Below are positions 1-58,756 of a stretch of DNA of 58,756 nt, piece by piece (position 1 is the stretch's first letter; each line of letters starts with the position of its first letter). The translations under genes were made by a program, and so were the position numbers. The DNA comes from Planctomycetota bacterium. GTDB taxonomy: Bacteria; Planctomycetota; UBA8108; UBA1146. The DNA is taken from assembly GCA_036338595.1 (NCBI GenBank), contig JAYZBV010000095.1, positions 1-58,756 on the forward strand, written 5' to 3'. Below the pieces are notes generated by a model. The model was not told the DNA's origin and did no database searches. It saw only the letters and a list, made by a program, of their open reading frames with translations.

Positions 1-18
1 GGAGTGGGGCAGTAAGTA

Positions 19-143
19 GAGGGGGCCGGCCTGGCCTTTCCCCTGGGATCGGAACGTCGAGCGATTTTCGCTCACGTTCTTGCCTTCCCCGGCCAGGTGA
101 ACCTCCGAAGCGCCTTGGCTTCCTCGGACCACCCGGCCCCCTC
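19..143. other. GC-rich multi-branched RNA-like secondary structure (possible 5' leader of a gene left of the window, or small ncRNA)
   Basis: GAGGGGGCCGG (19-29) pairs perfectly with CCGGCCCCCTC (133-143); nested CCTGGCC/GGCCAGG, GAACGT/ACGTTC, GAGCGA/TCGCTC, plus side stem TCCGA/TCGGA. Confidence 0.4.
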
Positions 144-622
144 GATCCTGATGCACGTTCATGTTGAAGGTTTTGAAAACAGACTGCAAGCATCACATCG
201 TTGCAACACGCAGCATCCAAACTCAACAACACTGCCAAAATGCTGGATGCGTTGTGCCCACTTCATCATTTTCTCGATGCTCGTCATGCATCTCTGTCAA
301 AAACTGTGCACTGCAATTCGTCGATATTCTGCTTCTACTCTCTATTTCGGGTACATCCGCAATAAAACCAGAATGCATCGTAATCGCCATGATTGCAGAC
401 CTGAGTGTCACACGCTTCGCACAAAAGTCGGTGTAGAAGTGCATCTCGATGATTGAAATAATTTTTTATTAATTATGAACCAAATCTTCATCTGAGAGGA
501 AATTGTTGCTTTGCAGGTATCCCATCCGTGCATCGCAAACAAGCGATGCTATCGTGAACCATCCGCAGACGGTTACCTGTTGTCTGTATCGTGGGCTGAA
601 ATAATTGTAGAGGAGAGCTCTG

Positions 623-1804
623 ATGATTCGTGTGTCCTTCCATGTTGTATTCCTGTTGCTGCTATTCACGATCTGTTTCTCGAGCCCTTCCTCATCCCTG
701 TCGGCTGCGGATGACCTGAAGGTACCTGCAAGCCCGGTGAAGGTTTTCATCCTTGCGGGGCAGTCGAACATGGAGGGGCACGGACAGATTCGTAGCCTCG
801 AGATGCTTGGCGAGGATCCGGTACACGGCAAGTTGCTGGCATTGCTCAAGGCCAAGGACGGTTCCTGGGCAACCAGGGACGACGTGACCATTTCATGGCA
901 AGCGAAGAACAAGAAGAGCGGGCCGCTGACTGTTGGCTGGGGCTATGGCGATCAGGAGATCGGTCCCGAGTTGTTGTTCGGCGCCATCGTCGGGGAACAC
1001 TTCGACGAACCCGTGTTGCTGATCAAGACCGCATGGGGCGGCAAGGATGTGTACTGTGATTTCCGATCCCCCGCTGCGGGCAAACCCACCGGCGCCGATG
1101 CTGCGATGCTGAAGCGCCAGTCTGCAGACGGTCAGGAGCGCGAGGTGGGTCACTTCTATCGACAGATGATCTCGGAGATCGAGCAGTGCCTCGCCCACAT
1201 CGACGATGTGGTTCCTGGTTATCAGGGTCAGGGCTACGAGCTGGCGGGGATGGCCTGGTTCCAGGGCTGGAACGACTTCTGCCAGTGGCATGTTCAGATC
1301 GATGGTGAAAAGATCGGCGATCAGTTGATCGAGAATTATTCAAAGAACCTGGCCGCGATGTTTCGGGATGTGCGCAAGGATCTGAAGGCCCCGGATCTGC
1401 CCATCGCCATCGGCGAGATGGGAGTCGGAGGCCACGAGATGGCCGCCAGAGCAAAAAAGAACCCCGATGACCGGGAAGCTGTCGCGATGATGAACTTCCG
1501 CGCAGCGCAGCTGGCCGTTGCTCAGGATCCATCTCTCGAGCGGGTCTATTTCGTCCCCACCAGCGATTACTGGGATGTTCGTCTGCAGGAACTCAGGCGG
1601 ATCAGCGATGACTGGTGGAATGAAAAGCGCAAGAAGGGCATCGCCGACACCGAGGACAATCAACTGCCCACTCCAGAGCTCAACAAGGAGTTTCAGAGCC
1701 GAGGTGGACACTGGTACTGCCACTACAACGGATCCGCATCCAACTACTCACTGGTCGGCTATGCCCTGGCAGAGATGTTGCTGAAAGAAAAGCCGCAGCA
1801 ATAA
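623..1804 (+). CDS. Secreted sialate O-acetylesterase / SASA (DUF303)-type SGNH esterase
   Basis: Signal peptide; VFILAGQSNM, GPELLFG, IKTAWGG, WFQGWND and C-terminal HY motifs; GAGGAG RBS. Confidence 0.85.
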   Translation: MIRVSFHVVFLLLLFTICFSSPSSSLSAADDLKVPASPVKVFILAGQSNMEGHGQIRSLEMLGEDPVHGKLLALLKAKDGSWATRDDVTISWQAKNKKSGPLTVGWGYGDQEIGPELLFGAIVGEHFDEPVLLIKTAWGGKDVYCDFRSPAAGKPTGADAAMLKRQSADGQEREVGHFYRQMISEIEQCLAHIDDVVPGYQGQGYELAGMAWFQGWNDFCQWHVQIDGEKIGDQLIENYSKNLAAMFRDVRKDLKAPDLPIAIGEMGVGGHEMAARAKKNPDDREAVAMMNFRAAQLAVAQDPSLERVYFVPTSDYWDVRLQELRRISDDWWNEKRKKGIADTEDNQLPTPELNKEFQSRGGHWYCHYNGSASNYSLVGYALAEMLLKEKPQQ

Positions 1805-1844
1805 TCGCCGTGCAGGATGAGGCAGTTGAATGGAATTGAACCAC

Positions 1845-2648
1845 TCACTTCTGCTGGTTGGCTTCCATTCTCTTTTTTAGCGAGGGGATCTGTTGCGCTG
1901 CCCAGGCGAAGTCGATCTTTCCGGTGATCTTCAGTTTCGGGACGATGCCGTTGATGGTGCCTCTCCAGATGAAGCCGACCTGACCAGCCTCTAGATTCTT
2001 GAGCAACTTCTTGCTGTCACTTTGATGCTTGGCATAGCCGTTGAGCATCGAGCTGAAGCGACCATCTTTCAGTTCAAAACCGAACTTCGTGTGCTCGTCG
2101 TAGCAGATCACGGGCGCCTTCCCCATGCCGCCGACCGCCTTGGTCCCGGAGATGCGTACCAGCTGGGTGCCCAGGTTACTGCCCACTCGCTGACGTAACT
2201 TTTTCCCCCAGGCAAACACAGCGGACACCATATCTCCACGGCTTCCACCGAGGAACGAGACATAGGTGGCGTCGACCCTTACATCCGGTTGCCACACCGC
2301 ATCATGGAACCACTGGCCGCTATCAGAGATGATGATGCCCCCGGAAACTCCCTCGCTGATTCCTTCATGGTAGCGACTCCATCGTACTGTCGCGCTTCTC
2401 ACCGCCGGAGAGGGAAACCAGTCATCGCCGAGGCTCCGATCTTCTTCCTCGAAGTCATAGGTCAATTCCAGGGTTCCATCGGGTGATATCTTCTCCGTGG
2501 TCGCCTGAAACAGATCGAGGACTCGCTCCTGTTCCGCCTCTGTGAGAGTGAAATCAGATAGGTTTGTGATCTCGGGTGTCGCTGTGACGACATCCGCTGA
2601 AAGTACGCACAACAGCACCATCATTGCCATCGACTGGACTCTTGTCAT
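1845..2648 (-). CDS. Secreted hypothetical protein, paralog of 6635-7483
   Basis: Signal peptide; GAGGAGG RBS; clear end-to-end similarity to 6635-7483. Confidence 0.8.
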   Translation of the reverse strand: MTRVQSMAMMVLLCVLSADVVTATPEITNLSDFTLTEAEQERVLDLFQATTEKISPDGTLELTYDFEEEDRSLGDDWFPSPAVRSATVRWSRYHEGISEGVSGGIIISDSGQWFHDAVWQPDVRVDATYVSFLGGSRGDMVSAVFAWGKKLRQRVGSNLGTQLVRISGTKAVGGMGKAPVICYDEHTKFGFELKDGRFSSMLNGYAKHQSDSKKLLKNLEAGQVGFIWRGTINGIVPKLKITGKIDFAWAAQQIPSLKKRMEANQQK

Positions 2649-2902
2649 GGATCTTCCTCCTCTTCAATTCACGGTCCCAACCTGTGAATCCGGAGAAGAG
2701 CGGATGTCGGACAGGTGAATTTCAAAATGGGTGCGGATAGAGGCGATGATGGACCCACTTCATCCCGAACTGATGGTCGCAGGACCATTGCTGGGCCTGA
2801 ATTGCCGTGTGGATGCATCTGCACAGAAAAACGGAGAGGTTGGTGGGCGCCGCGACTGTCTTCTTGTGCTTCCTTCTGGTGCAGGTCAGCGGAGTCTGAT
2901 GT

Positions 2903-4474
2903 TCATGGGCAGTTGGAGTAGATCAAGCACTCCAGCGCCTCTGCTGTCGTCGGATCCGGTCCGCAGTTCGAGGGTGCGGGCAGAGGAACCGCCGGGAATC
3001 CAAACATCCAGGAGAGCATCCCGATGACATCTGCGATATCGATCGCCCCATCGTCATTCCCATCGCAGGCGTCCTCGCATCCCATCGTCGGTGGTACTGG
3101 AGCAGGGAACAGTACGGCCAACACTGTAACGGCATCGGAGAGATCAAGAACTCCGTCCGTGTTGCAGTCGCCTCGTTTGAATTGAACCGGGGCGGGCAAC
3201 TCGCTCTGCAGCGTCGGCCGATCAAAGGGGAAGGTCTCGTTTGCCACCCGTGGGTCGGTCAGCCCATTGGTGAGGAACTCGATCACCGCCGGTTGGAACT
3301 GTGGGGGCATGAAGATGTCGTTGTAGATGGGGGCGGCTCCCGGCGGAGCTCCAGGAATGGGGATTGGATTCTGCTCGGCGGTGAACTGGGTATGACCTGT
3401 CACCAGGTCGACACTGGGCCAGGCCGGCGCGTTGTAGTAATCGATCGCGTCCTGCACATCCATCACCCAACCGACATGCATCTGGGCGGGTCGCAGACCC
3501 ACATTCCTGAGAGTCGGCGTCTTGAAGCGTCCCCGATGGTCGATATCACCGGTGACATTGAATCTTCCGAGGTCGTCAGCAGCTGGTCGAAGGCCGATGT
3601 TGTAGAACTGGTTGTCGGTGAAGAGCGGCGGAACATGGCAATTGAGGCAAACCGTATTGTTGGTGAGAATATTGAATCCCGCTTGCTGCTGCGGCGTCAA
3701 CGTACCGAGGTCGAAGGGCGTCTGGTTGGGGACCAGGGTCCGTTCGTAGGTGGCGATGGCAAAAGCGATCCGTTCGGCGGTGATACCGGAAGAACCGAAG
3801 GCAGCGTCGAAGAGATCGGGATAGTCGGTCCCCCCGACGAGGATCGCCGCAACATCGGTAGGCAAGTCGGTGCCGAGCGCAAGCGGCGCCACCGTCTCCA
3901 TCTTTGTCACCAGATCATCCCAGGTGCGGCCTTCGAAGGCCATCTCCACATCACTGAGGAGCGGGCCGACCGCCTGGCTCTCCAGAGCCCCTCCGCTGGC
4001 AATGCTCACCAGTCCCGTCTGTGGATCGAAGAATGTACTGGTGGCGCGTCCGTCCCAGAACATATCCGGAGCCCATTGCGATCCGATGACAGCCTGAGCG
4101 GAACGGCCCGTCACCTGAACATCGAAGCCGAACAGAGGGTCCATGAGCGGAATACCAGCGAGATCGGCACGTGCGACCCCCGGTGAACCAATGATGTCGT
4201 CACTGGTCCCGAACAGTCCGTCCGGACCGGGGTGTGCGCCGAGCCTGGGATCCGCACCACCGGCGCTAGCCCGGTGACAGGTACCACAGGCGACGGTGTC
4301 GTCGCTCGAGAGTTGTTCATCCCAGAACAGGATCTTGCCGAGGATACGCTTCTCCTCCGTGGGTGGGTTCTCGGCCGGGAATGGAACCGGAGGGAGTTGC
4401 CCAACTACCGCTGTCGAGCAAATCAGACAATGGAGAAGAACCAAGATCGCTGTGCAACTCGTGCTCAATTGCAT
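2903..4474 (-). CDS. Di-heme cytochrome c peroxidase/MauG-superfamily protein with C-terminal dockerin-like domain
   Basis: LGKILFWD..LS, CGTCH, FWDGRA, CLNCH, FKTPTLRNV; C-terminal FKRGDCNTDG..DLSD and DGNDDG.IDIAD repeats; start moved to the ATG of the signal peptide (MQLSTSC). Confidence 0.88.
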   Translation of the reverse strand: MQLSTSCTAILVLLHCLICSTAVVGQLPPVPFPAENPPTEEKRILGKILFWDEQLSSDDTVACGTCHRASAGGADPRLGAHPGPDGLFGTSDDIIGSPGVARADLAGIPLMDPLFGFDVQVTGRSAQAVIGSQWAPDMFWDGRATSTFFDPQTGLVSIASGGALESQAVGPLLSDVEMAFEGRTWDDLVTKMETVAPLALGTDLPTDVAAILVGGTDYPDLFDAAFGSSGITAERIAFAIATYERTLVPNQTPFDLGTLTPQQQAGFNILTNNTVCLNCHVPPLFTDNQFYNIGLRPAADDLGRFNVTGDIDHRGRFKTPTLRNVGLRPAQMHVGWVMDVQDAIDYYNAPAWPSVDLVTGHTQFTAEQNPIPIPGAPPGAAPIYNDIFMPPQFQPAVIEFLTNGLTDPRVANETFPFDRPTLQSELPAPVQFKRGDCNTDGVLDLSDAVTVLAVLFPAPVPPTMGCEDACDGNDDGAIDIADVIGMLSWMFGFPAVPLPAPSNCGPDPTTAEALECLIYSNCP

Positions 4475-4700
4475 CGATACTCTCCCTCGAGAAACACCTG
4501 GTTGAATCGGTCGTTTGTGGAACACCGGAGTGTAGTCCGAAGCGCACAATCGGTGCAGGAAAAACAGCAGTAGTTTCTGTAAAGTACTTGTTCAATACGA
4601 GTGGATACTCGGTAACCCTGTATAGTCTCGGGGCACCGTCACGGGGATTTGGAGTTATTTTCGGACGATTAACTCGGTTACAGATCGGAGTGAGGTAGCG

Positions 4701-6284
4701 ATGCACAAGCAACTTCGGCTGGTTCTCGGTCTGACCCTTGCAGTTGTACTCTTCATCGCATTTTCATCTCCCGACAAAAATCGAGATGCCCCCCTGCCCA
4801 ACATCCTCTTCATCCTCGCCGACGATCTCGGCTACGGAGATGTCGGTGGCTACAACTCCGAATCGAAGGTGCCCACTCCGCACCTTGATCAGTTCGCCAG
4901 CGAGGGGATGCGATTCACCGATGCTCACAGCCCGGCAACGGTCTGTACCCCGACACGCTATAGCGTGATGACGGGCAGGATGGCGTTTCGCACCGGCTAT
5001 CGCGGTGTCTTCACCGGGGTCGGTGGCCCGTGTCTCATCGAGAAGGAACGGCTGACGCTTCCGCAGATGTTGCGAAACCAGGGCTACACCACCGCCTGCT
5101 TCGGCAAGTGGCACATCGGAATGACTTTTCTGGACAAGGATGGAAATCGCATCCAGGTCGGAGGGGTCAAGGGGGTCGAGCAGATCGATTACTCGCGAGC
5201 GATTCCCGACGCACCGATCCATCGCGGTTTCGATCACTTCTACGGCACCGCCTGTTGCCCCACCACCGACTGGCTCTACGCCTACATCGATGGCGACCGC
5301 ATCCCGGTGCCCCCGACAAAACTGCTCGACAAGAGTCAACTGCCGAAGCATCCCTACGGCAACGACTGTCGAGGGGGATGGGTCGCAGACAACTTCGACC
5401 ATGAAGAGGTCGACCTGGTCTTCCTCGAGAAGAGCCAGCAGTTTCTCGAAGAGCACGTCCAGTCCAGCCCCGACACGCCTTTCTTTCTGTTTCACTCGAT
5501 GCAGGCGGTGCATCTGCCTTCCTTTGCCGCCGACCGGTTCCAGGGCAAGAGCGGTGCGGGGCCACACGGCGATTTCATCTTCGAGATGGACACCATCGTC
5601 GGCGAACTGCTGAAGACCCTCGATGATCTCGGTGTCGCCGACAACACGCTGGTGATCTTCGCCAGCGACAACGGCCCGGAAGTACCCACCGTGATCGACA
5701 TGCGCAAAACCCACCAGCATGACGGCGCCCGGCCGTGGCGCGGCGTCAAGCGCGACCAGTGGGAGGGGGGCCACCGCACGCCGTTCATCGTCCGTTGGCC
5801 CGGCAAGGTCAAGGCCGGCACCACCAGCGATCAGTTGCTGAGTCTCACCGATGTGATGGCGACCTGCGCCGAGATCTCCGGTGCCAAGTTGCCCGACGAT
5901 GCAGCAGAGGACAGCTACAACATGCTGCCGGTGCTGCTCGGAACCCAGGGCGATGGACCGATTCGGCGCTACTTGTTGCAGCAGACGATGTCGCTGGCGA
6001 TGTCGATTCGCGATGGACAGTGGAAGTACCTCGACCACAAGGGATCGGGCGGCAACAACTACCAGCGAGACGGGGCCTGGGGAATGAAGCCCTACGCCCT
6101 GAAGAACAACGATCCCGATGCCCCCGGACAGCTCTATGATCTCGCGATCGATCCCGGCGAGACCAAAAACCTGTACAGCCAACATCCCGAGATCGTCGAG
6201 TCGATGAAGGCGCAACTGGAAGCCTTCAAGAAGAGCGGACGAAGCGTTCCGTCTTCAAGAGTCTTCGACCCCATTAAGTGGTGA
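4701..6284 (+). CDS. Arylsulfatase (formylglycine-dependent, Cys-type)
   Basis: PNILFILADDLGYGD, CTPTR, GKWH, SDNG, LYDL..DPGE; N-terminal signal/anchor. Confidence 0.93.
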   Translation: MHKQLRLVLGLTLAVVLFIAFSSPDKNRDAPLPNILFILADDLGYGDVGGYNSESKVPTPHLDQFASEGMRFTDAHSPATVCTPTRYSVMTGRMAFRTGYRGVFTGVGGPCLIEKERLTLPQMLRNQGYTTACFGKWHIGMTFLDKDGNRIQVGGVKGVEQIDYSRAIPDAPIHRGFDHFYGTACCPTTDWLYAYIDGDRIPVPPTKLLDKSQLPKHPYGNDCRGGWVADNFDHEEVDLVFLEKSQQFLEEHVQSSPDTPFFLFHSMQAVHLPSFAADRFQGKSGAGPHGDFIFEMDTIVGELLKTLDDLGVADNTLVIFASDNGPEVPTVIDMRKTHQHDGARPWRGVKRDQWEGGHRTPFIVRWPGKVKAGTTSDQLLSLTDVMATCAEISGAKLPDDAAEDSYNMLPVLLGTQGDGPIRRYLLQQTMSLAMSIRDGQWKYLDHKGSGGNNYQRDGAWGMKPYALKNNDPDAPGQLYDLAIDPGETKNLYSQHPEIVESMKAQLEAFKKSGRSVPSSRVFDPIKW

Positions 6285-6296
6285 TAAAATCGTCCC

Positions 6297-6605
6297 ATGG
6301 CAACAATAGATCAGACTTCATCCGGGGGGCGCATCTTTGCCGGGACCGTGGCGATGGCCGTGGTCGGGGGTGCGGCGTTGTATGGCGGGATCTCGCTGAT
6401 CCTCGGCCGCACCGGTAATGCCTCTACCTACCTGGCCGATCTCGGCATGGTGCTGCTGATCGGCGCAGGCATCGCCAACCTGATCGCCATCGCCATCGGC
6501 CTGCGCTTCATGCTGCTTCAGAGGGTGTTCCTGTGGTGGTGGCCCATCAGCGTGCTGCTGGCGGTGGCAGCGGTCGCCGGCACCGTCGTCGCCCTCAACC
6601 TGTGA
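6297..6605 (+). CDS. Small membrane protein (3 TM), unknown function
   Basis: Three hydrophobic segments; starts 12 bp after sulfatase stop; host-like codon usage. Confidence 0.7.
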   Translation: MATIDQTSSGGRIFAGTVAMAVVGGAALYGGISLILGRTGNASTYLADLGMVLLIGAGIANLIAIAIGLRFMLLQRVFLWWWPISVLLAVAAVAGTVVALNL

Positions 6606-6634
6606 AGAACCTCAACCCCTGCAACGCTGCACGA

Positions 6635-7483
6635 TCAACTCGATGGCTTCTTCTTGCGGTAATCGGCGAGGCGTTTCTTGAGTGCGGGGATCGACTTTGC
6701 GGCCCAGTCCATGTCGATCTTGCCATGTAACTTCACCTTGGTGATGCAGCAGCGGATATTGCCGTTCCAGACAAATCCGACCTGGCCACTGTCCAGTTTC
6801 TTGAGGAACTTGTTGCTGCCGGTTTGCTCGACGGTGCGACCACCTCGATGGGCATTGAAGGTGCCGCCCTTGAGTTCAAAACCGAAATGAACCGGTTCAC
6901 GGAAGATGATCTCCGGAGGTTTCCCGATGCCACCGGCCGGTTTGATGCCTGCGATTCTCATCACCTGGCTGCCAAGGTTGCTCCCGACTCGACGACGCAA
7001 ACCCTTGGTCCAGCCGTAAACCGCCGCAAACATGTCACCGACACTACCGCCGCAAAAGGAATAGTAAGTGGCGTCCATCTTGACCTCTTGTTGCCACACT
7101 GCACTGTGAATCCACTGTCCCTTGTCAGCGAAGTAGATACCGCCTGAAACGCCCACGACGCCGCCCTCGGCACCGCGGATCCATCGAACTGGCTGACCGA
7201 TGCGACCGTATTGCCCCGTCGGGATCGGCGACCAATCCTCGCCAAGTCCCTCGTTCTTCGATGCAAAGTTATAGATCAGCTCGAGCGTTCCCTGTGGCGA
7301 GATCGATTTTGAAGTGGCCTGGAACAACTCGAGAATACGAGAGCGCTCTTCAGCGAGCAGCACGAAGGGCCCCTTGGGAGCGGGAAGATCGAGCGGGTCA
7401 TCCGCAGACAATGGCACCCGCGGCATCAGCAGCAGCACCAGTATCAATATGCCGCAGAAGTAGCCATGACGATGAAGAGCCAT
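6635..7483 (-). CDS. Secreted hypothetical protein, paralog of 1845-2648
   Basis: Signal peptide; shared motifs LFQAT..ISP.GTLEL.Y.F, GQW.H.AVWQ, RVGSNLG.Q, GQVGF.W.G. Confidence 0.8.
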   Translation of the reverse strand: MALHRHGYFCGILILVLLLMPRVPLSADDPLDLPAPKGPFVLLAEERSRILELFQATSKSISPQGTLELIYNFASKNEGLGEDWSPIPTGQYGRIGQPVRWIRGAEGGVVGVSGGIYFADKGQWIHSAVWQQEVKMDATYYSFCGGSVGDMFAAVYGWTKGLRRRVGSNLGSQVMRIAGIKPAGGIGKPPEIIFREPVHFGFELKGGTFNAHRGGRTVEQTGSNKFLKKLDSGQVGFVWNGNIRCCITKVKLHGKIDMDWAAKSIPALKKRLADYRKKKPSS

Positions 7484-7817
7484 CGAACTCCACCTTCCAC
7501 TTGTGGCCCGGATGACAGATCACGCCCGGGCCCAGGCCAATGTGTCCGGTCAGTGTATCCCCTGCCCTCCAGCGCATCGATGATCTCGACGTTGAATCCG
7601 TAGATGGCTCAGATGTGGCCCGCTACCGCTCAAACAGCGCGATCGAATCCAGCAGCGATACCCCATCGAGTTGCTGGTCGGACCACGCTCGGCAGTTGGC
7701 GACCCACGGTGAGAGGTCTATCCTGCACGATGGTATTACCGAACTCCTGACGCACCCCTGCCGCTATCGGCTTGACCCGTGCGACTGCGATGAGTTCCTG
7801 CCCGAAAGGTAGAGTGA

Positions 7818-10247
7818 ATGAGAAGTTTTCTACTTCCGATGGCGTTGTTCTCGATGATGTTTCTGGGGTGCTTCTCTTCCGAGCTGGCCTTCGCCGCCGA
7901 TGGCTATCGCTTGCCTCCGGCAGAAGTGGTCGAGGTGGTCGATGCTCCAAGATCACCATCGCTGACACTCAGTCCCGATGGCCGTTGGTTCATCGGTATT
8001 GAACCCGATCCTATGCCTTCGATTGCCGATGTGTCGCGGCCGATGTTGCGACTTGCTGGAATGCGTATCGACCCGGCGGCGAATGGCCGCCACCGAACTT
8101 CTTTCAGCCGTTCACTGTTTCTGCGTGACCTGTCTGGAAAGACGGTGACACAGGTCGCCATCCCAGATGGTGCTCGGCTGGTGGGTGCGCGCTGGTCACA
8201 CACATCTCGCCACTTTGCCTACACCCTGCTCACCGATCGCGGCACTTCGCTGTGGGTGGCCCCCGTTTCCGACCCGACACTGGCGCTGAAGATCAGTGAC
8301 CGCATCTCGTCGGTGCTGACCTCCGGTTACTACTTCAGCCCCGACGGTGCCAGCGTCATCATCACCGAGGTACCCGCCGACCGCGGGGCGCCGCCGAAGA
8401 AGCCGGATGTGCCCACCGGCCCCAGCATCCGCGAAACGAGCGGTTCTGCGACACCTCTCAGGACCTATCAGGACCTTCTCGGCAATCCACATGACGAGGC
8501 GCTCTTTGGCTACTACGCCACCAGTGAGATCCATCGTATCGATCTCGCCAGCGGTGAGAGGATGAGAATTGGCAAGCCGGACCTGTACCGGTCCATCTCC
8601 GCTTCGCCGGATGACCACCACCTGCTGGTGACCATCATCCAGCGTCCCTTCTCCTATCTGATGCCCGCCTATCTGTTCGGAAACAGCATCGAGGTGTGGA
8701 GTCGAGATGGGGACAGGGAGATGGTCGTGGCGACGGTGCCGATCGGAGAGGGAATTCCTCTGCATGGTGTGCGTACCGGAGCGCGCAACATCCGCTGGCG
8801 GCCCGGAAGCGATGCTTCACTGGTGTGGACCGAGGCACTCGACGGTGGCGATCCCAAGAACGATGTCCCCCACCGCGACCGCTTCATCGTCGCTGAGCCC
8901 TTCGACGGCGAGCAGCGCGAGGCCTTTCGTAGCCAGTACAGGCTGGTCGCCGTCAGCTGGCTAGAGGATGGGCATCGTGCCCTGGCCCAGGAACGCGACC
9001 GCGATCGACGCTGGATGCAGATGTGGCTGCGTGACATCGACAACCCGGATGGCAAGGCAAGATTGATCGAGGACCGCAGCAGCAACGATCGGTATGCGGA
9101 TCCAGGGTCGCCGGTGACCAGGGTCAACTCGCGCGGCGACCGGATGGTGCGCCTCGAGGGATCCTGGATGTATCGCACCGGTCGCGGTTCCGGGCCCGGC
9201 GGTGCGCGTCCCTTCCTCGACCGTCAAAATCTCGATACCTTCGAAAGTGAGCGTATCTGGCGCTGCGAGTCAGGATGTTACGAATCGGTGAGCGCGATGG
9301 TCGAAGGCACGACCTTCATCACCCGATACGAGAGCCCGACAGAGCCTCCAAACTACCGCCTTCGCACCTCCGGGGGCATCCAGACGCTGACCGATTTCCC
9401 CGATCCGACGCCACAGCTGCGTGGCATCCGCAAGCAACTGGTCACCTACCAGCGCGCCGACGGTGTCGATCTATCGGCGACCCTCTACCTGCCTGCCAGC
9501 TACAAGAAGGGAACCCGCTTGCCTCTTGTGGTGTGGGCCTACCCGCGCGAATTCAGCGATCCGAAGACCGCCGGCCAGGTCGGTGGCAGCCCCTACCGCT
9601 TCACCCGCATCGGGGGTTCATCGCATCTGTTCTTCCTGACCCAGGGCTACGCCGTCATGGATGCGGCGACGATGCCGGTGATCGGGGATGCCGAGACGAT
9701 GAACAACACCTTCATCGACCAGATCGTCGCTTCCGCTGCCGCCGCCATCGATAAGGCTGTCGAGATGGGTGTCGCCGATGGGAAACGGGTAGGAGTCGGT
9801 GGCCACAGCTATGGCGCCTTCATGACCGCCAATCTGCTCGCCCACTGCGATCTGTTCAGTGCGGGGGTCGCCAGAAGTGGCGCCTACAATCGCACTCTCA
9901 CTCCCTTCGGCTTCCAGTCGGAGCGTCGCACCCTGTGGCAGGCACCGGAGATCTACTTCGCCATCTCCCCCTTCATGCACGCCGACAAGATCGATGAACC
10001 GATCCTGCTGATCCACGGCGAGATCGACAACAACTCGGGCACCTTTCCGGTGCAATCGTCGCGTCTCTACCAGGGAATCAAGGGCAATGGCGGCACGGCC
10101 AGGCTGGTCTACCTGCCCAATGAAAGCCACGGTTACCGCGCCCGCGAATCGGTGATGCACACCCTTGCCGAGATGATCGACTGGTTCGACGAGCATGTGA
10201 AGAATGCCAAACCCAGAGCCCATCCCGGAGGGGCCGCTGGTCAGTAG
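7818..10247 (+). CDS. S9 family serine peptidase (prolyl oligopeptidase / glutamyl endopeptidase-like)
   Basis: Signal peptide, beta-propeller-like region, GHSYG nucleophile, IHGEIDNN (Asp), ESHGY (His). Confidence 0.92.
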
Positions 10248-10311
10248 CGCCAAGGGGTGCGACCGTGTCCAATCATCGGTCTGGTCATCATCCGGCTCGA
10301 AAGGACTCGCC

Positions 10312-11958
10312 ATGAAGTTGCTCGTATCACCCGAATGCCGTCTGTACCCACTACTGGGGCTGGTCGCATTGCTGCTCTCGGGATGTGCCGCGGCAGGCTC
10401 ATCGCGCTCCATCTACGAGGGACGCCCGGAGAAGGCACCGAATATCCTCTTCATCTTCACCGACGACCATGCATCCCACGCCATCGGTGCTTACGGCAGC
10501 CGCTTTCCCGCAGACATCACACCCAACCTCGATCAACTCGCTGCCGACGGCATGATGTTTCGCCGCTGTGGCGTGACCAACTCCATCTGTGCGCCGAGTC
10601 GCGCAGTGATCCTGACCGGCAAGCACAGTCATCTCAACGGCGTGCCGACCAATGCCGAACGCTTTGACGGTTCCCAGATGACCTTTCCAAAATTGCTGCA
10701 GGGCGCTGGCTACCAGACCGCCATCTTTGGTAAATGGCATCTCAAGTCTGAACCGACCGGCTTCGACCACTACGAGAGACTGCTCGGTCAAGGCCCCTAC
10801 TACAATCCAAGGATGCGCAGCCCCGCAGAGAATGAGCAGGGTTTCATCGACCGTCAGCACCCTGGTTACACCACCGACATCATCACGGACCTGGCTCTCG
10901 ACTGGCTCAAGGATGGGCGTGACCAGGACCAGCCGTTCATGATGATGGTTCAGCACAAGGCGCCTCATAGACACTGGCAGCCTCCTCCAAGGCATCTGGC
11001 CTATCTGGACGATGTCGATATCGAGGAACCGGCCAACCTGTTCGATGACTACAGCGGTCGTGGCACTGCTGCGAGGGTTCAGGACATGGAGATTGCCACC
11101 ACGTTGACCAAGAATGACCTCAAGCTGGTTCCTCAGCGAGGACTCGACGAGGCACAGGCGGCCCTGTGGAATGCCGCCTACGATCCCAAGAACCAGAAGA
11201 TGAAGCAGTCGCTTCGCAATGGCGATGAAGACGATTTGACGCGCTGGAAGTACCAGCGCTACCTGAAGGATTACCTGCGCTGTATCAAGGCGGTCGACGA
11301 GAACATCGGTCGCATGATGGCGACACTGGATGAACTCGATCTCTCCAGGGAAACGGTCGTGATTTACTCATCCGATCAGGGCTTTTTCCTCGGAGAACAT
11401 GGCTGGTTCGACAAGCGCTTCATGTACGAGGAATGCTACAAGACACCGTTGATCGTCCGCTGGCCAGGTGTCGTCAACGCCGGCAGCGTCGATGAAAACC
11501 TCGTCAGCAATCTCGATTACGCACAGACCTTTCTCGACCTGGCGAGGATCCCCGCCACGGACACTTCCATCGAAGAGATGCAGGGGCTGAGCCTGGTGCC
11601 ACTGATGATGGGCAGGAAGCCCGCCGACTGGCGAGAGAGTCTCTACTACCAGTATTACGAGTACCTCGGCGATCAGCGCACCGCCCACATGGTTCGCAGA
11701 CATCGAGGCGTCTGCACCCAGCGCTACAAGTTGATCCATTTCTACAATCTCGACGAATGGGAGCTGTACGACCTGCAGGAGGATCCAACCGAGATGAACA
11801 ATCTCGCTGACGACCCCGACCACGGTGAGATCCGAGGCGAACTGGCACAGGAACTGGAGCGACTGGCGCTTCTGTACGAGGTACCAGATGACCGCGGAAG
11901 CGTCCCCTACGACCCACACGGCCTGATCGAGGCGCTGGGTGCCCGCTCCAGCCAGTAG
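10312..11958 (+). CDS. Sulfatase (N-acetylglucosamine-6-sulfatase/mucin-desulfating-like), probable lipoprotein
   Basis: [29 protein letters not shown]; lipobox LLSGC; AAGGA RBS before ATG 10312. Confidence 0.92.
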
Positions 11959-12243
11959 GTTTGTAATCTTGTACTTCTTGGTAAATCTGTAAATACACTG
12001 CGCCTATTGCGCATTCATATCTATTCGTAATGTCTAAAAAATACAAAGATGGCAATTTCGGTCCGCACGCCTGGCCTGAAGCGGATGGCCTAACAACTGT
12101 GGTTTGATTGATTTTTATTGGGCGTTTTGGGGCATCTGTATTTATTAGCGATTAACAGGAATACAAATCGACTACTAACCGTTGTACTCGATGGGTGCGG
12201 TGGCTTCGCAGACGGCAGAGTCCGAATGGTCTGCCCTGGGGAT

Positions 12244-13014
12244 TCAAGGGCAGGTTTCGAGGCACCCGAGCAGGTCCGATGTGGGGTCGGGTCCGCACCC
12301 TGGAAAGGGCGCTGGAGGCGCAGGGCCGGCATTGAACAGGAAGGCGAGGTGGAAGATCGCATCGGCGAGGTTGAGGCTGGCATCGTCGTTGGTATCCCCC
12401 GCTTCGAAACAGCCGAGAGGCATCGACAGGAACAGGTGCTCGAGCAGCCGGATCGAGTCGGCGAGGTTGGAGGAGCCATCTCCGTTCACATCGGAACGCA
12501 GAAAGGTCTCCGTCGGAGGTGGCACGATGGCCAGCACCAGATTGGTCAGGGCGATGTTGTCGATCAGAATCGATGACTGCAGCTTCATGTCGATCTCGAT
12601 GAAGCCTCCCCCCACCGCGTCCCGAAGAACATACTCTCCGCCGTCGGCCAGGAGCAACGGATCCCATTCGATGAGGATCGGATCCGTGATCGAGAACTGC
12701 AATGACAGTACGAACACCTGCGGGTCTGGATCGGGTGCGATGATGCAGCTGAACCAGGAGTCGTTGGCATAGATGATGGAACTGTAGAAGGAAGGCGTCG
12801 GTGGTGCCGGCGGTGCGTACAGGTCTTCACCCGCAACATACCCATCGGACGCACCATCGGCCATGCCGACCAGCAGGTTATAGGCGCTCCCATTGAGGGA
12901 ACTGATTCCCAGGCCCACCTCGAACTGCTGGCTCGAAGCGCGACCGGATCCCAGCATCAACAGGCCAAGAATGACCATCCAGATTCTGGTCTTCGGTACC
13001 CCGAAATCGATCAT
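12244..13014 (-). CDS. Secreted protein with C-terminal dockerin-like domain
   Basis: Signal peptide; FLRSDVNGDG..NLAD and DTNDD..NLAD repeats, PFPGCGPDPT tail like that of 2903-4474. Confidence 0.8.
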   Translation of the reverse strand: MIDFGVPKTRIWMVILGLLMLGSGRASSQQFEVGLGISSLNGSAYNLLVGMADGASDGYVAGEDLYAPPAPPTPSFYSSIIYANDSWFSCIIAPDPDPQVFVLSLQFSITDPILIEWDPLLLADGGEYVLRDAVGGGFIEIDMKLQSSILIDNIALTNLVLAIVPPPTETFLRSDVNGDGSSNLADSIRLLEHLFLSMPLGCFEAGDTNDDASLNLADAIFHLAFLFNAGPAPPAPFPGCGPDPTSDLLGCLETCP

Positions 13015-13161
13015 CGGTTCACTCCCACGTCCCAACGAGCTGAGATGAATACATCATCCCTATCCTAGGCTCCTCGGTGCAGATACAGAAGTGGCAACGA
13101 TGCCTAAACTTCGCGACAGATGCGACATACAGGCCAATATGAGCCAGTAGCCGACAGTTGA

Positions 13162-14718
13162 TCAGTCGAGTTCGATGCCACGACCCGACAGAATGGTGCC
13201 CGAAGCGTTGCGATAGGCAGCGATCGCCTTGCGCAACCTCACCTGGGATTGCAATTCGGATACCTGGGATTGCAGCAAACTGTTCTGTACCTGCAGTACC
13301 TGGTACGCAGTCGAGACCCCCACCTCGAGCCGGCGTGTCTCGCCGTCGAGTTCCTTGCGACGCAGCCGCGTGGCGGCACGAGTGGTCTCGACGCTCTGAC
13401 GCGCGCTGAGCAACTCCCGCACTGCCCGCGTCACCTCCAGCACGATGCCATGGGCGGCCTGCTCGCGACTGATCTGGGATCGACGCAGGTCTTCCTGCGA
13501 CTGGAGCATTCGATTGCGAGCCGCACGATTACCGATCGGGATCTCGAAGTTGAGCCCGGCATTCCAGGTGAAGTCGTCGCCGATGTTGGACCAGGAGCCG
13601 TCAAAGGTGATGTCATTGCCGGGCTGGTTCCAACCACCGGTGAGGGTCAAGTTGGGTCGCAGTTGATCCTCACTCAGTCGCAACTGATCCTCGCTGTTGG
13701 CAATATCCAGATCACGCTGGAACAACTCGAGCCGCGTCACCAGTGCGGATTCCACGGCCTGGGCCATCTCGACCGGGAACTCGGGAAGATCGAGAGACGT
13801 GGTCGGGATCACCTCGAGGTCACGAAACATCGGGCCTGAAGCACCGCCGACGCGGTGTTCGGGAGCATTGACCTTGTCGAGCAACACATCCTGGATATCC
13901 CTCAACTGGTTGACGGCATCGATGATGCTCGCCTTCTGCGTCTCGATGTTGGCCTCGGCACTGATCACATCGAGTTCGGTACCGGTCCCCACCTCGAGGC
14001 GGCGCCGATTGATCTCGAGCAACTCGGTGGCCTCGACCAGCGCGCGCTGTTGCACATCTACATTCTGACGCGTGTAGACCAGATCCCAGTAACTGGAGAC
14101 GACCGATGCCACGGTCGTCTCGACAGCCCGCCGCATGGCGAGCCTCGAAGACTCTGCATTCCGTAATGCGACACGCAGTGAGGTCTCGGTGATGTCATAC
14201 CCGAAGCCCTGCATCAACGGCTGGCTCAGTGACAGGTCATAGGCGCCACGATAGTTGAGCGGGCTGAAGAACTCGCTGACCGCTGAGGTGGCCGAGCGGC
14301 TACCGTTGAGGCGTAGATTCCAGGTCGTGCCGTAACGCATCTGACCCGAGAGCCCCAGGAAATAGCTACGGTTGTCGCGCTCGCTCTGCTCACCCACCGC
14401 GGCACCCTCGATGATGCTGGTCGAGGTGGTGGTCGATTTGCTCCAGGTGAATCCGGTGCGAAACAGCGGATCGAAGGCGGCCTCTGCAATGAGAGGATCC
14501 CTCAGGGCACGAGCCTCGGCGATTCGCTGCACCTCCAGCTCAAGATTGTTCTCGAGAGCGAGACGGATCGCCTGATCCAGGCTCAGCTGTACCTTCTCGC
14601 TACCGACCGCGGTGATCGGCGCCGTGGTTGTTTCGGAGATCGACCCGGTGTCTTGCTGTGACTGCAGCAATGAACCGAATCCCAGCAGTGAGACCGTGAT
14701 CAACAGGCAACGGGCCAT
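13162..14718 (-). CDS. TolC family outer-membrane efflux protein
   Basis: LSLDQAIRLALENNLEL, two OEP repeats, YWDL, GLNFEIPIG; signal peptide. Confidence 0.9.
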   Translation of the reverse strand: MARCLLITVSLLGFGSLLQSQQDTGSISETTTAPITAVGSEKVQLSLDQAIRLALENNLELEVQRIAEARALRDPLIAEAAFDPLFRTGFTWSKSTTTSTSIIEGAAVGEQSERDNRSYFLGLSGQMRYGTTWNLRLNGSRSATSAVSEFFSPLNYRGAYDLSLSQPLMQGFGYDITETSLRVALRNAESSRLAMRRAVETTVASVVSSYWDLVYTRQNVDVQQRALVEATELLEINRRRLEVGTGTELDVISAEANIETQKASIIDAVNQLRDIQDVLLDKVNAPEHRVGGASGPMFRDLEVIPTTSLDLPEFPVEMAQAVESALVTRLELFQRDLDIANSEDQLRLSEDQLRPNLTLTGGWNQPGNDITFDGSWSNIGDDFTWNAGLNFEIPIGNRAARNRMLQSQEDLRRSQISREQAAHGIVLEVTRAVRELLSARQSVETTRAATRLRRKELDGETRRLEVGVSTAYQVLQVQNSLLQSQVSELQSQVRLRKAIAAYRNASGTILSGRGIELD

Positions 14719-14833
14719 GGCACACTCCTCGACGCAGAACTCTCATCTTCCTTCGTTCACCGCAACCTGCGATGGGGAAGGGCAACGGAAGATGATAGGC
14801 GAGGGTGTCGATTCGGCAAGGGGTCCGACCAGA

Positions 14834-15610
14834 TCAAAAGGGCGAGATGATGTGATCGGCCGCTTCCTCCTCGATCGGCTCGGGTCGGGGGCGGATCTTC
14901 TGAACCAGCATCGGGATCAGATGCATCGCTGCCAGGGCGATCAGCACCGCAGCAGCCACCAGTGCCATCAAGACCAGTGCTCTGCCCGCTTCAGCCTCGT
15001 AGAAACGCCTCAGAAACCAGCCATTGGTGAATGCGCCGAATCGGAGTCCGAGCCACTGGGCCGCTTCCATCACGCCGACGATGGCGGATCCCATCAGCAG
15101 CGCGACTCCGCACTCGCGTGGACGCAAGCCCGCGGCCAGCACCGTTGTCGCCAACCATGCCAGCAAACACCAGGTCGCCAGGCCGGTCGCCAACAGCTCA
15201 AACGGGGCCGATAAAAGCGCTCCCAGAAAAGCGCCGATGCTATATTCGAGCGATCTGCCGAGAAATGCCGGATCGGGTACGAGTTGCATCGCTTCCGGCA
15301 TCCACAACACCACCACCGAAAATCCTAGATACAAAGCTGCGAGGCGAAACGCCGTCGTCAGAGGCACTCCCAACCGTTGCAGCGTACATTCCCCCTCGAT
15401 CAGGAATGGTGTTCCATCGCGCCACGGCGAGAGCCCGACCACCGGCGTTGCCGTGGCCAGGCAGGAGAGCGTGCGTGCCAGTCCATCAAAGATCAGTCCC
15501 GGGAACAGGACCAGCTTGACGGGGCCACGGGTCAACAGGTCACCGCGCAGGTGACCGATGCCCCATAGCATCAAGACCAGTGAAAAGAGCAGGGCGGCCA
15601 GTAGTAACAT
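14834..15610 (-). CDS. Integral membrane protein, unknown function
   Basis: Multiple hydrophobic segments; GGAGG RBS; co-oriented between parB and the TolC gene. Confidence 0.7.
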   Translation of the reverse strand: MLLLAALLFSLVLMLWGIGHLRGDLLTRGPVKLVLFPGLIFDGLARTLSCLATATPVVGLSPWRDGTPFLIEGECTLQRLGVPLTTAFRLAALYLGFSVVVLWMPEAMQLVPDPAFLGRSLEYSIGAFLGALLSAPFELLATGLATWCLLAWLATTVLAAGLRPRECGVALLMGSAIVGVMEAAQWLGLRFGAFTNGWFLRRFYEAEAGRALVLMALVAAAVLIALAAMHLIPMLVQKIRPRPEPIEEEAADHIISPF

Positions 15611-15693
15611 CGGATGCCTCCACGATCGTGGCGAACTGGGAAGAGTCCCAGAAGCATCCCATCCCGGGGCGAATTTGCGCCACCTGCTCCCCT

Positions 15694-16617
15694 TCAGGAG
15701 CGGGATTTGTCGACGATGATCCCCGAAATACGCTCGTAGTCCTCGGCCGAGAAGAACTCGATGATGATCTTCCCGCGCTCTTTCGGACCGGTTTCCAGTA
15801 CCGAGACCTTGGTCCCGAGAACCAGCTCGAGGCGTTCTTCTTCAGCAAGAATGTGGTTTCCAGCACCCTTATTCCCTTTACTAGTGCCTTTTTTGCCTCC
15901 AGGTGGGGAAGATGACTGGGTTTTACCTTTCCTGAGCGCATCGTCGAGATCGCGAACCGTCCAGTTCTTGGACATCACCTTGCGGTGCCATTCGGCCCTT
16001 TTCCCGTGATCGCTCACAGAGAGCAGCAATTTTGCATGACCTGCGCTGATGATCCGATCGATCAGGCTCTGCTGAATGGCATCGTCGAGCTCGAGGAAGC
16101 GCAAGGTATTGGCGATGCTGGAGCGCTTCTTTCCGACCTGCTCCGCCAGTTGTTCCTGGGTCAGAGCGAAGGATTGTTGTAACGCTCGATAAGCACGAGC
16201 CAGCTCGATGGGATTGAGATCCTCACGCTGGATGTTCTCGGCGAGAGCCAGTGGCAACATCTGCTGATCATCGATCGCGCGAACGATCACCGGTACCTGC
16301 TCGAGCCCCGCTTTTCGAGACGCTCGCAATCGCCTCTCTCCAGCGACCAGCTCGAAGTGACCATCCTCGGCTGGTCGGACCACCAGCGGCTGGATGATGC
16401 CATCGGTGGCGATCGAGATGGCCAGCTCATCGATACCAGCCTCGTCGAAATGGCTGCGCGGTTGCTGGCGATTGGCCCGGATCTGGTCCGGATGGATCTG
16501 GATCACCTCACTACCATACGATGTGGCGGTATCGGTGGGGGATGTCGCTTCCGAAGGGATCTCTTCGGTCCTACGGATCAGGGCATCAAGCCCGCGTCCC
16601 AGTTTCCGTCCACTCAT
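15694..16617 (-). CDS. parB: Chromosome partitioning protein ParB/Spo0J
   Basis: LGRGLDAL N-terminus, QPR..F, AGERRLRA, ENIQREDLNPIE, HTH. Confidence 0.95.
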   Translation of the reverse strand: MSGRKLGRGLDALIRRTEEIPSEATSPTDTATSYGSEVIQIHPDQIRANRQQPRSHFDEAGIDELAISIATDGIIQPLVVRPAEDGHFELVAGERRLRASRKAGLEQVPVIVRAIDDQQMLPLALAENIQREDLNPIELARAYRALQQSFALTQEQLAEQVGKKRSSIANTLRFLELDDAIQQSLIDRIISAGHAKLLLSVSDHGKRAEWHRKVMSKNWTVRDLDDALRKGKTQSSSPPGGKKGTSKGNKGAGNHILAEEERLELVLGTKVSVLETGPKERGKIIIEFFSAEDYERISGIIVDKSRS

Positions 16618-17371
16618 GTTCAAGGACCTCCTTCGCGAGGTTCAGGTAAGACCACGCTCCGGCAGAGCGTGGTTGGTATTTGCAGATGGGTTGACCATGG
16701 CTGGCAGACTCTGCCAGCGTCGGATCCCTCAGGATCGGCGTCTCCAGCGTGTCATCGGGGAAGTAGCGCTTGACCTCTTCGGCCACCTCGTGACACAGGT
16801 CCACTTCGGGGCTGAACAGGGTCAACACCAGGCCCTCGAGCAGGATCTCCCGGGCGCTGGAAGACTCGGCACGTTTCACCAGTTCCAGAACCTGAGCCAA
16901 TCCCTCCATGGCGAAATACTCGCACTGCACCGGGACCAGCACCGAGTCGCAGATGTGAAGGGCCAGATCGGTGAGAGGCCCCAGCGATGGGGGACAGTCG
17001 AGCACGACCACATCCAGAGCACCTGCCGAGGGCGAGTGCCACGCCTCTCGTAGTCTCGATGCACCTTCCCCTCGAGCCATCGAACTCGCCACAGGAACCT
17101 CGAGATTGATGGTGCTGGGCAAACAGATCAGCCCATCGACCGCAGTCGGCTGGACCACATCCGTCCAGCATACGGAACCCTCGAGCAGTGCGGGAAGGTG
17201 GGAGTGGGGGGGCGATTCAAGACCGATTCCGGAGGTGGCATTGGCCTGGGGATCGAGGTCCACGAGCAGGCAGGATCGCCCGGCGAGGGCGAAATAGGCG
17301 GCCAGATTGACCGCAGTGGTGGTCTTTCCGACTCCACCCTTCTGGCTCGCAATGGCGATGATTCTGGCCAA
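16586..17371 (-). CDS. parA: Chromosome partitioning ATPase ParA/Soj
   Basis: QKGGVGKTT deviant Walker A, DLDPQAN, DCPPSLG, PVQCEYFAMEG. Confidence 0.95.
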   Translation of the reverse strand: MARIIAIASQKGGVGKTTTAVNLAAYFALAGRSCLLVDLDPQANATSGIGLESPPHSHLPALLEGSVCWTDVVQPTAVDGLICLPSTINLEVPVASSMARGEGASRLREAWHSPSAGALDVVVLDCPPSLGPLTDLALHICDSVLVPVQCEYFAMEGLAQVLELVKRAESSSAREILLEGLVLTLFSPEVDLCHEVAEEVKRYFPDDTLETPILRDPTLAESASHGQPICKYQPRSAGAWSYLNLAKEVLEHEWTETGTRA

Positions 17372-17469
17372 CCCTGGTTCCCTCCTGTACCCCCTCCAGG
17401 GGGCCCGGATGGAGAGTATCCGGCTATCTGGCCCGAAACAAGTTGGTCCGATCGGTCCAGATCCTCGGA

Positions 17470-17485
17470 TGTTCCATGGGGAACA
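17470..17485. promoter_or_regulatory. parS-like site
   Basis: TGTTCCATGGGGAACA, 14/16 match to TGTTCCACGTGGAACA, about 100 bp upstream of parA. Confidence 0.75.
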
Positions 17486-17527
17486 ATGCGGGCTGAATCG
17501 AGATGTTCTGGATACCGCTAAGGACCA

Positions 17528-17543
17528 TGTTCCCCGTGGAACA
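17528..17543. promoter_or_regulatory. parS-like site
   Basis: TGTTCCCCGTGGAACA, 15/16 match to TGTTCCACGTGGAACA. Confidence 0.82.
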
Positions 17544-17651
17544 GTGGCCGATAATCATATCCTGGCGCTTCCGCAGCCTCAGTCTGCTTCCCATTGCGAG
17601 GGAAGCCACTAGAATGCCAGCCCAAAGGTGGGCAAGGGAAACAGGGGAAAC

Positions 17652-18374
17652 TTGAAAATCGCGGTCATCTCTGACATCCACGGCAATGAGGAGGCGCTCG
17701 ACGCGGTGCTGGCCCTGCTCGATCAGCAGCAGGTCGACCGGACGCTGTGCCTGGGCGATGTGGTGGGCTATGGCCCCGATCCGGTCGCCTGCCTCTCGAA
17801 GATACGAGATCGCTGCGATGTCGTGGTCGCCGGAAATCATGAGTATGCCGTTCTCGATCTGCTCGACCTCGACTACTTCAATCCGATCGCACGCCAGGCG
17901 ACCCTCTGGACCCGGACCCAGCTCGACGAGGAACAACTCGATTTCATCCGCAGCTGGCCGCTGGTCCACCATGAAACAGACTTTTCAATGGTCCACGGCA
18001 GTCTCGACCATCCAGATCTGTTCGACTACATCCAGACGACCTGGGACGCACACCTGTCGTTTCAACTGCTGCAGTCGCCCGTCTGCTTCATCGGCCACTC
18101 GCATGTTCCCGTGACCTTCTTGTTGAGTGACGTCATCCGCTACAACACCGACGAGGTGATCGAACTCCATGGCGGAGTGCAGGGGATCGTCAATGTCGGC
18201 AGCGTGGGTCAGCCTCGCGATGGCAACCCGCTCGCCAGCGTCGTCATCTACGAGCCCGAACAGGCTCGTATCGAACGCTTCAGGGTTGCTTATGACATCG
18301 AGAAGGTGCAGCAGAAGATCAGAGATTGCGGTCTTCCGGAGTTCCTGGCAGATCGGCTGGCAGAGGGCAGATAG
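17652..18374 (+). CDS. Metallophosphoesterase (calcineurin-like, YfcE/MJ0912-type)
   Basis: SDIHGN, LGDVVGYG, GNHE, VHGS, GHSH, NVGSVGQPRDG; TTG start inferred. Confidence 0.9.
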   Translation: MKIAVISDIHGNEEALDAVLALLDQQQVDRTLCLGDVVGYGPDPVACLSKIRDRCDVVVAGNHEYAVLDLLDLDYFNPIARQATLWTRTQLDEEQLDFIRSWPLVHHETDFSMVHGSLDHPDLFDYIQTTWDAHLSFQLLQSPVCFIGHSHVPVTFLLSDVIRYNTDEVIELHGGVQGIVNVGSVGQPRDGNPLASVVIYEPEQARIERFRVAYDIEKVQQKIRDCGLPEFLADRLAEGR

Positions 18375-18422
18375 TCCTGGAGGCGGGGGCGCCACTTCCT
18401 GCGCCCGAAAACCTCGCTCCCA

Positions 18423-18704
18423 TCACTCTTCGTCTTTTTGGCGATTCTCTCCGGAGGAATCGGTCGGATCTGCGGTATCGGTGTGCTGCGTTGGTGGAGT
18501 GGCTGGTGGATCGATGGAGGTGCGGATGTCTTCCTCCGTCGAACGAACGCCCTTCTTGAACTCGGTGACACCTCGGCCAAGATTCCGCATCACCGAAGGC
18601 AGTCGACTGCCAAAGAGCAAGAGCATCACCACCAGTAGCACGATCAGTTCAACGCCACCCGGCATGCCGAAGGCGAGGTAACTTGTCACGCTGCTCAGGG
18701 TCAT
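18423..18704 (-). CDS. tatA: Twin-arginine translocase subunit TatA/TatE
   Basis: GGVELIVLLVVMLLLFGSRLPSVMRNLGRGVTEFKKG; GGAGG RBS. Confidence 0.93.
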   Translation of the reverse strand: MTLSSVTSYLAFGMPGGVELIVLLVVMLLLFGSRLPSVMRNLGRGVTEFKKGVRSTEEDIRTSIDPPATPPTQHTDTADPTDSSGENRQKDEE

Positions 18705-18851
18705 CGTGTTCCTCCATCGAAGCCCGCGGATCGAAGGAGCGGGCCAACGCCAGACTCTGAAGCTGGCATCGGCGACTCCTGCCCCGGGCAAGCCTGATTG
18801 TAGTCACTCGGGGACCCCATCGGCAAGGCGACCGACATCACTCCACGCTTC

Positions 18852-19478
18852 TCAATCGATCTTCTCGATGCTCTCGCCGCACAGCACCGATGCGACTCGC
18901 TGAGCCAGAGCAGCCAGCATCGCGCCCTGAAGTTCATTCTCTGAGGTCTCGAAGGAGACATAGATGCGTCCCGATTCTGGATTCTCGGGCACACGAATAT
19001 CGAATTCTCGCCGCAATACGGATTGACCATCCTCGACTCGAAAGAGGTTCCAGTAGCCCCGCATTCGTCCTTGCAGCATTCCGATACTGCGCCTGTCACG
19101 AAAACTGAGATGTTCGATGCGGCCGGTCAGGACATGACTGGCTCCGACCTGTTGGCCGATCTTGTTCCAGGGCACCTGGTCGGAATCGGTGTGGAACACC
19201 AGTTCCGAAACGCGCTCATCGGAGACGAGGGAGACTCCATCGCAGGAGACTGGCAACTGCACCCGTATGGCGCGAGCCAGCGTGTTTCCCGGCACCGATT
19301 CGTAGTGCCATCGCAGCACGGAGGGCGCTGTCGTCTTCTGCTGGAAGGGGACGACCAGCAGCTGAGCGGCGCCGATGTCGTACTCCGGATCGATTCGCTT
19401 TTCGACCTTGGAGCAGCCACACAACGGTACCCACAGCAGCAAAGATGCAGTCAGCAGCAACCAGTTCGTTCTCGACAT
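18852..19478 (-). CDS. Lipoprotein of unknown function (possibly LptE/CsgG-like fold)
   Basis: MSRTNWLLL...LCGC lipobox; alpha/beta pattern; follows the Lpt-like gene. Confidence 0.7.
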   Translation of the reverse strand: MSRTNWLLLTASLLLWVPLCGCSKVEKRIDPEYDIGAAQLLVVPFQQKTTAPSVLRWHYESVPGNTLARAIRVQLPVSCDGVSLVSDERVSELVFHTDSDQVPWNKIGQQVGASHVLTGRIEHLSFRDRRSIGMLQGRMRGYWNLFRVEDGQSVLRREFDIRVPENPESGRIYVSFETSENELQGAMLAALAQRVASVLCGESIEKID

Positions 19479-19612
19479 GAACGGCCCTTTCGAGAAGGTT
19501 CGAGTGATCAGACCCCGCATCATACGACCCCGAGAGATCGGGGAACACAGGAAGAGGGAACGATTCGTCGCCGATGGGTGCCGCGATCCTGCTCCATCAC
19601 CTGCGCACTGCA

Positions 19613-22567
19613 CTACCGGGGCTCGGGAGCGTGATCGCTTCGATCCATCCGATCCAGCGCTGAATCCACGTCCTTGAGCGACCATCCACCGCCTCGGGGC
19701 AGGTTCTGAACCCGGTAGCCTCGGGGGCCCCAGGTCAGTTTGACGGAGCGCGAAGGGGGGAGATCCGATGTGCCATCGCGAAGTACCTGGACCGGCTGCT
19801 TGGCACCGCCCTCCAGTTCCACGCTGCGATTGCGAATCAGCACACGAGCTCGCTCTGCAAGGATCCTGTACGGGCCTCCACGCAGATCTGTGGACCCCCA
19901 GGCGAGCACCTCGTGAGGACTGAGGGTTCCTCCCTCGAGTGTTTCCTTCAATACCAGCAACAACTCGTCAGCACGCATCTCGAAGTGGCCCGGCTCATCC
20001 TCTGCGGCCCCCTCCAGTTGAAAGGTGGCACTCAGCACCGATGACAGCAGTACTTCCAGCCGCTCGGGAGATCCGGGGCCCTCGGCAGTGGATCGCACCA
20101 CCACCACCTCTCGTGCGACCACCTCATCCTTTGACTCATCGCCACGCACGAAGGTCTGCAGTCCCTGGCCATCGATGGAGGAGAGGATCAGTCGCTGCTG
20201 TTGCTGATTCCAGCGACAGTGCTGACCACGAAATTCAATGCCTCCCTCTATCTGATGCAGTCGGACATCCTTGGCCGCTGACACTTCCATGAGGCGAATC
20301 TGATCGCCTGAAAGATCGAGTTTCGCATCGATGCGATCGGACTCGAGATTCCATGCCATCTTCTCGATGGTCTCGACAACACCATCGGCAGAGGCGTTTC
20401 CGAGGTAGACCCTCGCTCTCGCATCTCCGACCAGTTCCGCTGTCCCTTCGATCGGGTCGAGGGTGATCGTCTCCGCCTCGATCCGGTCTGGAGTGGCCCC
20501 TCCAGCAGCCACCTCGACTTGCTGTAAGCCCGTACCTTGAAAGCGGTAACGCTGTTTTTCAGCGTCCCAGAGCAACTCACCGCAACGGGCCACAAAGGTC
20601 CCATCTTGAATCTGAACCCTGCCATCCTCGGAGCTCAATGCCCGCACACCGATGACGCTGCCAGCGGCAGTTCGATTCGATGAAGCTGGATCATCGGTGG
20701 TCACCTGCTGGACATCGGGAGCGAGCGAGACGACCAGTGAATCGCAGAGGATGGTGACGGGCGATTGCTGCTCGGTATCTCCAGGATGCGACATCGTTCC
20801 CTCGACCGATCCTTCACCGCTGGCCAGGTTCTGGCTCAACGACATCGACAATCGATCTGCGATCAACTCGGCCCTGTCTGCTATCGTCAGTTTCTGGCGC
20901 CCCTCACCGGTGAGAGTGAGCTGGCCATCGACTCCACGCCACTGCAGCCGATCACCGATCAGTTGCAGCTTCTCTGTCCCCTGTACCAGCAATTCCATCG
21001 GTGATTCGCCCGCCTGGGCATCCAACTGCTTGAGGCGCTGCTCGCCGTCCCAGAGCAGCGTCATCTGCTGTGCAACGACGTGGCAACCGGGATCCTCTCC
21101 GAGCCAGCGAGGAGTCGTGAACGAGGGGCCCTGGGGCAACTCGACCAGTTCTGCCGAGACACCGCCGCGAAACACGAGTCTCGGGGATCCGATGGAGAGA
21201 GCCGCAGAATCTGCCTCGATGTGATTCTTGCCCTCGGAAAATCTGGCGCGGCTTCCTTCGCTGGAGATGACTTCCAGCTGTCCCTCGTCTGCACGCCACC
21301 AAAGTTCATCCCCGACGATGCGGGCACCATCCTGGCGCTGTTCCTGTATCGACACCGATTCCCCGGATTTGCCTCGCGCGGTCAACGACTGCAGCTGTCC
21401 GTCGGCGAAGAGGAACTCGGCACTCTCTGCTGAGACGCTCCAGTTGCTCTCGGCATCCGGGTCAAGGGTGCCGGAACTGATCGCCATGCTCTGCAACCAA
21501 CCGGTCACTCCGCCGCTGACGATGCAGCGAGATTCGCTCGTCAGCACCGTCGCCTCCTGCGCATTGAAGGTGCCCACCTCGCTGTATATGACGATCCCCT
21601 CCGAAAGACGCACTTGCGTCTGGCCCTCTGACCAGTCGAGGCGTTCTCCCTCGACGCGGATGCCACCGCCGAGATGAATGGTGACCGGATTTTCGCGGCG
21701 CTTCGCCTCGATCTTGACCAGACGACGGCTCGTCGGCTCTAGATGTAAGTCAAGTTGATCTGCGTAGATATGACGCTGAGGTGGAGCGAGCATCGGATCG
21801 AGTGGTGCCTCTGGATCGGACTCGAAAATCTGCACTCCACCCTCGAACCGAGCGATCCTCTGCGACCCACCCAGCATCATCTGGCCATGGCAGAGGATGC
21901 GAATCTGACGTCCCGGGTCGCCGTCCAGACCGCTACCACCTTCGCTCGCATTCGCCTTCACGGCGATGATGAGCGGCGGCGAGAAACGCAGGCTGTTGAG
22001 TCCAGTTCCCGAACCGATCGACCCTTCCAGGCCATTGGCCCCTCGCAGTTCGAGTGCCGGCCATTCGACATGAACCGCAGATGAACCCTCGATCCGGATG
22101 TCCTCGCCATCGGCCCAGCGAATGCGCATATCTCGAGTCGTCAGTCGTGGAATGCCGCCAGCACCCACCGCCTGGAGTTGTCCCATCACCTCGGCGACTT
22201 CGCCGCCGGGATCGGCGACGATGCGGTCTGCCTCGATCAGGATCTGATCGACTGGATCGGTACGACCCTCTGCATAGACCGGCATCTCGATGGAGGCTGA
22301 CAGAAGATCGCGCTGGCTGTTCAGGTTATCTGGAGACAACACCAACCCGGAGGTCAAATCGACCTCACCGCGAAGAATGAATCGCAGACGCCCGAGAGAG
22401 TAGTCGTAGAAGGGAGCGGAGACTCTATTGAGTTCGGTCAGATCGATCGGCTCGATGGGGGAGGCCCCCTCTGGATTATCATCGGTTGCCGAGAATTGGC
22501 CCGTCATGAACAGGAATACGACCAGGCCGACCGAAAATACGCCCAGAAAGAAGGCGAGCCGGCTCAA
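19613..22567 (-). CDS. Very large membrane-anchored LptC/LptA (OstA)-like repeat protein
   Basis: N-terminal TM; about 18 recurring beta-strand units of type (A/G)(D/E)xLxxx...GxV; TTG start overlaps the kdsC stop, the position normally held by lptC-lptA. Confidence 0.65.
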   Translation of the reverse strand: MSRLAFFLGVFSVGLVVFLFMTGQFSATDDNPEGASPIEPIDLTELNRVSAPFYDYSLGRLRFILRGEVDLTSGLVLSPDNLNSQRDLLSASIEMPVYAEGRTDPVDQILIEADRIVADPGGEVAEVMGQLQAVGAGGIPRLTTRDMRIRWADGEDIRIEGSSAVHVEWPALELRGANGLEGSIGSGTGLNSLRFSPPLIIAVKANASEGGSGLDGDPGRQIRILCHGQMMLGGSQRIARFEGGVQIFESDPEAPLDPMLAPPQRHIYADQLDLHLEPTSRRLVKIEAKRRENPVTIHLGGGIRVEGERLDWSEGQTQVRLSEGIVIYSEVGTFNAQEATVLTSESRCIVSGGVTGWLQSMAISSGTLDPDAESNWSVSAESAEFLFADGQLQSLTARGKSGESVSIQEQRQDGARIVGDELWWRADEGQLEVISSEGSRARFSEGKNHIEADSAALSIGSPRLVFRGGVSAELVELPQGPSFTTPRWLGEDPGCHVVAQQMTLLWDGEQRLKQLDAQAGESPMELLVQGTEKLQLIGDRLQWRGVDGQLTLTGEGRQKLTIADRAELIADRLSMSLSQNLASGEGSVEGTMSHPGDTEQQSPVTILCDSLVVSLAPDVQQVTTDDPASSNRTAAGSVIGVRALSSEDGRVQIQDGTFVARCGELLWDAEKQRYRFQGTGLQQVEVAAGGATPDRIEAETITLDPIEGTAELVGDARARVYLGNASADGVVETIEKMAWNLESDRIDAKLDLSGDQIRLMEVSAAKDVRLHQIEGGIEFRGQHCRWNQQQQRLILSSIDGQGLQTFVRGDESKDEVVAREVVVVRSTAEGPGSPERLEVLLSSVLSATFQLEGAAEDEPGHFEMRADELLLVLKETLEGGTLSPHEVLAWGSTDLRGGPYRILAERARVLIRNRSVELEGGAKQPVQVLRDGTSDLPPSRSVKLTWGPRGYRVQNLPRGGGWSLKDVDSALDRMDRSDHAPEPR

Positions 22568-23109
22568 GGTGCGTCCCCGGTCATCTCTCGATCGACCCGT
22601 TCGGCCCATGCTCCATGCGCCATCAGGATCCACTCACAGACCTCGCGAACGGCGCCCCTTCCGCCCCGAGCCGTGGTCACGAAATCGGCGCTCTCACGTA
22701 CCTCCCGGTGCGCATCCGAGACCGCCACAGCGGCCCCGACCAGAGCCATCGGTGGCAGGTCGATGAGGTCGTCTCCGATATAGACGGTATCGCAGGCGCG
22801 GATTCCGGATCTCTCGAGTAATTGCTGCAGGCAGGTGACCTTGTCAGTGATCCCGACGTGGACTTCCTTCACCCCCAGTTGCCTGGCCCGGTGCAAGGTG
22901 GCCTCGGATTTTCGCCCAGAAATCCAGGCGACCTCGACACCACTCTCGATGAGCCAGCGAATCCCGGCTCCATCAGGAACATGAAAACACTTCGACTCGG
23001 CGCCAGACTCGGAAAGCCAGAGGCTGTTGTCGGTGAGCACACCGTCGACATCGAGCACCAGCAATGCGGGCGTCAGCGCACCTAGTGGGGAGGGGATTTC
23101 CGATTTCAT
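22564..23109 (-). CDS. kdsC: 3-deoxy-D-manno-octulosonate 8-phosphate phosphatase
   Basis: HAD motifs LDVDGVLTD, ISGR, YIGDDLID, GGRGAVRE. Confidence 0.93.
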   Translation of the reverse strand: MKSEIPSPLGALTPALLVLDVDGVLTDNSLWLSESGAESKCFHVPDGAGIRWLIESGVEVAWISGRKSEATLHRARQLGVKEVHVGITDKVTCLQQLLERSGIRACDTVYIGDDLIDLPPMALVGAAVAVSDAHREVRESADFVTTARGGRGAVREVCEWILMAHGAWAERVDREMTGDAP

Positions 23110-23249
23110 CGTGGTTCAGTCTCACGGTCCCATCCACCTGCGCAAGCGCTTTTCGGAGCTTCCAGAGCACCAGCGTCGCCGTTCTGCTATCCTGTAACCG
23201 TCTCACAGCCAGGCAGTAGCCCCGCGGATTTCAGAAGAAGGAACTCTGG

Positions 23250-24107
23250 ATGCAGTTGACCGGCGACAAACCACAGCCTTCCGGCCCGTCTGAGGCCGAT
23301 GTACCGCCTCAGGGCGGGGATGGCGCCGATGCAGAGACGACCGGGATGAACCCCTGGGAGGACGGATTTTGCACCGAGCTGGAGGAGTATTCAGGGCCGC
23401 TCGAACTGCTGCTCTACCTGATTCACAGGAATGAAATCGAGATCCTCGACATCCCCGTGGCGCAGGTGCTTCAGCAATTTCTCGACCATGTCACTGCAGC
23501 TCAACAAGCCTCGACGCTGGACCTGGGCCAGGCGGGGGACTATCTGGTGATGGGTGCGCGTCTCGTCGAGATCAAGTGTCGAATGCTCTCTCCTGACCTG
23601 ATCGATGCAGAAGATGAACTGCTCGAAGAAGAACTCGAAGACCCTCGTCAGAGCCTCGTCGAACAGTTGCTCGATTACCGTGACTTCAAGGAGAGGGCCC
23701 AGTTGCTGGAGGAAGCGCACCGTCGTCGCTCGCTCGGTTACGAACGAGTACAGGGCGAGTTGCCACCACCACCGCCCGGCACCCTCGATCTCTCCGAGAC
23801 ATCTTCACTCGACCTCTCCTCCGCTTTTCAACGCGTACTCGACCTGCTCAGCGAGCGCTCCGCCTTCTCTCTGGTTCATGCCGAGGAGATCCCCATAGAA
23901 CAGGCGATGACGGAAGTGATGGCACGACTGCGTGGTTCACCCGGAGTCGTGCTCCCCTTCGAGGAACTGTTTCCGCTGGAACGGGGGATTCCCGGAGTTG
24001 TGAGCACTTTTCTCGCAATCCTGGAACTGACCCGCCTGCTCCAGCTGCGCATCGAGCAGGGCGGTATCGAAGATCCGTTGCTGGTCCGCTTGCGCGAGGA
24101 CAGCTAG
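23250..24107 (+). CDS. scpA: Segregation and condensation protein A (SMC kleisin)
   Basis: YSGPLELLLYLI..NEIEI.DIP, YLVM.ARL..IK..ML, TFLAILEL; true start may be somewhat downstream. Confidence 0.9.
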   Translation: MQLTGDKPQPSGPSEADVPPQGGDGADAETTGMNPWEDGFCTELEEYSGPLELLLYLIHRNEIEILDIPVAQVLQQFLDHVTAAQQASTLDLGQAGDYLVMGARLVEIKCRMLSPDLIDAEDELLEEELEDPRQSLVEQLLDYRDFKERAQLLEEAHRRRSLGYERVQGELPPPPPGTLDLSETSSLDLSSAFQRVLDLLSERSAFSLVHAEEIPIEQAMTEVMARLRGSPGVVLPFEELFPLERGIPGVVSTFLAILELTRLLQLRIEQGGIEDPLLVRLREDS

Positions 24108-24111
24108 TTCG

Positions 24112-25074
24112 ATGCGGCTCCTGTTCCTCGGCTCTGGACCCTTTGGAATTCCCGCTCTCCGGCGGCTTCACTCGTTGCGCAAGGATCTGATGGTCGCGAC
24201 GGTTCCCGATGCTCGCCATGGCCGAAGTCACACCTTGCAGCCGAGTCTCATCAAGAGCGAAGCCCTCGAACTCGGTCTCGATGTACACGAATGTGAACGG
24301 CTTCGAGGTCGCGCCGGCAGGGAGTTGCTCGAAAAGACCGGCGCGCAACTGATCATCACAGCAGACATCCGCCTGATCCTCGGCTCTCGTTTCCTCGAAG
24401 GGCCCGAGCGTGGCTGCTTCAACTTGCACGGTTCGCTGCTGCCGCGCTGGCGTGGGGCCGCGCCGATCGTGCGCGCAATCCTGGCGGGCGACGAACAACT
24501 GGGCGTGTCTCTTTACCGCATGGTCCCTGCACTCGATGCGGGACCGGTGGTCGGTTTCAGCTCCTGGACTGCACCCGCTGCGGTGACCGCAGAGGAGGCG
24601 GAGCTGCATCTTTCGCTCCTTGCCGCCGATTTGCTCGAGCAGCACCTCGAGGCGCTGGAAATGGGGGATGCCACACTCACGGAGCAATCGGAAGAGACGG
24701 TCACGATCGCTCCCAAGGTCGAGAAATCAGAAGGCTGGGCCTGCTGGGACGGCGATTCGGAGTTTCTGGATCGACAGGTCAGAGCCCTCAAACCATGGCC
24801 GAGAACCCGAACCAGGGTTGCTCGACAGGCCACATCGAACTCTCCTGACGAGGTCATCCTCGACCAGGTATGCCAGATCGAGGGGATGCCAGCGGCGGAT
24901 GCAGGTACGGTGCTGGAGGTCACCAGCGACCGGATCATCGTGGCCTGTGGCCACGGCGCGGTCGCCATCGAACGGATGCAACGCATCGGAAAGGTGTCGA
25001 TGTCAGTGGCCGAGTTACAGAAGGGTATGCCGTTTCAGGTCGGCGACCGTTTCCAGGGAGAGGCCGCTGGATGA
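24112..25074 (+). CDS. fmt: Methionyl-tRNA formyltransferase
   Basis: MRLLFLGS..F, NLHGSLLPRWRGAAPI, LDAGPV, VRAL.PWP, VACG.G. Confidence 0.92.
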   Translation: MRLLFLGSGPFGIPALRRLHSLRKDLMVATVPDARHGRSHTLQPSLIKSEALELGLDVHECERLRGRAGRELLEKTGAQLIITADIRLILGSRFLEGPERGCFNLHGSLLPRWRGAAPIVRAILAGDEQLGVSLYRMVPALDAGPVVGFSSWTAPAAVTAEEAELHLSLLAADLLEQHLEALEMGDATLTEQSEETVTIAPKVEKSEGWACWDGDSEFLDRQVRALKPWPRTRTRVARQATSNSPDEVILDQVCQIEGMPAADAGTVLEVTSDRIIVACGHGAVAIERMQRIGKVSMSVAELQKGMPFQVGDRFQGEAAG

Positions 25075-26591
25075 ACATCGATCGACCGCCCAGAACATCG
25101 CCCGGGCATGAAGATCCGATGGCACCCGACGACGAAGATGTCGATGCGCCGGAACTGGAGCCCCCTTACCCCTTCGCCGTCATGCGTAAGGGTTGCGGTG
25201 CCACTTCTCTCTCGACCCGGGGTGCCGCGATACATCTGATGACCCTCTGGGAGCAGGCCACTCATGCACCGATGGACCAGTTGCTCGGCGAGTACCTCGA
25301 TGGTTGTGATCTCGAAGCTTCCGATCGTGGCTTCCTGGCCGAACTGTGCTACGGCGGTGTCAGGATCCGCGGCAGCATCCGGCATCTGGCTGATAAGTTC
25401 ATGGATCGACCCTTCCAGGATGCGAGCCGGACGGTGCGCTCTGCCATTGCGATCGGCATCTACCAGAGGGTGTGGCTGCGCACACCTTCCCACGCAGCGG
25501 TCACCGAGACGATCAACGGCTGGCGGCAGTTATTCGACGACCCCGAATCCACGAAGCAGGATTCCGGTTACATCAATGCAGTGCTCAGATCGGTATGCGA
25601 GGCGGTCGAGGATGTCGATGAGGATCTGGACGATCCGATCGATGCCGTGCGCGTTCCCGCGGGTTGGGCGCGTATCCGGGGACTGCGCTTGCAGGGGGGC
25701 AATACGGGCCGAATCCAGAGATGGAGCATCCAGACGAGTCATCCTCCGGAGTTGATCCGTCGCTGGCTCGAGCGTTATCCAGAAGCTCGAGTCCGGGAGA
25801 TGCTCGAACGCAACAACCAGCCACCGCCGCTCTTCATCGTGCTACGCCAGGACCGCGAACTCGACCATCAGATCCGTGTCATGGAACGCGCCGGGATGCA
25901 GGCGAGGGTCGCCCAGGGATCGCCACAGACGCTGGATGTGAAGAGGGGAGCCGCAGTCGAGAAGATCCCCGGATTCGCCAGTGGCGACTTCTGGGTCCAG
26001 GATCTGACGGCACGCAGAATTGCCCTGCGCATGCCAAAGCGTGAGGGCGCTCGCCTGCTCGATCTGTGTGCCGCACCCGGCGGCAAGCTGGCGACGCTTC
26101 TCGACCGAGGCGGCATCGCACGCGCCTTCGGTTGTGATCTGTCTCAACAAAAGTTGCAGCGGATTGCAGATAACCTCCAGCGACTGCAGTTGCATCAGGT
26201 TTGCCCCATCCATCTGATGGAAGTGGGTCGTGATCCCAGTCGGTTGCGCATCGATGAGAGTTTCGATCAGGTTCTGGTCGATGCCCCCTGCTCCAACAGT
26301 GGCGTTCTCAATCGCCGTCACGAGGCACGCTGGCGCTTCTCTCCCGAGGTCGTCACCGACCTGGAACAGCAGCAACTGGCGCTGCTGAAGACGGCGATCC
26401 GTCACCTGGCGCTCGGCGGACATCTGCTCTACAGCACCTGCTCGGTGGAACCGCAGGAGAACCACGACGTGATCCGCAGAACTCTGGAGCAGAACACCGA
26501 GTTGCGCCTCATCGAGGAGTTCGAGGTGCTGCCCGGCGATCTTGGAGGAGACGGCGGTTATGGCGCCCTGATGCAGCGCGTGAATCGCTGA
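25071..26591 (+). CDS. rsmB: 16S rRNA m5C methyltransferase RsmB/Sun-like (NusB-like domain plus NOL1/NOP2 domain)
   Basis: VQD, DLCAAPGGK, VDAPCS, YSTCS; N-terminal NusB-like region (YINAVLR); ATGA overlap with fmt. Confidence 0.85.
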   Translation: MNIDRPPRTSPGHEDPMAPDDEDVDAPELEPPYPFAVMRKGCGATSLSTRGAAIHLMTLWEQATHAPMDQLLGEYLDGCDLEASDRGFLAELCYGGVRIRGSIRHLADKFMDRPFQDASRTVRSAIAIGIYQRVWLRTPSHAAVTETINGWRQLFDDPESTKQDSGYINAVLRSVCEAVEDVDEDLDDPIDAVRVPAGWARIRGLRLQGGNTGRIQRWSIQTSHPPELIRRWLERYPEARVREMLERNNQPPPLFIVLRQDRELDHQIRVMERAGMQARVAQGSPQTLDVKRGAAVEKIPGFASGDFWVQDLTARRIALRMPKREGARLLDLCAAPGGKLATLLDRGGIARAFGCDLSQQKLQRIADNLQRLQLHQVCPIHLMEVGRDPSRLRIDESFDQVLVDAPCSNSGVLNRRHEARWRFSPEVVTDLEQQQLALLKTAIRHLALGGHLLYSTCSVEPQENHDVIRRTLEQNTELRLIEEFEVLPGDLGGDGGYGALMQRVNR

Positions 26592-26778
26592 AGAACGACC
26601 TCTTCGACGGCACCTGCCAGCCATCACAGCCTGAATACCGCTTCAATTCGGCATTTCACAAGCATCCATGAGCCGTTTTGACCTTTCTGACAGGAAAGTG
26701 TCCGAGCCTCGAGAATTCCCGGATCGATGTAGTAATCCCCCCCCCGATTTGGTGGGGCGACCGGAAAGCGAGGAAGTG

Positions 26779-27513
26779 ATGACAAACAAGACGACCCCCA
26801 ATACCGACTCCAGCGCGAGGATTCTCGGCGCGGTGCCAAGGACCCTGGCACTGCTGATGATGCTGCTGGTGGCCAGTTACCCACTGATCTCCGAAGCCGA
26901 CACCGGACAGACTCGACGCCCACTCGACCTGCCATCTGGCGGTGGTAGCCACGATGAAGATTCGGATGACACACTTCCCGACACCATCCAGTTCTTCGGT
27001 CAGAGCTATGACGGAGATGCCTTCTTCTGGGTGCTCGATGTTTCGGGAAGCATGGCCTGGGATGGCCGTATCGATACATTGAAGTCGGAGTTCATCGGCG
27101 CTGTCAGGTCACTCAGCAGTTACAGCGACTTCGGAGCCATCGCCTTCAGTAGCAACATGGTCCATTTCGACATGCAATGCTCCGCGGCGAAACATACGCG
27201 AAAGGTCGCCGCCTTCGACTGGATCATAAAACTCCAACCTCAAGGTGGCACCTGCCTGGCGGTAGCGGTGATCGAGGGGCTGCAGACTTTGCGACAGAGC
27301 CGTCACGCCGATCGTCGCTTGATCGTGGTCGGGGATGGTGCGCCGCAATGCGGCGGAATCGCCGATCCGGAAATCGCTCACTGGAACATCCTCGCGGCGA
27401 ACTGGGACCGGATTCCCATCGATACGGTGTTCACCGGTGGCGAGGAAGCTGGACTGGACTTCTTCCGGGGTCTGTCCAACTCGAACAATGGCACCCTGGT
27501 GATCTCCCAGTAG
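26779..27513 (+). CDS. Secreted/anchored von Willebrand factor A domain protein (paralog 1)
   Basis: MIDAS DVSGS, GGT, VVGDG; hydrophobic N-terminal segment; GAGG RBS. Confidence 0.85.
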   Translation: MTNKTTPNTDSSARILGAVPRTLALLMMLLVASYPLISEADTGQTRRPLDLPSGGGSHDEDSDDTLPDTIQFFGQSYDGDAFFWVLDVSGSMAWDGRIDTLKSEFIGAVRSLSSYSDFGAIAFSSNMVHFDMQCSAAKHTRKVAAFDWIIKLQPQGGTCLAVAVIEGLQTLRQSRHADRRLIVVGDGAPQCGGIADPEIAHWNILAANWDRIPIDTVFTGGEEAGLDFFRGLSNSNNGTLVISQ

Positions 27514-27844
27514 GCCCCATCGCTGCATTTCAGACCCGGACCCGGGCACTTCCGCGTTGAAGTGCCCGGGTCCGATTCCATCCGGGCACGGCCTCCTCTT
27601 GAGGGGGATGTTTTTGATGCAGTACAGAGGCCGATTCATCGAATCAACTGCGGCGATTTCTCGAAAATGGACAACCGCTTCGATTCCTCGAATTCGTCCG
27701 TTTTGGGCCGATTCAAGGCGATCTGTGCCGTCGCACTGGAAGTTCGTGTCCGGTCTCTGTCCAACCCGGCCCGATTTCCGGATGAACCCCATGGAGAGCA
27801 CGACACCCGATGCCCGATCGGGAAGATCGGAAAGTGAGGACAAC

Positions 27845-28591
27845 ATGACAGATCGAAAGATCAAGGCACGAAAACAGCAACCCGGCGGCAAATCGGCGTC
27901 ACTGCAGGGTCATTCGCGATTCCTGGCCACGGCACTGATGATTCTTGTTGCCAGTATCCCGATGACGACCGATGCCAGCACGGAGCGCCAGCGGCGACCA
28001 CTGGATCTTCCCGCCGGCGGCGGAAAGTTCATCGATGATGAGGAAGAAGCGCTGCCCGATGTGATCCAGTTTTACGGTCATGAATTCGAGGGCGATGCAT
28101 TCATCTGGGTTCTCGACACCTCTACCAGCATGATCCTCGATGGTCGGATCGAATTCCTCAAGAGTGAATTCATCGGGGCGGTCTCTTCGCTCAGCAGCGA
28201 GAGTGAGTTCGGTGCGGTGGCTTTCAACAACCACCTGAGACCCTTTGACGGTCATTGCTCCAGGGCGACCGCGGCTCGCAAGCTGGCCGCCACCTCCTGG
28301 GTGAACCACCTGAGCCCCTCCGGTGGCACCTGCATGGCGACCGCCCTGATCCACGGCATGGAGATGGCACGCGACACTTGCAAGACAACCCGTCGTCTCA
28401 TCGTCGTGGGAGATGGGGTTCCCTCCTGCGGAGCCCAGATCGATCCTTCAGTGGCGCTGTCCCATGTCAGTTGTGCCAACTGGGATCACATTCCCATCGA
28501 TGCTGTTTTCATCGGTGGGGGTGAGGCTGGCTTCGGCTTCTTTCAGGAGTTGACCGAATCCAATGGCGGAAAACTGGTGATTTCGCAGTAA
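27845..28591 (+). CDS. Secreted/anchored von Willebrand factor A domain protein (paralog 2)
   Basis: MIDAS DTSTS, GGT, VVGDG; highly similar to 26779-27513, same C-terminus (LVISQ). Confidence 0.85.
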   Translation: MTDRKIKARKQQPGGKSASLQGHSRFLATALMILVASIPMTTDASTERQRRPLDLPAGGGKFIDDEEEALPDVIQFYGHEFEGDAFIWVLDTSTSMILDGRIEFLKSEFIGAVSSLSSESEFGAVAFNNHLRPFDGHCSRATAARKLAATSWVNHLSPSGGTCMATALIHGMEMARDTCKTTRRLIVVGDGVPSCGAQIDPSVALSHVSCANWDHIPIDAVFIGGGEAGFGFFQELTESNGGKLVISQ

Positions 28592-28620
28592 CACCGTGGA
28601 TTTCACGGGAAACGGACGAT

Positions 28621-28660
28621 GCCCCGTGCACCTCGAAAACGAGGTGCACGGGGCTGTTTC
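28621..28660 (+). terminator. Intrinsic terminator-like hairpin
   Basis: Perfect 15-bp inverted repeat GCCCCGTGCACCTCG-AAAA-CGAGGTGCACGGGGC followed by TGTTTC, 30 bp after the vWA gene. Confidence 0.7.
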
Positions 28661-28732
28661 CATCCGGGTGGCGAGCGAAAACCGTTCTTGACGCCACCGC
28701 CGCTACTGCTCAACTGCCCCCACGGAGGCGCG

Positions 28733-29608
28733 ATGATGAGACGGACTCGGATGCCAGGTTCAGGGATGCTGTTGGTTCTCTGCCTGCTGTTCCCGACCGC
28801 CGTCTGGCCCACATCCATACAGAGCGACAAGGTACAGAACGACAAGATCGAGAGTCTGGTCGCAGCAGAACTGCAGCGAGTCGCCACCGAGGAGGACCAG
28901 GTGCGCTACCGCGGCCAGTACGCTGCACTGGTTCCGCTCGGATCGCCAGCGGGGCTATTTCTGCTCTCGATGTTGCTCGATGAGGATCGCCCGCTGGCGA
29001 CTCGTCGACGTGCCTCCAATGCCCTGCACGATGTCGCCACATCTGAACTGCTCGATCCACTACGCCAGGCGATGGGGGACCTGCTACTCGAACCGTGGGT
29101 CGAAACGGAAGTGGGCCTGCTGCTGGCAATACTGGGAGATCGCCAGACACTCGATCGATGGATCCGGCAGCTGCGCCGCATCACCGATCGAATCCCGACC
29201 ACCGTGACCCTCGCCGAGATCCTCGAGGGACTGGATCGACTGGGAAATCTGCAATTCAGAAGTGAGGCTCTGGGTGCTGCCACGGCCACTCATCGGCGAC
29301 GCATCGCACTGATGACGGACCTGATCCCACGCGTTCCCGAGCGGCTTCAGAAGCCGCTCACCGATGAGATGCAGGCAATTCACTACAATCTGGCCTGCTG
29401 CCTGGCATTGACGGGCAAGATAGACGAGGCATTCGCGGCGACCGAGCAGAGTCTTCGGTCATCGACGATTCGCATCACGATGGTACAGGTCGATGGCGAC
29501 CTGAAGGCACTCAGAGAAGATGCCAGGTGGTCCGACTGGCTCTCGAAGCAGATCGCGGACAGTGTGCCGGACACGCCGGCACCAGAAGCAGAGGAGCAGC
29601 GTCGATGA
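28733..29608 (+). CDS. Secreted HEAT/TPR-repeat protein
   Basis: Signal peptide; helical repeats; C-terminal HYNLACCLAL...DGDLKALR.D.RW TPR end motif. Confidence 0.78.
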   Translation: MMRRTRMPGSGMLLVLCLLFPTAVWPTSIQSDKVQNDKIESLVAAELQRVATEEDQVRYRGQYAALVPLGSPAGLFLLSMLLDEDRPLATRRRASNALHDVATSELLDPLRQAMGDLLLEPWVETEVGLLLAILGDRQTLDRWIRQLRRITDRIPTTVTLAEILEGLDRLGNLQFRSEALGAATATHRRRIALMTDLIPRVPERLQKPLTDEMQAIHYNLACCLALTGKIDEAFAATEQSLRSSTIRITMVQVDGDLKALREDARWSDWLSKQIADSVPDTPAPEAEEQRR

Positions 29609-29955
29609 GACAATCACGAATCCTGGGAGTCGTTGGCATCGCAGCGATCGGCTTCTATTCGCTGGTATCACGCGATAATGACCTGAGTGAAGCTCTCGTC
29701 TCCACTCTGGTGCTGTCGGGGATCTTCTTGCTGCTGTGGCAGACGATTTTATCTCTCGGTACTGATGTCGAGCCGCTCGATTTTTTTCCCGGCACGGTGC
29801 TCTTGCTGGTCGGGTTGGCCATCCAGCAATACGACAGCGAGTACGCCCTGATCCCCATCGCACTGGCGATGCTGGTCGGACTCGGTGTCATGATGCGCTC
29901 CTTCGGCGAGCCACCCCGGGAGTCAGACGACGAGGATCCGGGCCACTCCGGTTGA
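29605..29955 (+). CDS. Small 4-TM membrane protein
   Basis: ATGA overlap with upstream gene, GAGGAG RBS, hydrophobic segments. Confidence 0.7.
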   Translation: MRQSRILGVVGIAAIGFYSLVSRDNDLSEALVSTLVLSGIFLLLWQTILSLGTDVEPLDFFPGTVLLLVGLAIQQYDSEYALIPIALAMLVGLGVMMRSFGEPPRESDDEDPGHSG

Positions 29956-29959
29956 TGCG

Positions 29960-30172
29960 TTGAGTCCCAAAACTCCGGATGACAACGATTCTGGTCACGA
30001 TACGGTGCGCTGGGTCTGTGCAGTGATCTCGTTATTGCTGCTGGGCTTCGGCATTCATCTTCTGACCGGCGGCAGCACCGGGGACTCCTTGCGCGACTCG
30101 CCATGGCCATACCTGGCACTCGGGGCGATGCTGGCGGTGCGGGCACTGGTGCCGCGTCCACCCTCAACCTGA
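29960..30172 (+). CDS. Small 2-TM membrane protein
   Basis: Two hydrophobic segments, fills the operon gap; TTG start. Confidence 0.5.
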   Translation: MSPKTPDDNDSGHDTVRWVCAVISLLLLGFGIHLLTGGSTGDSLRDSPWPYLALGAMLAVRALVPRPPST

Positions 30173-30212
30173 TGCGACTCACACCTGACGAGGCCGCCCC
30201 GACAGCCGTAAC

Positions 30213-31769
30213 ATGACCGGTATGAAAGCCGTGATCCTGACACCCCTGCTGGCTCTGATCGGTTCGATCTGCTGCAGCGAGTCGCTGCTGGCGGTACCGG
30301 TCGATGCTGGGCCCCCCAACATCCTCTTCTTCATCGTCGACGATCTCGGCTGGCAGGACACCTCATTGAAACTGCACCCGCAAGGGCCGCCACACCGCGA
30401 TGCCTACCGAACACCGCAGTTGCAACGACTCGCCGCCGAGGGGATCACCTTCACCGATGCCTATGCTTCTTCTCCGGTGTGCACGCCGACTCGCACCAGT
30501 GTCATGACCGGTCGATCACCGCAGCAGAACCAGATCACCTACTGGATCCTGCACGAGGATCAAGACACGGGTCGGCCTCGGGAGGGTACGACTCCGCCCC
30601 GATGGAACGTCAACGGGCTTCAACCCGAAGACGTGACCTTGCCCCGGCTGCTGCAAAAAAACGGCTACCACACCATCCATGCCGGCAAGGCACACCTCGG
30701 CGCCAAGGGCACGCAGGGGGAAGACCCTGAAAATCTCGGTTTCGATGTCAACATCGGCGGTCATGGTGCCGGTGGTCCTGCCGATTACCGTGGCCAGCGT
30801 GCTTTTGCCAAGGACCCGGCGAACCCCGGAAAATCAGTCTGGGACATACCTGGACTGGAGAAATACCACGGCCAGCAGATCTACCTGACGGAAGCTCTGG
30901 CTCTCGAATCGGTGGCAGCGATTCACGATGCCCACAACAAGGGGAAACCGTTCTTCCTGCACTTCTCTCCCTACGCTGTCCACGCTCCCATCATCGCAAA
31001 CCAGCGCTGGATCGATCGCTACTCGAAACTGCCGCCGAAGGAGGCCGCCTACGCGACGATGATCGAGACGGTCGATCGCGCCCTGGGCACACTGCGCAAG
31101 GCGCTGGAGGATCTGGAGATTCTCGACGACACCATCATCATCTTCACCAGCGATAACGGTGGCCTGTCGGCTCACGCTCGCGATGGCAAAGCGCACACCC
31201 ACAATCACCCGCTCAACAGTGGCAAGGGCTCGGCGCTGGAGGGGGGCACGCGAGTGCCGCTGGTGATCCGCTGGCCCGGTACCGTTGACGAGGGACGACA
31301 CACCCGCACGCCCGTGATCAGCCATGATCACTTTCCGACCATCTTGCAGATGGTCGGAATCGAGTGCCCGCCCGAGCATCTCGCCACCGTCGAAGGCACC
31401 AGCCTGGTGCCGCTGCTCAACGGAGATGAGCAGGCCATCGACCCTGGCCGGGCTCTCTTCTGGCACATGCCTCACTTCTGGGGTCCACGAGGGCCGGGCA
31501 TCTTGCCTTTCAGTTCGATACGCCAGGGCCCCTGGAAGATGATCTATTACCATCATCCGACTCCGAAACGAGTTCTCTATCACCTCGGCGATGACCTGTC
31601 CGAGAAGAGCGACGTCGCCTCTGAACACCCCGAGGTGCTGGCGGTGATGTCTGAACTTCTCGGCGAACACCTGCGTGCGGTGTCGGCTGGAATGCCAGCT
31701 CGTGCGGGCAAGATGATCCCTTATCCCGATCGTCTGGTGACGAAGGAAGTCAAGTCCGACGAAAATTGA
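30213..31769 (+). CDS. Sulfatase (Cys-type)
   Basis: PNILFFIVDDLGWQD, CTPTR, GKAH, TSDNGG, GKGS..EGG.RVP. Confidence 0.92.
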   Translation: MTGMKAVILTPLLALIGSICCSESLLAVPVDAGPPNILFFIVDDLGWQDTSLKLHPQGPPHRDAYRTPQLQRLAAEGITFTDAYASSPVCTPTRTSVMTGRSPQQNQITYWILHEDQDTGRPREGTTPPRWNVNGLQPEDVTLPRLLQKNGYHTIHAGKAHLGAKGTQGEDPENLGFDVNIGGHGAGGPADYRGQRAFAKDPANPGKSVWDIPGLEKYHGQQIYLTEALALESVAAIHDAHNKGKPFFLHFSPYAVHAPIIANQRWIDRYSKLPPKEAAYATMIETVDRALGTLRKALEDLEILDDTIIIFTSDNGGLSAHARDGKAHTHNHPLNSGKGSALEGGTRVPLVIRWPGTVDEGRHTRTPVISHDHFPTILQMVGIECPPEHLATVEGTSLVPLLNGDEQAIDPGRALFWHMPHFWGPRGPGILPFSSIRQGPWKMIYYHHPTPKRVLYHLGDDLSEKSDVASEHPEVLAVMSELLGEHLRAVSAGMPARAGKMIPYPDRLVTKEVKSDEN

Positions 31770-31784
31770 AGGAGAGAGTGGTCG

Positions 31785-32060
31785 CTACTTGGGTGGCTGC
31801 AGCAGACCCGCATCGATGAGGGTGCGGTAGGCACCCTTCTTCGAGATGGTCTTGAGCGCCCTGACGCTCAATCTGACGCGCACGAACTGTTCCAGCTCCG
31901 GCACCCAGATGCGTTTCTTCTGCAGGTTCACCTTGAAGCGACGCTTGGTGAGTCCTGTGATCTTGGTGCCAACTCCACCGAGGTACTTGGCCTTACCACG
32001 GGTGGCTTTTCGGTTTCCCGATCGGGTTCCGGCTCCAGTGATCTGGCATCGACGCGCCAT
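31785..32060 (-). CDS. rpmB: 50S ribosomal protein L28
   Basis: MARRCQITG...GN...TKRRFKVNLQKKRIW...LSVRALKTI; RGKAKYLGGVG insertion typical of PVC bacteria. Confidence 0.95.
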   Translation of the reverse strand: MARRCQITGAGTRSGNRKATRGKAKYLGGVGTKITGLTKRRFKVNLQKKRIWVPELEQFVRVRLSVRALKTISKKGAYRTLIDAGLLQPPK

Positions 32061-32584
32061 CGGCTCGGTCCTGTCCATCCGCCGGGGAGGGTTGGGTCCC
32101 CGGTCATTTACATTTTCTGACTGCTGCAGCTGCCCGGAAGGACTCATCCATTCCAGGCATCATCGGTGCAAGCACGGAGAGTACCGATCTGCTCAATGAG
32201 GGTCAACCGAACTGCGAGCCCACTTCACCTATACAACCCCTGCCCGAGCATGGATTTGGAGATACAGGCACCGCTACGAAGAGTCGGTGCCGGTTGCTCT
32301 CCGCAGACCAGAGTGCGGCCACCAGCCAAGCCTCTAATACCTTACGAATAAAGGACTTACGGGCAAGCCCATCGGCCATCCGGGAGTCGGGATGGCTATC
32401 TTGGTGGTGCGAGGATGTTGCTGACAGGGACCATCGGCCCGGCATACGGAGCCGCTTGCGGTTCCTCTCTACCCCTTCAGCACATTCTCGTGTTTTCAAC
32501 TCCTCACCAGAGACCTACGGCTCCCATCTGGACCCGTGCCATCCATCCGACATCATGCATTTCACTCGGGGGAGGAGCATCGCA

Positions 32585-33802
32585 ATGAACATCGATGACC
32601 TGAAGAAAATTTTCTTTCACGCCCTGGTCCTGATCGGACTGATGTCGATCGTCAGTTGTCAGGGCCCGGGAGCATGGATCACTGAAGATGATGATGGGAT
32701 GGGACCAGCCGTGACCGATGGAATCGTGGTAGAGCCGTGGGGACAAATCGACGGGGTCAATGTCCAGCGCTTCACACTCGATAACGGAAGGATGAGAGTC
32801 CGCATCATCGACTACGGAGCCACGGTGACCGAGTGTCTGGTGCCCGGGGCGAATGGAGAGCTCACCGACATCGTGCTCGGCTTCGACGATCTGACGGGGT
32901 ACCTGGAACGTAGTCCCTACTTCGGTTGCATCGTCGGGCGCTGTGCGAATCGCATCGACGGTGGACTCTTCACGCTGGATGGAAACGAGCACTCTCTCGC
33001 GACCAATAATGGCGAACATCATCTTCACGGTGGCGTGAAGGGCTTTGACAAGCACATCTGGAGTGCGAGACCCATCAGCAGTGACGATGGGATGGGTATC
33101 GAGATGGTGCTGACCAGTGCTGACGGCGACGAAGGCTATCCAGGCCAGGTCGATGCATCGGTGCGCTACATCCTGACCACAGACGATGTTCTACGCATCG
33201 AGATGTCCGCACAGACGGATCGCTCGACACCTGTGAATCTGGCGCACCACTCCTACTGGAATCTGGCCGGCCACTCCTCCGGATCGATGCTCGAACAGGT
33301 TCTGACACTCAATTGCAGCCGCTATACAGCGGGAGAGAACCTGATTCCAACGGGGGAAATCGCCGTTGTGAGTGGCACAGCGCTCGATTTCACATCGGCC
33401 AAGGCGATCGGCACCGATATCGGGGAACTTCCAGGCAGCGGCGACGGCGACCCCGGTGGCTACGACCACAACTTCGTCATCGACGGATTCAGTGTCAAGG
33501 AGGCGGGCGCTCTTCGATTTGCCGCCCGCGCGAGCGATCCCGCCAGTGGCACCGCGATGGAGATCTGGACGGACCAGCCAGGGATCCAGTTCTACAGTGG
33601 CAACTACCTCGATGGAGTCGCTGGCAAGAAGGGTGCGGTGTACCAGAAACACGACGCATTCTGTCTCGAAAGCCAGCTCTGGCCCGATGCGATCAACAAG
33701 CAAGACAACGGCGCCTGGCCCTCCGTGGTCTTGCGTCCCGGAGAGATCTACACGCACGTCATGGAACATCGATTTCACTTTGGCGGGGGGCTTGAACCTT
33801 GA
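32585..33802 (+). CDS. galM: Aldose 1-epimerase (galactose mutarotase), probable lipoprotein
   Basis: GRCANRI, HLHGG, HSYWNL, YDHNF, QFYSGN, FCLESQ; GGAGGAG RBS; N-terminal ...IVSC signal. Confidence 0.92.
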   Translation: MNIDDLKKIFFHALVLIGLMSIVSCQGPGAWITEDDDGMGPAVTDGIVVEPWGQIDGVNVQRFTLDNGRMRVRIIDYGATVTECLVPGANGELTDIVLGFDDLTGYLERSPYFGCIVGRCANRIDGGLFTLDGNEHSLATNNGEHHLHGGVKGFDKHIWSARPISSDDGMGIEMVLTSADGDEGYPGQVDASVRYILTTDDVLRIEMSAQTDRSTPVNLAHHSYWNLAGHSSGSMLEQVLTLNCSRYTAGENLIPTGEIAVVSGTALDFTSAKAIGTDIGELPGSGDGDPGGYDHNFVIDGFSVKEAGALRFAARASDPASGTAMEIWTDQPGIQFYSGNYLDGVAGKKGAVYQKHDAFCLESQLWPDAINKQDNGAWPSVVLRPGEIYTHVMEHRFHFGGGLEP

Positions 33803-34272
33803 TCCGGCATCTTCTCCTGCTGATCGCGCTGGGCAACATCGGGTTCGGTATCTGGGTGATGATCGAACCCCGGATGGTCATCGACCAGATGCTCGAGTGG
33901 CAGGGAAGTGAACCCTACAGCGGCGTGCTTTCCTCCGCTTCCCTGGGAGAGATGCGAGCATTGATGGGAGGCCTGGTGGCGATGCTCGGGGTGGTCACCC
34001 TCAGAGCGCTGTGGAATCCCGCCTATGCCGCCTGGTTACAACCGATGGCGTGGTGTTATCTGGGAACCGCCCTGGCACGTGGCTCCAGCCTGCTTCTCGA
34101 TGGTGGTTCCTTCTCCAGATACACCATCATCAGTGCGGTGGTCGAGGGGGGCACCGCACTGTTACTGGGAGTTCATTCCCAACGAATGCTTCGCGAAGCA
34201 GAGCAAGATTACGATGAAGACGATGAGGAATATGACGATGAGTACGAGGATGAAGATGAGGAGCAGGCATGA
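33799..34272 (+). CDS. DUF4345-like membrane protein with acidic tail
   Basis: EMRA.MGG motif, 4 TM, Asp/Glu-rich C-terminus; 4-bp overlaps with both neighbours. Confidence 0.7.
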   Translation: MIRHLLLLIALGNIGFGIWVMIEPRMVIDQMLEWQGSEPYSGVLSSASLGEMRALMGGLVAMLGVVTLRALWNPAYAAWLQPMAWCYLGTALARGSSLLLDGGSFSRYTIISAVVEGGTALLLGVHSQRMLREAEQDYDEDDEEYDDEYEDEDEEQA

Positions 34273-35624
34273 GCCCACAGCGCAATGACGCCGGTGACGG
34301 CCCCCGAATCGGATCCACAACCGAGATCACCCGTCGCGAGGTGTTACGCCGAGGAGCCACTGCCACCGCTGCTCTGGGGTTGTTCCACATCGTACCGGCT
34401 CATGTCCTCGGCGGACCCGGGCGGGTCGCTCCCAGTGACACCATCACTCATGGCATCATCGGATGCGGTGGCATTAGCAGAAGCGGTGCACACATTCGCC
34501 CCAACAGAGAAGGATCCACCCCGACGACCCTGGCACTATGCGATGTCGATGCCCACCGGCTCGCCGACGGACTCAAACATGCCGGTGGAAAATGCAGTGG
34601 GTACAGCGACTGGCGCCAGATGCTCGATCGAACCGACATCGATGTGATGCACATCTGCACGCCTCCCCACTGGCACGCTCTGATGAGCGTGGCGGCGGCA
34701 CGAGCGGGCTTCGATGTCTGGTGTGAAAAACCGATGAGCCGAACCATCGACGAGGGGATCCAGGTCGTCGAAGAGATCGAACGGACCGGAGCCGTGTTCC
34801 GCCTCAACACCTGGTTTCGCTTCGAGGGCGGTCTGTACGGCCTCGGTGCCGATGCCCGCCGCGTCAAGAAACTGGTCCAGTCCGGTCGTCTCGGGGGACC
34901 ACTTCGAGTTCGCGTCAGTCCAGACACGGGGTTCGCCTGGAAGATGTTCTGGGTCGGAAAACCACGACTGGCCCCCAAACCAGTGCCCGACCACTTCAAT
35001 TACGATGCATGGTTGGGCCCTGCACCCTTCAAACCCTACACGGCACACCGCACACACGGCTCCTTTCGCGGCTACTGGGACTACGACGGTGGGGGACTCG
35101 CCGACATGGGTCAGCACTACCTCGATCCGGTGCAGTGGATCCTCGATAAGGACCACACCTCCCCCTCGGAGATCAGTGCCATCGCTCCGTGGCCGCAGCA
35201 TCCGGACTCGTGCGGTCCGTGGGGCAAGGTGATGTTGAAGTACCAGGATGGAACCGAATTGATCCTGGAATCGAGAGAGTGGGGACCGAAGGACGCTGAG
35301 GGATTGCCCTACATCGAAGGCCCCAAGGGCAAGTTGTTTCGCGGTATGCGCACCGAACCTGCAGACCTGATGGAAGGTATCGACGATCTGCCCGATCCGC
35401 CCCAGGTGGGTCCCACCAACTTCGATGAATCGGTGCGAACCCGCCAGCGCTTCGCGCTCAACGAATCGAACGGTCATCGCTCGTGCAGCCTCGTCAATCT
35501 GGCCAACATCTCGATTCGAACCGGACGCAAACTACAGTATGACCCGGTCGGGCAGACCTTCCCCGGCGATGAAGAAGCGAATCGACTGATCCGTCAGCCG
35601 ATGCGAGCGCCCTGGCGAATCTGA
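34269..35624 (+). CDS. Tat-exported Gfo/Idh/MocA family oxidoreductase
   Basis: TRREVL twin-arginine signal, IIGCGG, CTPPHWH, CEKP, DMGQHYLD, R.PWRI end. Confidence 0.92.
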   Translation: MSPQRNDAGDGPRIGSTTEITRREVLRRGATATAALGLFHIVPAHVLGGPGRVAPSDTITHGIIGCGGISRSGAHIRPNREGSTPTTLALCDVDAHRLADGLKHAGGKCSGYSDWRQMLDRTDIDVMHICTPPHWHALMSVAAARAGFDVWCEKPMSRTIDEGIQVVEEIERTGAVFRLNTWFRFEGGLYGLGADARRVKKLVQSGRLGGPLRVRVSPDTGFAWKMFWVGKPRLAPKPVPDHFNYDAWLGPAPFKPYTAHRTHGSFRGYWDYDGGGLADMGQHYLDPVQWILDKDHTSPSEISAIAPWPQHPDSCGPWGKVMLKYQDGTELILESREWGPKDAEGLPYIEGPKGKLFRGMRTEPADLMEGIDDLPDPPQVGPTNFDESVRTRQRFALNESNGHRSCSLVNLANISIRTGRKLQYDPVGQTFPGDEEANRLIRQPMRAPWRI

Positions 35625-35645
35625 AGTTCGAGCGGGTGTCCTTTG

Positions 35646-37274
35646 CTATCGGTTCAACGGCCAGGGTTTGACCTGAGCACGCTGGGCCCACTGCTGATAA
35701 CTACTCTGCAGCGCATTGACCAGTTGCGGTTTCTGACCTGCGAGGTCATGGAGCTCGGTGCGATCTGCCACCATGTCGAACAGTTGCCACGGTCGGTTGT
35801 GACGGGCCACCAGTTTCCAGCGACCCAGCCTCACGGCCCGATTGCCCTCGTGTTCCCAGAAGATGGGACGTTCGGTGGCGGGCTGCCCCGCGAGAATCGG
35901 CAGTAAACTCACGCCCTCGATCGGCTGCATGGCGATTCCATCCAGCGCCGTGACCGCTGTCGCCTGTGCCGCATCGAGACAGGTCGAGACCAGATCGATG
36001 ACATGACCGGGTCCATCGTGAATCACCCCCTTGCCCTGTAATCCTGCTGGCCAGTGTGCGATCAGCGGTGACGAGATGCCTCCCTCGTGGACATGGTGCT
36101 TGTAGAGCAGAAAAGGAGTGTTGGAGGCGTTCGCCCACGGCAATCCGTAACTCTGGTAGGTCACCTCCGGACCCGGCAGCATCTTCGGGTTGTTACCATT
36201 TTTCACATCGCGACCGTCACGGGTTTTTTCAGGGATGGTCAGGCTCTTCCAGCCGGAGGTGATCTCTTCGGCACAACCGCCATTGTCGGCCAGAAACAGC
36301 AGCAAGGTGTTCTCCAGTCGACCCTGCGCCTTCAGTGCGGCAACGATACGGCCGATGCCGCGATCGAGTTGTTCGACCTGGGCGGCGTAGACCTCCATGC
36401 GCCTCTCTTGCCATGGATGGTCCGGCGTCTCTTGCCAGCTCTTGATGCGAGAATCACGAGGCGATAGATCCCACGCCGCATCGATCAATCCCATGTCACG
36501 CTGACGCTTCAGTCGCGCTTCTCGCATCGCATCCCAACCGTCGCGATAGCGCCCCTTGACCCTCTCGATGTCAGCGGGGCGAGCGTGGAGCGGCCAGTGA
36601 GGAGCGGTGTACGCCACATACATGAACATCGGAGCCGCTTTACTATGGGATGCATTCTGCTCGATGAACTTTGCGGCTTCTTCGCTGATGGCATCGGTGT
36701 AGTGGTAGTCCCCTTCAGGAGCCGGGAGGTAACGTTCGCCCCGGGTCAATGAAACCGGATCGTAGTAGGAACCACCGCCGTGTATGGTGCCAAAGAAGTG
36801 TTGAAAGCCCCGGTCGATGGGCCAGTTGGTTCTCTTTTTCGGCTCGATACGTTGCTTTGCCTTGCCCAGATTGTGTGTGACATGCCACTTGCCCGACATG
36901 TAGGTGCGGTAGCCGGCAGCAGTCAGGTGTTCAGCGATGGTCGCCGTCGTCGGTGACAGTTCGCCTCGATATCCCGACGATCCGCCGTCGTACACCATGT
37001 GACCGACACCCGCCTGGTGGGCATAGAGACCGGTCAACAATGAGGCACGCGTCGGGCAGCAACGAGCCGTGTTGTAGAACTGGCTCAAACGAACACCGCC
37101 GGCGGCCAGTTCATCGAGATTCGGAGTCTCGATTTCGCCGCCGAAACATCCGATATCGGACCAGCCCATGTCGTCAGCCATGATGACGATGATGTCGGGT
37201 CTTGCTGGCTGAGAAGCGGACAAATCCAATACCGGCAAGATACTCAACAAGCAAATTGTCATCAGATGATTCAT
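35646..37274 (-). CDS. Arylsulfatase (Cys-type)
   Basis: IMADDMGWSD, RCCPTRASLLTG, GKWH, ADNGG, EGGISSP. Confidence 0.93.
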   Translation of the reverse strand: MNHLMTICLLSILPVLDLSASQPARPDIIVIMADDMGWSDIGCFGGEIETPNLDELAAGGVRLSQFYNTARCCPTRASLLTGLYAHQAGVGHMVYDGGSSGYRGELSPTTATIAEHLTAAGYRTYMSGKWHVTHNLGKAKQRIEPKKRTNWPIDRGFQHFFGTIHGGGSYYDPVSLTRGERYLPAPEGDYHYTDAISEEAAKFIEQNASHSKAAPMFMYVAYTAPHWPLHARPADIERVKGRYRDGWDAMREARLKRQRDMGLIDAAWDLSPRDSRIKSWQETPDHPWQERRMEVYAAQVEQLDRGIGRIVAALKAQGRLENTLLLFLADNGGCAEEITSGWKSLTIPEKTRDGRDVKNGNNPKMLPGPEVTYQSYGLPWANASNTPFLLYKHHVHEGGISSPLIAHWPAGLQGKGVIHDGPGHVIDLVSTCLDAAQATAVTALDGIAMQPIEGVSLLPILAGQPATERPIFWEHEGNRAVRLGRWKLVARHNRPWQLFDMVADRTELHDLAGQKPQLVNALQSSYQQWAQRAQVKPWPLNR

Positions 37275-37423
37275 GAAGTACACCTCTCGCGATTTGACTG
37301 CGCTTGTTCCTTGAGAAAAGTAGCCAGATTGGAATTCATTCCGTATTCCCAATAACTTGAATTATGCTAATTTTCCGTGACCAGGTTACCCACGCCAAAT
37401 TTCAAAGTGAACTCGAGGAACAA

Positions 37424-39346
37424 GTGAAACCGGGCAGCAAGGTACCATCCACTTCTGTACTCATCAGTTTCCTGATGAGTATGTTCGTTCTTGTTGGTCC
37501 ATCAGAGAACAACATTGGGTTACATCATCCAGTCTATTCCCAGGATCCTCCTCCAGTGCCATCTGTCGAGGACGATGACCTTCTGGCTGATGATCTATTG
37601 TTGCCCGAGAAGCCTTCAGAAAATACACCTGACCACCAAACGGACATCGACACTTCTCGTGAAGCTCACGGTGACCTCTTCGCAAATAGCGATTTTCCCT
37701 CGGCAGACGAATGTGCCAGCTGCCATCCCAAGCAATACCGGGAATGGTCCGTTTCCCAGCACGCATACTCTCAATTGAGTCCGTTGATGATGTCGATGCA
37801 AATCGCCTTGAATCAGGGCACCAGCTCCACCACCGGAGATTTTTGCGTTCGCTGCCATACCCCCATCGGGTCTGACATCGGCGAAGCCGCCAGCCTCTCG
37901 AACCTCGATCGGCATCCCATCTCAAGAGAGGGAATCACCTGTGTCGTCTGCCACCGCATGAGCGCTCCCTATCGAAAGGTCGCGGGACGACTGGGTCTCG
38001 ACAGGGGAGACATCTTCGATTCAGTGAAGGGCGCCCGAGGTAATGGCGAATTGAATCGCGTTCTCAGTGACCCAAAATCCTTCCAGGTGAATACAAATCG
38101 CAATGATGTAGGTCGCGCCATCCACGCTGAGGTAGAGAAGTTTCCTGAGCTGGAAGACCCCTCATTCTGCGGAAGTTGCCACGAGGTCTACACCCCCAAC
38201 GGATTCCGTGTACACGAAGTTCTCAGCGAGTATCGAAACTCACCCGCAGCGGCACAGGGAATCTCCTGCAACGATTGCCACATGGGAAAGGAAGAGGGGA
38301 TTTCGTCCGGTTATGAACAAGGCCCCGGCGCCGTGGTGGGAGGAGAAACGACTTCCAACAGGAAGCTGACGAATCACTTCTTTGCAGGGCCTGACTACTC
38401 TCTCATCCATCCGGGTATTTTCCCCATCAACAAACAAGCCAAAGAATTCAAAACGATCTCCGAATGGTTCCTCTTCGAAGTAGACAGCGGATGGGGCACC
38501 GACGAGTTCGAAGACGAATGCCCGGAAGACTTCGCGTTCCCCGAAGCGTGGGATTCCATCGATGATCGATACGACGCACGTGAGATTATCGATGAACAAC
38601 TCGAACTACTCGATTGGGCCAAGCAACAGAGGGTCCAGGTGATGCAGCGAGGCTTCGGTCTTTCCGATATCCGTATCACCTCTGCCAGTAAGGAGGGTAT
38701 CGAATTCGAACTCGATGTGAAAAACCTCTCCAACGGACACAATCTTCCCGCCGACAAGATCGGCAGGCTGTTTGTCCTTCAGGTCGAAGTCAAAGATTCA
38801 CAAGGTGATCTCGTTTTCATCTCCGGAGACCGTGACCCTAACGGAGATGTCCGGGATGGATTCTCCCTCTATGTCCGTAACGGCGAGATTCCACTGGATG
38901 AACAACTGTTCAATCTGCAATCAAGAGTGTTGTCAAGAAATGTACGTGGAGGAGAACAGGAACAGGTGCTCACGACCAACAATTCGGTCACTGCCATCCC
39001 GTTCATTCGTCCCGCCTCCAGGCCCAATAACTTTTACGGCCACCCCAAAGGGGTACGAAAACACCGTCGAAGTATCGAGCCTCTTGGGCATCGAACTGCC
39101 GCCTATCGTATCGCAGGGAAATTGCTCTCAGGACGTGGGCCATATTCAGTCAAGGCGCAATTCATCTCTCAATCCGTTCCTGTGAACCTGATTCATCAGA
39201 CGATGCATGTCGGGTTCGAATACGGGCTCTCGCCTCGAGAACTGGCCAAGAAGCTGGTCGAAGGTGCCATCGTGATCGCCGAAAAATCAACGGTGGTAAT
39301 CGTTACAGCAAAGAAGGAAACAGACCTTGATCTCCTCTCAGACTGA
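37424..39346 (+). CDS. Periplasmic pentaheme c-type cytochrome (c554/c552-like heme domain plus C-terminal beta domain)
   Basis: CASCH, CVRCH, CVVCH, CGSCH, CNDCH; hydrophobic N-terminal segment; GTG start after GAGG (ATG 37364 also possible). Confidence 0.88.
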   Translation: MKPGSKVPSTSVLISFLMSMFVLVGPSENNIGLHHPVYSQDPPPVPSVEDDDLLADDLLLPEKPSENTPDHQTDIDTSREAHGDLFANSDFPSADECASCHPKQYREWSVSQHAYSQLSPLMMSMQIALNQGTSSTTGDFCVRCHTPIGSDIGEAASLSNLDRHPISREGITCVVCHRMSAPYRKVAGRLGLDRGDIFDSVKGARGNGELNRVLSDPKSFQVNTNRNDVGRAIHAEVEKFPELEDPSFCGSCHEVYTPNGFRVHEVLSEYRNSPAAAQGISCNDCHMGKEEGISSGYEQGPGAVVGGETTSNRKLTNHFFAGPDYSLIHPGIFPINKQAKEFKTISEWFLFEVDSGWGTDEFEDECPEDFAFPEAWDSIDDRYDAREIIDEQLELLDWAKQQRVQVMQRGFGLSDIRITSASKEGIEFELDVKNLSNGHNLPADKIGRLFVLQVEVKDSQGDLVFISGDRDPNGDVRDGFSLYVRNGEIPLDEQLFNLQSRVLSRNVRGGEQEQVLTTNNSVTAIPFIRPASRPNNFYGHPKGVRKHRRSIEPLGHRTAAYRIAGKLLSGRGPYSVKAQFISQSVPVNLIHQTMHVGFEYGLSPRELAKKLVEGAIVIAEKSTVVIVTAKKETDLDLLSD

Positions 39347-39392
39347 TAAAGCAGGAGATGGCGAGTTCGCATCACCACCGCATTCGGCCTCG

Positions 39393-40778
39393 ATGGCTCG
39401 AATGAAATCCCGCTATATGCTGATCGTCCTGTTGCTGGTCGCGCAAACCGCCTGGTCACAGGATTCAGACAGTTCCAGTCGATTGCCTGACCACCACATT
39501 CCACTGCTCCCGATGGAAGAACTTCAACCCACGCCTCCCATCCTTGAACTGGGGCCGGGCCTGCTGGAAGTGGGTCCACTGGAACGAGGATTTGAATCGC
39601 CAACAGGAGCGATCTGGCGCCCCTCATTCTGGGTGTACGGAAATCTACGTACCGGTGTCAATGTGGTCGACCCTCCCGGCAACGGAAATCGCATGATCGA
39701 ATGGGCCCATCAAATTGAACTATTTGGAAACCTGCAACTCACAGGTACTGAACGAATTCTTGTCGGCATCGAGCCATTACAAGACCGGGGACAGTTCACC
39801 CGCTACACAATGGAACCGGACTCAGATATCGGTTGGCATGACCAAACAAACCTCGACATCACTACTCTCTTCTTTGAAGGAGAATTGAGTGAGCTGTTTC
39901 CTGGCCTCGACAAGAAAAGTCGCGGGCAGTTCGATTACGGTTTCAGTATCGGACGTTGGGAAGTGGACCTGCAAGATGGGATCCTGGTCGACGACAGGAT
40001 GGACGCTATTGGTGTCACCAAATTCTTTTCGGTGCCCAACACGTCGATGATGCGCCTCAGCGTCATCTACGGCTGGAATGAGATGAATCGAAACAACAAT
40101 CAACTTGTCGATGAATCTCGCTTTTTTGCCATTTCAACTGAAACAGATACTTTCTCCAGCACCATCGATGCAGATCTGATTGTCGTCGATGCGCCGGTTC
40201 TCGAGGGTGGCGATGGAATCTATGCGGGATTGGGACTCTCCCGGAGAATCCAGAAGTGGGGACGCACCTGGAACACCACTGTCCGATGGTGTGCCTCTCA
40301 TGCCGAGGAAGAAGACAACCCGATAGTCAGCGATGGAATGATAATATTTGCTGAGGCCTCAACGACCCCATACGGTACAGATGACATCGCGTACGGCACC
40401 TTGTTTCTCGGTATCGACGAATTCACTTCTGCTGCCAGAGGCCCCACCAGGGGTGGACCTCTCGGAAAAGCGGGCTTGCTTTTCGCCGCAGCGGGACTGG
40501 GTAGTTTTCCAGCAGCACTGGGCAATGGTGCAGATCGATCATTTGGAGGTGCCCTTGGATATCAGTGGATCATGACCGGAGGTCGAACCAACTTCAGCGT
40601 AGAGTTAGGAGCTCGGGCACCCACTGAAGGGAATGATGTGGCGACAGGTGCCATCGGAGTGCGGTACCAGAAGAAACTAACCGATCGGATAATGCTCCAA
40701 TGCGATGGTTACTCGAAATTGGAAGAGGATGGTGATAGTGGAAACGGTATTCGTACCGAAATCCTGGTCAGGTTCTGA
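39393..40778 (+). CDS. Putative outer-membrane beta-barrel (porin-like)
   Basis: Signal peptide (AQTAWS), alternating amphipathic beta strands, C-terminal Phe (EILVRF). Confidence 0.7.
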   Translation: MARMKSRYMLIVLLLVAQTAWSQDSDSSSRLPDHHIPLLPMEELQPTPPILELGPGLLEVGPLERGFESPTGAIWRPSFWVYGNLRTGVNVVDPPGNGNRMIEWAHQIELFGNLQLTGTERILVGIEPLQDRGQFTRYTMEPDSDIGWHDQTNLDITTLFFEGELSELFPGLDKKSRGQFDYGFSIGRWEVDLQDGILVDDRMDAIGVTKFFSVPNTSMMRLSVIYGWNEMNRNNNQLVDESRFFAISTETDTFSSTIDADLIVVDAPVLEGGDGIYAGLGLSRRIQKWGRTWNTTVRWCASHAEEEDNPIVSDGMIIFAEASTTPYGTDDIAYGTLFLGIDEFTSAARGPTRGGPLGKAGLLFAAAGLGSFPAALGNGADRSFGGALGYQWIMTGGRTNFSVELGARAPTEGNDVATGAIGVRYQKKLTDRIMLQCDGYSKLEEDGDSGNGIRTEILVRF

Positions 40779-40781
40779 TCG

Positions 40782-42050
40782 ATGTCTTCAGAAGATGTAA
40801 TGTCCTGGATCGGCTTCGGGATCGTAGCTGTCGTCGGCCTGGAGATCTTGCTCTCGCTGGCGTCTGCACTGAGGAGAACAAATCAGAATATTCGCTTCAG
40901 ACAACTGGAGACACAGAAGCTACTGCAAGAACTCGATCAAGCCCCTGACATCGTCACGGCACAAGATCCACGCAAGGCCTGGCGCGGATATCGTCGATTC
41001 ATTCTGGACGAAAAAGTAACTGAAGCGTTGAACACATGCTCTTTATACCTTCGCCCTCTGGATGGCGAACCCCTTCCACCATTTGAACCGGGTCAACATC
41101 TAGGATTTCAACTGCGCATACCAGGATCCAAGCGACCGACAGTGAGAAACTACTCGCTCTCGTGCGGTCCTGGAGATCAAGATCGATATCGAATCACCGT
41201 GAAGAAAATCCCGCCTCCTCTGAACAAACCGGATGTACCCCCCGGTGCAGGCTCATCGTTCCTTCATGATAATCTGAAGGTCGGAGATCTGCTCGAAGTC
41301 TGTAGCCCTGCAGGAAAGTTCACTCTCGATCGATTGGATCCACGGCCAGCAGTCTTCCTGGCGGGCGGAATCGGTGTCACGCCACTACTGAGCATGCTGG
41401 AGGCCATCTGTGCTGAACGACTGGATAGAAAGTGCTACTTCATTCATGCCGTAAGAAATCGACAAGATCACCCCTTTCGCGATCACATCGCGCGCCTCGT
41501 GGAACGTCATGAGAATGTTGAACTCCACATCTTCTACAGCGAGCCCGATGAACCAGATCAGGAGACGGACCATGTCCATCACGGATATGTCGATATCAGC
41601 CAGATAAAAAAACTCACAGGAGATGACGATCTTCAGTATTACATCTGTGGCCCTCCTCCAATGATGAACTCCCTGGTTCCTTCTCTGGAAGAATCAGGGG
41701 TACCGGCCGATAGCATATTGAGGGAAGCGTTTGGGCCGGCTTCGATCAAGAAAAAGAAATCGGCAACAACATCATCGACGCAGACCGATGCATCGGTGCT
41801 TCCCAAGATTCTCTTCGAGACGAGCGAAAGGACCATCCAGTGGGATGGAGAGAGTTCCATACTGGATATTGCCGAAGATGCTGGGATCATGATCGAAAGT
41901 AGCTGTCGCTCGGGGACCTGTGGCACCTGTGAAGTTCGCCTGAAACATGGGAAGGTGACCTACGAGGAGGAGCCATCTGCAGAGATCAGGGATGGCCACT
42001 GTCTGGCATGTGTCGCAATACCCATCGATGATATCGAAATCCAGGCATGA
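40782..42050 (+). CDS. Membrane-anchored FAD/NAD(P)H oxidoreductase with C-terminal [2Fe-2S] ferredoxin (FNR/Hcr/PaaE-like)
   Basis: N-terminal TM; RNYSLS, GAGSSFLH, AGGIGVTP, YICGPPPMM, EAFG, CRSGTCGTC...C. Confidence 0.92.
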   Translation: MSSEDVMSWIGFGIVAVVGLEILLSLASALRRTNQNIRFRQLETQKLLQELDQAPDIVTAQDPRKAWRGYRRFILDEKVTEALNTCSLYLRPLDGEPLPPFEPGQHLGFQLRIPGSKRPTVRNYSLSCGPGDQDRYRITVKKIPPPLNKPDVPPGAGSSFLHDNLKVGDLLEVCSPAGKFTLDRLDPRPAVFLAGGIGVTPLLSMLEAICAERLDRKCYFIHAVRNRQDHPFRDHIARLVERHENVELHIFYSEPDEPDQETDHVHHGYVDISQIKKLTGDDDLQYYICGPPPMMNSLVPSLEESGVPADSILREAFGPASIKKKKSATTSSTQTDASVLPKILFETSERTIQWDGESSILDIAEDAGIMIESSCRSGTCGTCEVRLKHGKVTYEEEPSAEIRDGHCLACVAIPIDDIEIQA

Positions 42051-42095
42051 TCGAGTAGCGCAGATTCGCTGAAAACAAACCTAGGAGTTGTCATC

Positions 42096-43130
42096 GTAAA
42101 CAAGATCTTCACCGTCGGAATACTCGCGCTGTGCTCGCTGGGGTTCCTGGATCTGTCGGGTGCCCGAGACGATGGAATCACACCACCCGGAGTGGGGCCC
42201 GGCCACGATCCCGCGAGCATCCAGGGAGCCGATCAGTGTATCGAATGCCACAAGCACTCCGGAAGTATCTGGGAGTCGACCCCTCATTTCGGCACCATCA
42301 CAGAGATGCCGCGATCGGAGGAGGGGCGTGCGATTGCAAAAAGGATGGGGATCAAGCGCATCAAGAGCGAGAGTCTCTGCCTCGATTGTCATGCCACCAC
42401 AAAGTTGGTTGCAGAGAAGACCAAACCCGTTTCGGGGATCTCCTGCGAATCTTGCCATGGAGCGGCCAGCGGCTGGCTGAAAAGACATGGCGAGTTCAGT
42501 GGCAAGGAAGAAGGGCAAGAAACCGCCACCGAGATCGAGGCCCGCTGGAATGATGCGCAAGTGGCAGGGATGCTGAGACCAGCGATGATACTGGAGATCG
42601 CCAGAAATTGTGTCAGCTGTCATGTCATCCCGAATGAAGCCCTGATCAACACCGGACTGCATTCCACCGGAAGCGACTTCGAACTGGTGGCATGGACCCA
42701 GGGTGTCATCCGACACAACAACTTCTATACCAAGGGAAAAGAAAACAAGGTTGCCTCCATCGAACGACAACGATTGTTCCACATCGTGGGAATCCTCGCG
42801 GAGATGGAAACCGTGCTGCGCGCTGTCGCCACCGCAACCAGCGGAGGAGATTATGCAGTCAAGAATGCCAGGAGGTTTGCTCGCTTGAGGAAGCGCCTCG
42901 ACGCCGTCGACCAGTTGACTGACATCCCACAGGTCTCTGAAGCGATGGCGGCGATCAAGGAGCTCAAGATGAGCCTGAAAAACCAGCCAGCCATCGCCAG
43001 TGCTGCAGATCAGATCACATCTGCAGTCAATGCCTTTGCTGCGATTCATGACGGTAGCCAGCTGCAGAGCATCGACTCGCTTCTGGCGAAGCCAGAGAAC
43101 TACAGGGGAGGGTCGCCAGAGTCCCCGTGA
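42096..43130 (+). CDS. Tetraheme c-type cytochrome (c554-like); start codon uncertain, apparently non-canonical
   Basis: CIECH, CLDCH, CESCH, CVSCH; frame is open upstream of GTG 42192 and encodes a signal peptide (NKIFTVGILALCSLGFLDLSGA) behind an AGGAG RBS. Confidence 0.82.
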   Translation, partial: VNKIFTVGILALCSLGFLDLSGARDDGITPPGVGPGHDPASIQGADQCIECHKHSGSIWESTPHFGTITEMPRSEEGRAIAKRMGIKRIKSESLCLDCHATTKLVAEKTKPVSGISCESCHGAASGWLKRHGEFSGKEEGQETATEIEARWNDAQVAGMLRPAMILEIARNCVSCHVIPNEALINTGLHSTGSDFELVAWTQGVIRHNNFYTKGKENKVASIERQRLFHIVGILAEMETVLRAVATATSGGDYAVKNARRFARLRKRLDAVDQLTDIPQVSEAMAAIKELKMSLKNQPAIASAADQITSAVNAFAAIHDGSQLQSIDSLLAKPENYRGGSPESP

Positions 43131-43142
43131 TGGCCTCGGTGA

Positions 43143-44840
43143 ATGGTGTCTGGCATGGAGAACTCAACACTGCGAGTCAGCCGCCCAAAGCGATGGGATC
43201 AACCCTTCGGAGAAGAGCCTCTTCCCGAGACTCTCGTGAACTGGGTACTGACCGACTCTGTCCTCTCCGTGGCTCTTTCTGACTATCTACAGGGCAATAC
43301 CCCGATCGAGGATATCCTCCGCAACGACGCCAGAAAAGTCGACATCGATGCAGGTGAGATACTCATTCGAAAGGGGGACTACGGCGGCTCTGTCTTCCTT
43401 TGTATGTCGGGAAAACTTCGCGTACTGCTCGATCCTGCTGGAGAGAATGCGCTCGATACACGAGAGAAAGTGAACCAGAAGTCATGGATCGAAGCGATCT
43501 CGCAACTGTGGCAAAACTCCAGGCTGCCCGAGACACGCTCTGATCTGTCGTTTTCAGATGCACGACAATCTCAAGAATCCATCATCAAGAAAACTCGAAT
43601 GCTACCGAGGGCGCTTCCTGAATTTTTGACCAGTTACAGCTCCAGAGAGATCTATCCCGGAGAATTGACCGGCGAGATCGCTGCACTGAGGAGAAGCAGC
43701 CGAACCGCCACCATCTTCGCAGAAGAGCCTTCTTCACTGATCGAAATCCGCTGGCAGGGACTCCGAGACATCTGCCGCAGGTCGAAGTCATTGTGGGAAC
43801 TCCTCGAAGAGCGCATTCGCACCTATTCTCTCCAGTTGGTTTTTTCGGATTTGCCTCTGCTCGAGTCGATTCCAGAACAGTCCAAGAAGTCGCTGGTCCA
43901 GGAAATCCGATTTGAACGACATGGTGATGAGAACTGGAACAGAGACCTCAGATCATCGATGGGAAATCGACAGGAAATGCTATCGCGCGAAACACTCGTT
44001 GTGAAATCGGGTCAACACCTGGATGGTGTTTTCATCTTGATGAATGGGTTCGCCAGAATCTCCAAGGATACCGGTGGGACCATCGAAACCAGGGATTACC
44101 TGCGTCCTGGTGATGTATTTGGAATCGATGAGATCCTCTCATCCATCGAATCAGGTGTGCCTAGCAATTCTTCCAGCAGTCTTCGATGCATCGGTGCAAC
44201 CGACCTGCTTCTCATCTCAACACCCTCTTTCAAGAAGCACATTTATCCCTACATAGAGAAGCAGGACCTCCTCGACAACTTCAGCCGTAGTCGCGTAGCA
44301 GGAAAAATTACTGGAGGGATGCTCGACTTTCTTCTCGATCACAGAACCATCAATGGCAATCAGACGATGATCATCGACCTGAACCGTTGCACCGACTGCG
44401 ATGATTGCGTCAAGGCCTGTGCCGTCACACACGACGGCAATCCAAGGTTCATTCGAGAGGGATACCGCCACGCCCAGTTGATGGTTGCTACCGCCTGCAT
44501 GCACTGCTGTGATCCGGTCTGTCTCATCGGGTGTCCGACCGGTGCCATTCATCGTGACCCTCACAGCGGAAATGTCATCATTCAGGATTCCACCTGCATT
44601 GGCTGTGGCACATGCGTTGAAGCGTGCCCCTATGACAACATCCGTACCGTGGAAATTCGAGATCCTTCAGGTGCCCCGATCATCGACATCGAGTCAGGGG
44701 AACCTCTCCTTCGAGCAACCAAGTGCGATCTCTGCAGCGATCAGCCTTCCGGTCCTGCCTGTGTCAACGCCTGCCCTCATGATGCTCTTCACCGTGTTGA
44801 TTTCGGAGCCCGAGATCCGCTGCTGAGCAGGAGAGGTTGA
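43143..44840 (+). CDS. Fusion of two cyclic-nucleotide-binding domains with a DmsB/NrfC-type 4x[4Fe-4S] ferredoxin
   Basis: GEILIRKGD..., GEIAAL..RTAT; second degenerate CNB; CTDCDDCVKAC, CMHCCDPVCLIGCP, CIGCGTCVEACP, KCDLC...ACVNACP; no export signal. Confidence 0.9.
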   Translation: MVSGMENSTLRVSRPKRWDQPFGEEPLPETLVNWVLTDSVLSVALSDYLQGNTPIEDILRNDARKVDIDAGEILIRKGDYGGSVFLCMSGKLRVLLDPAGENALDTREKVNQKSWIEAISQLWQNSRLPETRSDLSFSDARQSQESIIKKTRMLPRALPEFLTSYSSREIYPGELTGEIAALRRSSRTATIFAEEPSSLIEIRWQGLRDICRRSKSLWELLEERIRTYSLQLVFSDLPLLESIPEQSKKSLVQEIRFERHGDENWNRDLRSSMGNRQEMLSRETLVVKSGQHLDGVFILMNGFARISKDTGGTIETRDYLRPGDVFGIDEILSSIESGVPSNSSSSLRCIGATDLLLISTPSFKKHIYPYIEKQDLLDNFSRSRVAGKITGGMLDFLLDHRTINGNQTMIIDLNRCTDCDDCVKACAVTHDGNPRFIREGYRHAQLMVATACMHCCDPVCLIGCPTGAIHRDPHSGNVIIQDSTCIGCGTCVEACPYDNIRTVEIRDPSGAPIIDIESGEPLLRATKCDLCSDQPSGPACVNACPHDALHRVDFGARDPLLSRRG

Positions 44841-44843
44841 CCG

Positions 44844-45674
44844 ATGGCAACCCTCAGAAAGCCGCCGAGGATCGTGGTCCTGCTGACCATCGCCATATTG
44901 ATCATCTTCTGGATCTCGGTCAGCGATGCGGAACGATCGCTGGAAGATCCGGCATCCACGAGTGGTTGGTTTCTGATCGCCAGCTTCGTGCTGCTATGCA
45001 TCTATGGACTCCGGAAGCGATTGCCATTCCTGCCGCTGGGCAAGACATCGACCTGGCTGATGTTGCACCTTGCCACTGGCTGGATCAGCGGTTTCATGTT
45101 TCTGGTACACACCGAATATCGTTTTCCCACAGGCAATTTTGAAATTCTACTGTGGAGTGGATACGCATTTCTCCTTGTCAGTGGAATCGGTGGTTGGATC
45201 TTGATGCGTCAAATCCCTCAACCCTTGCACGACTCTCAGGAGGCGATACTCCCGGCCAGGATTCCCCATGAAATCGCCCAGATCAGGGATGAAGCGGATC
45301 AACAGATGACAGGACTCAGCAAGACGGGATCCGATTCGACCTTCGACCAGGTCTACATCGAGTTACTCAGGCCCTTCCTCTTTCAAGGACCCGGAATATT
45401 TCCGCAGGGACGAGGTGGAAACCAGTACATCCCTCTGCTGCTGGAGCAGCAGTACTCAACACGATTCAATACAGCAAACATCGATTCGGACAGTTGCGAG
45501 GAACAGATCCTGGAACTGGTTGCGAAGAAGGCTCGACTGGATCGACAATTACGGCTCCATCTATGGATGAGAGGGTGGCTACTGATACACCTCCCTCTCA
45601 CCGGGGCGATGGTGCTGATCATCCTGCTTCATCTGATTCTTGTGTTCTCCCACGCGGCAGAGTTGGGGATTTGA
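44844..45674 (+). CDS. Integral membrane protein, ferric-reductase-like cytochrome b candidate
   Basis: About 5 TM; intramembrane His in WLMLH, FLVH, WLLIH, ILLH; LRKR motif. Confidence 0.7.
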   Translation: MATLRKPPRIVVLLTIAILIIFWISVSDAERSLEDPASTSGWFLIASFVLLCIYGLRKRLPFLPLGKTSTWLMLHLATGWISGFMFLVHTEYRFPTGNFEILLWSGYAFLLVSGIGGWILMRQIPQPLHDSQEAILPARIPHEIAQIRDEADQQMTGLSKTGSDSTFDQVYIELLRPFLFQGPGIFPQGRGGNQYIPLLLEQQYSTRFNTANIDSDSCEEQILELVAKKARLDRQLRLHLWMRGWLLIHLPLTGAMVLIILLHLILVFSHAAELGI

Positions 45675-47704
45675 TGGCGAACCAACGTGGTCCATTCGAT
45701 GCAAGAGTGACCCGGTACAACAGACCGGACCAGCCATTTTCCTGTGGCCGCACTGGTCATCCTTGTCAGCATGGACCCGGCCCCGACGGCCGCTGCTCCG
45801 AGTCCGACCATCGCTGCATTCCTGTACCGAGTGAAGGTAGACAGAGACGCAACATGCTTCTGCGGGCCCTGTTTCTCACCTTCGGTCTGGGTCTCATCGT
45901 CATCTCGGGAGACTGGACCGTATCGCTCGATCCAGGGGCCAGAAGTAGCGCCCACTCACAGCTCCAATGTTCACAGTGCCATGATCCGGAACTGTCCACT
46001 TCGCTCACCTTCTTGAGCAGAGGATTGCTTGGTATCGGAGATTCTCACTCTTCCAGACAGTGTCTCGAATGCCACGACATGGGTGAAAATGCCGTCGATC
46101 CGCATTCCGTGTCTCCGCAGCGATGGGAAAAGATTCTCGCTGGAGGCTCGCCAACTTCCGATGGGATCGCATCGATACCGTGTGCTCGCTGTCATGTAGA
46201 ACACCGAATCGAGTCGCCAGCATCAGGACTCAACGATGCTCGCTGTCAGGCGTGTCATCAAAATCGCTTCCCATCCTTTCACGAGGGGCACCCGGAGTTT
46301 GGTGATGAATATGGAGTTCCCACCAGGGCGATCCAGTTTGATCACTTCAGCCACGCCAATCGTCACTTCATGGAAAACCCGGATATGGCACCAGAGCGTT
46401 GTGATCAATGCCACACCCTCGGTCCGGATGGTAACCGGATGCAAGTGAAGCCCTTTTCGATGTCTTGCGCACGATGCCATGAGGATTCCATCGGAGGTCG
46501 TGGCCCTGCCGGTAAGGATCTGGGAATCGAGGTGCTGGCCATCCCCGACATCGATACCGCTACGCTTCGCGAAGCAGGGATGGAGTTGGGTGACTGGCCC
46601 TTCAATGGAACCGAGTTCCCGAAATCATGGAGTCGACGGTGGATCCGCCATGCGTTGGATACCGATCCGTCGCTCTCAGAACTTTCAGGAATTGAACTCT
46701 GGTCTCTCGAGGGACAATCGGAAGCCGTTCTCAACTCCGCCAGCCACCTGGCCTGGGGCTACAAGGAAGCCCTTCTCGATGCCGCCGACGGAAATCTGGA
46801 ATCCCTGATACTCAGGATGGTGCCCTCAGGAGCTGACAACCTGACCCATGATGAAACGGCCCGACTCGCGGCTCTGCTGCCTCGCTCATTGCTGAAGGAG
46901 GCGAGCGATGCCTGGTTTCCCCATCTCTCCGAGGAGGTGGCTCTTCATCGTGCCGGTGAGGATCTTCCCGGCAAGGATCCTGCTGCTGCCCGCCAACCAG
47001 AGGAGGACGATCCACCGGGGGATGGAGCCGAGGATGATCTGCTCGGCGATGATCTACTCGGAGATGATCTACTCGAAGAAGATTTGCTCGATGATGATCT
47101 GCTCGATGGGGACTTGCTCGATGAGAATGCCGTGGACGCAGCCAGTTCGACGGAAGCAACGCCGAGTTCGTCGTCGACCAACCCCGCTCGCTGGGCCAAT
47201 GCTGGTGGCTGGTACCGGGTAGATTCTTCGATCCGATACCGTCCGGTGCAGCATGCCGACAGTTTCCTGCGCGCCTGGGCTACCCTGGAAGCAAGAACCG
47301 GCGATCAGGATCCCGATTCGGCACACGTCTTCGCGCAGATCTTTTCAACAGACTCTCCCGGAGCGTGTGCGTCCTGTCATGTAGGACTTCAGCACGGCAG
47401 TGATCAGGTGCGATGGCAGCCAGATTCTCACCGCGAAGAACCATTCCCTCGCTTCACTCACTTCTCCCACGGGCCTCATATTCTCGGCAATTCCGACATC
47501 AGCTGTCTCGGTTGCCACGAGCCCGCAACGAACAAGGATCTTGCCAATGATTGGAAATCCGTGACACGCAATCAGTGCACCGATTGCCATGGTCATCCTA
47601 TCGAGGATCGCTGTACAACCTGTCACGATTATCACGCAGGCCCCAGAAGCGGTGTCTTCGGTGTCACGGATCTGGATATCTTGCGGAGTCCAGAAGATCG
47701 TTGA
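45674..47704 (+). CDS. Membrane-anchored decaheme c-type cytochrome (cytochrome c3-like)
   Basis: 10 CxxCH (6 N-terminal, 4 C-terminal), FDHFSH and FSHGPH c3-like His motifs, TM after a Cys-rich N-terminus; TGATG overlap. Confidence 0.88.
   Translation: MANQRGPFDARVTRYNRPDQPFSCGRTGHPCQHGPGPDGRCSESDHRCIPVPSEGRQRRNMLLRALFLTFGLGLIVISGDWTVSLDPGARSSAHSQLQCSQCHDPELSTSLTFLSRGLLGIGDSHSSRQCLECHDMGENAVDPHSVSPQRWEKILAGGSPTSDGIASIPCARCHVEHRIESPASGLNDARCQACHQNRFPSFHEGHPEFGDEYGVPTRAIQFDHFSHANRHFMENPDMAPERCDQCHTLGPDGNRMQVKPFSMSCARCHEDSIGGRGPAGKDLGIEVLAIPDIDTATLREAGMELGDWPFNGTEFPKSWSRRWIRHALDTDPSLSELSGIELWSLEGQSEAVLNSASHLAWGYKEALLDAADGNLESLILRMVPSGADNLTHDETARLAALLPRSLLKEASDAWFPHLSEEVALHRAGEDLPGKDPAAARQPEEDDPPGDGAEDDLLGDDLLGDDLLEEDLLDDDLLDGDLLDENAVDAASSTEATPSSSSTNPARWANAGGWYRVDSSIRYRPVQHADSFLRAWATLEARTGDQDPDSAHVFAQIFSTDSPGACASCHVGLQHGSDQVRWQPDSHREEPFPRFTHFSHGPHILGNSDISCLGCHEPATNKDLANDWKSVTRNQCTDCHGHPIEDRCTTCHDYHAGPRSGVFGVTDLDILRSPEDR
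47033..47122 (+). repeat. Intragenic 6 x 15-bp degenerate tandem repeat encoding (D/E/G)DLL(G/E/D)
   Basis: GATGATCTGCTCGGC-like units in frame within the decaheme gene. Confidence 0.85.
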
Positions 47705-47727
47705 TCACGAGCAAGAGGACCGTTCCC

Positions 47728-48918
47728 TCAGCGATTTCGATGCCATCGCTCGATGCGCGTGATGGCTTCATCGAGAATCTCCTCACTTGTGGCAAATGAG
47801 ATCCTCAGGTGCCCTTTTGCCCCCGGCCCGAACCAACGCTCGTCGCCCGGGACCACGGCAACACGTGCCCGCTCCAGAATTTCTGCTGCCAGATCATTGG
47901 CATCCATTCCAGTTTCAACGATATCAGGGAACAACAGGTAGGTTCCCTCCGGCTCGGGGCAACAAAATCCATCCAGTGCATCGAGACGTGGTGCTGCGAA
48001 GCGACTCATCCTCTTCAGGTGTTCGATGAACCCGTCACGCCACCCATCGCATCGACCCAGCGCAGCTTCCGCTGCGACCTGTGACAACACCGAAGCACCA
48101 AATGTTGTTCGAGGAGCCCCAGAAGCTTCGAGCACGCGATCGGCGAGTTCGACGCTACCCGAATGGATGAAACCGATTCTCAATCCTGCCAGTCCATAGG
48201 TCTTGCTGAACCCGGATACCGTGATGGTTCGCCGGGCCACCTCATCCGACAATGAAGCGATACTCGTCATCTGGATGTCACCGAGTACGATGTCTGCCCA
48301 GACCTCGTCACTGATGATCACCAGATCGTGATCGATGGCCAACTTGGCGATGCGCTGCAATTCTTCGACTCGAAGCACCCTGCCCGTTGGATTGTGCGGA
48401 TTGCAGACCAGGATGGCGCGAGTGCGATCAGAGATCTTCTGTTCCAGAACATCCGGGGCAATGGCACCGCTACCTCGCTCGAGTGGACACCGAACCACCG
48501 TTGCACCGGCCTGTTCGGAACAATGCGGCAGTAGAAAATCGACCGGGTCAAATGTGATCGCTTCATCCCCGGATCCCAGCACTGCACGACAAGCCGCCCA
48601 CAACGCCGAAGCAGCACCGTCCGTCGCCAGGATCTGATCAGTGCTGGAAGGAACCTGACGCTCCTCCATCCGCTTCGACACGGCTTCGCGAAACCCGAGC
48701 AATCCCCTCGTCGGTCCGTAACCAAGGATTCCATCGTCAACATGGGCACGGATCGATTCGAGAATCTCCCTGGCGACAGGAAAGTCTGGATCCGCAGCAG
48801 TCAACGGGATGACATCGTCATCCACCTCTGCCCATCGCAGATTGAATGCCCGCTGGCGAAGCAGAGTGAGATCCACCGTGTCCGGGGTAAATGAACGGGT
48901 GGGGTCATCGAAGTTCAA
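47728..48918 (-). CDS. PLP-dependent aminotransferase class I/II (AspC/MalY-like)
   Basis: CNPHNPTG, ISDEVW, GFSKTYGLAGLRIG, LRISFAT. Confidence 0.92.
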   Translation of the reverse strand: MNFDDPTRSFTPDTVDLTLLRQRAFNLRWAEVDDDVIPLTAADPDFPVAREILESIRAHVDDGILGYGPTRGLLGFREAVSKRMEERQVPSSTDQILATDGAASALWAACRAVLGSGDEAITFDPVDFLLPHCSEQAGATVVRCPLERGSGAIAPDVLEQKISDRTRAILVCNPHNPTGRVLRVEELQRIAKLAIDHDLVIISDEVWADIVLGDIQMTSIASLSDEVARRTITVSGFSKTYGLAGLRIGFIHSGSVELADRVLEASGAPRTTFGASVLSQVAAEAALGRCDGWRDGFIEHLKRMSRFAAPRLDALDGFCCPEPEGTYLLFPDIVETGMDANDLAAEILERARVAVVPGDERWFGPGAKGHLRISFATSEEILDEAITRIERWHRNR

Positions 48919-48946
48919 CAGCCAGCCTCCACGACAACCCGACGAC

Positions 48947-50041
48947 TCAGGAGCAGATGGGAACGATCTGCTGGGTGCGGCGAGTAGGGTTCAGAAACTG
49001 CGACTGCATCCGGCGACCCATCTGCAGGCGCGCTCTCAGGATCGGAATCCGGAACCTGGAGAACTCGCAGAAAATTCCATCGAGTAGTTCCGGCTCCGGC
49101 GCCCTGGAAACATGATGGTCGAGGAGATCGCCGATGGCGAGAGCATCCTCGATCGCAGATCCGGTGCCCTGGCTGGTGAAGGTCAACAATGGATGGGCTG
49201 CATCTCCTACCAGCAGCACATTTCTTCGATGAAAGCACGATGGAAGATCCCTGTCCGTGGTCCTCCACAGGTGGGTCTGATTCAGATCCGACCCCAGGAT
49301 GATCTCGGCGACAGGATCAGGCCACTTTTTCACTTCTTCCCGTAGCCAGGCCAGTTTCTCCTGCTGCGGTGAAAAAATCATCGGCCAGCGCTGCGGATCA
49401 CACTGGATGTACCAGGTGACGCTTCCCGTGGAGGTGGGAACCAGTCCGATGGAGATCCCCTCGCCTGTACGACAGTACTTGAGAAAGCGTCCGTTCAGGA
49501 GTTCCGGGATTCCGTCTCCCCGGTACTTTCCGACCAGTTCGACGCTCTGCACCTGACGCAAAGCAGGACCTGGAGTCCAGCTGCTCCGTACTTTTGAGCG
49601 AACACCATCGGCCCCGATGAAAAGATCCGCTTCGACGCGAGTTCCATCCGAAAATATCGCCGCTCGAGCGACCCCTTGCTGATCCGATTCAAAGCCAAGA
49701 AATGATTTTCCCTGGTGAAGAATCCCCGGCTCCAGGGAAGCGAGGAGAGCGTTCTGAAGCTCGGCTCTCTCGATTCCTACCGTGTCATGAAGGCCCTGGC
49801 TGAGGATCGATCGACCATCTGCATCGCGAATATCCGACTGTTCCACCGAGTATCCCATCGAATCCTGATGGACCCCGAGGCGTTGCAAGCCCTGTCGGGC
49901 GGAAGGAGTAAGAAGCAGACCGAAGCCACCGGTGTTGGTGCCAGGTCTCCGCTCGAAAACGGAGACTTCATGGCCACTTTGGCGCAATCTGAGCGCCGAG
50001 GCCAGTCCGGCTGTGCTTCCACCGATGACTGCGATCCGCAT
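48947..50041 (-). CDS. FAD-dependent monooxygenase (salicylate hydroxylase/UbiH-like)
   Basis: IAVIGGSTAGL, GADGVRS, LVGDAAHP...QG...AIED. Confidence 0.9.
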   Translation of the reverse strand: MRIAVIGGSTAGLASALRLRQSGHEVSVFERRPGTNTGGFGLLLTPSARQGLQRLGVHQDSMGYSVEQSDIRDADGRSILSQGLHDTVGIERAELQNALLASLEPGILHQGKSFLGFESDQQGVARAAIFSDGTRVEADLFIGADGVRSKVRSSWTPGPALRQVQSVELVGKYRGDGIPELLNGRFLKYCRTGEGISIGLVPTSTGSVTWYIQCDPQRWPMIFSPQQEKLAWLREEVKKWPDPVAEIILGSDLNQTHLWRTTDRDLPSCFHRRNVLLVGDAAHPLLTFTSQGTGSAIEDALAIGDLLDHHVSRAPEPELLDGIFCEFSRFRIPILRARLQMGRRMQSQFLNPTRRTQQIVPICS

Positions 50042-50322
50042 GGGCTCACCCTGGCTTTTCTGGGTCTAGAGAAGTTTCACTACATGAATTGAATCCGGTT
50101 CTCTCTCGACCTCGGACGCGGTCATCTGGATTTCGCTGAATTGCCGTAAGGACCTCCTGATGGGCTCTCATACCGAGATGATCCCGTTCTCTGTAGCGTC
50201 GATGCTGAACCAGGACGCGCCACTGGCCTCGCCCCTTGCCCGTTGACCGACATCCGAGGGCCTCTACTCTCCTGATGGCGATACAGATTCGATCCCAGAC
50301 CACCTCGAGAAGCGGAGTTCAG

Positions 50323-51084
50323 ATGTCAGGTAACTTCTCACTTGCAGATCGAACCGTGCTGATCACGGGTTCCAGCACCGGTCTCGGAAAGGCGATGGCG
50401 CACTCATTCGGTGCTGCTGGCGCACGGGTCGCCATCAACTATCAGAACAATGTCGAGCGTGCCGAGGAGACTCTTTCAGGTTTCAGGGATGCCGGTTTCG
50501 AGGGTGCGCTCTTTCGAGGAGATGTGACAGACGAAGCGGAAGTGCATCGCCTCACTGCTGAAGTCGCCGAGACACTGGGCCCCATCGATATCGTCGTCGT
50601 CAACGCAACACCGGCCCAACCCCAGAAGCCGATAGAGGAGTACGACTGGGAGTTCTACCAGTCGATGATCGACTTCTTCATCAAGAGTCCCTTCCTGCTC
50701 GCACGTGCCACCATTCCCCACATGAGGACGCAGAAGTGGGGGCGCATCATCAACATTGCCAGTGAGGTCTTCACACGAGGATTGTCTCCCTTCAGCGCCT
50801 ATGTCGCCGCCAAGGGGGGACAACTGGGCTGGACGCGCAGCATGGCCAACGAACTGGCACCGGATGGAATCACCGTCAACGCCATCTCACCGGGATGGAT
50901 TCCCGTCGAGCGACACGAGAACGATTCTGAAGAGGACAAGCAGGGCTACCTCGATGTGATTCCGATGCAACGGTGGGGTGTTCCCTCCGATGTGGGTGGA
51001 GCAGCTGTGTTCCTGGCGAGTGAGTCGGCGAGTTTCGTCACCGGACAGAATATTCACGTCAACGGCGGCGTCTGCCTGCCCTGA
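50323..51084 (+). CDS. Short-chain dehydrogenase/reductase
   Basis: ITGSSTGLG, YVAAK, VNAISPGWI, FVTGQ...VNGG. Confidence 0.92.
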   Translation: MSGNFSLADRTVLITGSSTGLGKAMAHSFGAAGARVAINYQNNVERAEETLSGFRDAGFEGALFRGDVTDEAEVHRLTAEVAETLGPIDIVVVNATPAQPQKPIEEYDWEFYQSMIDFFIKSPFLLARATIPHMRTQKWGRIINIASEVFTRGLSPFSAYVAAKGGQLGWTRSMANELAPDGITVNAISPGWIPVERHENDSEEDKQGYLDVIPMQRWGVPSDVGGAAVFLASESASFVTGQNIHVNGGVCLP

Positions 51085-51105
51085 TCCTTACCAGAAGAGG
51101 ACCCC

Positions 51106-52122
51106 ATGAAAACAATGCCCTTTCTCATCTTGCTGCTGGCCCTGGTAGGATTCCTTGCATATTCCTTCAAGGGGTCCGAGATGCAACCCAACGCCAATGC
51201 CACGCCCAAACTCGCATTTGTCACCAACGGAGTCGCAGATTTCTGGGTCCTCGCCGGCAAGGGTGTCGAGGATGCCGCCTCCGAGATCGGGGTCACCTCC
51301 TCCTTTCACATGCCCCCCGATGGACTGGCAGATCAGAAGCGGATCATCGAGGACCTGATGGTCAAGGGGGTCGATGGTATCGCCGTCAGCCCCATCGATC
51401 CGGTCAACCAGACCCCATTCCTCGATCGCATCGCCGAGAAGACGCTGCTGATCACCCACGACTCCGATGCCCCAGATTCCAAACGGATCTGTTTCGTCGG
51501 TGTTGATAATTACGAAGCGGGTAGGATGTGTGGTGAGCTGGTCCAGGAAGCACTTCCCGACGGTGGCAAGGTGGCCATCTTCGTCGGCCGACTGGAACAG
51601 GACAACGCACGACTTCGTCGCCAGGGTGTGATCGACCAGATCCTCGGCCGCGAGTGGGACTCGAGCCGCTACGACAAGCCCGGTGAGAAGATCGTCGGCA
51701 ACGGTTTCGAGGTGGTCGCCACCCTCACTGACCAGTTCGACATGGCCAAGGGAAAGGCCAATGTCGAGGACATCCTCTCGCGCCATGAGGACATCGCCGG
51801 TTGCATCGGGCTCTTCGCCTACAACACTCCGCTGATTCTCGAGGCACTGGAGCAATCGGGCCGCATCGGCAAGGTCAAGGTGATCAGCTTCGACGAAGAC
51901 GAGCGCACCCTACAGGGCATCATCGACGGCACCGTACACGGCACCATAGTGCAAAATCCTTACGAGTACGGCGCCACATCGATGAGGTTGTTGAAGGCTC
52001 TTGCCGCAGGAGATCGTTCGGGTATCCCCGCTGATGGAATCCTGAAGGTGCCGGCGAGGACCATCCGCAAGGACGAGGTGGTCTCCTTCCGCGAAGATAT
52101 GCGCAAGAAGCTGGGCCAGTGA
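51106..52122 (+). CDS. Sugar ABC transporter substrate-binding protein (RbsB-like)
   Basis: Signal peptide, GVDGIAVSP, GVDNYEAG, SFDE, QNPYEYG. Confidence 0.9.
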   Translation: MKTMPFLILLLALVGFLAYSFKGSEMQPNANATPKLAFVTNGVADFWVLAGKGVEDAASEIGVTSSFHMPPDGLADQKRIIEDLMVKGVDGIAVSPIDPVNQTPFLDRIAEKTLLITHDSDAPDSKRICFVGVDNYEAGRMCGELVQEALPDGGKVAIFVGRLEQDNARLRRQGVIDQILGREWDSSRYDKPGEKIVGNGFEVVATLTDQFDMAKGKANVEDILSRHEDIAGCIGLFAYNTPLILEALEQSGRIGKVKVISFDEDERTLQGIIDGTVHGTIVQNPYEYGATSMRLLKALAAGDRSGIPADGILKVPARTIRKDEVVSFREDMRKKLGQ

Positions 52123-53618
52123 AGGGACCCGAGCGGTTCATCGAGGCGCAGTCGGTCTCCAAGAGGTTCGGAGGAGTCGTTGCCCTCGATTCGGTATCGC
52201 TGTCGATCCGACGCGGAGAAGTCGTCGCAGTGGTCGGTGAAAATGGGGCTGGCAAGAGCACCCTGATCAAGATCCTGTGTGGTGTGCACCCCCCGGATTC
52301 CGGAATGGTTCTCCTCGACGGGAATCCGGTTCACCTCTCTGGCCCCGCAGATGCCTTTGCACACGGCATCGCGCGCATTCCCCAGGAACTGGAACTCTGT
52401 GACTCGATGACGGTGGCTGAGAACTTGCTTCTCGGACGAGAACCGATCACCCGTCACGGATTCATCGACGAGAACGCCTGCCGCATTGCCGCTGGAAATG
52501 CACTCCATCAGGTGGCCCTCGATGTTCCTCTCGAAAAACCTGTCAGGGACCTCGGGTATGGCCAGCGGCAACTGGTCGCCATCGCCCGAGCACTCGATGG
52601 TCAGGCGCAAGTACTGCTGCTCGATGAACCCACTGCTACTCTTTCGCCTACCGAGACCCGGTTACTACTCGATCGCATCGAAGTACTGAAAGAAGCAGGC
52701 GCGGCCATCGTCTTGATCACACATCGGCTCGCAGAAGTCGAAAAGGTCGCTGACCGTGTCATGGTGCTTCGAGATGGTCACCATGTCGCCACCCTGGAGA
52801 CCGATCGCATCACTCGCGATGAGATGGTGCGCCAGATGGTCGGTCGAGATCTCGAATCGGTTACAAATGAACCAACATCGATCGGAAAAGTGCGCCTATC
52901 TCTGAAGGGGTTGCGCACATCCGCCCACCCGGAATCGATAGATCTTGAGGTGAGATCTGGAGAACGCATCGCTCTTGCAGGACTGGTGGGTGCAGGCAGA
53001 AGTGAACTGCTGGAATCGATATTCGGTCTGCGTGATCGTCTCGGTGAAGTTCTCGTCGACGGGAATACGCTGCCTGGCTCTGACCCCGGGATTGCCGTCG
53101 ATAGAGGTCTCGCTCTGGTTCCCGAGGAGCGATCCTCGCAGGGCCTGGCGCTTCAACGAACCGTTGCCGAGAATGCGAACCTGCCTGGGATTCATCGCAA
53201 AGCAGGTGTTCTGGGCTACCTGAGCGCAGATGCAGGTGAGGACACTGCAAGATCGGTCGTGGAGAGGCTCGGTATCCGTCCAGCCAGTACCGACATCGCC
53301 GCCGCAAGCCTGTCCGGTGGGAATCAACAGAAGCTCGTGATCGGAAAATGGCTCGCTCTCGATCCGGGAGTCCTGCTCCTCGATGAACCGACCCGGGGAG
53401 TCGATGTCGGAGCCAGAGAAGAGATACATCTGCGCCTTCGAGAACTCTCCGAGGAGGGCGTGGCGATCCTGTATGTCTCGAGCGAGATGGAAGAGGTGCT
53501 GGCGCTATCGCACAAGGTCGTGGTGATGCACGAGGGTCGGATCACAGGTACTCTCACAACCAGCGAGAGCAACGAGGAAGAGATCATGGAACTTGCGACG
53601 GGAGGTAGTCGCCGATGA
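52119..53618 (+). CDS. Sugar ABC transporter ATP-binding protein (RbsA/MglA-like)
   Basis: GENGAGKST, LLDEPT, GLVGAGRSE, LSGGNQQK. Confidence 0.95.
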   Translation: MKGPERFIEAQSVSKRFGGVVALDSVSLSIRRGEVVAVVGENGAGKSTLIKILCGVHPPDSGMVLLDGNPVHLSGPADAFAHGIARIPQELELCDSMTVAENLLLGREPITRHGFIDENACRIAAGNALHQVALDVPLEKPVRDLGYGQRQLVAIARALDGQAQVLLLDEPTATLSPTETRLLLDRIEVLKEAGAAIVLITHRLAEVEKVADRVMVLRDGHHVATLETDRITRDEMVRQMVGRDLESVTNEPTSIGKVRLSLKGLRTSAHPESIDLEVRSGERIALAGLVGAGRSELLESIFGLRDRLGEVLVDGNTLPGSDPGIAVDRGLALVPEERSSQGLALQRTVAENANLPGIHRKAGVLGYLSADAGEDTARSVVERLGIRPASTDIAAASLSGGNQQKLVIGKWLALDPGVLLLDEPTRGVDVGAREEIHLRLRELSEEGVAILYVSSEMEEVLALSHKVVVMHEGRITGTLTTSESNEEEIMELATGGSRR

Positions 53619-54580
53619 AAAAGGTACTCGGTATCTCCGCCGTACTGGTGACGGTAGCCATCGTCACCGCATCGATCAGTCCTTCCTTCCTCAGTGCCTA
53701 CAACATCGAAAACCTTCTGCGGAGAAGTGCTCTGTTTGGCATCATCGGCATCGGTGCTTCGCTCGTCATCATCACCGGTGGTATCGATCTCTCCATCGGC
53801 TCATTGATCTGCCTCGTCGGCTGCCTGACTCCGTGGCTGATCACACAGGTCGGAGTGTCGGCGTGGCTAGTGGTACCGGCACTGCTGATTCTTGCCACCC
53901 TGCTGGGGATGACCCACGGCTTGCTGGTGACTCGACTGAAGTTGCAACCGTTCCTGGTGACCCTCTGTGGGTTGTTCATCTACAGGGGCCTCACGCGAGG
54001 CATTCTATCCGACAACACGGTTGGCTTTGGCACTGAAGGATCTGGCTTACGAGCCCTGGGAAATGGTCGTGTTCCCATCACCGCTGACTTTGCGCTGCCC
54101 GCTCCCTTGTTGATTCTCATCGTGGTCGCAGTGCTCGCCTGGCTACTACTGAGGCGTACCGTCTGGGGACGACATTTGCTGGCAATCGGCAGCAATGAGA
54201 CAGCAGCTCGCCATTGCGGTATCGATGTCAACAGGGTCAAGATCGGGGCTTATGCTCTCTGTGGATTGTTGACCGGCATCGGGGGGCTACTGTTCGTACT
54301 CGACACAGGCTCTGCTCAACCATCGAACTTCGGCAACTTCTACGAACTGTACGCCATCGCCGCTGCAGTGCTGGGCGGGTGTTCGCTACGCGGCGGGGAG
54401 GGCACCATCATCGGGGTTCTGATCGGCGCCACTCTGGTCCAGGTACTCAGAAACGCCATCGTTTTGATCGATGACATCCCTGACAACATCGAATTTGCAG
54501 TCATCGGCGGCATCATCTTGCTGGCGGTGATCACGGATGAAACGGTCAGACGAGCCTTATCGAGTCGAAAGAGATCCTGA
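53615..54580 (+). CDS. Sugar ABC transporter permease (RbsC-like)
   Basis: IITGGIDLSIG, AIGSNETAA..GI, YELYAIAAAVLGG.SL.GG.G. Confidence 0.93.
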   Translation: MKKVLGISAVLVTVAIVTASISPSFLSAYNIENLLRRSALFGIIGIGASLVIITGGIDLSIGSLICLVGCLTPWLITQVGVSAWLVVPALLILATLLGMTHGLLVTRLKLQPFLVTLCGLFIYRGLTRGILSDNTVGFGTEGSGLRALGNGRVPITADFALPAPLLILIVVAVLAWLLLRRTVWGRHLLAIGSNETAARHCGIDVNRVKIGAYALCGLLTGIGGLLFVLDTGSAQPSNFGNFYELYAIAAAVLGGCSLRGGEGTIIGVLIGATLVQVLRNAIVLIDDIPDNIEFAVIGGIILLAVITDETVRRALSSRKRS

Positions 54581-54799
54581 CCCGACCAGGCAAGATGGTG
54601 TGCGAACCGGGCACCCGGTGCATGATCTGGCAACCTGGATTCTGACTGATCATGTACCTGACTTGATCGAGAGGGGTATATTACCGTTCAGTTCGGGCGG
54701 ATGGCATGGATCGCTGTGGACATGTGGCTTCCAGTCTTCTGAACTGGGTTGCACATCAACATTCACGACCTCTCACCGACGGTGAGTCCTGGAGGGAAG

Positions 54800-56302
54800 A
54801 TGCGTTCGATATTCTGGATACTGCTGCTGTTCTCGGTGCTGGTACCATCTTCACACGCCTTCGGAATCCAGGAAGAGGCCTCGGGTGAAGATGCCGCTGC
54901 AGTACTGCTCGCTCGCCTGGAGGGAACCGATGCAGCCGGCAAGGGCAAGGTGCTGGATGATGTTCTCGCAGAAGGCTCAAACCAGATTCTTGCTGTGCTG
55001 TCCCTGGTAGTCGATCGAACCGATTCCACTGGAACCCCGAAAGAGTGGCAGCAACAACTGAACTCGGATGTGACTGCTCGTCAGGTCATCAGTGGACTCG
55101 TCATGCTTGCAGCCGCACCCGGCAATCAGAAAAACAGTACCGTTCTCGCCGGCCTCCTCACCCAGCAACTCTCCGAGAAGTCGAAGGAAGGAATCGAGAG
55201 ATTTCTCATCCGGATGCTCGGTGATCTGGGCAACCCGATCGCAGTAGAAGCGCTATCGGCTTCCGTTCGGGCCGATGAAGATTGGTCCGATGAAACGGTT
55301 CGGTCACTCGGATCGATACCTGGTGACGACGCCAGGGAGTCTCTCATCTCCTTGATGCTAGAGGCTCCTTCTCGCTGGAAACCTGCCATTGCAACGGCTC
55401 TTGCGACAAGAACTGCCTCTAGCTCGCTGATCGGCGTGCTCCTCACATCCCTCAAGGACCCTGATGAATCGATACAGATCGCCGCGCTCGATGCGCTGGT
55501 TTCGCACGGTGCAGAACAGGCGATGAAACCCGCTGTGGACCTGCTACTGCAATGTGATCCGGAGCAGAAGGGAATGCATGCTCAGCGTATTCTGGAGCTG
55601 GCGCATCAACTCGATGAAAACCAGCACGAGGTCTATGCCCGGAATCTACTCGATGCATTGCTGCTGACGCCGGGAGTCCCGGATAAACGACGAGTTGTTG
55701 CAACCAGGCTTCGCCAGCGTTGCGGTGCCTGGAAATCGCTCTTCGATGGATCCAGCTCCGATGGTTGGATAGGAGCTGTAGACGGCTATCAATTCTCAAA
55801 CGGTGAGATCCACTGTACTGCCGGGACTGGTGGCAACATCTATACCAGGGATCAATACGGTGATTTCATTCTCAGATTCGAGTTCAAGTTATCTCCAGGA
55901 GCGAATAACGGCCTGGGATTGAGGACTCCTTCATCCGGGGATGCTGCTTATTCCGGAATGGAAGCACAGATACTGGACGACTCCGCCGAAAAATGGGCCA
56001 ACCTGAAACCATATCAGTATCACGGGAGCATTTATGGAGTTGTCCCATCGCGGCGAGGATTCCAGAAACCGGTCGGAGAGTGGAATCAGCAGGAAGTCCG
56101 CTGCGATGGACGCCACGTGAAGATCGTTCTCAATGGCCATGTCATCATCGATGCAGATCTCGACGCAGTAATCCGCGGTGGAACCATCGATGGGCGAGAG
56201 CATCCGGGACTGACCAACTCATCGGGTCACATCGGTTTTCTGGGACATGGAGATGCCGTGGCATTCAGAAACCTCAGAATCCAGCAGCTCGTCCACAACT
56301 GA
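54800..56302 (+). CDS. Secreted HEAT-repeat plus DUF1080 (3-keto-disaccharide hydrolase-like) fusion protein
   Basis: Signal peptide; helical repeats; SLFDG...GW, YGDFILRFEFK, NNGLG, EAQILD, GSIYG, GEWN, GHIGF.GH...FRNLRI. Confidence 0.88.
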   Translation: MRSIFWILLLFSVLVPSSHAFGIQEEASGEDAAAVLLARLEGTDAAGKGKVLDDVLAEGSNQILAVLSLVVDRTDSTGTPKEWQQQLNSDVTARQVISGLVMLAAAPGNQKNSTVLAGLLTQQLSEKSKEGIERFLIRMLGDLGNPIAVEALSASVRADEDWSDETVRSLGSIPGDDARESLISLMLEAPSRWKPAIATALATRTASSSLIGVLLTSLKDPDESIQIAALDALVSHGAEQAMKPAVDLLLQCDPEQKGMHAQRILELAHQLDENQHEVYARNLLDALLLTPGVPDKRRVVATRLRQRCGAWKSLFDGSSSDGWIGAVDGYQFSNGEIHCTAGTGGNIYTRDQYGDFILRFEFKLSPGANNGLGLRTPSSGDAAYSGMEAQILDDSAEKWANLKPYQYHGSIYGVVPSRRGFQKPVGEWNQQEVRCDGRHVKIVLNGHVIIDADLDAVIRGGTIDGREHPGLTNSSGHIGFLGHGDAVAFRNLRIQQLVHN

Positions 56303-56311
56303 CCATTGCAT

Positions 56312-56351
56312 GAAAAAATGGGAGCCTCTCGACTTAGATCGAAAGGCTCCC
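56312..56351 (-). terminator. Intrinsic terminator on the minus strand
   Basis: Minus strand GGGAGCCTTTCGA-TCTAAG-TCGAGAGGCTCCC-ATTTTTT; its one non-Watson-Crick pair is G-U only on the minus strand. Confidence 0.8.
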
Positions 56352-56875
56352 CGGAATAGGGCTTCGAGTACCCTGAATTCGTAAGAAAACAAACTCTCTT
56401 ACAACCAGCATAGGATCGAAGCCAGGGTCCCTGCTAAATAGGGGGACTTGAAAACGTCTGCGGGATACCGCCTCTCGATTGGTGATCAGGAGTTGAAACA
56501 ATTTCGACTATCGTTGTAACTCGTTGATCAGACCAATCCGTCGCAAAATACCAGAGACGGTATTACCCGACAGAACGTCCTGGAGGTTAATTTGCTGCTG
56601 ACTCCTCGCATTGTGAAACTTACCACTGGCCAATTCACAACCTCGACGGCCTCCAGCAATCTGAAGGCGCTGTCGAGAAATGCTGTGGGGGGGGGGTTAT
56701 CAGATTTTGACTGAAACGGCAGCAAGTAATCTCCGTACAAGCCATCCAAACCTCTCCCACACAGCATGATTCGACAACAGGGAATGCGTCTCCTCCACCT
56801 GAATCTCCTTGATACCGCTTGTTCACAAATGACATCTCTGGAGATGTGGCGAGTTCCCGACCAGTGCAGCTGGTC
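56312..56875 (-). ncRNA. Candidate large structured non-coding RNA, family not recognised
   Basis: At least four consecutive long irregular hairpins, mostly minus-strand G-U wobbles, own terminator, TACACT -10-like box at 56877-56882, no credible long CDS. Confidence 0.55.
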
Positions 56876-57068
56876 TAGTGTAATCAAACGAGATATTTCA
56901 ACATCAAGAGCGAGGTACCTGGGGCTGCCTCCGATTCGAAGCCGCCGTGCGAAGCCCGTGGCCCGGACCATCTGGTTCCCTGGAGGGTATTGATCTCTTG
57001 ATTCTGAATCCAGGATCCGCAAGAGTACCCCGGTTCATCCAGCCGACGCATAATTGGGGGGAATACAA

Positions 57069-57587
57069 ATGTCCGAGACTCGATCCGAAGCCATCACACT
57101 CAAGGGAACTCCATTTGATGTGAAGGGCCCGCTACTTGAGGTGGGAAACAAAGCGCCTGATTTTCTTCTACTGAACGCTGGACTGGAGGAAGTCACCAGA
57201 TCTTCCTTCTCCAGCAAGAATCTGGTCATCGCAACGGTACCTTCCCTCGATACTCCGGTCTGTCAGCAAGAAACCAAGCACTTCAACGATGCCATCGGTG
57301 GCAATGACTCGACAGAAGTACTGGTCGTCAGTGCAGACCTTCCTTTTGCTCAGAAACGCTGGTGTGGGGCTGAAGGAGTCGAGAATGTCACAACTCTCAG
57401 TTGCCATCGTTCCAGCGCTTTCGGCGAAGCTTACGGGGTTCAGATCAGCAACGGGCCACTTGCGTGTTGCCTGGCGAGGGCAGTGTTTGTTGTCGACGCC
57501 GAGGGAATCCTCACACATGTGGAGTATGTCAAGGAAGTGGCAGATCAACCCGACTTCGATGCGGTGTTGAGCGTCGTCTCCGCTTGA
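57069..57587 (+). CDS. tpx: Thiol peroxidase (atypical 2-Cys peroxiredoxin)
   Basis: VPSLDTPVC, VSADLPFAQKRWCGAEG, LARAVFVVD. Confidence 0.93.
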   Translation: MSETRSEAITLKGTPFDVKGPLLEVGNKAPDFLLLNAGLEEVTRSSFSSKNLVIATVPSLDTPVCQQETKHFNDAIGGNDSTEVLVVSADLPFAQKRWCGAEGVENVTTLSCHRSSAFGEAYGVQISNGPLACCLARAVFVVDAEGILTHVEYVKEVADQPDFDAVLSVVSA

Positions 57588-57729
57588 GGCTCTGGCACCC
57601 GAGGATAGAGAGCGCCGGGATCGCGTGTTCCGGCTGAGTTCGACAGAGACCAAGAACGCAGTCGAAATCAGAGACATCGTGGCAAGAATGCTCCACGATC
57701 TCTCTTCAGCATGAAACAGGGGCTCAAAG

Positions 57730-58422
57730 ATGACAGACATGAAGAAGTGTGCCGCAGAAGCAGTGGGTACCTTTTACCTCTGCTTTGCCGGAATCGCCTC
57801 CATCCTGGTCGTTACGATGAACGGATGGGGTGGAGATTCAGGTGGTCTGCTCATCATTGCGATGGCTCACGGGTTGGCGCTGTCGATCGGCGTCTCGGTC
57901 ACTGGAGGGATCTCGGGAGGGCACCTCAATCCCGCAGTGACCATCAGCATGCTAGTAACAGGGCGGATCCCGCTGCCGCTGGCCCTGAAGTACATCGTCT
58001 TCCAGATCCTGGGGGCGAGTATCGCTGCTTATCTCTGCACGGTTCTCTTCGCAGGGACCGATGCGGTGGCAGCAGCCAACCTCGGTATCCCACTGCCGGG
58101 CGAGGCATTTGCCAACCCGACCACGATCATCCTCGGCGAGTTCATCCTCACATTCTTGCTCGTCACCTCGGTCTTCGGAACAGCCGTCGATGAAAGGGGT
58201 CGAGCCGTCAAGTTCGGAGCACTCGCCATCGGACTGACCGTTGCCTTCGACATCCTCGCTGGCGGCGCGATCACGGGGGCCTCGATGAATCCTGCTCGCT
58301 CCCTCGGTCCTGCCCTGATCCAGGGTGACTTTCAGTTTCACTGGTGCTACTGGGTGGGACCGGTGCTGGGAGCCGTTGCGGCGGGGCTCTTCTATGACCG
58401 CGTGCTGCTCGACAAGAAGTGA
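57730..58422 (+). CDS. Aquaporin (MIP family, AqpZ-like)
   Basis: SGGHLNPAV and GASMNPARS, YWVGP, 6 TM. Confidence 0.93.
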   Translation: MTDMKKCAAEAVGTFYLCFAGIASILVVTMNGWGGDSGGLLIIAMAHGLALSIGVSVTGGISGGHLNPAVTISMLVTGRIPLPLALKYIVFQILGASIAAYLCTVLFAGTDAVAAANLGIPLPGEAFANPTTIILGEFILTFLLVTSVFGTAVDERGRAVKFGALAIGLTVAFDILAGGAITGASMNPARSLGPALIQGDFQFHWCYWVGPVLGAVAAGLFYDRVLLDKK

Positions 58423-58438
58423 CGGAAGAGAAGCGGGC

Positions 58439-58756
58439 TCAGTTTGTTTTCACCGGCGTCTCGGATGAGTCGCGATACGAAGAACCCTGTCTCGCCACCA
58501 GCCAGCGGCGCAGTGGAGCGGGAGTCATCCACAGGATGATCAGCAGCGTCTTGTAGACGAGACCCGGCACGCAGTAGATCTTGCCCCTCTCGCAACAGTC
58601 GAGCGCATCGCTGGCGACACGATCCGCTTGCAGCCACAAGAAACCGGGCATCTTCGACATCTTCTCCCGTGTTCCGGTCACATCGTGAAACTCCGTGTAG
58701 GTGAATCCTGGACAGAGCGATGTGACATGAACCCCGCTTCCCTTGCACTCCAGTGC
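58439..58756 (-). CDS. Short-chain dehydrogenase (DltE-like), C-terminal part only
   Basis: Frame open to the window edge: ALECKGSGVHVTSLCPGFTYTEFHDV...ADRVA..AL...YCVPG. Confidence 0.8.
   Translation of the reverse strand, partial: ALECKGSGVHVTSLCPGFTYTEFHDVTGTREKMSKMPGFLWLQADRVASDALDCCERGKIYCVPGLVYKTLLIILWMTPAPLRRWLVARQGSSYRDSSETPVKTN

Follow-up and report, generated by a model that had tools for sequence, protein, structure and literature searches.

The locus described here raises the question of where the electrons of a bacterial multiheme cytochrome cluster come from and where they go. In two papers the same cluster is read as a candidate for extracellular electron transfer (EET), as iron oxidation in one and as iron reduction in the other. 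The copy analysed here lies in the window, a stretch of 58,756 nucleotides from a Planctomycetota bacterium (contig JAYZBV010000095.1), and was originally predicted to be a self-contained trans-envelope conduit running from NAD(P)H to a porin. Modelling suggests that electrons pass from cytoplasmic NAD(P)H to a pentaheme protein seated where a narrow channel of the outer membrane opens inward, not along a wire to the cell surface.

Organization, earlier names and spread of the ptd locus

The ptd locus was shown to consist of seven ORFs, all on the + strand and spanning 37424-47704, with intergenic gaps of 46, 3, 42, 12, 3, and -1 nt in gene order 1-7:

ptdA (divergent paralog): 37424..39346, + strand; exported cytochrome c with five hemes, similar to PHC / c552 / MccSep; Ig-like domain at the C-terminus; probably the terminal heme enzyme
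ptdB: 39393..40778, + strand; outer-membrane barrel with 18 strands and the OprD/AlgE/MOMP fold; carries a long, conserved loop (343-382) and, at the N-terminus, a periplasmic arm
ptdC: 40782..42050, + strand; FAD/NAD(P)H reductase anchored in the membrane, similar to flavohemoglobin reductases; [2Fe-2S] domain at the C-terminus
ptdD: 42093..43130, + strand; exported tetraheme c554-type cytochrome with 4 CxxCH; probable ATC start
ptdE: 43143..44840, + strand; cytoplasmic protein that combines two cNMP-binding domains with a 4x[4Fe-4S] domain of the DmsB/HydN type
ptdF (PCC4 inner-membrane protein): 44844..45674, + strand; 5 TM helices, SGXXG and a pair of WX3HX13H motifs; candidate di-heme b electron carrier
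ptdG: 45674..47704, + strand; decaheme cytochrome anchored in the inner membrane, with an N-terminal segment rich in Cys ahead of the TM helix

Gene 1 contains five CxxCH motifs, gene 4 four, and gene 7 ten behind a single TM helix; these 19 are part of the 28 found in all six frames of the whole window. The tightly packed, co-oriented genes for pentaheme, tetraheme and anchored decaheme cytochromes were thus as first described. The ptdA gene starts at a GTG preceded by GAGGA, and ptdG at the ATG at 45674, which overlaps the ptdF stop. Upstream of the signal-peptide-like stretch of ptdD no ATG, GTG, or TTG was present; AGGAG lies 5 nt before the ATC at 42093, which is probably the translation start, and an ATG was found ahead of the signal-like stretch in all 11 ptdD relatives checked. 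A promoter and terminator scan of the stretch gave results at chance level. Contigs spanning the ptdA-ptdB junction were found in three of four runs (one run is possibly the source sample), and an assembly artefact at this junction was rejected.

The cluster, not recognised as a characterised complex when first noted, has already been named twice: ptdABCDEFG (Elbon, Stewart and Glass; bioRxiv 10.1101/2023.11.21.568154) and PCC4 subgroup II (He, Barco, Emerson and Roden, 2017; PMC5566968). Neither of these papers tested function, and in a search of mostly open-access papers no functional experiment was found; in these papers the cluster is still uncharacterised. According to Elbon et al., ptdABCDEFG is present in marine Planctomycetes, Proteobacteria and Nitrospirales and has no assigned function, and PtdA is homologous to T. 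tepidum c552. Compared by description rather than by accession sequences, the window shares with ptdABCDEFG the seven gene types, their order and the 5/4/10 hemes, and differs by the divergent ptdA paralog at the porin and by a second, stand-alone ptdAB pair on contig C88 of the same genome.

The PCC4 subgroup II traits given by He et al. (2017) were also found, namely a porin and multiheme cytochromes with 4, 5, and 10 heme sites but no extracellular one, a 5 TM protein with SGXXG on TM4 and two WX3HX13H motifs on TM3 and TM5, and a PF13247 Fe-S gene (43143-44840; E 6e-11) directly 5′ of the membrane protein gene; the placement is by gene content and motifs. The cNMP domains and a cytoplasmic NAD(P)H route are not mentioned in the available passages of PMC5566968. 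The only other paper found, PMC13264449, mentions PCC4 in passing.

The seven-gene order was identical in 30 of the 56 loci with enough flank, which belong to several phyla, in support of co-conservation; the window's copy is an ordinary member of the family. Among species-level genomes, at least 495 stretches were confirmed to encode the porin, and all seven genes are present in two cultured species, Tistlia consotensis (L037) and Ferruginivarius sediminum (L035). No eighth gene shared between lineages was detected in the 80 loci, as judged by cluster sizes and strands in partly annotated flanks.

The barrel PtdB and the pentaheme cytochrome PtdA

PtdB folds as a beta-barrel in the AF2 model (pLDDT 87.8), with 18 membrane strands by manual count on the DSSP list and a C-terminal Phe, in agreement with the barrel expected at 39393-40778. 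It had no Pfam or NCBIfam match and no relative in a PDB profile search. Fold comparison (VIA) showed high similarity to OpdQ (Z 27.2; rmsd 3.0, 323 aligned) and MOMP (Z 27.0), whereas MtrB (6r2q_B) gave Z 13.0 and rmsd 8.7. By its modelled fold, PtdB is an 18-strand OprD/MOMP-type solute channel rather than a large MtrB-type barrel.

PtdA and PtdB were predicted to bind each other, with a score of 0.88 compared to 0.00 for the best control; among solved pairs 116 of 157 attained this mark, among mismatched pairs 2 of 215, although with the alignments used here these counts are only rough. Contact agreement between runs was at least 86% and partner pLDDT at least 86. The interface included 55 strand residues in the periplasmic halves vs 7 in the outer halves (assigned by manual strand numbering), and all eight periplasmic turns of PtdB contact PtdA, while only 1 of the 25 CxxCH residues falls within the listed interface. 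In the predicted complex the PtdB lumen is occupied by a segment of the PtdA Ig domain, not by hemes, and no MtrA-like chain of PtdA hemes threaded in PtdB was seen in this heme-free model of the two proteins. The model suggests that PtdA caps the periplasmic mouth of PtdB, with no chain of its hemes across the barrel. Conserved charges of PtdB outside the interface are R86, R188, R349, R408, R454, E103, D204, D261, D438, and E456.

Outward EET, in which a porin-cytochrome conduit would reduce acceptors outside the cell such as Fe(III) complexes or humics, goes back to the conduit originally proposed and is an option in Elbon et al. It draws on the presence of a porin and 19 c hemes within one operon, on the predicted A-B binding that any porin-cytochrome model requires, and on the high transcription of ptdAB in ODZ Alphaproteobacteria reported in that paper (bioRxiv 10.1101/2023.11.21.568154). 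However, PtdB is nearer to OpdQ/MOMP than to MtrB, the operon is without an extracellular cytochrome gene (a crude regex found a lipobox-like motif in 4/84 PtdA and 0/67 PtdD sequences), and PtdA is predicted to contact the periplasmic half of the barrel with its Ig segment in the lumen. These points weaken the trans-envelope conduit, and we consider outward EET rather unlikely. What the ptd operon shares with MtrCAB, MtoAB, and PioAB is a multiheme cytochrome on an outer-membrane barrel, here a predicted one; it differs in the OprD-like barrel and in having no CymA/NapC partner.

Further analysis of PtdA showed a match to c552 (5ZE8) over both the heme and the C-terminal regions (E 1e-7 by single sequence, 2e-16 by profile), and a weak profile match to MccSep (9WT8/9WT9; E about 0.003) with a register uncertain by about one residue. 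An ESM Atlas search with PtdA gave only unnamed c554-type multiheme clusters. With MccSep/ExtKL of the PHC family, PtdA shares the pentaheme domain, the Ig-like domain and the GHxxP loop (bioRxiv 10.1101/2025.11.18.688581; PMC11976967); in the profile alignment, GHxxP falls on the Sec loop of MccSep. PtdA residues 285, 460, and 465, which belong to the predicted PtdB interface, are at or beside positions aligned to C239 and the U325 loop. By profile the two proteins fall in one fold family, and PtdA could be read as an MccSep-type polysulfide or selenite reductase, in an operon that parallels the Geobacter ext cluster, where extKL is accompanied by the porin gene extI. Against this, none of 83 PtdA sequences, all from uninterrupted ORFs, had a Cys at the regions aligned to C239 or U325, both of which are essential in MccSep (bioRxiv 10.1101/2025.11.18.688581; PMC11976967), and the NF040886 score was 32 compared to a cut-off of 250, which makes such an activity very improbable. 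PtdA is also about 200 residues longer, and has an NAD(P)H and cNMP module attached to its operon.

The pocket of PtdA is conserved (E285 in 77/83; H459, P462, and R468 each in 83/83). The residue pair 284/500 is E284/H500 in 62 and H284/F500 in 17 of the 83 sequences; position 284 is His in the window's PtdA. The conserved His residues (H102, H133, H254, H338, H459, plus H349 and H284 or H500) would suffice in number for five bis-His hemes, which would make PtdA a carrier. PtdA is the best-conserved subunit, with a median identity of 49% compared to 29% for both PtdF and PtdG.

Electron supply from the cytoplasm and the cyclic-nucleotide link

PtdC contains an N-terminal hydrophobic helix (TM 12-30) and Pfam domains FAD_binding_6, NAD_binding_1, and Fer2, as predicted for a TM-anchored FNR-[2Fe-2S] reductase, and matched the NCBIfam Hmp model at E 1.9e-72, under its cut-off. 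Such proteins normally hand on electrons from NAD(P)H; the motifs of PtdC give no decision between NADH and NADPH. PtdE contains two cNMP domains and 16 Fe-S cysteines, the latter conserved in 41-42 of 42 aligned sequences, which implies the four 4Fe-4S clusters originally predicted, whereas two are given in Elbon et al. A missing molybdoenzyme partner for PtdE is unlikely; the sole molybdopterin match is on a different contig, where it has an Fe-S gene of its own close by. Neither NirK nor NiFe hydrogenase was detected in the host genome, and for cytochrome d1 there was a single match, weak and partial; the 88.3% completeness and 7.2% contamination of this genome limit such absence calls.

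PtdF has H89, H249, and H263 invariant in 143 sequences and H75 in at least 90% of them, which bears out the predicted four-His membrane protein. The motifs W71-H75-H89, S113-G114-G117, and W245-H249-H263 place two HX13H pairs on TM3 and TM5, as in FRD-like and di-heme b cytochromes, and on these motifs PtdF is inferred to be a di-heme b electron carrier. Its AF2 model (pLDDT 92.1) compared with hydrogenase cytochrome b (Z 8.4; rmsd 4.1, 132 aligned) and STEAP4 (Z 7.7) at the noise level of helical bundles (VIA); no Foldseek match at E <=0.001, nothing above Pfam or NCBIfam cut-offs and only noise in a PDB profile search were obtained. PtdD matched PF13435 (E 4e-14). C24, C31, C41, and C48 of PtdG are present in 42-43 of 53 aligned sequences, and this Cys motif co-occurs with ptdE across loci.

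PtdC and PtdE are optional in the family: both are missing from 8 of the 56 well-flanked loci (ABDFG loci), which would need another electron donor, and in four Nitrospirales loci a small [2Fe-2S] protein replaces the FNR. The self-contained NAD(P)H chain of the original prediction thus fits the window's copy but not the family as a whole.

The phosphate-binding cassette G-E...R-(T/S)-A is intact in CNB1 of PtdE (G177 and E178 in 42/42, R187 in 37/42), which suggests CNB1 as a candidate cAMP/cGMP binder, while CNB2 is without the conserved Arg. Class III cyclases adjoin 7 of 80 loci, against a baseline of 4 in 2.9 Mb taken from one genome only, and lie just upstream of ptdA in 5 of the 56 loci whose flank extends 3.5 kb upstream; two of the five are related planctomycetes. 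Fusions with FHA domains occur in 4 of the 7 neighbouring cyclases, in PtdC at two loci and in PtdE at one. The suspected cyclic-nucleotide link thus gained support.

A sensing relay could be built from the same components, in which PtdAB would respond to a ligand or redox state outside the cell, the hemes would relay it inward, and PtdE (cNMP, FHA, Fe-S) would serve as a signalling hub instead of gating metabolic electron flow. The CNB and FHA domains, the cyclases nearby, including a TPR-cyclase about 1.1 kb from the host's second ptdAB pair, and the uneven distribution over mostly aerobic lineages (within the phylum, 35 of 301 genomes have the porin) are consistent with this. Yet in none of the seven proteins did Pfam detect an output domain such as a kinase or DNA-binding domain, 19 c hemes would be expensive for a sensor and most loci have no adjoining cyclase; we regard it as decidedly unlikely.

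Direction of electron flow and candidate substrates

In NOX, ferric reductase (FRD) and MsrPQ-Fre systems, an FNR-type reductase feeds a di-heme b membrane domain that moves electrons outward, and regulatory domains are attached. The ptd operon differs from these in its separate proteins, polyferredoxin, 19 c hemes and porin, and PtdF is without a Pfam FRD match; a FRD link of the PCC4 membrane protein is also drawn in PMC5566968. A regulated outward chain of this NOX/MsrPQ-like kind, feeding a porin-gated periplasmic heme enzyme, is the reading we favour and a serious possibility, slightly short of an even chance. It builds on computed domains, motifs, gene order, barrel fold and A-B contact, from which we infer cofactor binding, carrier order, direction, gating and catalysis. 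Electrons would pass from cytoplasmic NAD(P)H to membrane-tethered PtdC (FAD, [2Fe-2S]), to the four [4Fe-4S] clusters of PtdE, where cAMP or cGMP on CNB1 would switch the flow, and across the inner membrane through the two b hemes of PtdF. Anchored PtdG and soluble PtdD would then deliver them to PtdA, clamped at the periplasmic mouth of PtdB with its heme-2 pocket (the MccSep active site) facing the pore, where a small solute entering through PtdB, perhaps a small N, S or halogen oxy-compound, would be reduced. Electron transfer from cytoplasm to periplasm consumes membrane potential, so that the chain would not conserve energy but would serve in detoxification, assimilation or redox relief; such a role would account for a switch.

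The opposite direction is modelled by He et al. (2017), for whom PCC4 feeds the quinone pool: Fe(II), Mn(II) or a reduced S or N compound would be oxidised at PtdAB, with electrons passing inward via PtdF and PtdC/PtdE drawing off reductant. They report PCC4 in four Zetaproteobacteria iron oxidisers and Hyphomicrobium, and cytochrome-b/FRD-like HX13H motifs in the membrane protein (PMC5566968); the Nitrospirales loci, and the ABDFG loci in which PtdF needs another partner, also fit. Most loci, however, are from varied marine lineages. These are, to our knowledge, not known as metal oxidisers. Reduction of NAD+ from such donors by inward flow is steeply uphill, yet 39 of the 56 well-flanked loci encode a FNR or a ferredoxin. 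Inward uptake is in our judgement unlikely.

If the porin-capped enzyme and the cNMP switch of the favoured outward chain are true, PCC4/ptd is unfit as a marker of EET, and second-messenger-gated electron exit from the cytoplasm becomes directly testable. Added here are the predicted PtdA-PtdB contact, the MccSep likeness without Cys or Sec, the optional FNR and CNB-ferredoxin, and the recurrent cyclases with FHA domains. More tentatively, Ptd/PCC4 could be a bacterial NOX counterpart that has no link to quinones and is no wire of the Mtr type. It would be a valve, switched by cAMP/cGMP and phosphothreonine, that spends NAD(P)H and membrane potential on a new kind of multiheme enzyme. This enzyme would sit beneath a dedicated porin selective for its substrate, a marine solute without an assigned enzyme; iodate, an N-oxide, a sulfur oxyanion, chelated Fe(III) and O2 are examples. 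In this lineage, the duplicated PtdA with its remodelled pocket loop would then represent a second specificity.

Chelated Fe(III) entering the PtdB pore would unite outward EET with the porin-gated enzyme. Over its whole length, the window's divergent PtdA was closer to the upstream paralog of tandem ptdA pairs in four relatives.

The ptd operon and its published counterparts

The seven open reading frames of the original prediction were all found in the window: a pentaheme cytochrome (ptdA), a porin (ptdB), an FNR-[2Fe-2S] protein (ptdC), a tetraheme cytochrome (ptdD), a 2xCNB + 4x[4Fe-4S] protein (ptdE), a membrane protein (ptdF) and a decaheme cytochrome (ptdG), separated in gene order by 46, 3, 42, 12, 3 and -1 nt. 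The features of this region were as follows.

37424-47704, + strand: ptdABCDEFG operon
~37570-37600: acidic DDLL-type repeats in the N-terminal region of PtdA
39393-40778, + strand: ptdB, porin gene
42081-42098: AGGAG and, 5 nt 3' of it, the probable ATC start codon of ptdD (42093)
~47020-47130: acidic DDLL-type repeats in the PtdG linker
47728-50041, - strand: PLP aminotransferase-like and FAD monooxygenase-like genes (labels read from translations), converging on the operon end

The cytochrome genes contain 5 (ptdA), 4 (ptdD) and 10 (ptdG) CxxCH motifs, 19 of the 28 in the window when all six frames are counted. Pfam searches showed c554-type domains in PtdA and PtdD, FAD/NAD/Fer2 domains in PtdC, cNMP and 4Fe-4S domains in PtdE and c3/c7-type domains in PtdG, while the scan gave a single sub-threshold match for PtdF and none for PtdB. 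The rare ATC start of ptdD is proposed because no common start codon precedes the signal-like stretch, and ATG was found there in 11/11 relatives checked; without this ATC, PtdD would have no signal peptide. The window stretch was present in 20 DNA runs from 8 studies, the habitat, where given, being marine or seawater metagenome, and the ptdA-ptdB junction was spanned by contigs from three of the four sequencing runs compared. Similar aminotransferase/monooxygenase-like genes were seen 3' of the cluster only in about 11 close relatives.

The original prediction did not recognize the cluster as a characterized complex, but the cluster type has been named twice. Elbon, Stewart and Glass (bioRxiv 10.1101/2023.11.21.568154) named ptdABCDEFG, listing a beta-sandwich pentaheme protein, a porin, an FAD/NAD(P) oxidoreductase, a tetraheme protein, a cNMP/4Fe-4S protein, a ferric-reductase-like membrane protein and a decaheme protein, and called its function completely unknown. 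PCC4 was described as a porin with MHCs of 4, 5 and 10 hemes and a membrane protein with five TM, SGXXG and two WX3HX13H motifs; its subgroup II, which includes marine Planctomycetes, has an extra PF13247 gene upstream of the membrane protein gene (He et al., 2017; PMC5566968). The window operon showed each testable feature of Ptd and PCC4 subgroup II in these published definitions. The features tested place it within Ptd/PCC4 and outside MccSep and MtrAB. It is not a new discovery. PtdE differs from the available description by Elbon et al., which gives two clusters: its 16 conserved Fe-S cysteines imply four. Ptd/PCC4 is a good open problem, made more testable by the docking geometry and the cyclase link described below.

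Distribution and gene order

An alignment search with the porin yielded at least 495 relatives among 597 candidate stretches, of which the best 80 were kept as loci; being top matches, these lean to close relatives, and kin among them are not independent. They span Planctomycetota, Alpha- and Gammaproteobacteria, Verrucomicrobiota, Nitrospirales, Poribacteria, Binatia and others. Gene order was scored in the 56 loci with at least 8 kb downstream. Co-conservation of the seven genes in other genomes was borne out, as the full order ABCDEFG (letters denoting ptd genes) was found in 30 of these 56 loci across several phyla, 12 of them from the 13 closest relatives and 18 from other lineages. The remaining orders were ABDFG (8), ABCDFG (6), ABD (3), ABDEFG (3), AB (2) and four arrangements seen once each. 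A small [2Fe-2S] protein alone filled the C slot in four Nitrospirales loci, where E was not found. ptdA adjoined the porin gene in 79/80 loci, the exception beginning at a contig edge. PtdE was present in 17/27 genomes of the same family and the porin in 35/301 genomes drawn from the phylum.

Besides, in four loci, Nitrospirales copies had genes for a heavy-metal P-type ATPase and an MMPL protein on their downstream side (L064, 16148-21236). In locus L103 (2529-13678; contig type as L090), ptdAB was divergent from a module of a 17-heme cytochrome, a PtdF-like membrane protein, a cNMP-ferredoxin and a 15-heme cytochrome, which suggests that inner modules may be interchangeable. In locus L102 (10874-14712), a cNMP/4Fe-4S relative of PtdE lay between NuoE/F-like and soluble-transhydrogenase-like flavoprotein genes (labels read from translations), another cytoplasmic context for this type of ferredoxin.

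The porin PtdB and the pentaheme protein PtdA

The product of 39393-40778 was predicted by AlphaFold2 to be the expected barrel (pLDDT 87.8), with 18 membrane strands by manual count. The top ranks in Foldseek and VIA-align were MOMP, OprD-family channels, AlgE and chitoporin (best Z 27.2 and 27.0), far above MtrB (Z 13.0, rmsd 8.7). Among the nine outer loops, conservation was highest in the long loop 343-382 and one short loop (0.72 vs 0.31-0.51 in the remaining seven). A number of conserved Arg, Asp and Glu residues also fall outside the PtdA interface; this conservation would suit a solute filter. True EET is regarded as an unlikely role for the operon.

Co-folding of PtdB 24-461 with PtdA 97-650 gave a score of 0.88 (0.88, 0.88, 0.87) against 0.00 for the best control; the mark for a complex is reached by 116/157 solved complexes and 2/215 mismatched pairs, counts that are only rough with the alignments used here. 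The runs shared at least 86% of contacts with partner pLDDT of at least 86, and 358/359 contacts were confident in run 1. No PDB chain with sequence resemblance to PtdB was found, which makes recall from a like complex less likely, if still possible. Binding of PtdA to PtdB is supported, not shown, by the prediction. With the C-terminus of PtdB taken as periplasmic, the listed contacts of the heme-free model comprised the N-terminal arm, all eight periplasmic turns and six long-loop residues of PtdB, and strand contacts fell on 55 residues in periplasmic halves vs 7 in outer halves. In the same model, the tightest pairs in the lumen involved residues 545-550 of the Ig-domain region of PtdA, PtdA 170-173 after heme 2 contacted the porin arm, and only 1/25 CxxCH residues lay in the listed interface.

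PtdA matched T. tepidum c552 (5ZE8) and, weakly, the polysulfide reductase MccSep, these pentaheme proteins being grouped as the PHC family (PMC11976967). In MccSep, C239 ligates heme 2, U325 comes from an Ig-domain loop after GHxxP, and polysulfide reduction is reported to need both (bioRxiv 10.1101/2025.11.18.688581). None of 83 PtdA sequences had a Cys in the regions aligned with C239 or U325, and PtdA was therefore ruled out as a MccSep; MccSep chemistry is accordingly rated very improbable. The corresponding pocket of PtdA was nevertheless conserved, with E284/H500 in 62 and H284/F500 in 17 of the 83 sequences. All 17 were from close relatives of the window, and the H284/F500 type probably arose in one evolutionary event.

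Tandem double ptdA occurred in 5 of the 13 closest loci; the window has retained the upstream, divergent type alone, which has a different loop after GHxxP. Contig C88 of the window's own genome (G000) carries a stand-alone ptdAB of the usual pocket type (L101, 1362-4692), 62% and 52% identical to that of the window. C88 has a similar GC, but with 7.2% contamination of the genome it may be a contaminant. A TPR-bearing class III nucleotide cyclase (5777-7588) lies about 1.1 kb from this ptdAB. A loose DDLL-type pattern was found in 44/84 PtdA, 22/59 PtdG and 1/50 PtdC homologs, and the length of the acidic repeat in PtdG differs between strains.

Inner-membrane side, cyclases and proposed electron flow

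PtdF was modelled (pLDDT 92.1) as five long hydrophobic helices with a soluble, helical insertion. Its four His form two pairs at 14-residue spacing, a di-heme b pattern. In structure searches, VIA scores for PtdF did not rise above helical-bundle noise, and Foldseek gave no match at E 0.001 or better. PtdF bit scores were 36-119 in ABDFG loci vs 222-359 for full-length copies in ptdE loci, which phylogenetic distance could explain. A Cys-rich segment precedes the membrane anchor of PtdG; by regular expression it was found in 39/42 loci with ptdG and ptdE and in 3/16 with ptdG and without ptdE, these three being Nitrospirales loci with the small ferredoxin. We infer that it may dock a cytoplasmic Fe-S partner. 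In PtdE, the binding cassette was intact in CNB1 only.

The most economical reading, held tentatively, is outward flow in which electrons would pass from NAD(P)H through PtdC, PtdE, PtdF, PtdG and PtdD to PtdA, gated by a cyclic nucleotide and ending at the PtdA pocket beneath the selective porin PtdB. By analogy, the inner side would work most like NOX/MsrPQ and the outer side most like the ext/MccSep arrangement. Oxidation in the inward direction, delivering electrons to quinone, is considered doubtful.

Class III cyclases were found in 7/80 loci. In the subset of 56 with a 3.5-kb upstream flank, five lay no more than about 0.9 kb from ptdA on its upstream side. From the four class III cyclases in 2.9 Mb of the window's own genome, the chance expectation is estimated at <1% per such interval, though other genomes may be richer in them. 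FHA domains were fused to 4/7 of these cyclases and, among 18 selected variant proteins scanned, to PtdC in two loci and PtdE in one.

L050, 13081-16946: FHA fusions to PtdC and PtdE
L071, 11425-13080: FHA fusion to PtdC

A sensing relay is rated quite improbable next to the gated outward flow preferred here. In locus L078 (1804-6492), an FHA-GAF-cyclase leads straight into ptdA, and an ORF upstream resembles a planctomycete Ser/Thr kinase, judged from the N-terminus only.

The window's own genome contains one heme-copper oxidase (nearest CtaD), cytochrome c assembly genes, 15 ORFs with at least four CxxCH and one molybdoenzyme, nearest PhsA with a score far below the cut-off. The latter belongs to an Fe-S/membrane/molybdopterin trio on contig C77 (L106, 62319-66667), whose catalytic subunit has no obvious Tat signal.

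Follow-up and report, generated by a model that had tools for sequence, protein, structure and literature searches.

A probable structured non-coding RNA of about 450 nt, apparently undescribed and restricted to one genus of Planctomycetota

Introduction

RNAIII of Staphylococcus aureus is an RNA of 514 nt. The conserved C-rich words of RNAIII, RsaE and CyaR are seeds that mask ribosome-binding sites, in the case of RNAIII by means of loops (PMC2837412). Listeria Rli31 is described as binding a complementary leader in vitro without regulating it and as binding protein as well (PMC4959528), and 6S RNAs are presented as rods of ~200 nt with a central bulge (PMC4227106). Regulatory RNAs of the Planctomycetota are barely described.

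The window analysed here, a stretch of 58,756 nt, is a contig (C95) of G000, the genome (2.9 Mb, 88% complete) of an uncultured marine planctomycete. It contains a putative minus-strand RNA gene that resembles S. aureus RNAIII in its length, its several hairpins, a terminator of its own and a conserved word rich in C (PMC2837412). The RNA differs from RNAIII, RsaE and CyaR in showing no sequence or Rfam similarity to them, and from RNAIII in that a single C-rich word occupies a linker beside the base of a hairpin instead of loops, that no peptide gene is embedded and that base-pairing is only a candidate activity, with no target found here. A long hairpin, a terminator and a C-rich motif are also found in Rli31, which consists of a single hairpin and a terminator and carries its motif in the apical loop (PMC4959528); the planctomycete RNA differs in these points and has no Rfam match. 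With 6S RNA it has in common a long irregular rod, but this rod measures 130 nt, is devoid of a central bubble, is embedded among hairpins and gives no match to the 6S model (RF00013). Repeated GGA hairpin loops of the CsrB/RsmZ type are absent from the folds, and no small ORF common to the lineages, as would be expected of a type I toxin-antitoxin system, was found on either strand.

A preliminary description, prepared from the letters of the stretch, had placed the size of the RNA in the range of OLE, ROOL and GOLLD without assigning a family. The likeness consists in a large bacterial RNA whose stems are kept while the sequence varies, as in those families (PMC12286853). Unlike them, the planctomycete RNA comprises ~450 nt, 270 of them structured, is folded into simple hairpins arranged side by side and in series, and yields no covariance-model match; unlike ROOL and GOLLD, it is located on the chromosome between metabolic genes, with no prophage and no tRNA nearby. 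A pseudoknot or multi-branch core like that of OLE, ROOL and GOLLD, RNAs that fold over roughly 600-800 nt and form homo-oligomers, was not seen with the folding programs used, which do not predict pseudoknots. On these grounds, the RNA is not a member of these families.

Materials and methods

Apart from the copy of G004, relatives of the locus were located through tpx and synteny rather than through sequence. For the comparison with other intergenic regions of G000, one random window of 227 nt was drawn from each gap of at least 300 nt (291 gaps) and compared with 8 shuffles each. In the pair test, the 3′ domain of one copy, terminator included, was folded, the pairs broken by the substitutions of the other copy were counted, and the count was compared with 2000 random placements; the test was performed on five genome pairs in both directions. 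For the scoring of targets, the candidate seed was matched against 2180 start regions of G000.

Results

The gap 56303-57068 lies between the end of a hydrolase gene (56302, plus strand) and the start of tpx (57069, plus strand). The hydrolase gene is the convergent neighbour of the RNA and is kept as its neighbour in relatives. The stretch of the RNA is single-copy in G000; no transposase, reverse transcriptase or integrase was detected among the 8 neighbouring genes scanned, and no tRNA within the window or in 11 related loci. The plus-strand sequence CTTGATTC near 57000 is invariant in all nine genomes of the genus, including G002, which is devoid of the RNA, and by its spacing is the probable −35 box of tpx. 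The −10-like box of the probable tpx promoter (57021-57026), read by eye, has the form (G/A)ANANT across the genus and not TANNNT. A stem near 56985-57030, which the preliminary description had counted as part of the RNA, overlaps this promoter and was not retained.

The RNA is carried by 8 of the 9 genomes of the genus, always at the same place upstream of tpx. Seven copies are complete (G000, G004, G005, G006, G008, G003 and G001), with a gap of ~680-780 nt between the same two genes, and the copy of G007 is split over two overlapping contigs. The copies belong to three lineages, A (G000, G004), B (G005, G006, G008, G003) and C (G001, G007), which have almost no alignable sequence in common and cannot be joined by blastn. 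What all eight copies have in common is CTTGATTC, a block of 68 nt and the word CCUCCAG, followed by hairpins of ~130 nt, of short length and of ~65 nt and by the terminator (Table 1). CCUCCAG (56586-56580) is the only invariant run inside the RNA (8/8 copies), and within lineage B the invariant run at the motif amounts to 17 nt. The distance from motif to terminator in the seven complete copies is 227, 227, 228, 227, 222, 239 and 218 nt, the outlier of 239 nt arising from a duplication of 15 nt. Homology across the lineages rests on synteny, motifs and architecture. In G002 the gap measures 340 nt and the RNA has been lost: the first letters of the conserved block are retained, and everything down through the terminator is gone. 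Because G002 is devoid of everything down to the terminator, the terminator belongs to the RNA element, and the element is dispensable.

Table 1. Features of the RNA locus and its surroundings; positions are those of the window.
Feature	Position	Strand	Basis or remark
Putative RNA gene, ~450 nt	56312..56762	-	folding, 8/9 syntenic copies, RNA-library contigs
Intrinsic terminator, 14-pair stem and U tail	56312..56351	-	hairpin with U-rich tail in 8/8 copies; absent in G002
P3, irregular hairpin of ~65 nt	56360..56423	-	place and size alike in lineages A, B and C
P2, short hairpin	56427..56447	-	seen in each individual fold; unalignable across lineages
P1, long irregular hairpin of ~130 nt	56451..56581	-	basal 18 pairs over 8 sequences
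Invariant CCUCCAG at the P1 foot, consensus RAYYARCCUCCAG	56580..56592	-	anti-Shine-Dalgarno-like candidate seed
Variable 5′ part, holds stems 56671-87/56760-76 and the 56650-56 arm	56593..56762	-	
Gap-free conserved block, probable promoter and regulator site	56769..56836	-	20/68 columns invariant, 8 copies
HEAT-repeat and 3-keto-disaccharide hydrolase domain protein	54800..56302	+	PF06439 E 1e-41, PF13646
Thiol peroxidase Tpx, divergent neighbour	57069..57587	+	NF001808 206 bits, cut-off 123
MIP/aquaporin-family channel, 3′ of tpx	57730..58422	+	TIGR00861 above cut-off, PF00230
Probable tpx promoter: TTGATT, 17 nt, AAGAGT	56998..57026	+	outside the RNA; function assigned by spacing

The segment 56300-57040 folds with a z-score of −6.76 on the minus and −4.16 on the plus strand (20 shuffles per strand). 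The signal is not spread over the gap. On the minus strand, 56312-56762 reaches z −6.40, with none of 100 shuffles as good, and the 3′ domain (227 nt from CCUCCAG to the terminator, the latter excluded) z −7.25, against −3.57 on the plus strand; the 176 nt located 5′ of the motif (56587-56762) fold weakly (z −1.7), and 56763-57030 has no structure (z +0.54, 139 of 200 shuffles as good). The structured part is thus the 3′ ~270 nt. In the intergenic comparison, the random window from the RNA gap ranked second of 291 in energy below its shuffles, and the first-ranked window holds tRNA-Phe. The 3′ domain folds weakly in two copies, those of G005 (z −0.6) and G003 (z −1.6). Across lineages, the apical half of P1 cannot be aligned. 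The 5′ part has a length of 170-176 nt in lineages A and B and of 125-129 nt in C, its z-scores over the eight copies lie between −2.4 and +2.0, and its pairs were preserved in none of four genome pairs.

Measured against these data, the geometry of the preliminary description was right in its parts and too generous in its extent. The terminator on the minus strand is present, with its stem at 56351-56320 and the U tail reaching 56312, and the long stems 56360-67/56416-23, 56461-75/56553-69, 56580-86/56650-56 and 56671-87/56760-76 all lie where they had been drawn. That nearly the whole gap is structured did not hold, since the signal is confined to 56312-56581 and 56763-57030 folds like its shuffles, and the size of 560-700 nt shrinks to a conserved structure of ~270 nt within a transcript of ~450 nt (~400 nt in one lineage).

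In the pair test on the minus strand, fewer pairs were broken than expected by chance in G000/G004, G005/G006 and G006/G008 (P <= 0.0005 in both directions), the latter two pairs having one genome in common; significance was not reached for G008/G003 (13 substitutions, P 0.6) or for G001/G007 (P 0.12-0.17). On the plus strand, 3 of 10 tests gave P 0.016-0.043 and none a lower value, and control segments (upstream, block and 5′ part) were significant in 0 of 12 tests. Counts of pairs that change on both sides were obtained for P3 plus terminator (17 of 34 pairs, 6 sequences; 0/500 shuffles), for P3 alone (14 of 19 consensus pairs, 6 sequences) and for basal P1 (14 of 18 pairs with 79% of cells paired, 8 sequences; 0/500 shuffles); the structures were derived from the same alignments that were counted and the sequences are related, so that these counts lean towards the result. 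The counts of P3 plus terminator and of P1 were also well above slid controls. Within lineage B alone, 7 of 32 pairs change on both sides; of 500 shuffles, 50 matched this count and 2 matched the share of cells paired. Two copies that had been left out of a model of the 3′ end were recovered by it: that of G003 with E 1.8e-21 and, with E 1.6e-14, the end missing from G007. Read from sequence comparison, the spared pairs demonstrate that selection acts on minus-strand pairing in the 3′ domain, and G-U-preserving changes together with the U tail favour the minus strand. In two genome pairs the 3′ domain is more alike than are the four-fold degenerate sites of the genes on either side (90% vs 381/477 and 95% vs 177/213), whereas in G005/G006 it is not (81% vs 169/201, i.e. 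84%).

Part of the stretch occurs in three marine RNA-library runs from three studies, among six runs listed. Contigs of four runs, which had been chosen with the RNA as query and have a depth of 4-9 and no DNA control, were placed on 54700-58700. The contig of run X1 covers 56413-56573 and is identical to the window; those of X2 (56415-56634) and X3 (56416-56634) are ~91% alike to it and close to G004. In the X3 contig, 108 loose letters begin in G004-type sequence and would reach ~56745, leaving 17 nt to the predicted start. On tpx and on the aquaporin gene, pieces are short or less than 90% alike, the pieces on flanking genes being those of distant organisms, and run X4 has no piece on the RNA, which carries no weight either way. 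The contigs support transcription without proving it, and they give neither strand nor ends nor level. All three end at 56413-56416 in the 5′ arm of P3, one of them with adapter-like letters, a faint sign of either RNA processing or an artefact of the library.

The conserved block is the probable promoter of the RNA. It is laid out as TG(T/A)CA, then T(T/G)GAG (56797-93), a spacer of 17 nt and T(C/T)(G/A)AAT (56774-69). The −10-like hexamer has no A at position 2, unlike the promoters before several tRNA genes of G000, in which this A is present; because the −10 is non-canonical, its recognition may call for a regulator or a different sigma factor. From the position of the block, transcription would start near 56762 and may start up to ~40 nt further upstream; the RNA would end at the terminator, its 5′ end lying, with some uncertainty, between ~56760 and 56805. 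The TACACT box noted earlier at 56877-82 is present on the minus strand, but has a counterpart only in the closest relative, G004. That the gap holds no credible minus-strand gene was borne out: no conserved ORF occurs in it, no ORF with a start common to the three lineages was found on either strand, and for the 164-codon minus-strand frame of the window Pfam gave no match. A minus-strand frame of 69-73 codons in G000 and G004 was rejected as a gene, its differences (read by eye) being mostly amino-acid-changing and without a counterpart in lineages B and C, and a plus-strand reading of the motif as W-R-L-I/V was dropped for want of a common start and with frames that break around the motif.

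Searches of Rfam 15 gave no match at gathering score in the window, and five chance matches (E 0.17-9.3) far below the cut-offs; in eight loci of relatives two chance matches were obtained, neither inside the RNA. RNase P, tmRNA and SRP RNA, of which no hallmarks had been noted, are encoded elsewhere in the genome (C65, C114 and C65, respectively). The proposed BLAST search was productive in one case only: blastn over 61 related genomes found G004, at 85%, and nothing else among the 60 others. A P1 model built from lineage B alone found neither lineage A nor C. The P1 model from all eight copies found those eight, nothing in G002, and outside the genus weak matches in 4 of 50 genomes (E 0.005-0.13); two of these were read and lie in other contexts, and in three of the four genomes the 3′-end model gave nothing credible. 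Weak matches of the 3′-end model elsewhere (34 genomes, E 3e-5 to 0.5) were judged at 13 of 19 loci, where one is the true G007 copy and the others are ordinary post-gene terminators or a leader terminator. Many terminators of the family, including that of the window (56320-56351) and those at L232-L235, L237, L239, L241 and L251, carry GATC on both stem arms near the loop, and this shared stem accounts for the weak 3′-end-model matches after unrelated genes. A 14-nt pattern of the motif was discarded as a homolog marker, because it occurs by chance within genes of the family. Metagenome contigs with tpx homologs yielded no further copy, phage and plasmid records no match to the RNA, and exact-word scans of viral contigs 0 and 2 matches, the two being unrelated. 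No homolog was thus found outside the genus; given the fast turnover of the sequence, this is not proof of absence. No description of such an RNA was encountered in the literature surveyed; motif lists outside Rfam, in supplements of RNA-discovery papers, could hold one. In another genus (L113, L008), a different long AT-rich gap lies in the ~690 nt upstream of tpx; it is unrelated to the RNA by either model and, in L113, has no Rfam match.

Discussion

The locus very probably holds a real non-coding RNA gene, apparently an undescribed, genus-restricted, structured RNA of ~450 nt. Four lines of evidence back the central claim of the preliminary description, a novel and independently terminated structured RNA on the minus strand: its folding, its syntenic place in 8 of the 9 genomes, substitutions that preserve pairs and the contigs from RNA libraries. 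In 16S rRNA the anti-Shine-Dalgarno core reads CCUCC, and because the invariant word CCUCCAG is anti-Shine-Dalgarno-like, a trans-acting base-pairing regulator that works through this word is the favoured, if tentative, reading of its function. Transcription of the minus strand would run away from tpx, from the promoter in the conserved block to the RNA's own terminator at 56312; the hairpins would form a stable scaffold, and CCUCCAG with its A/U-rich 5′ flank would pair with CUGGAGG-type ribosome-binding sites of mRNAs and block their translation.

CTGGAGG, the complement of the invariant word in DNA letters, stands upstream of 53 of the 2180 crude gene calls of G000. The predicted unpaired probability of CCUCC ranges from 0.0 to 0.7 over seven copies, with partners that differ from copy to copy: in the window copy the motif is unpaired in the predicted centroid, and in most copies it is half paired or paired. 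In the predictions it has no conserved internal partner and does not lie within a hairpin loop. Three candidate target sites of the 2180 scored, two top-ranked ones and the ribosome-binding site of the hydrolase gene, were traced into relatives and pairing was kept in none of them; a fourth candidate gene has an ortholog in one of five genomes. At the hydrolase gene, rejected as a target, 10 bases pair in G000 and G004 and not in lineages B or C. Neither Hfq nor CsrA was found in G000 (88% complete). A bolder and decidedly unlikely version would see here a new class of large Planctomycetota RNA in which a rod-like scaffold presents an imitation of the 16S rRNA 3′ tail and which works without Hfq; equally speculative is that such an RNA would act broadly on CUGGAGG mRNAs or on a translation factor and be co-regulated with the peroxide-defence gene tpx and the aquaporin gene. 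Many of the top-ranked CUGGAGG-site genes encode proteins with signal-peptide-like starts. Were the 16S-tail mimic true, near-total sequence turnover would conceal the homologs in other parts of the phylum. Joint regulation of the RNA, tpx and aquaporin under peroxide stress is a guess from their shared regulatory region.

The precedent of Rli31 (PMC4959528) makes a protein-binding RNA a close rival. In this rather unlikely case the RNA would be a decoy or scaffold in which shape counts and sequence does not, with CCUCCAG as the protein contact, in one form a divergent 6S-like RNA whose P1 binds RNA polymerase. The retention of pairing while the sequence drifts almost neutrally in some lineages (G005/G006, 81% vs 84% at four-fold sites) would suit such a function, as would the failure to find a base-pairing target. 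6S RNA itself, which binds RNA polymerase and serves as a template for product RNAs, was detected in 0 of 28 family genomes with RF00013, but the control detected it in 5 of 14 only, so that this absence says little; moreover, P1 at ~130 nt has no two-sided central bubble, and its largest bulge is on the 5′ strand in lineage A and on the 3′ strand in B. Protein binding in general has to contend with the lack of a detectable CsrA in G000 and with the loss of the RNA from one member of the genus. Improbable as well is that the RNA consists only of its 3′ 270-290 nt, with a promoter or processing site before CCUCCAG, or that the transcript comes from the plus strand, e.g. as a long tpx leader. 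The 5′ part is indeed neither structured nor conserved, the contig stops at 56413-56416 could mark a plus-strand 5′ end, and the plus strand folds too (z −3.6). Two contigs, however, cross the motif into the 5′ part, one of them to ~56745, promoter-like hexamers common to the lineages were not seen by eye near the motif or before 56413, and a plus-strand transcript is disfavoured by the G-U-preserving changes, by the U tail and by the conserved promoter that tpx has of its own.

It is doubtful that the locus is a domesticated or decaying remnant of a mobile element or of a type I toxin-antitoxin system, its hairpins having in the past served a small gene as structured leader or trailer. Confinement to one genus and the clean absence from G002 would be expected of a remnant, and read in the plus direction the motif is CTGGAGG, a word common as a ribosome-binding site in G000, with TTG 4-5 nt after it in 4 of 8 copies. 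Yet the peptides after CTGGAGG, of 40, 26, 5 and 5 residues, are unrelated and the other four copies have no start at this spacing; the RNA is single-copy, matches no phage or plasmid, has no mobile-element gene among the 8 neighbours scanned, and in two lineages selection on pairing still acts. Very improbable, finally, is the reading that the region holds just a usual terminator and promoter, with hairpins that arose by chance and no functional RNA. Gap identity near the neutral level in several pairs and the weak folding of two copies are what it would lead one to expect, but the folding signal remains without the terminator, lengths and architecture recur in three lineages, and it is only in the 3′ domain, mostly on the minus strand, that substitutions avoid breaking pairs.

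As a regulator or otherwise, the RNA turns over its sequence completely within one genus while its shape stays, a pattern by which homology searches miss such RNAs. For experiments the candidate offers a strain in which it is naturally deleted, a scaffold with covariation and a single invariant word; its value is limited by the narrow range, the uncultured host and the target not being found.

Three further elements were observed in the vicinity or in related genomes. In lineage B (L120:150-225, L121 and L255), the hydrolase gene is directly preceded by a hairpin that carries a word resembling a tRNA T-loop, with CCA after it; ARAGORN and Rfam made no call on this hairpin, which may be what is left of a tRNA or a small leader element. 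Two other genera of the family (G019, L236:1400-1609; G018, L253:1500-1641) have, directly before a gene for a UbiB/ABC1-like kinase, a conserved leader that contains a C/U run and a hairpin resembling a terminator, U tail included. This leader has no Rfam match, related matches occur at L243, L244, L247 and L248, and it looks like a transcription attenuator. On another contig of G000 (C19, L272:147-977), a protein of 277 aa without Pfam match is encoded, whose C-terminal part has 128-150 scored matches per genome in five genomes of the genus, many of them in large proteins; by these matches, it is a hugely expanded domain family.
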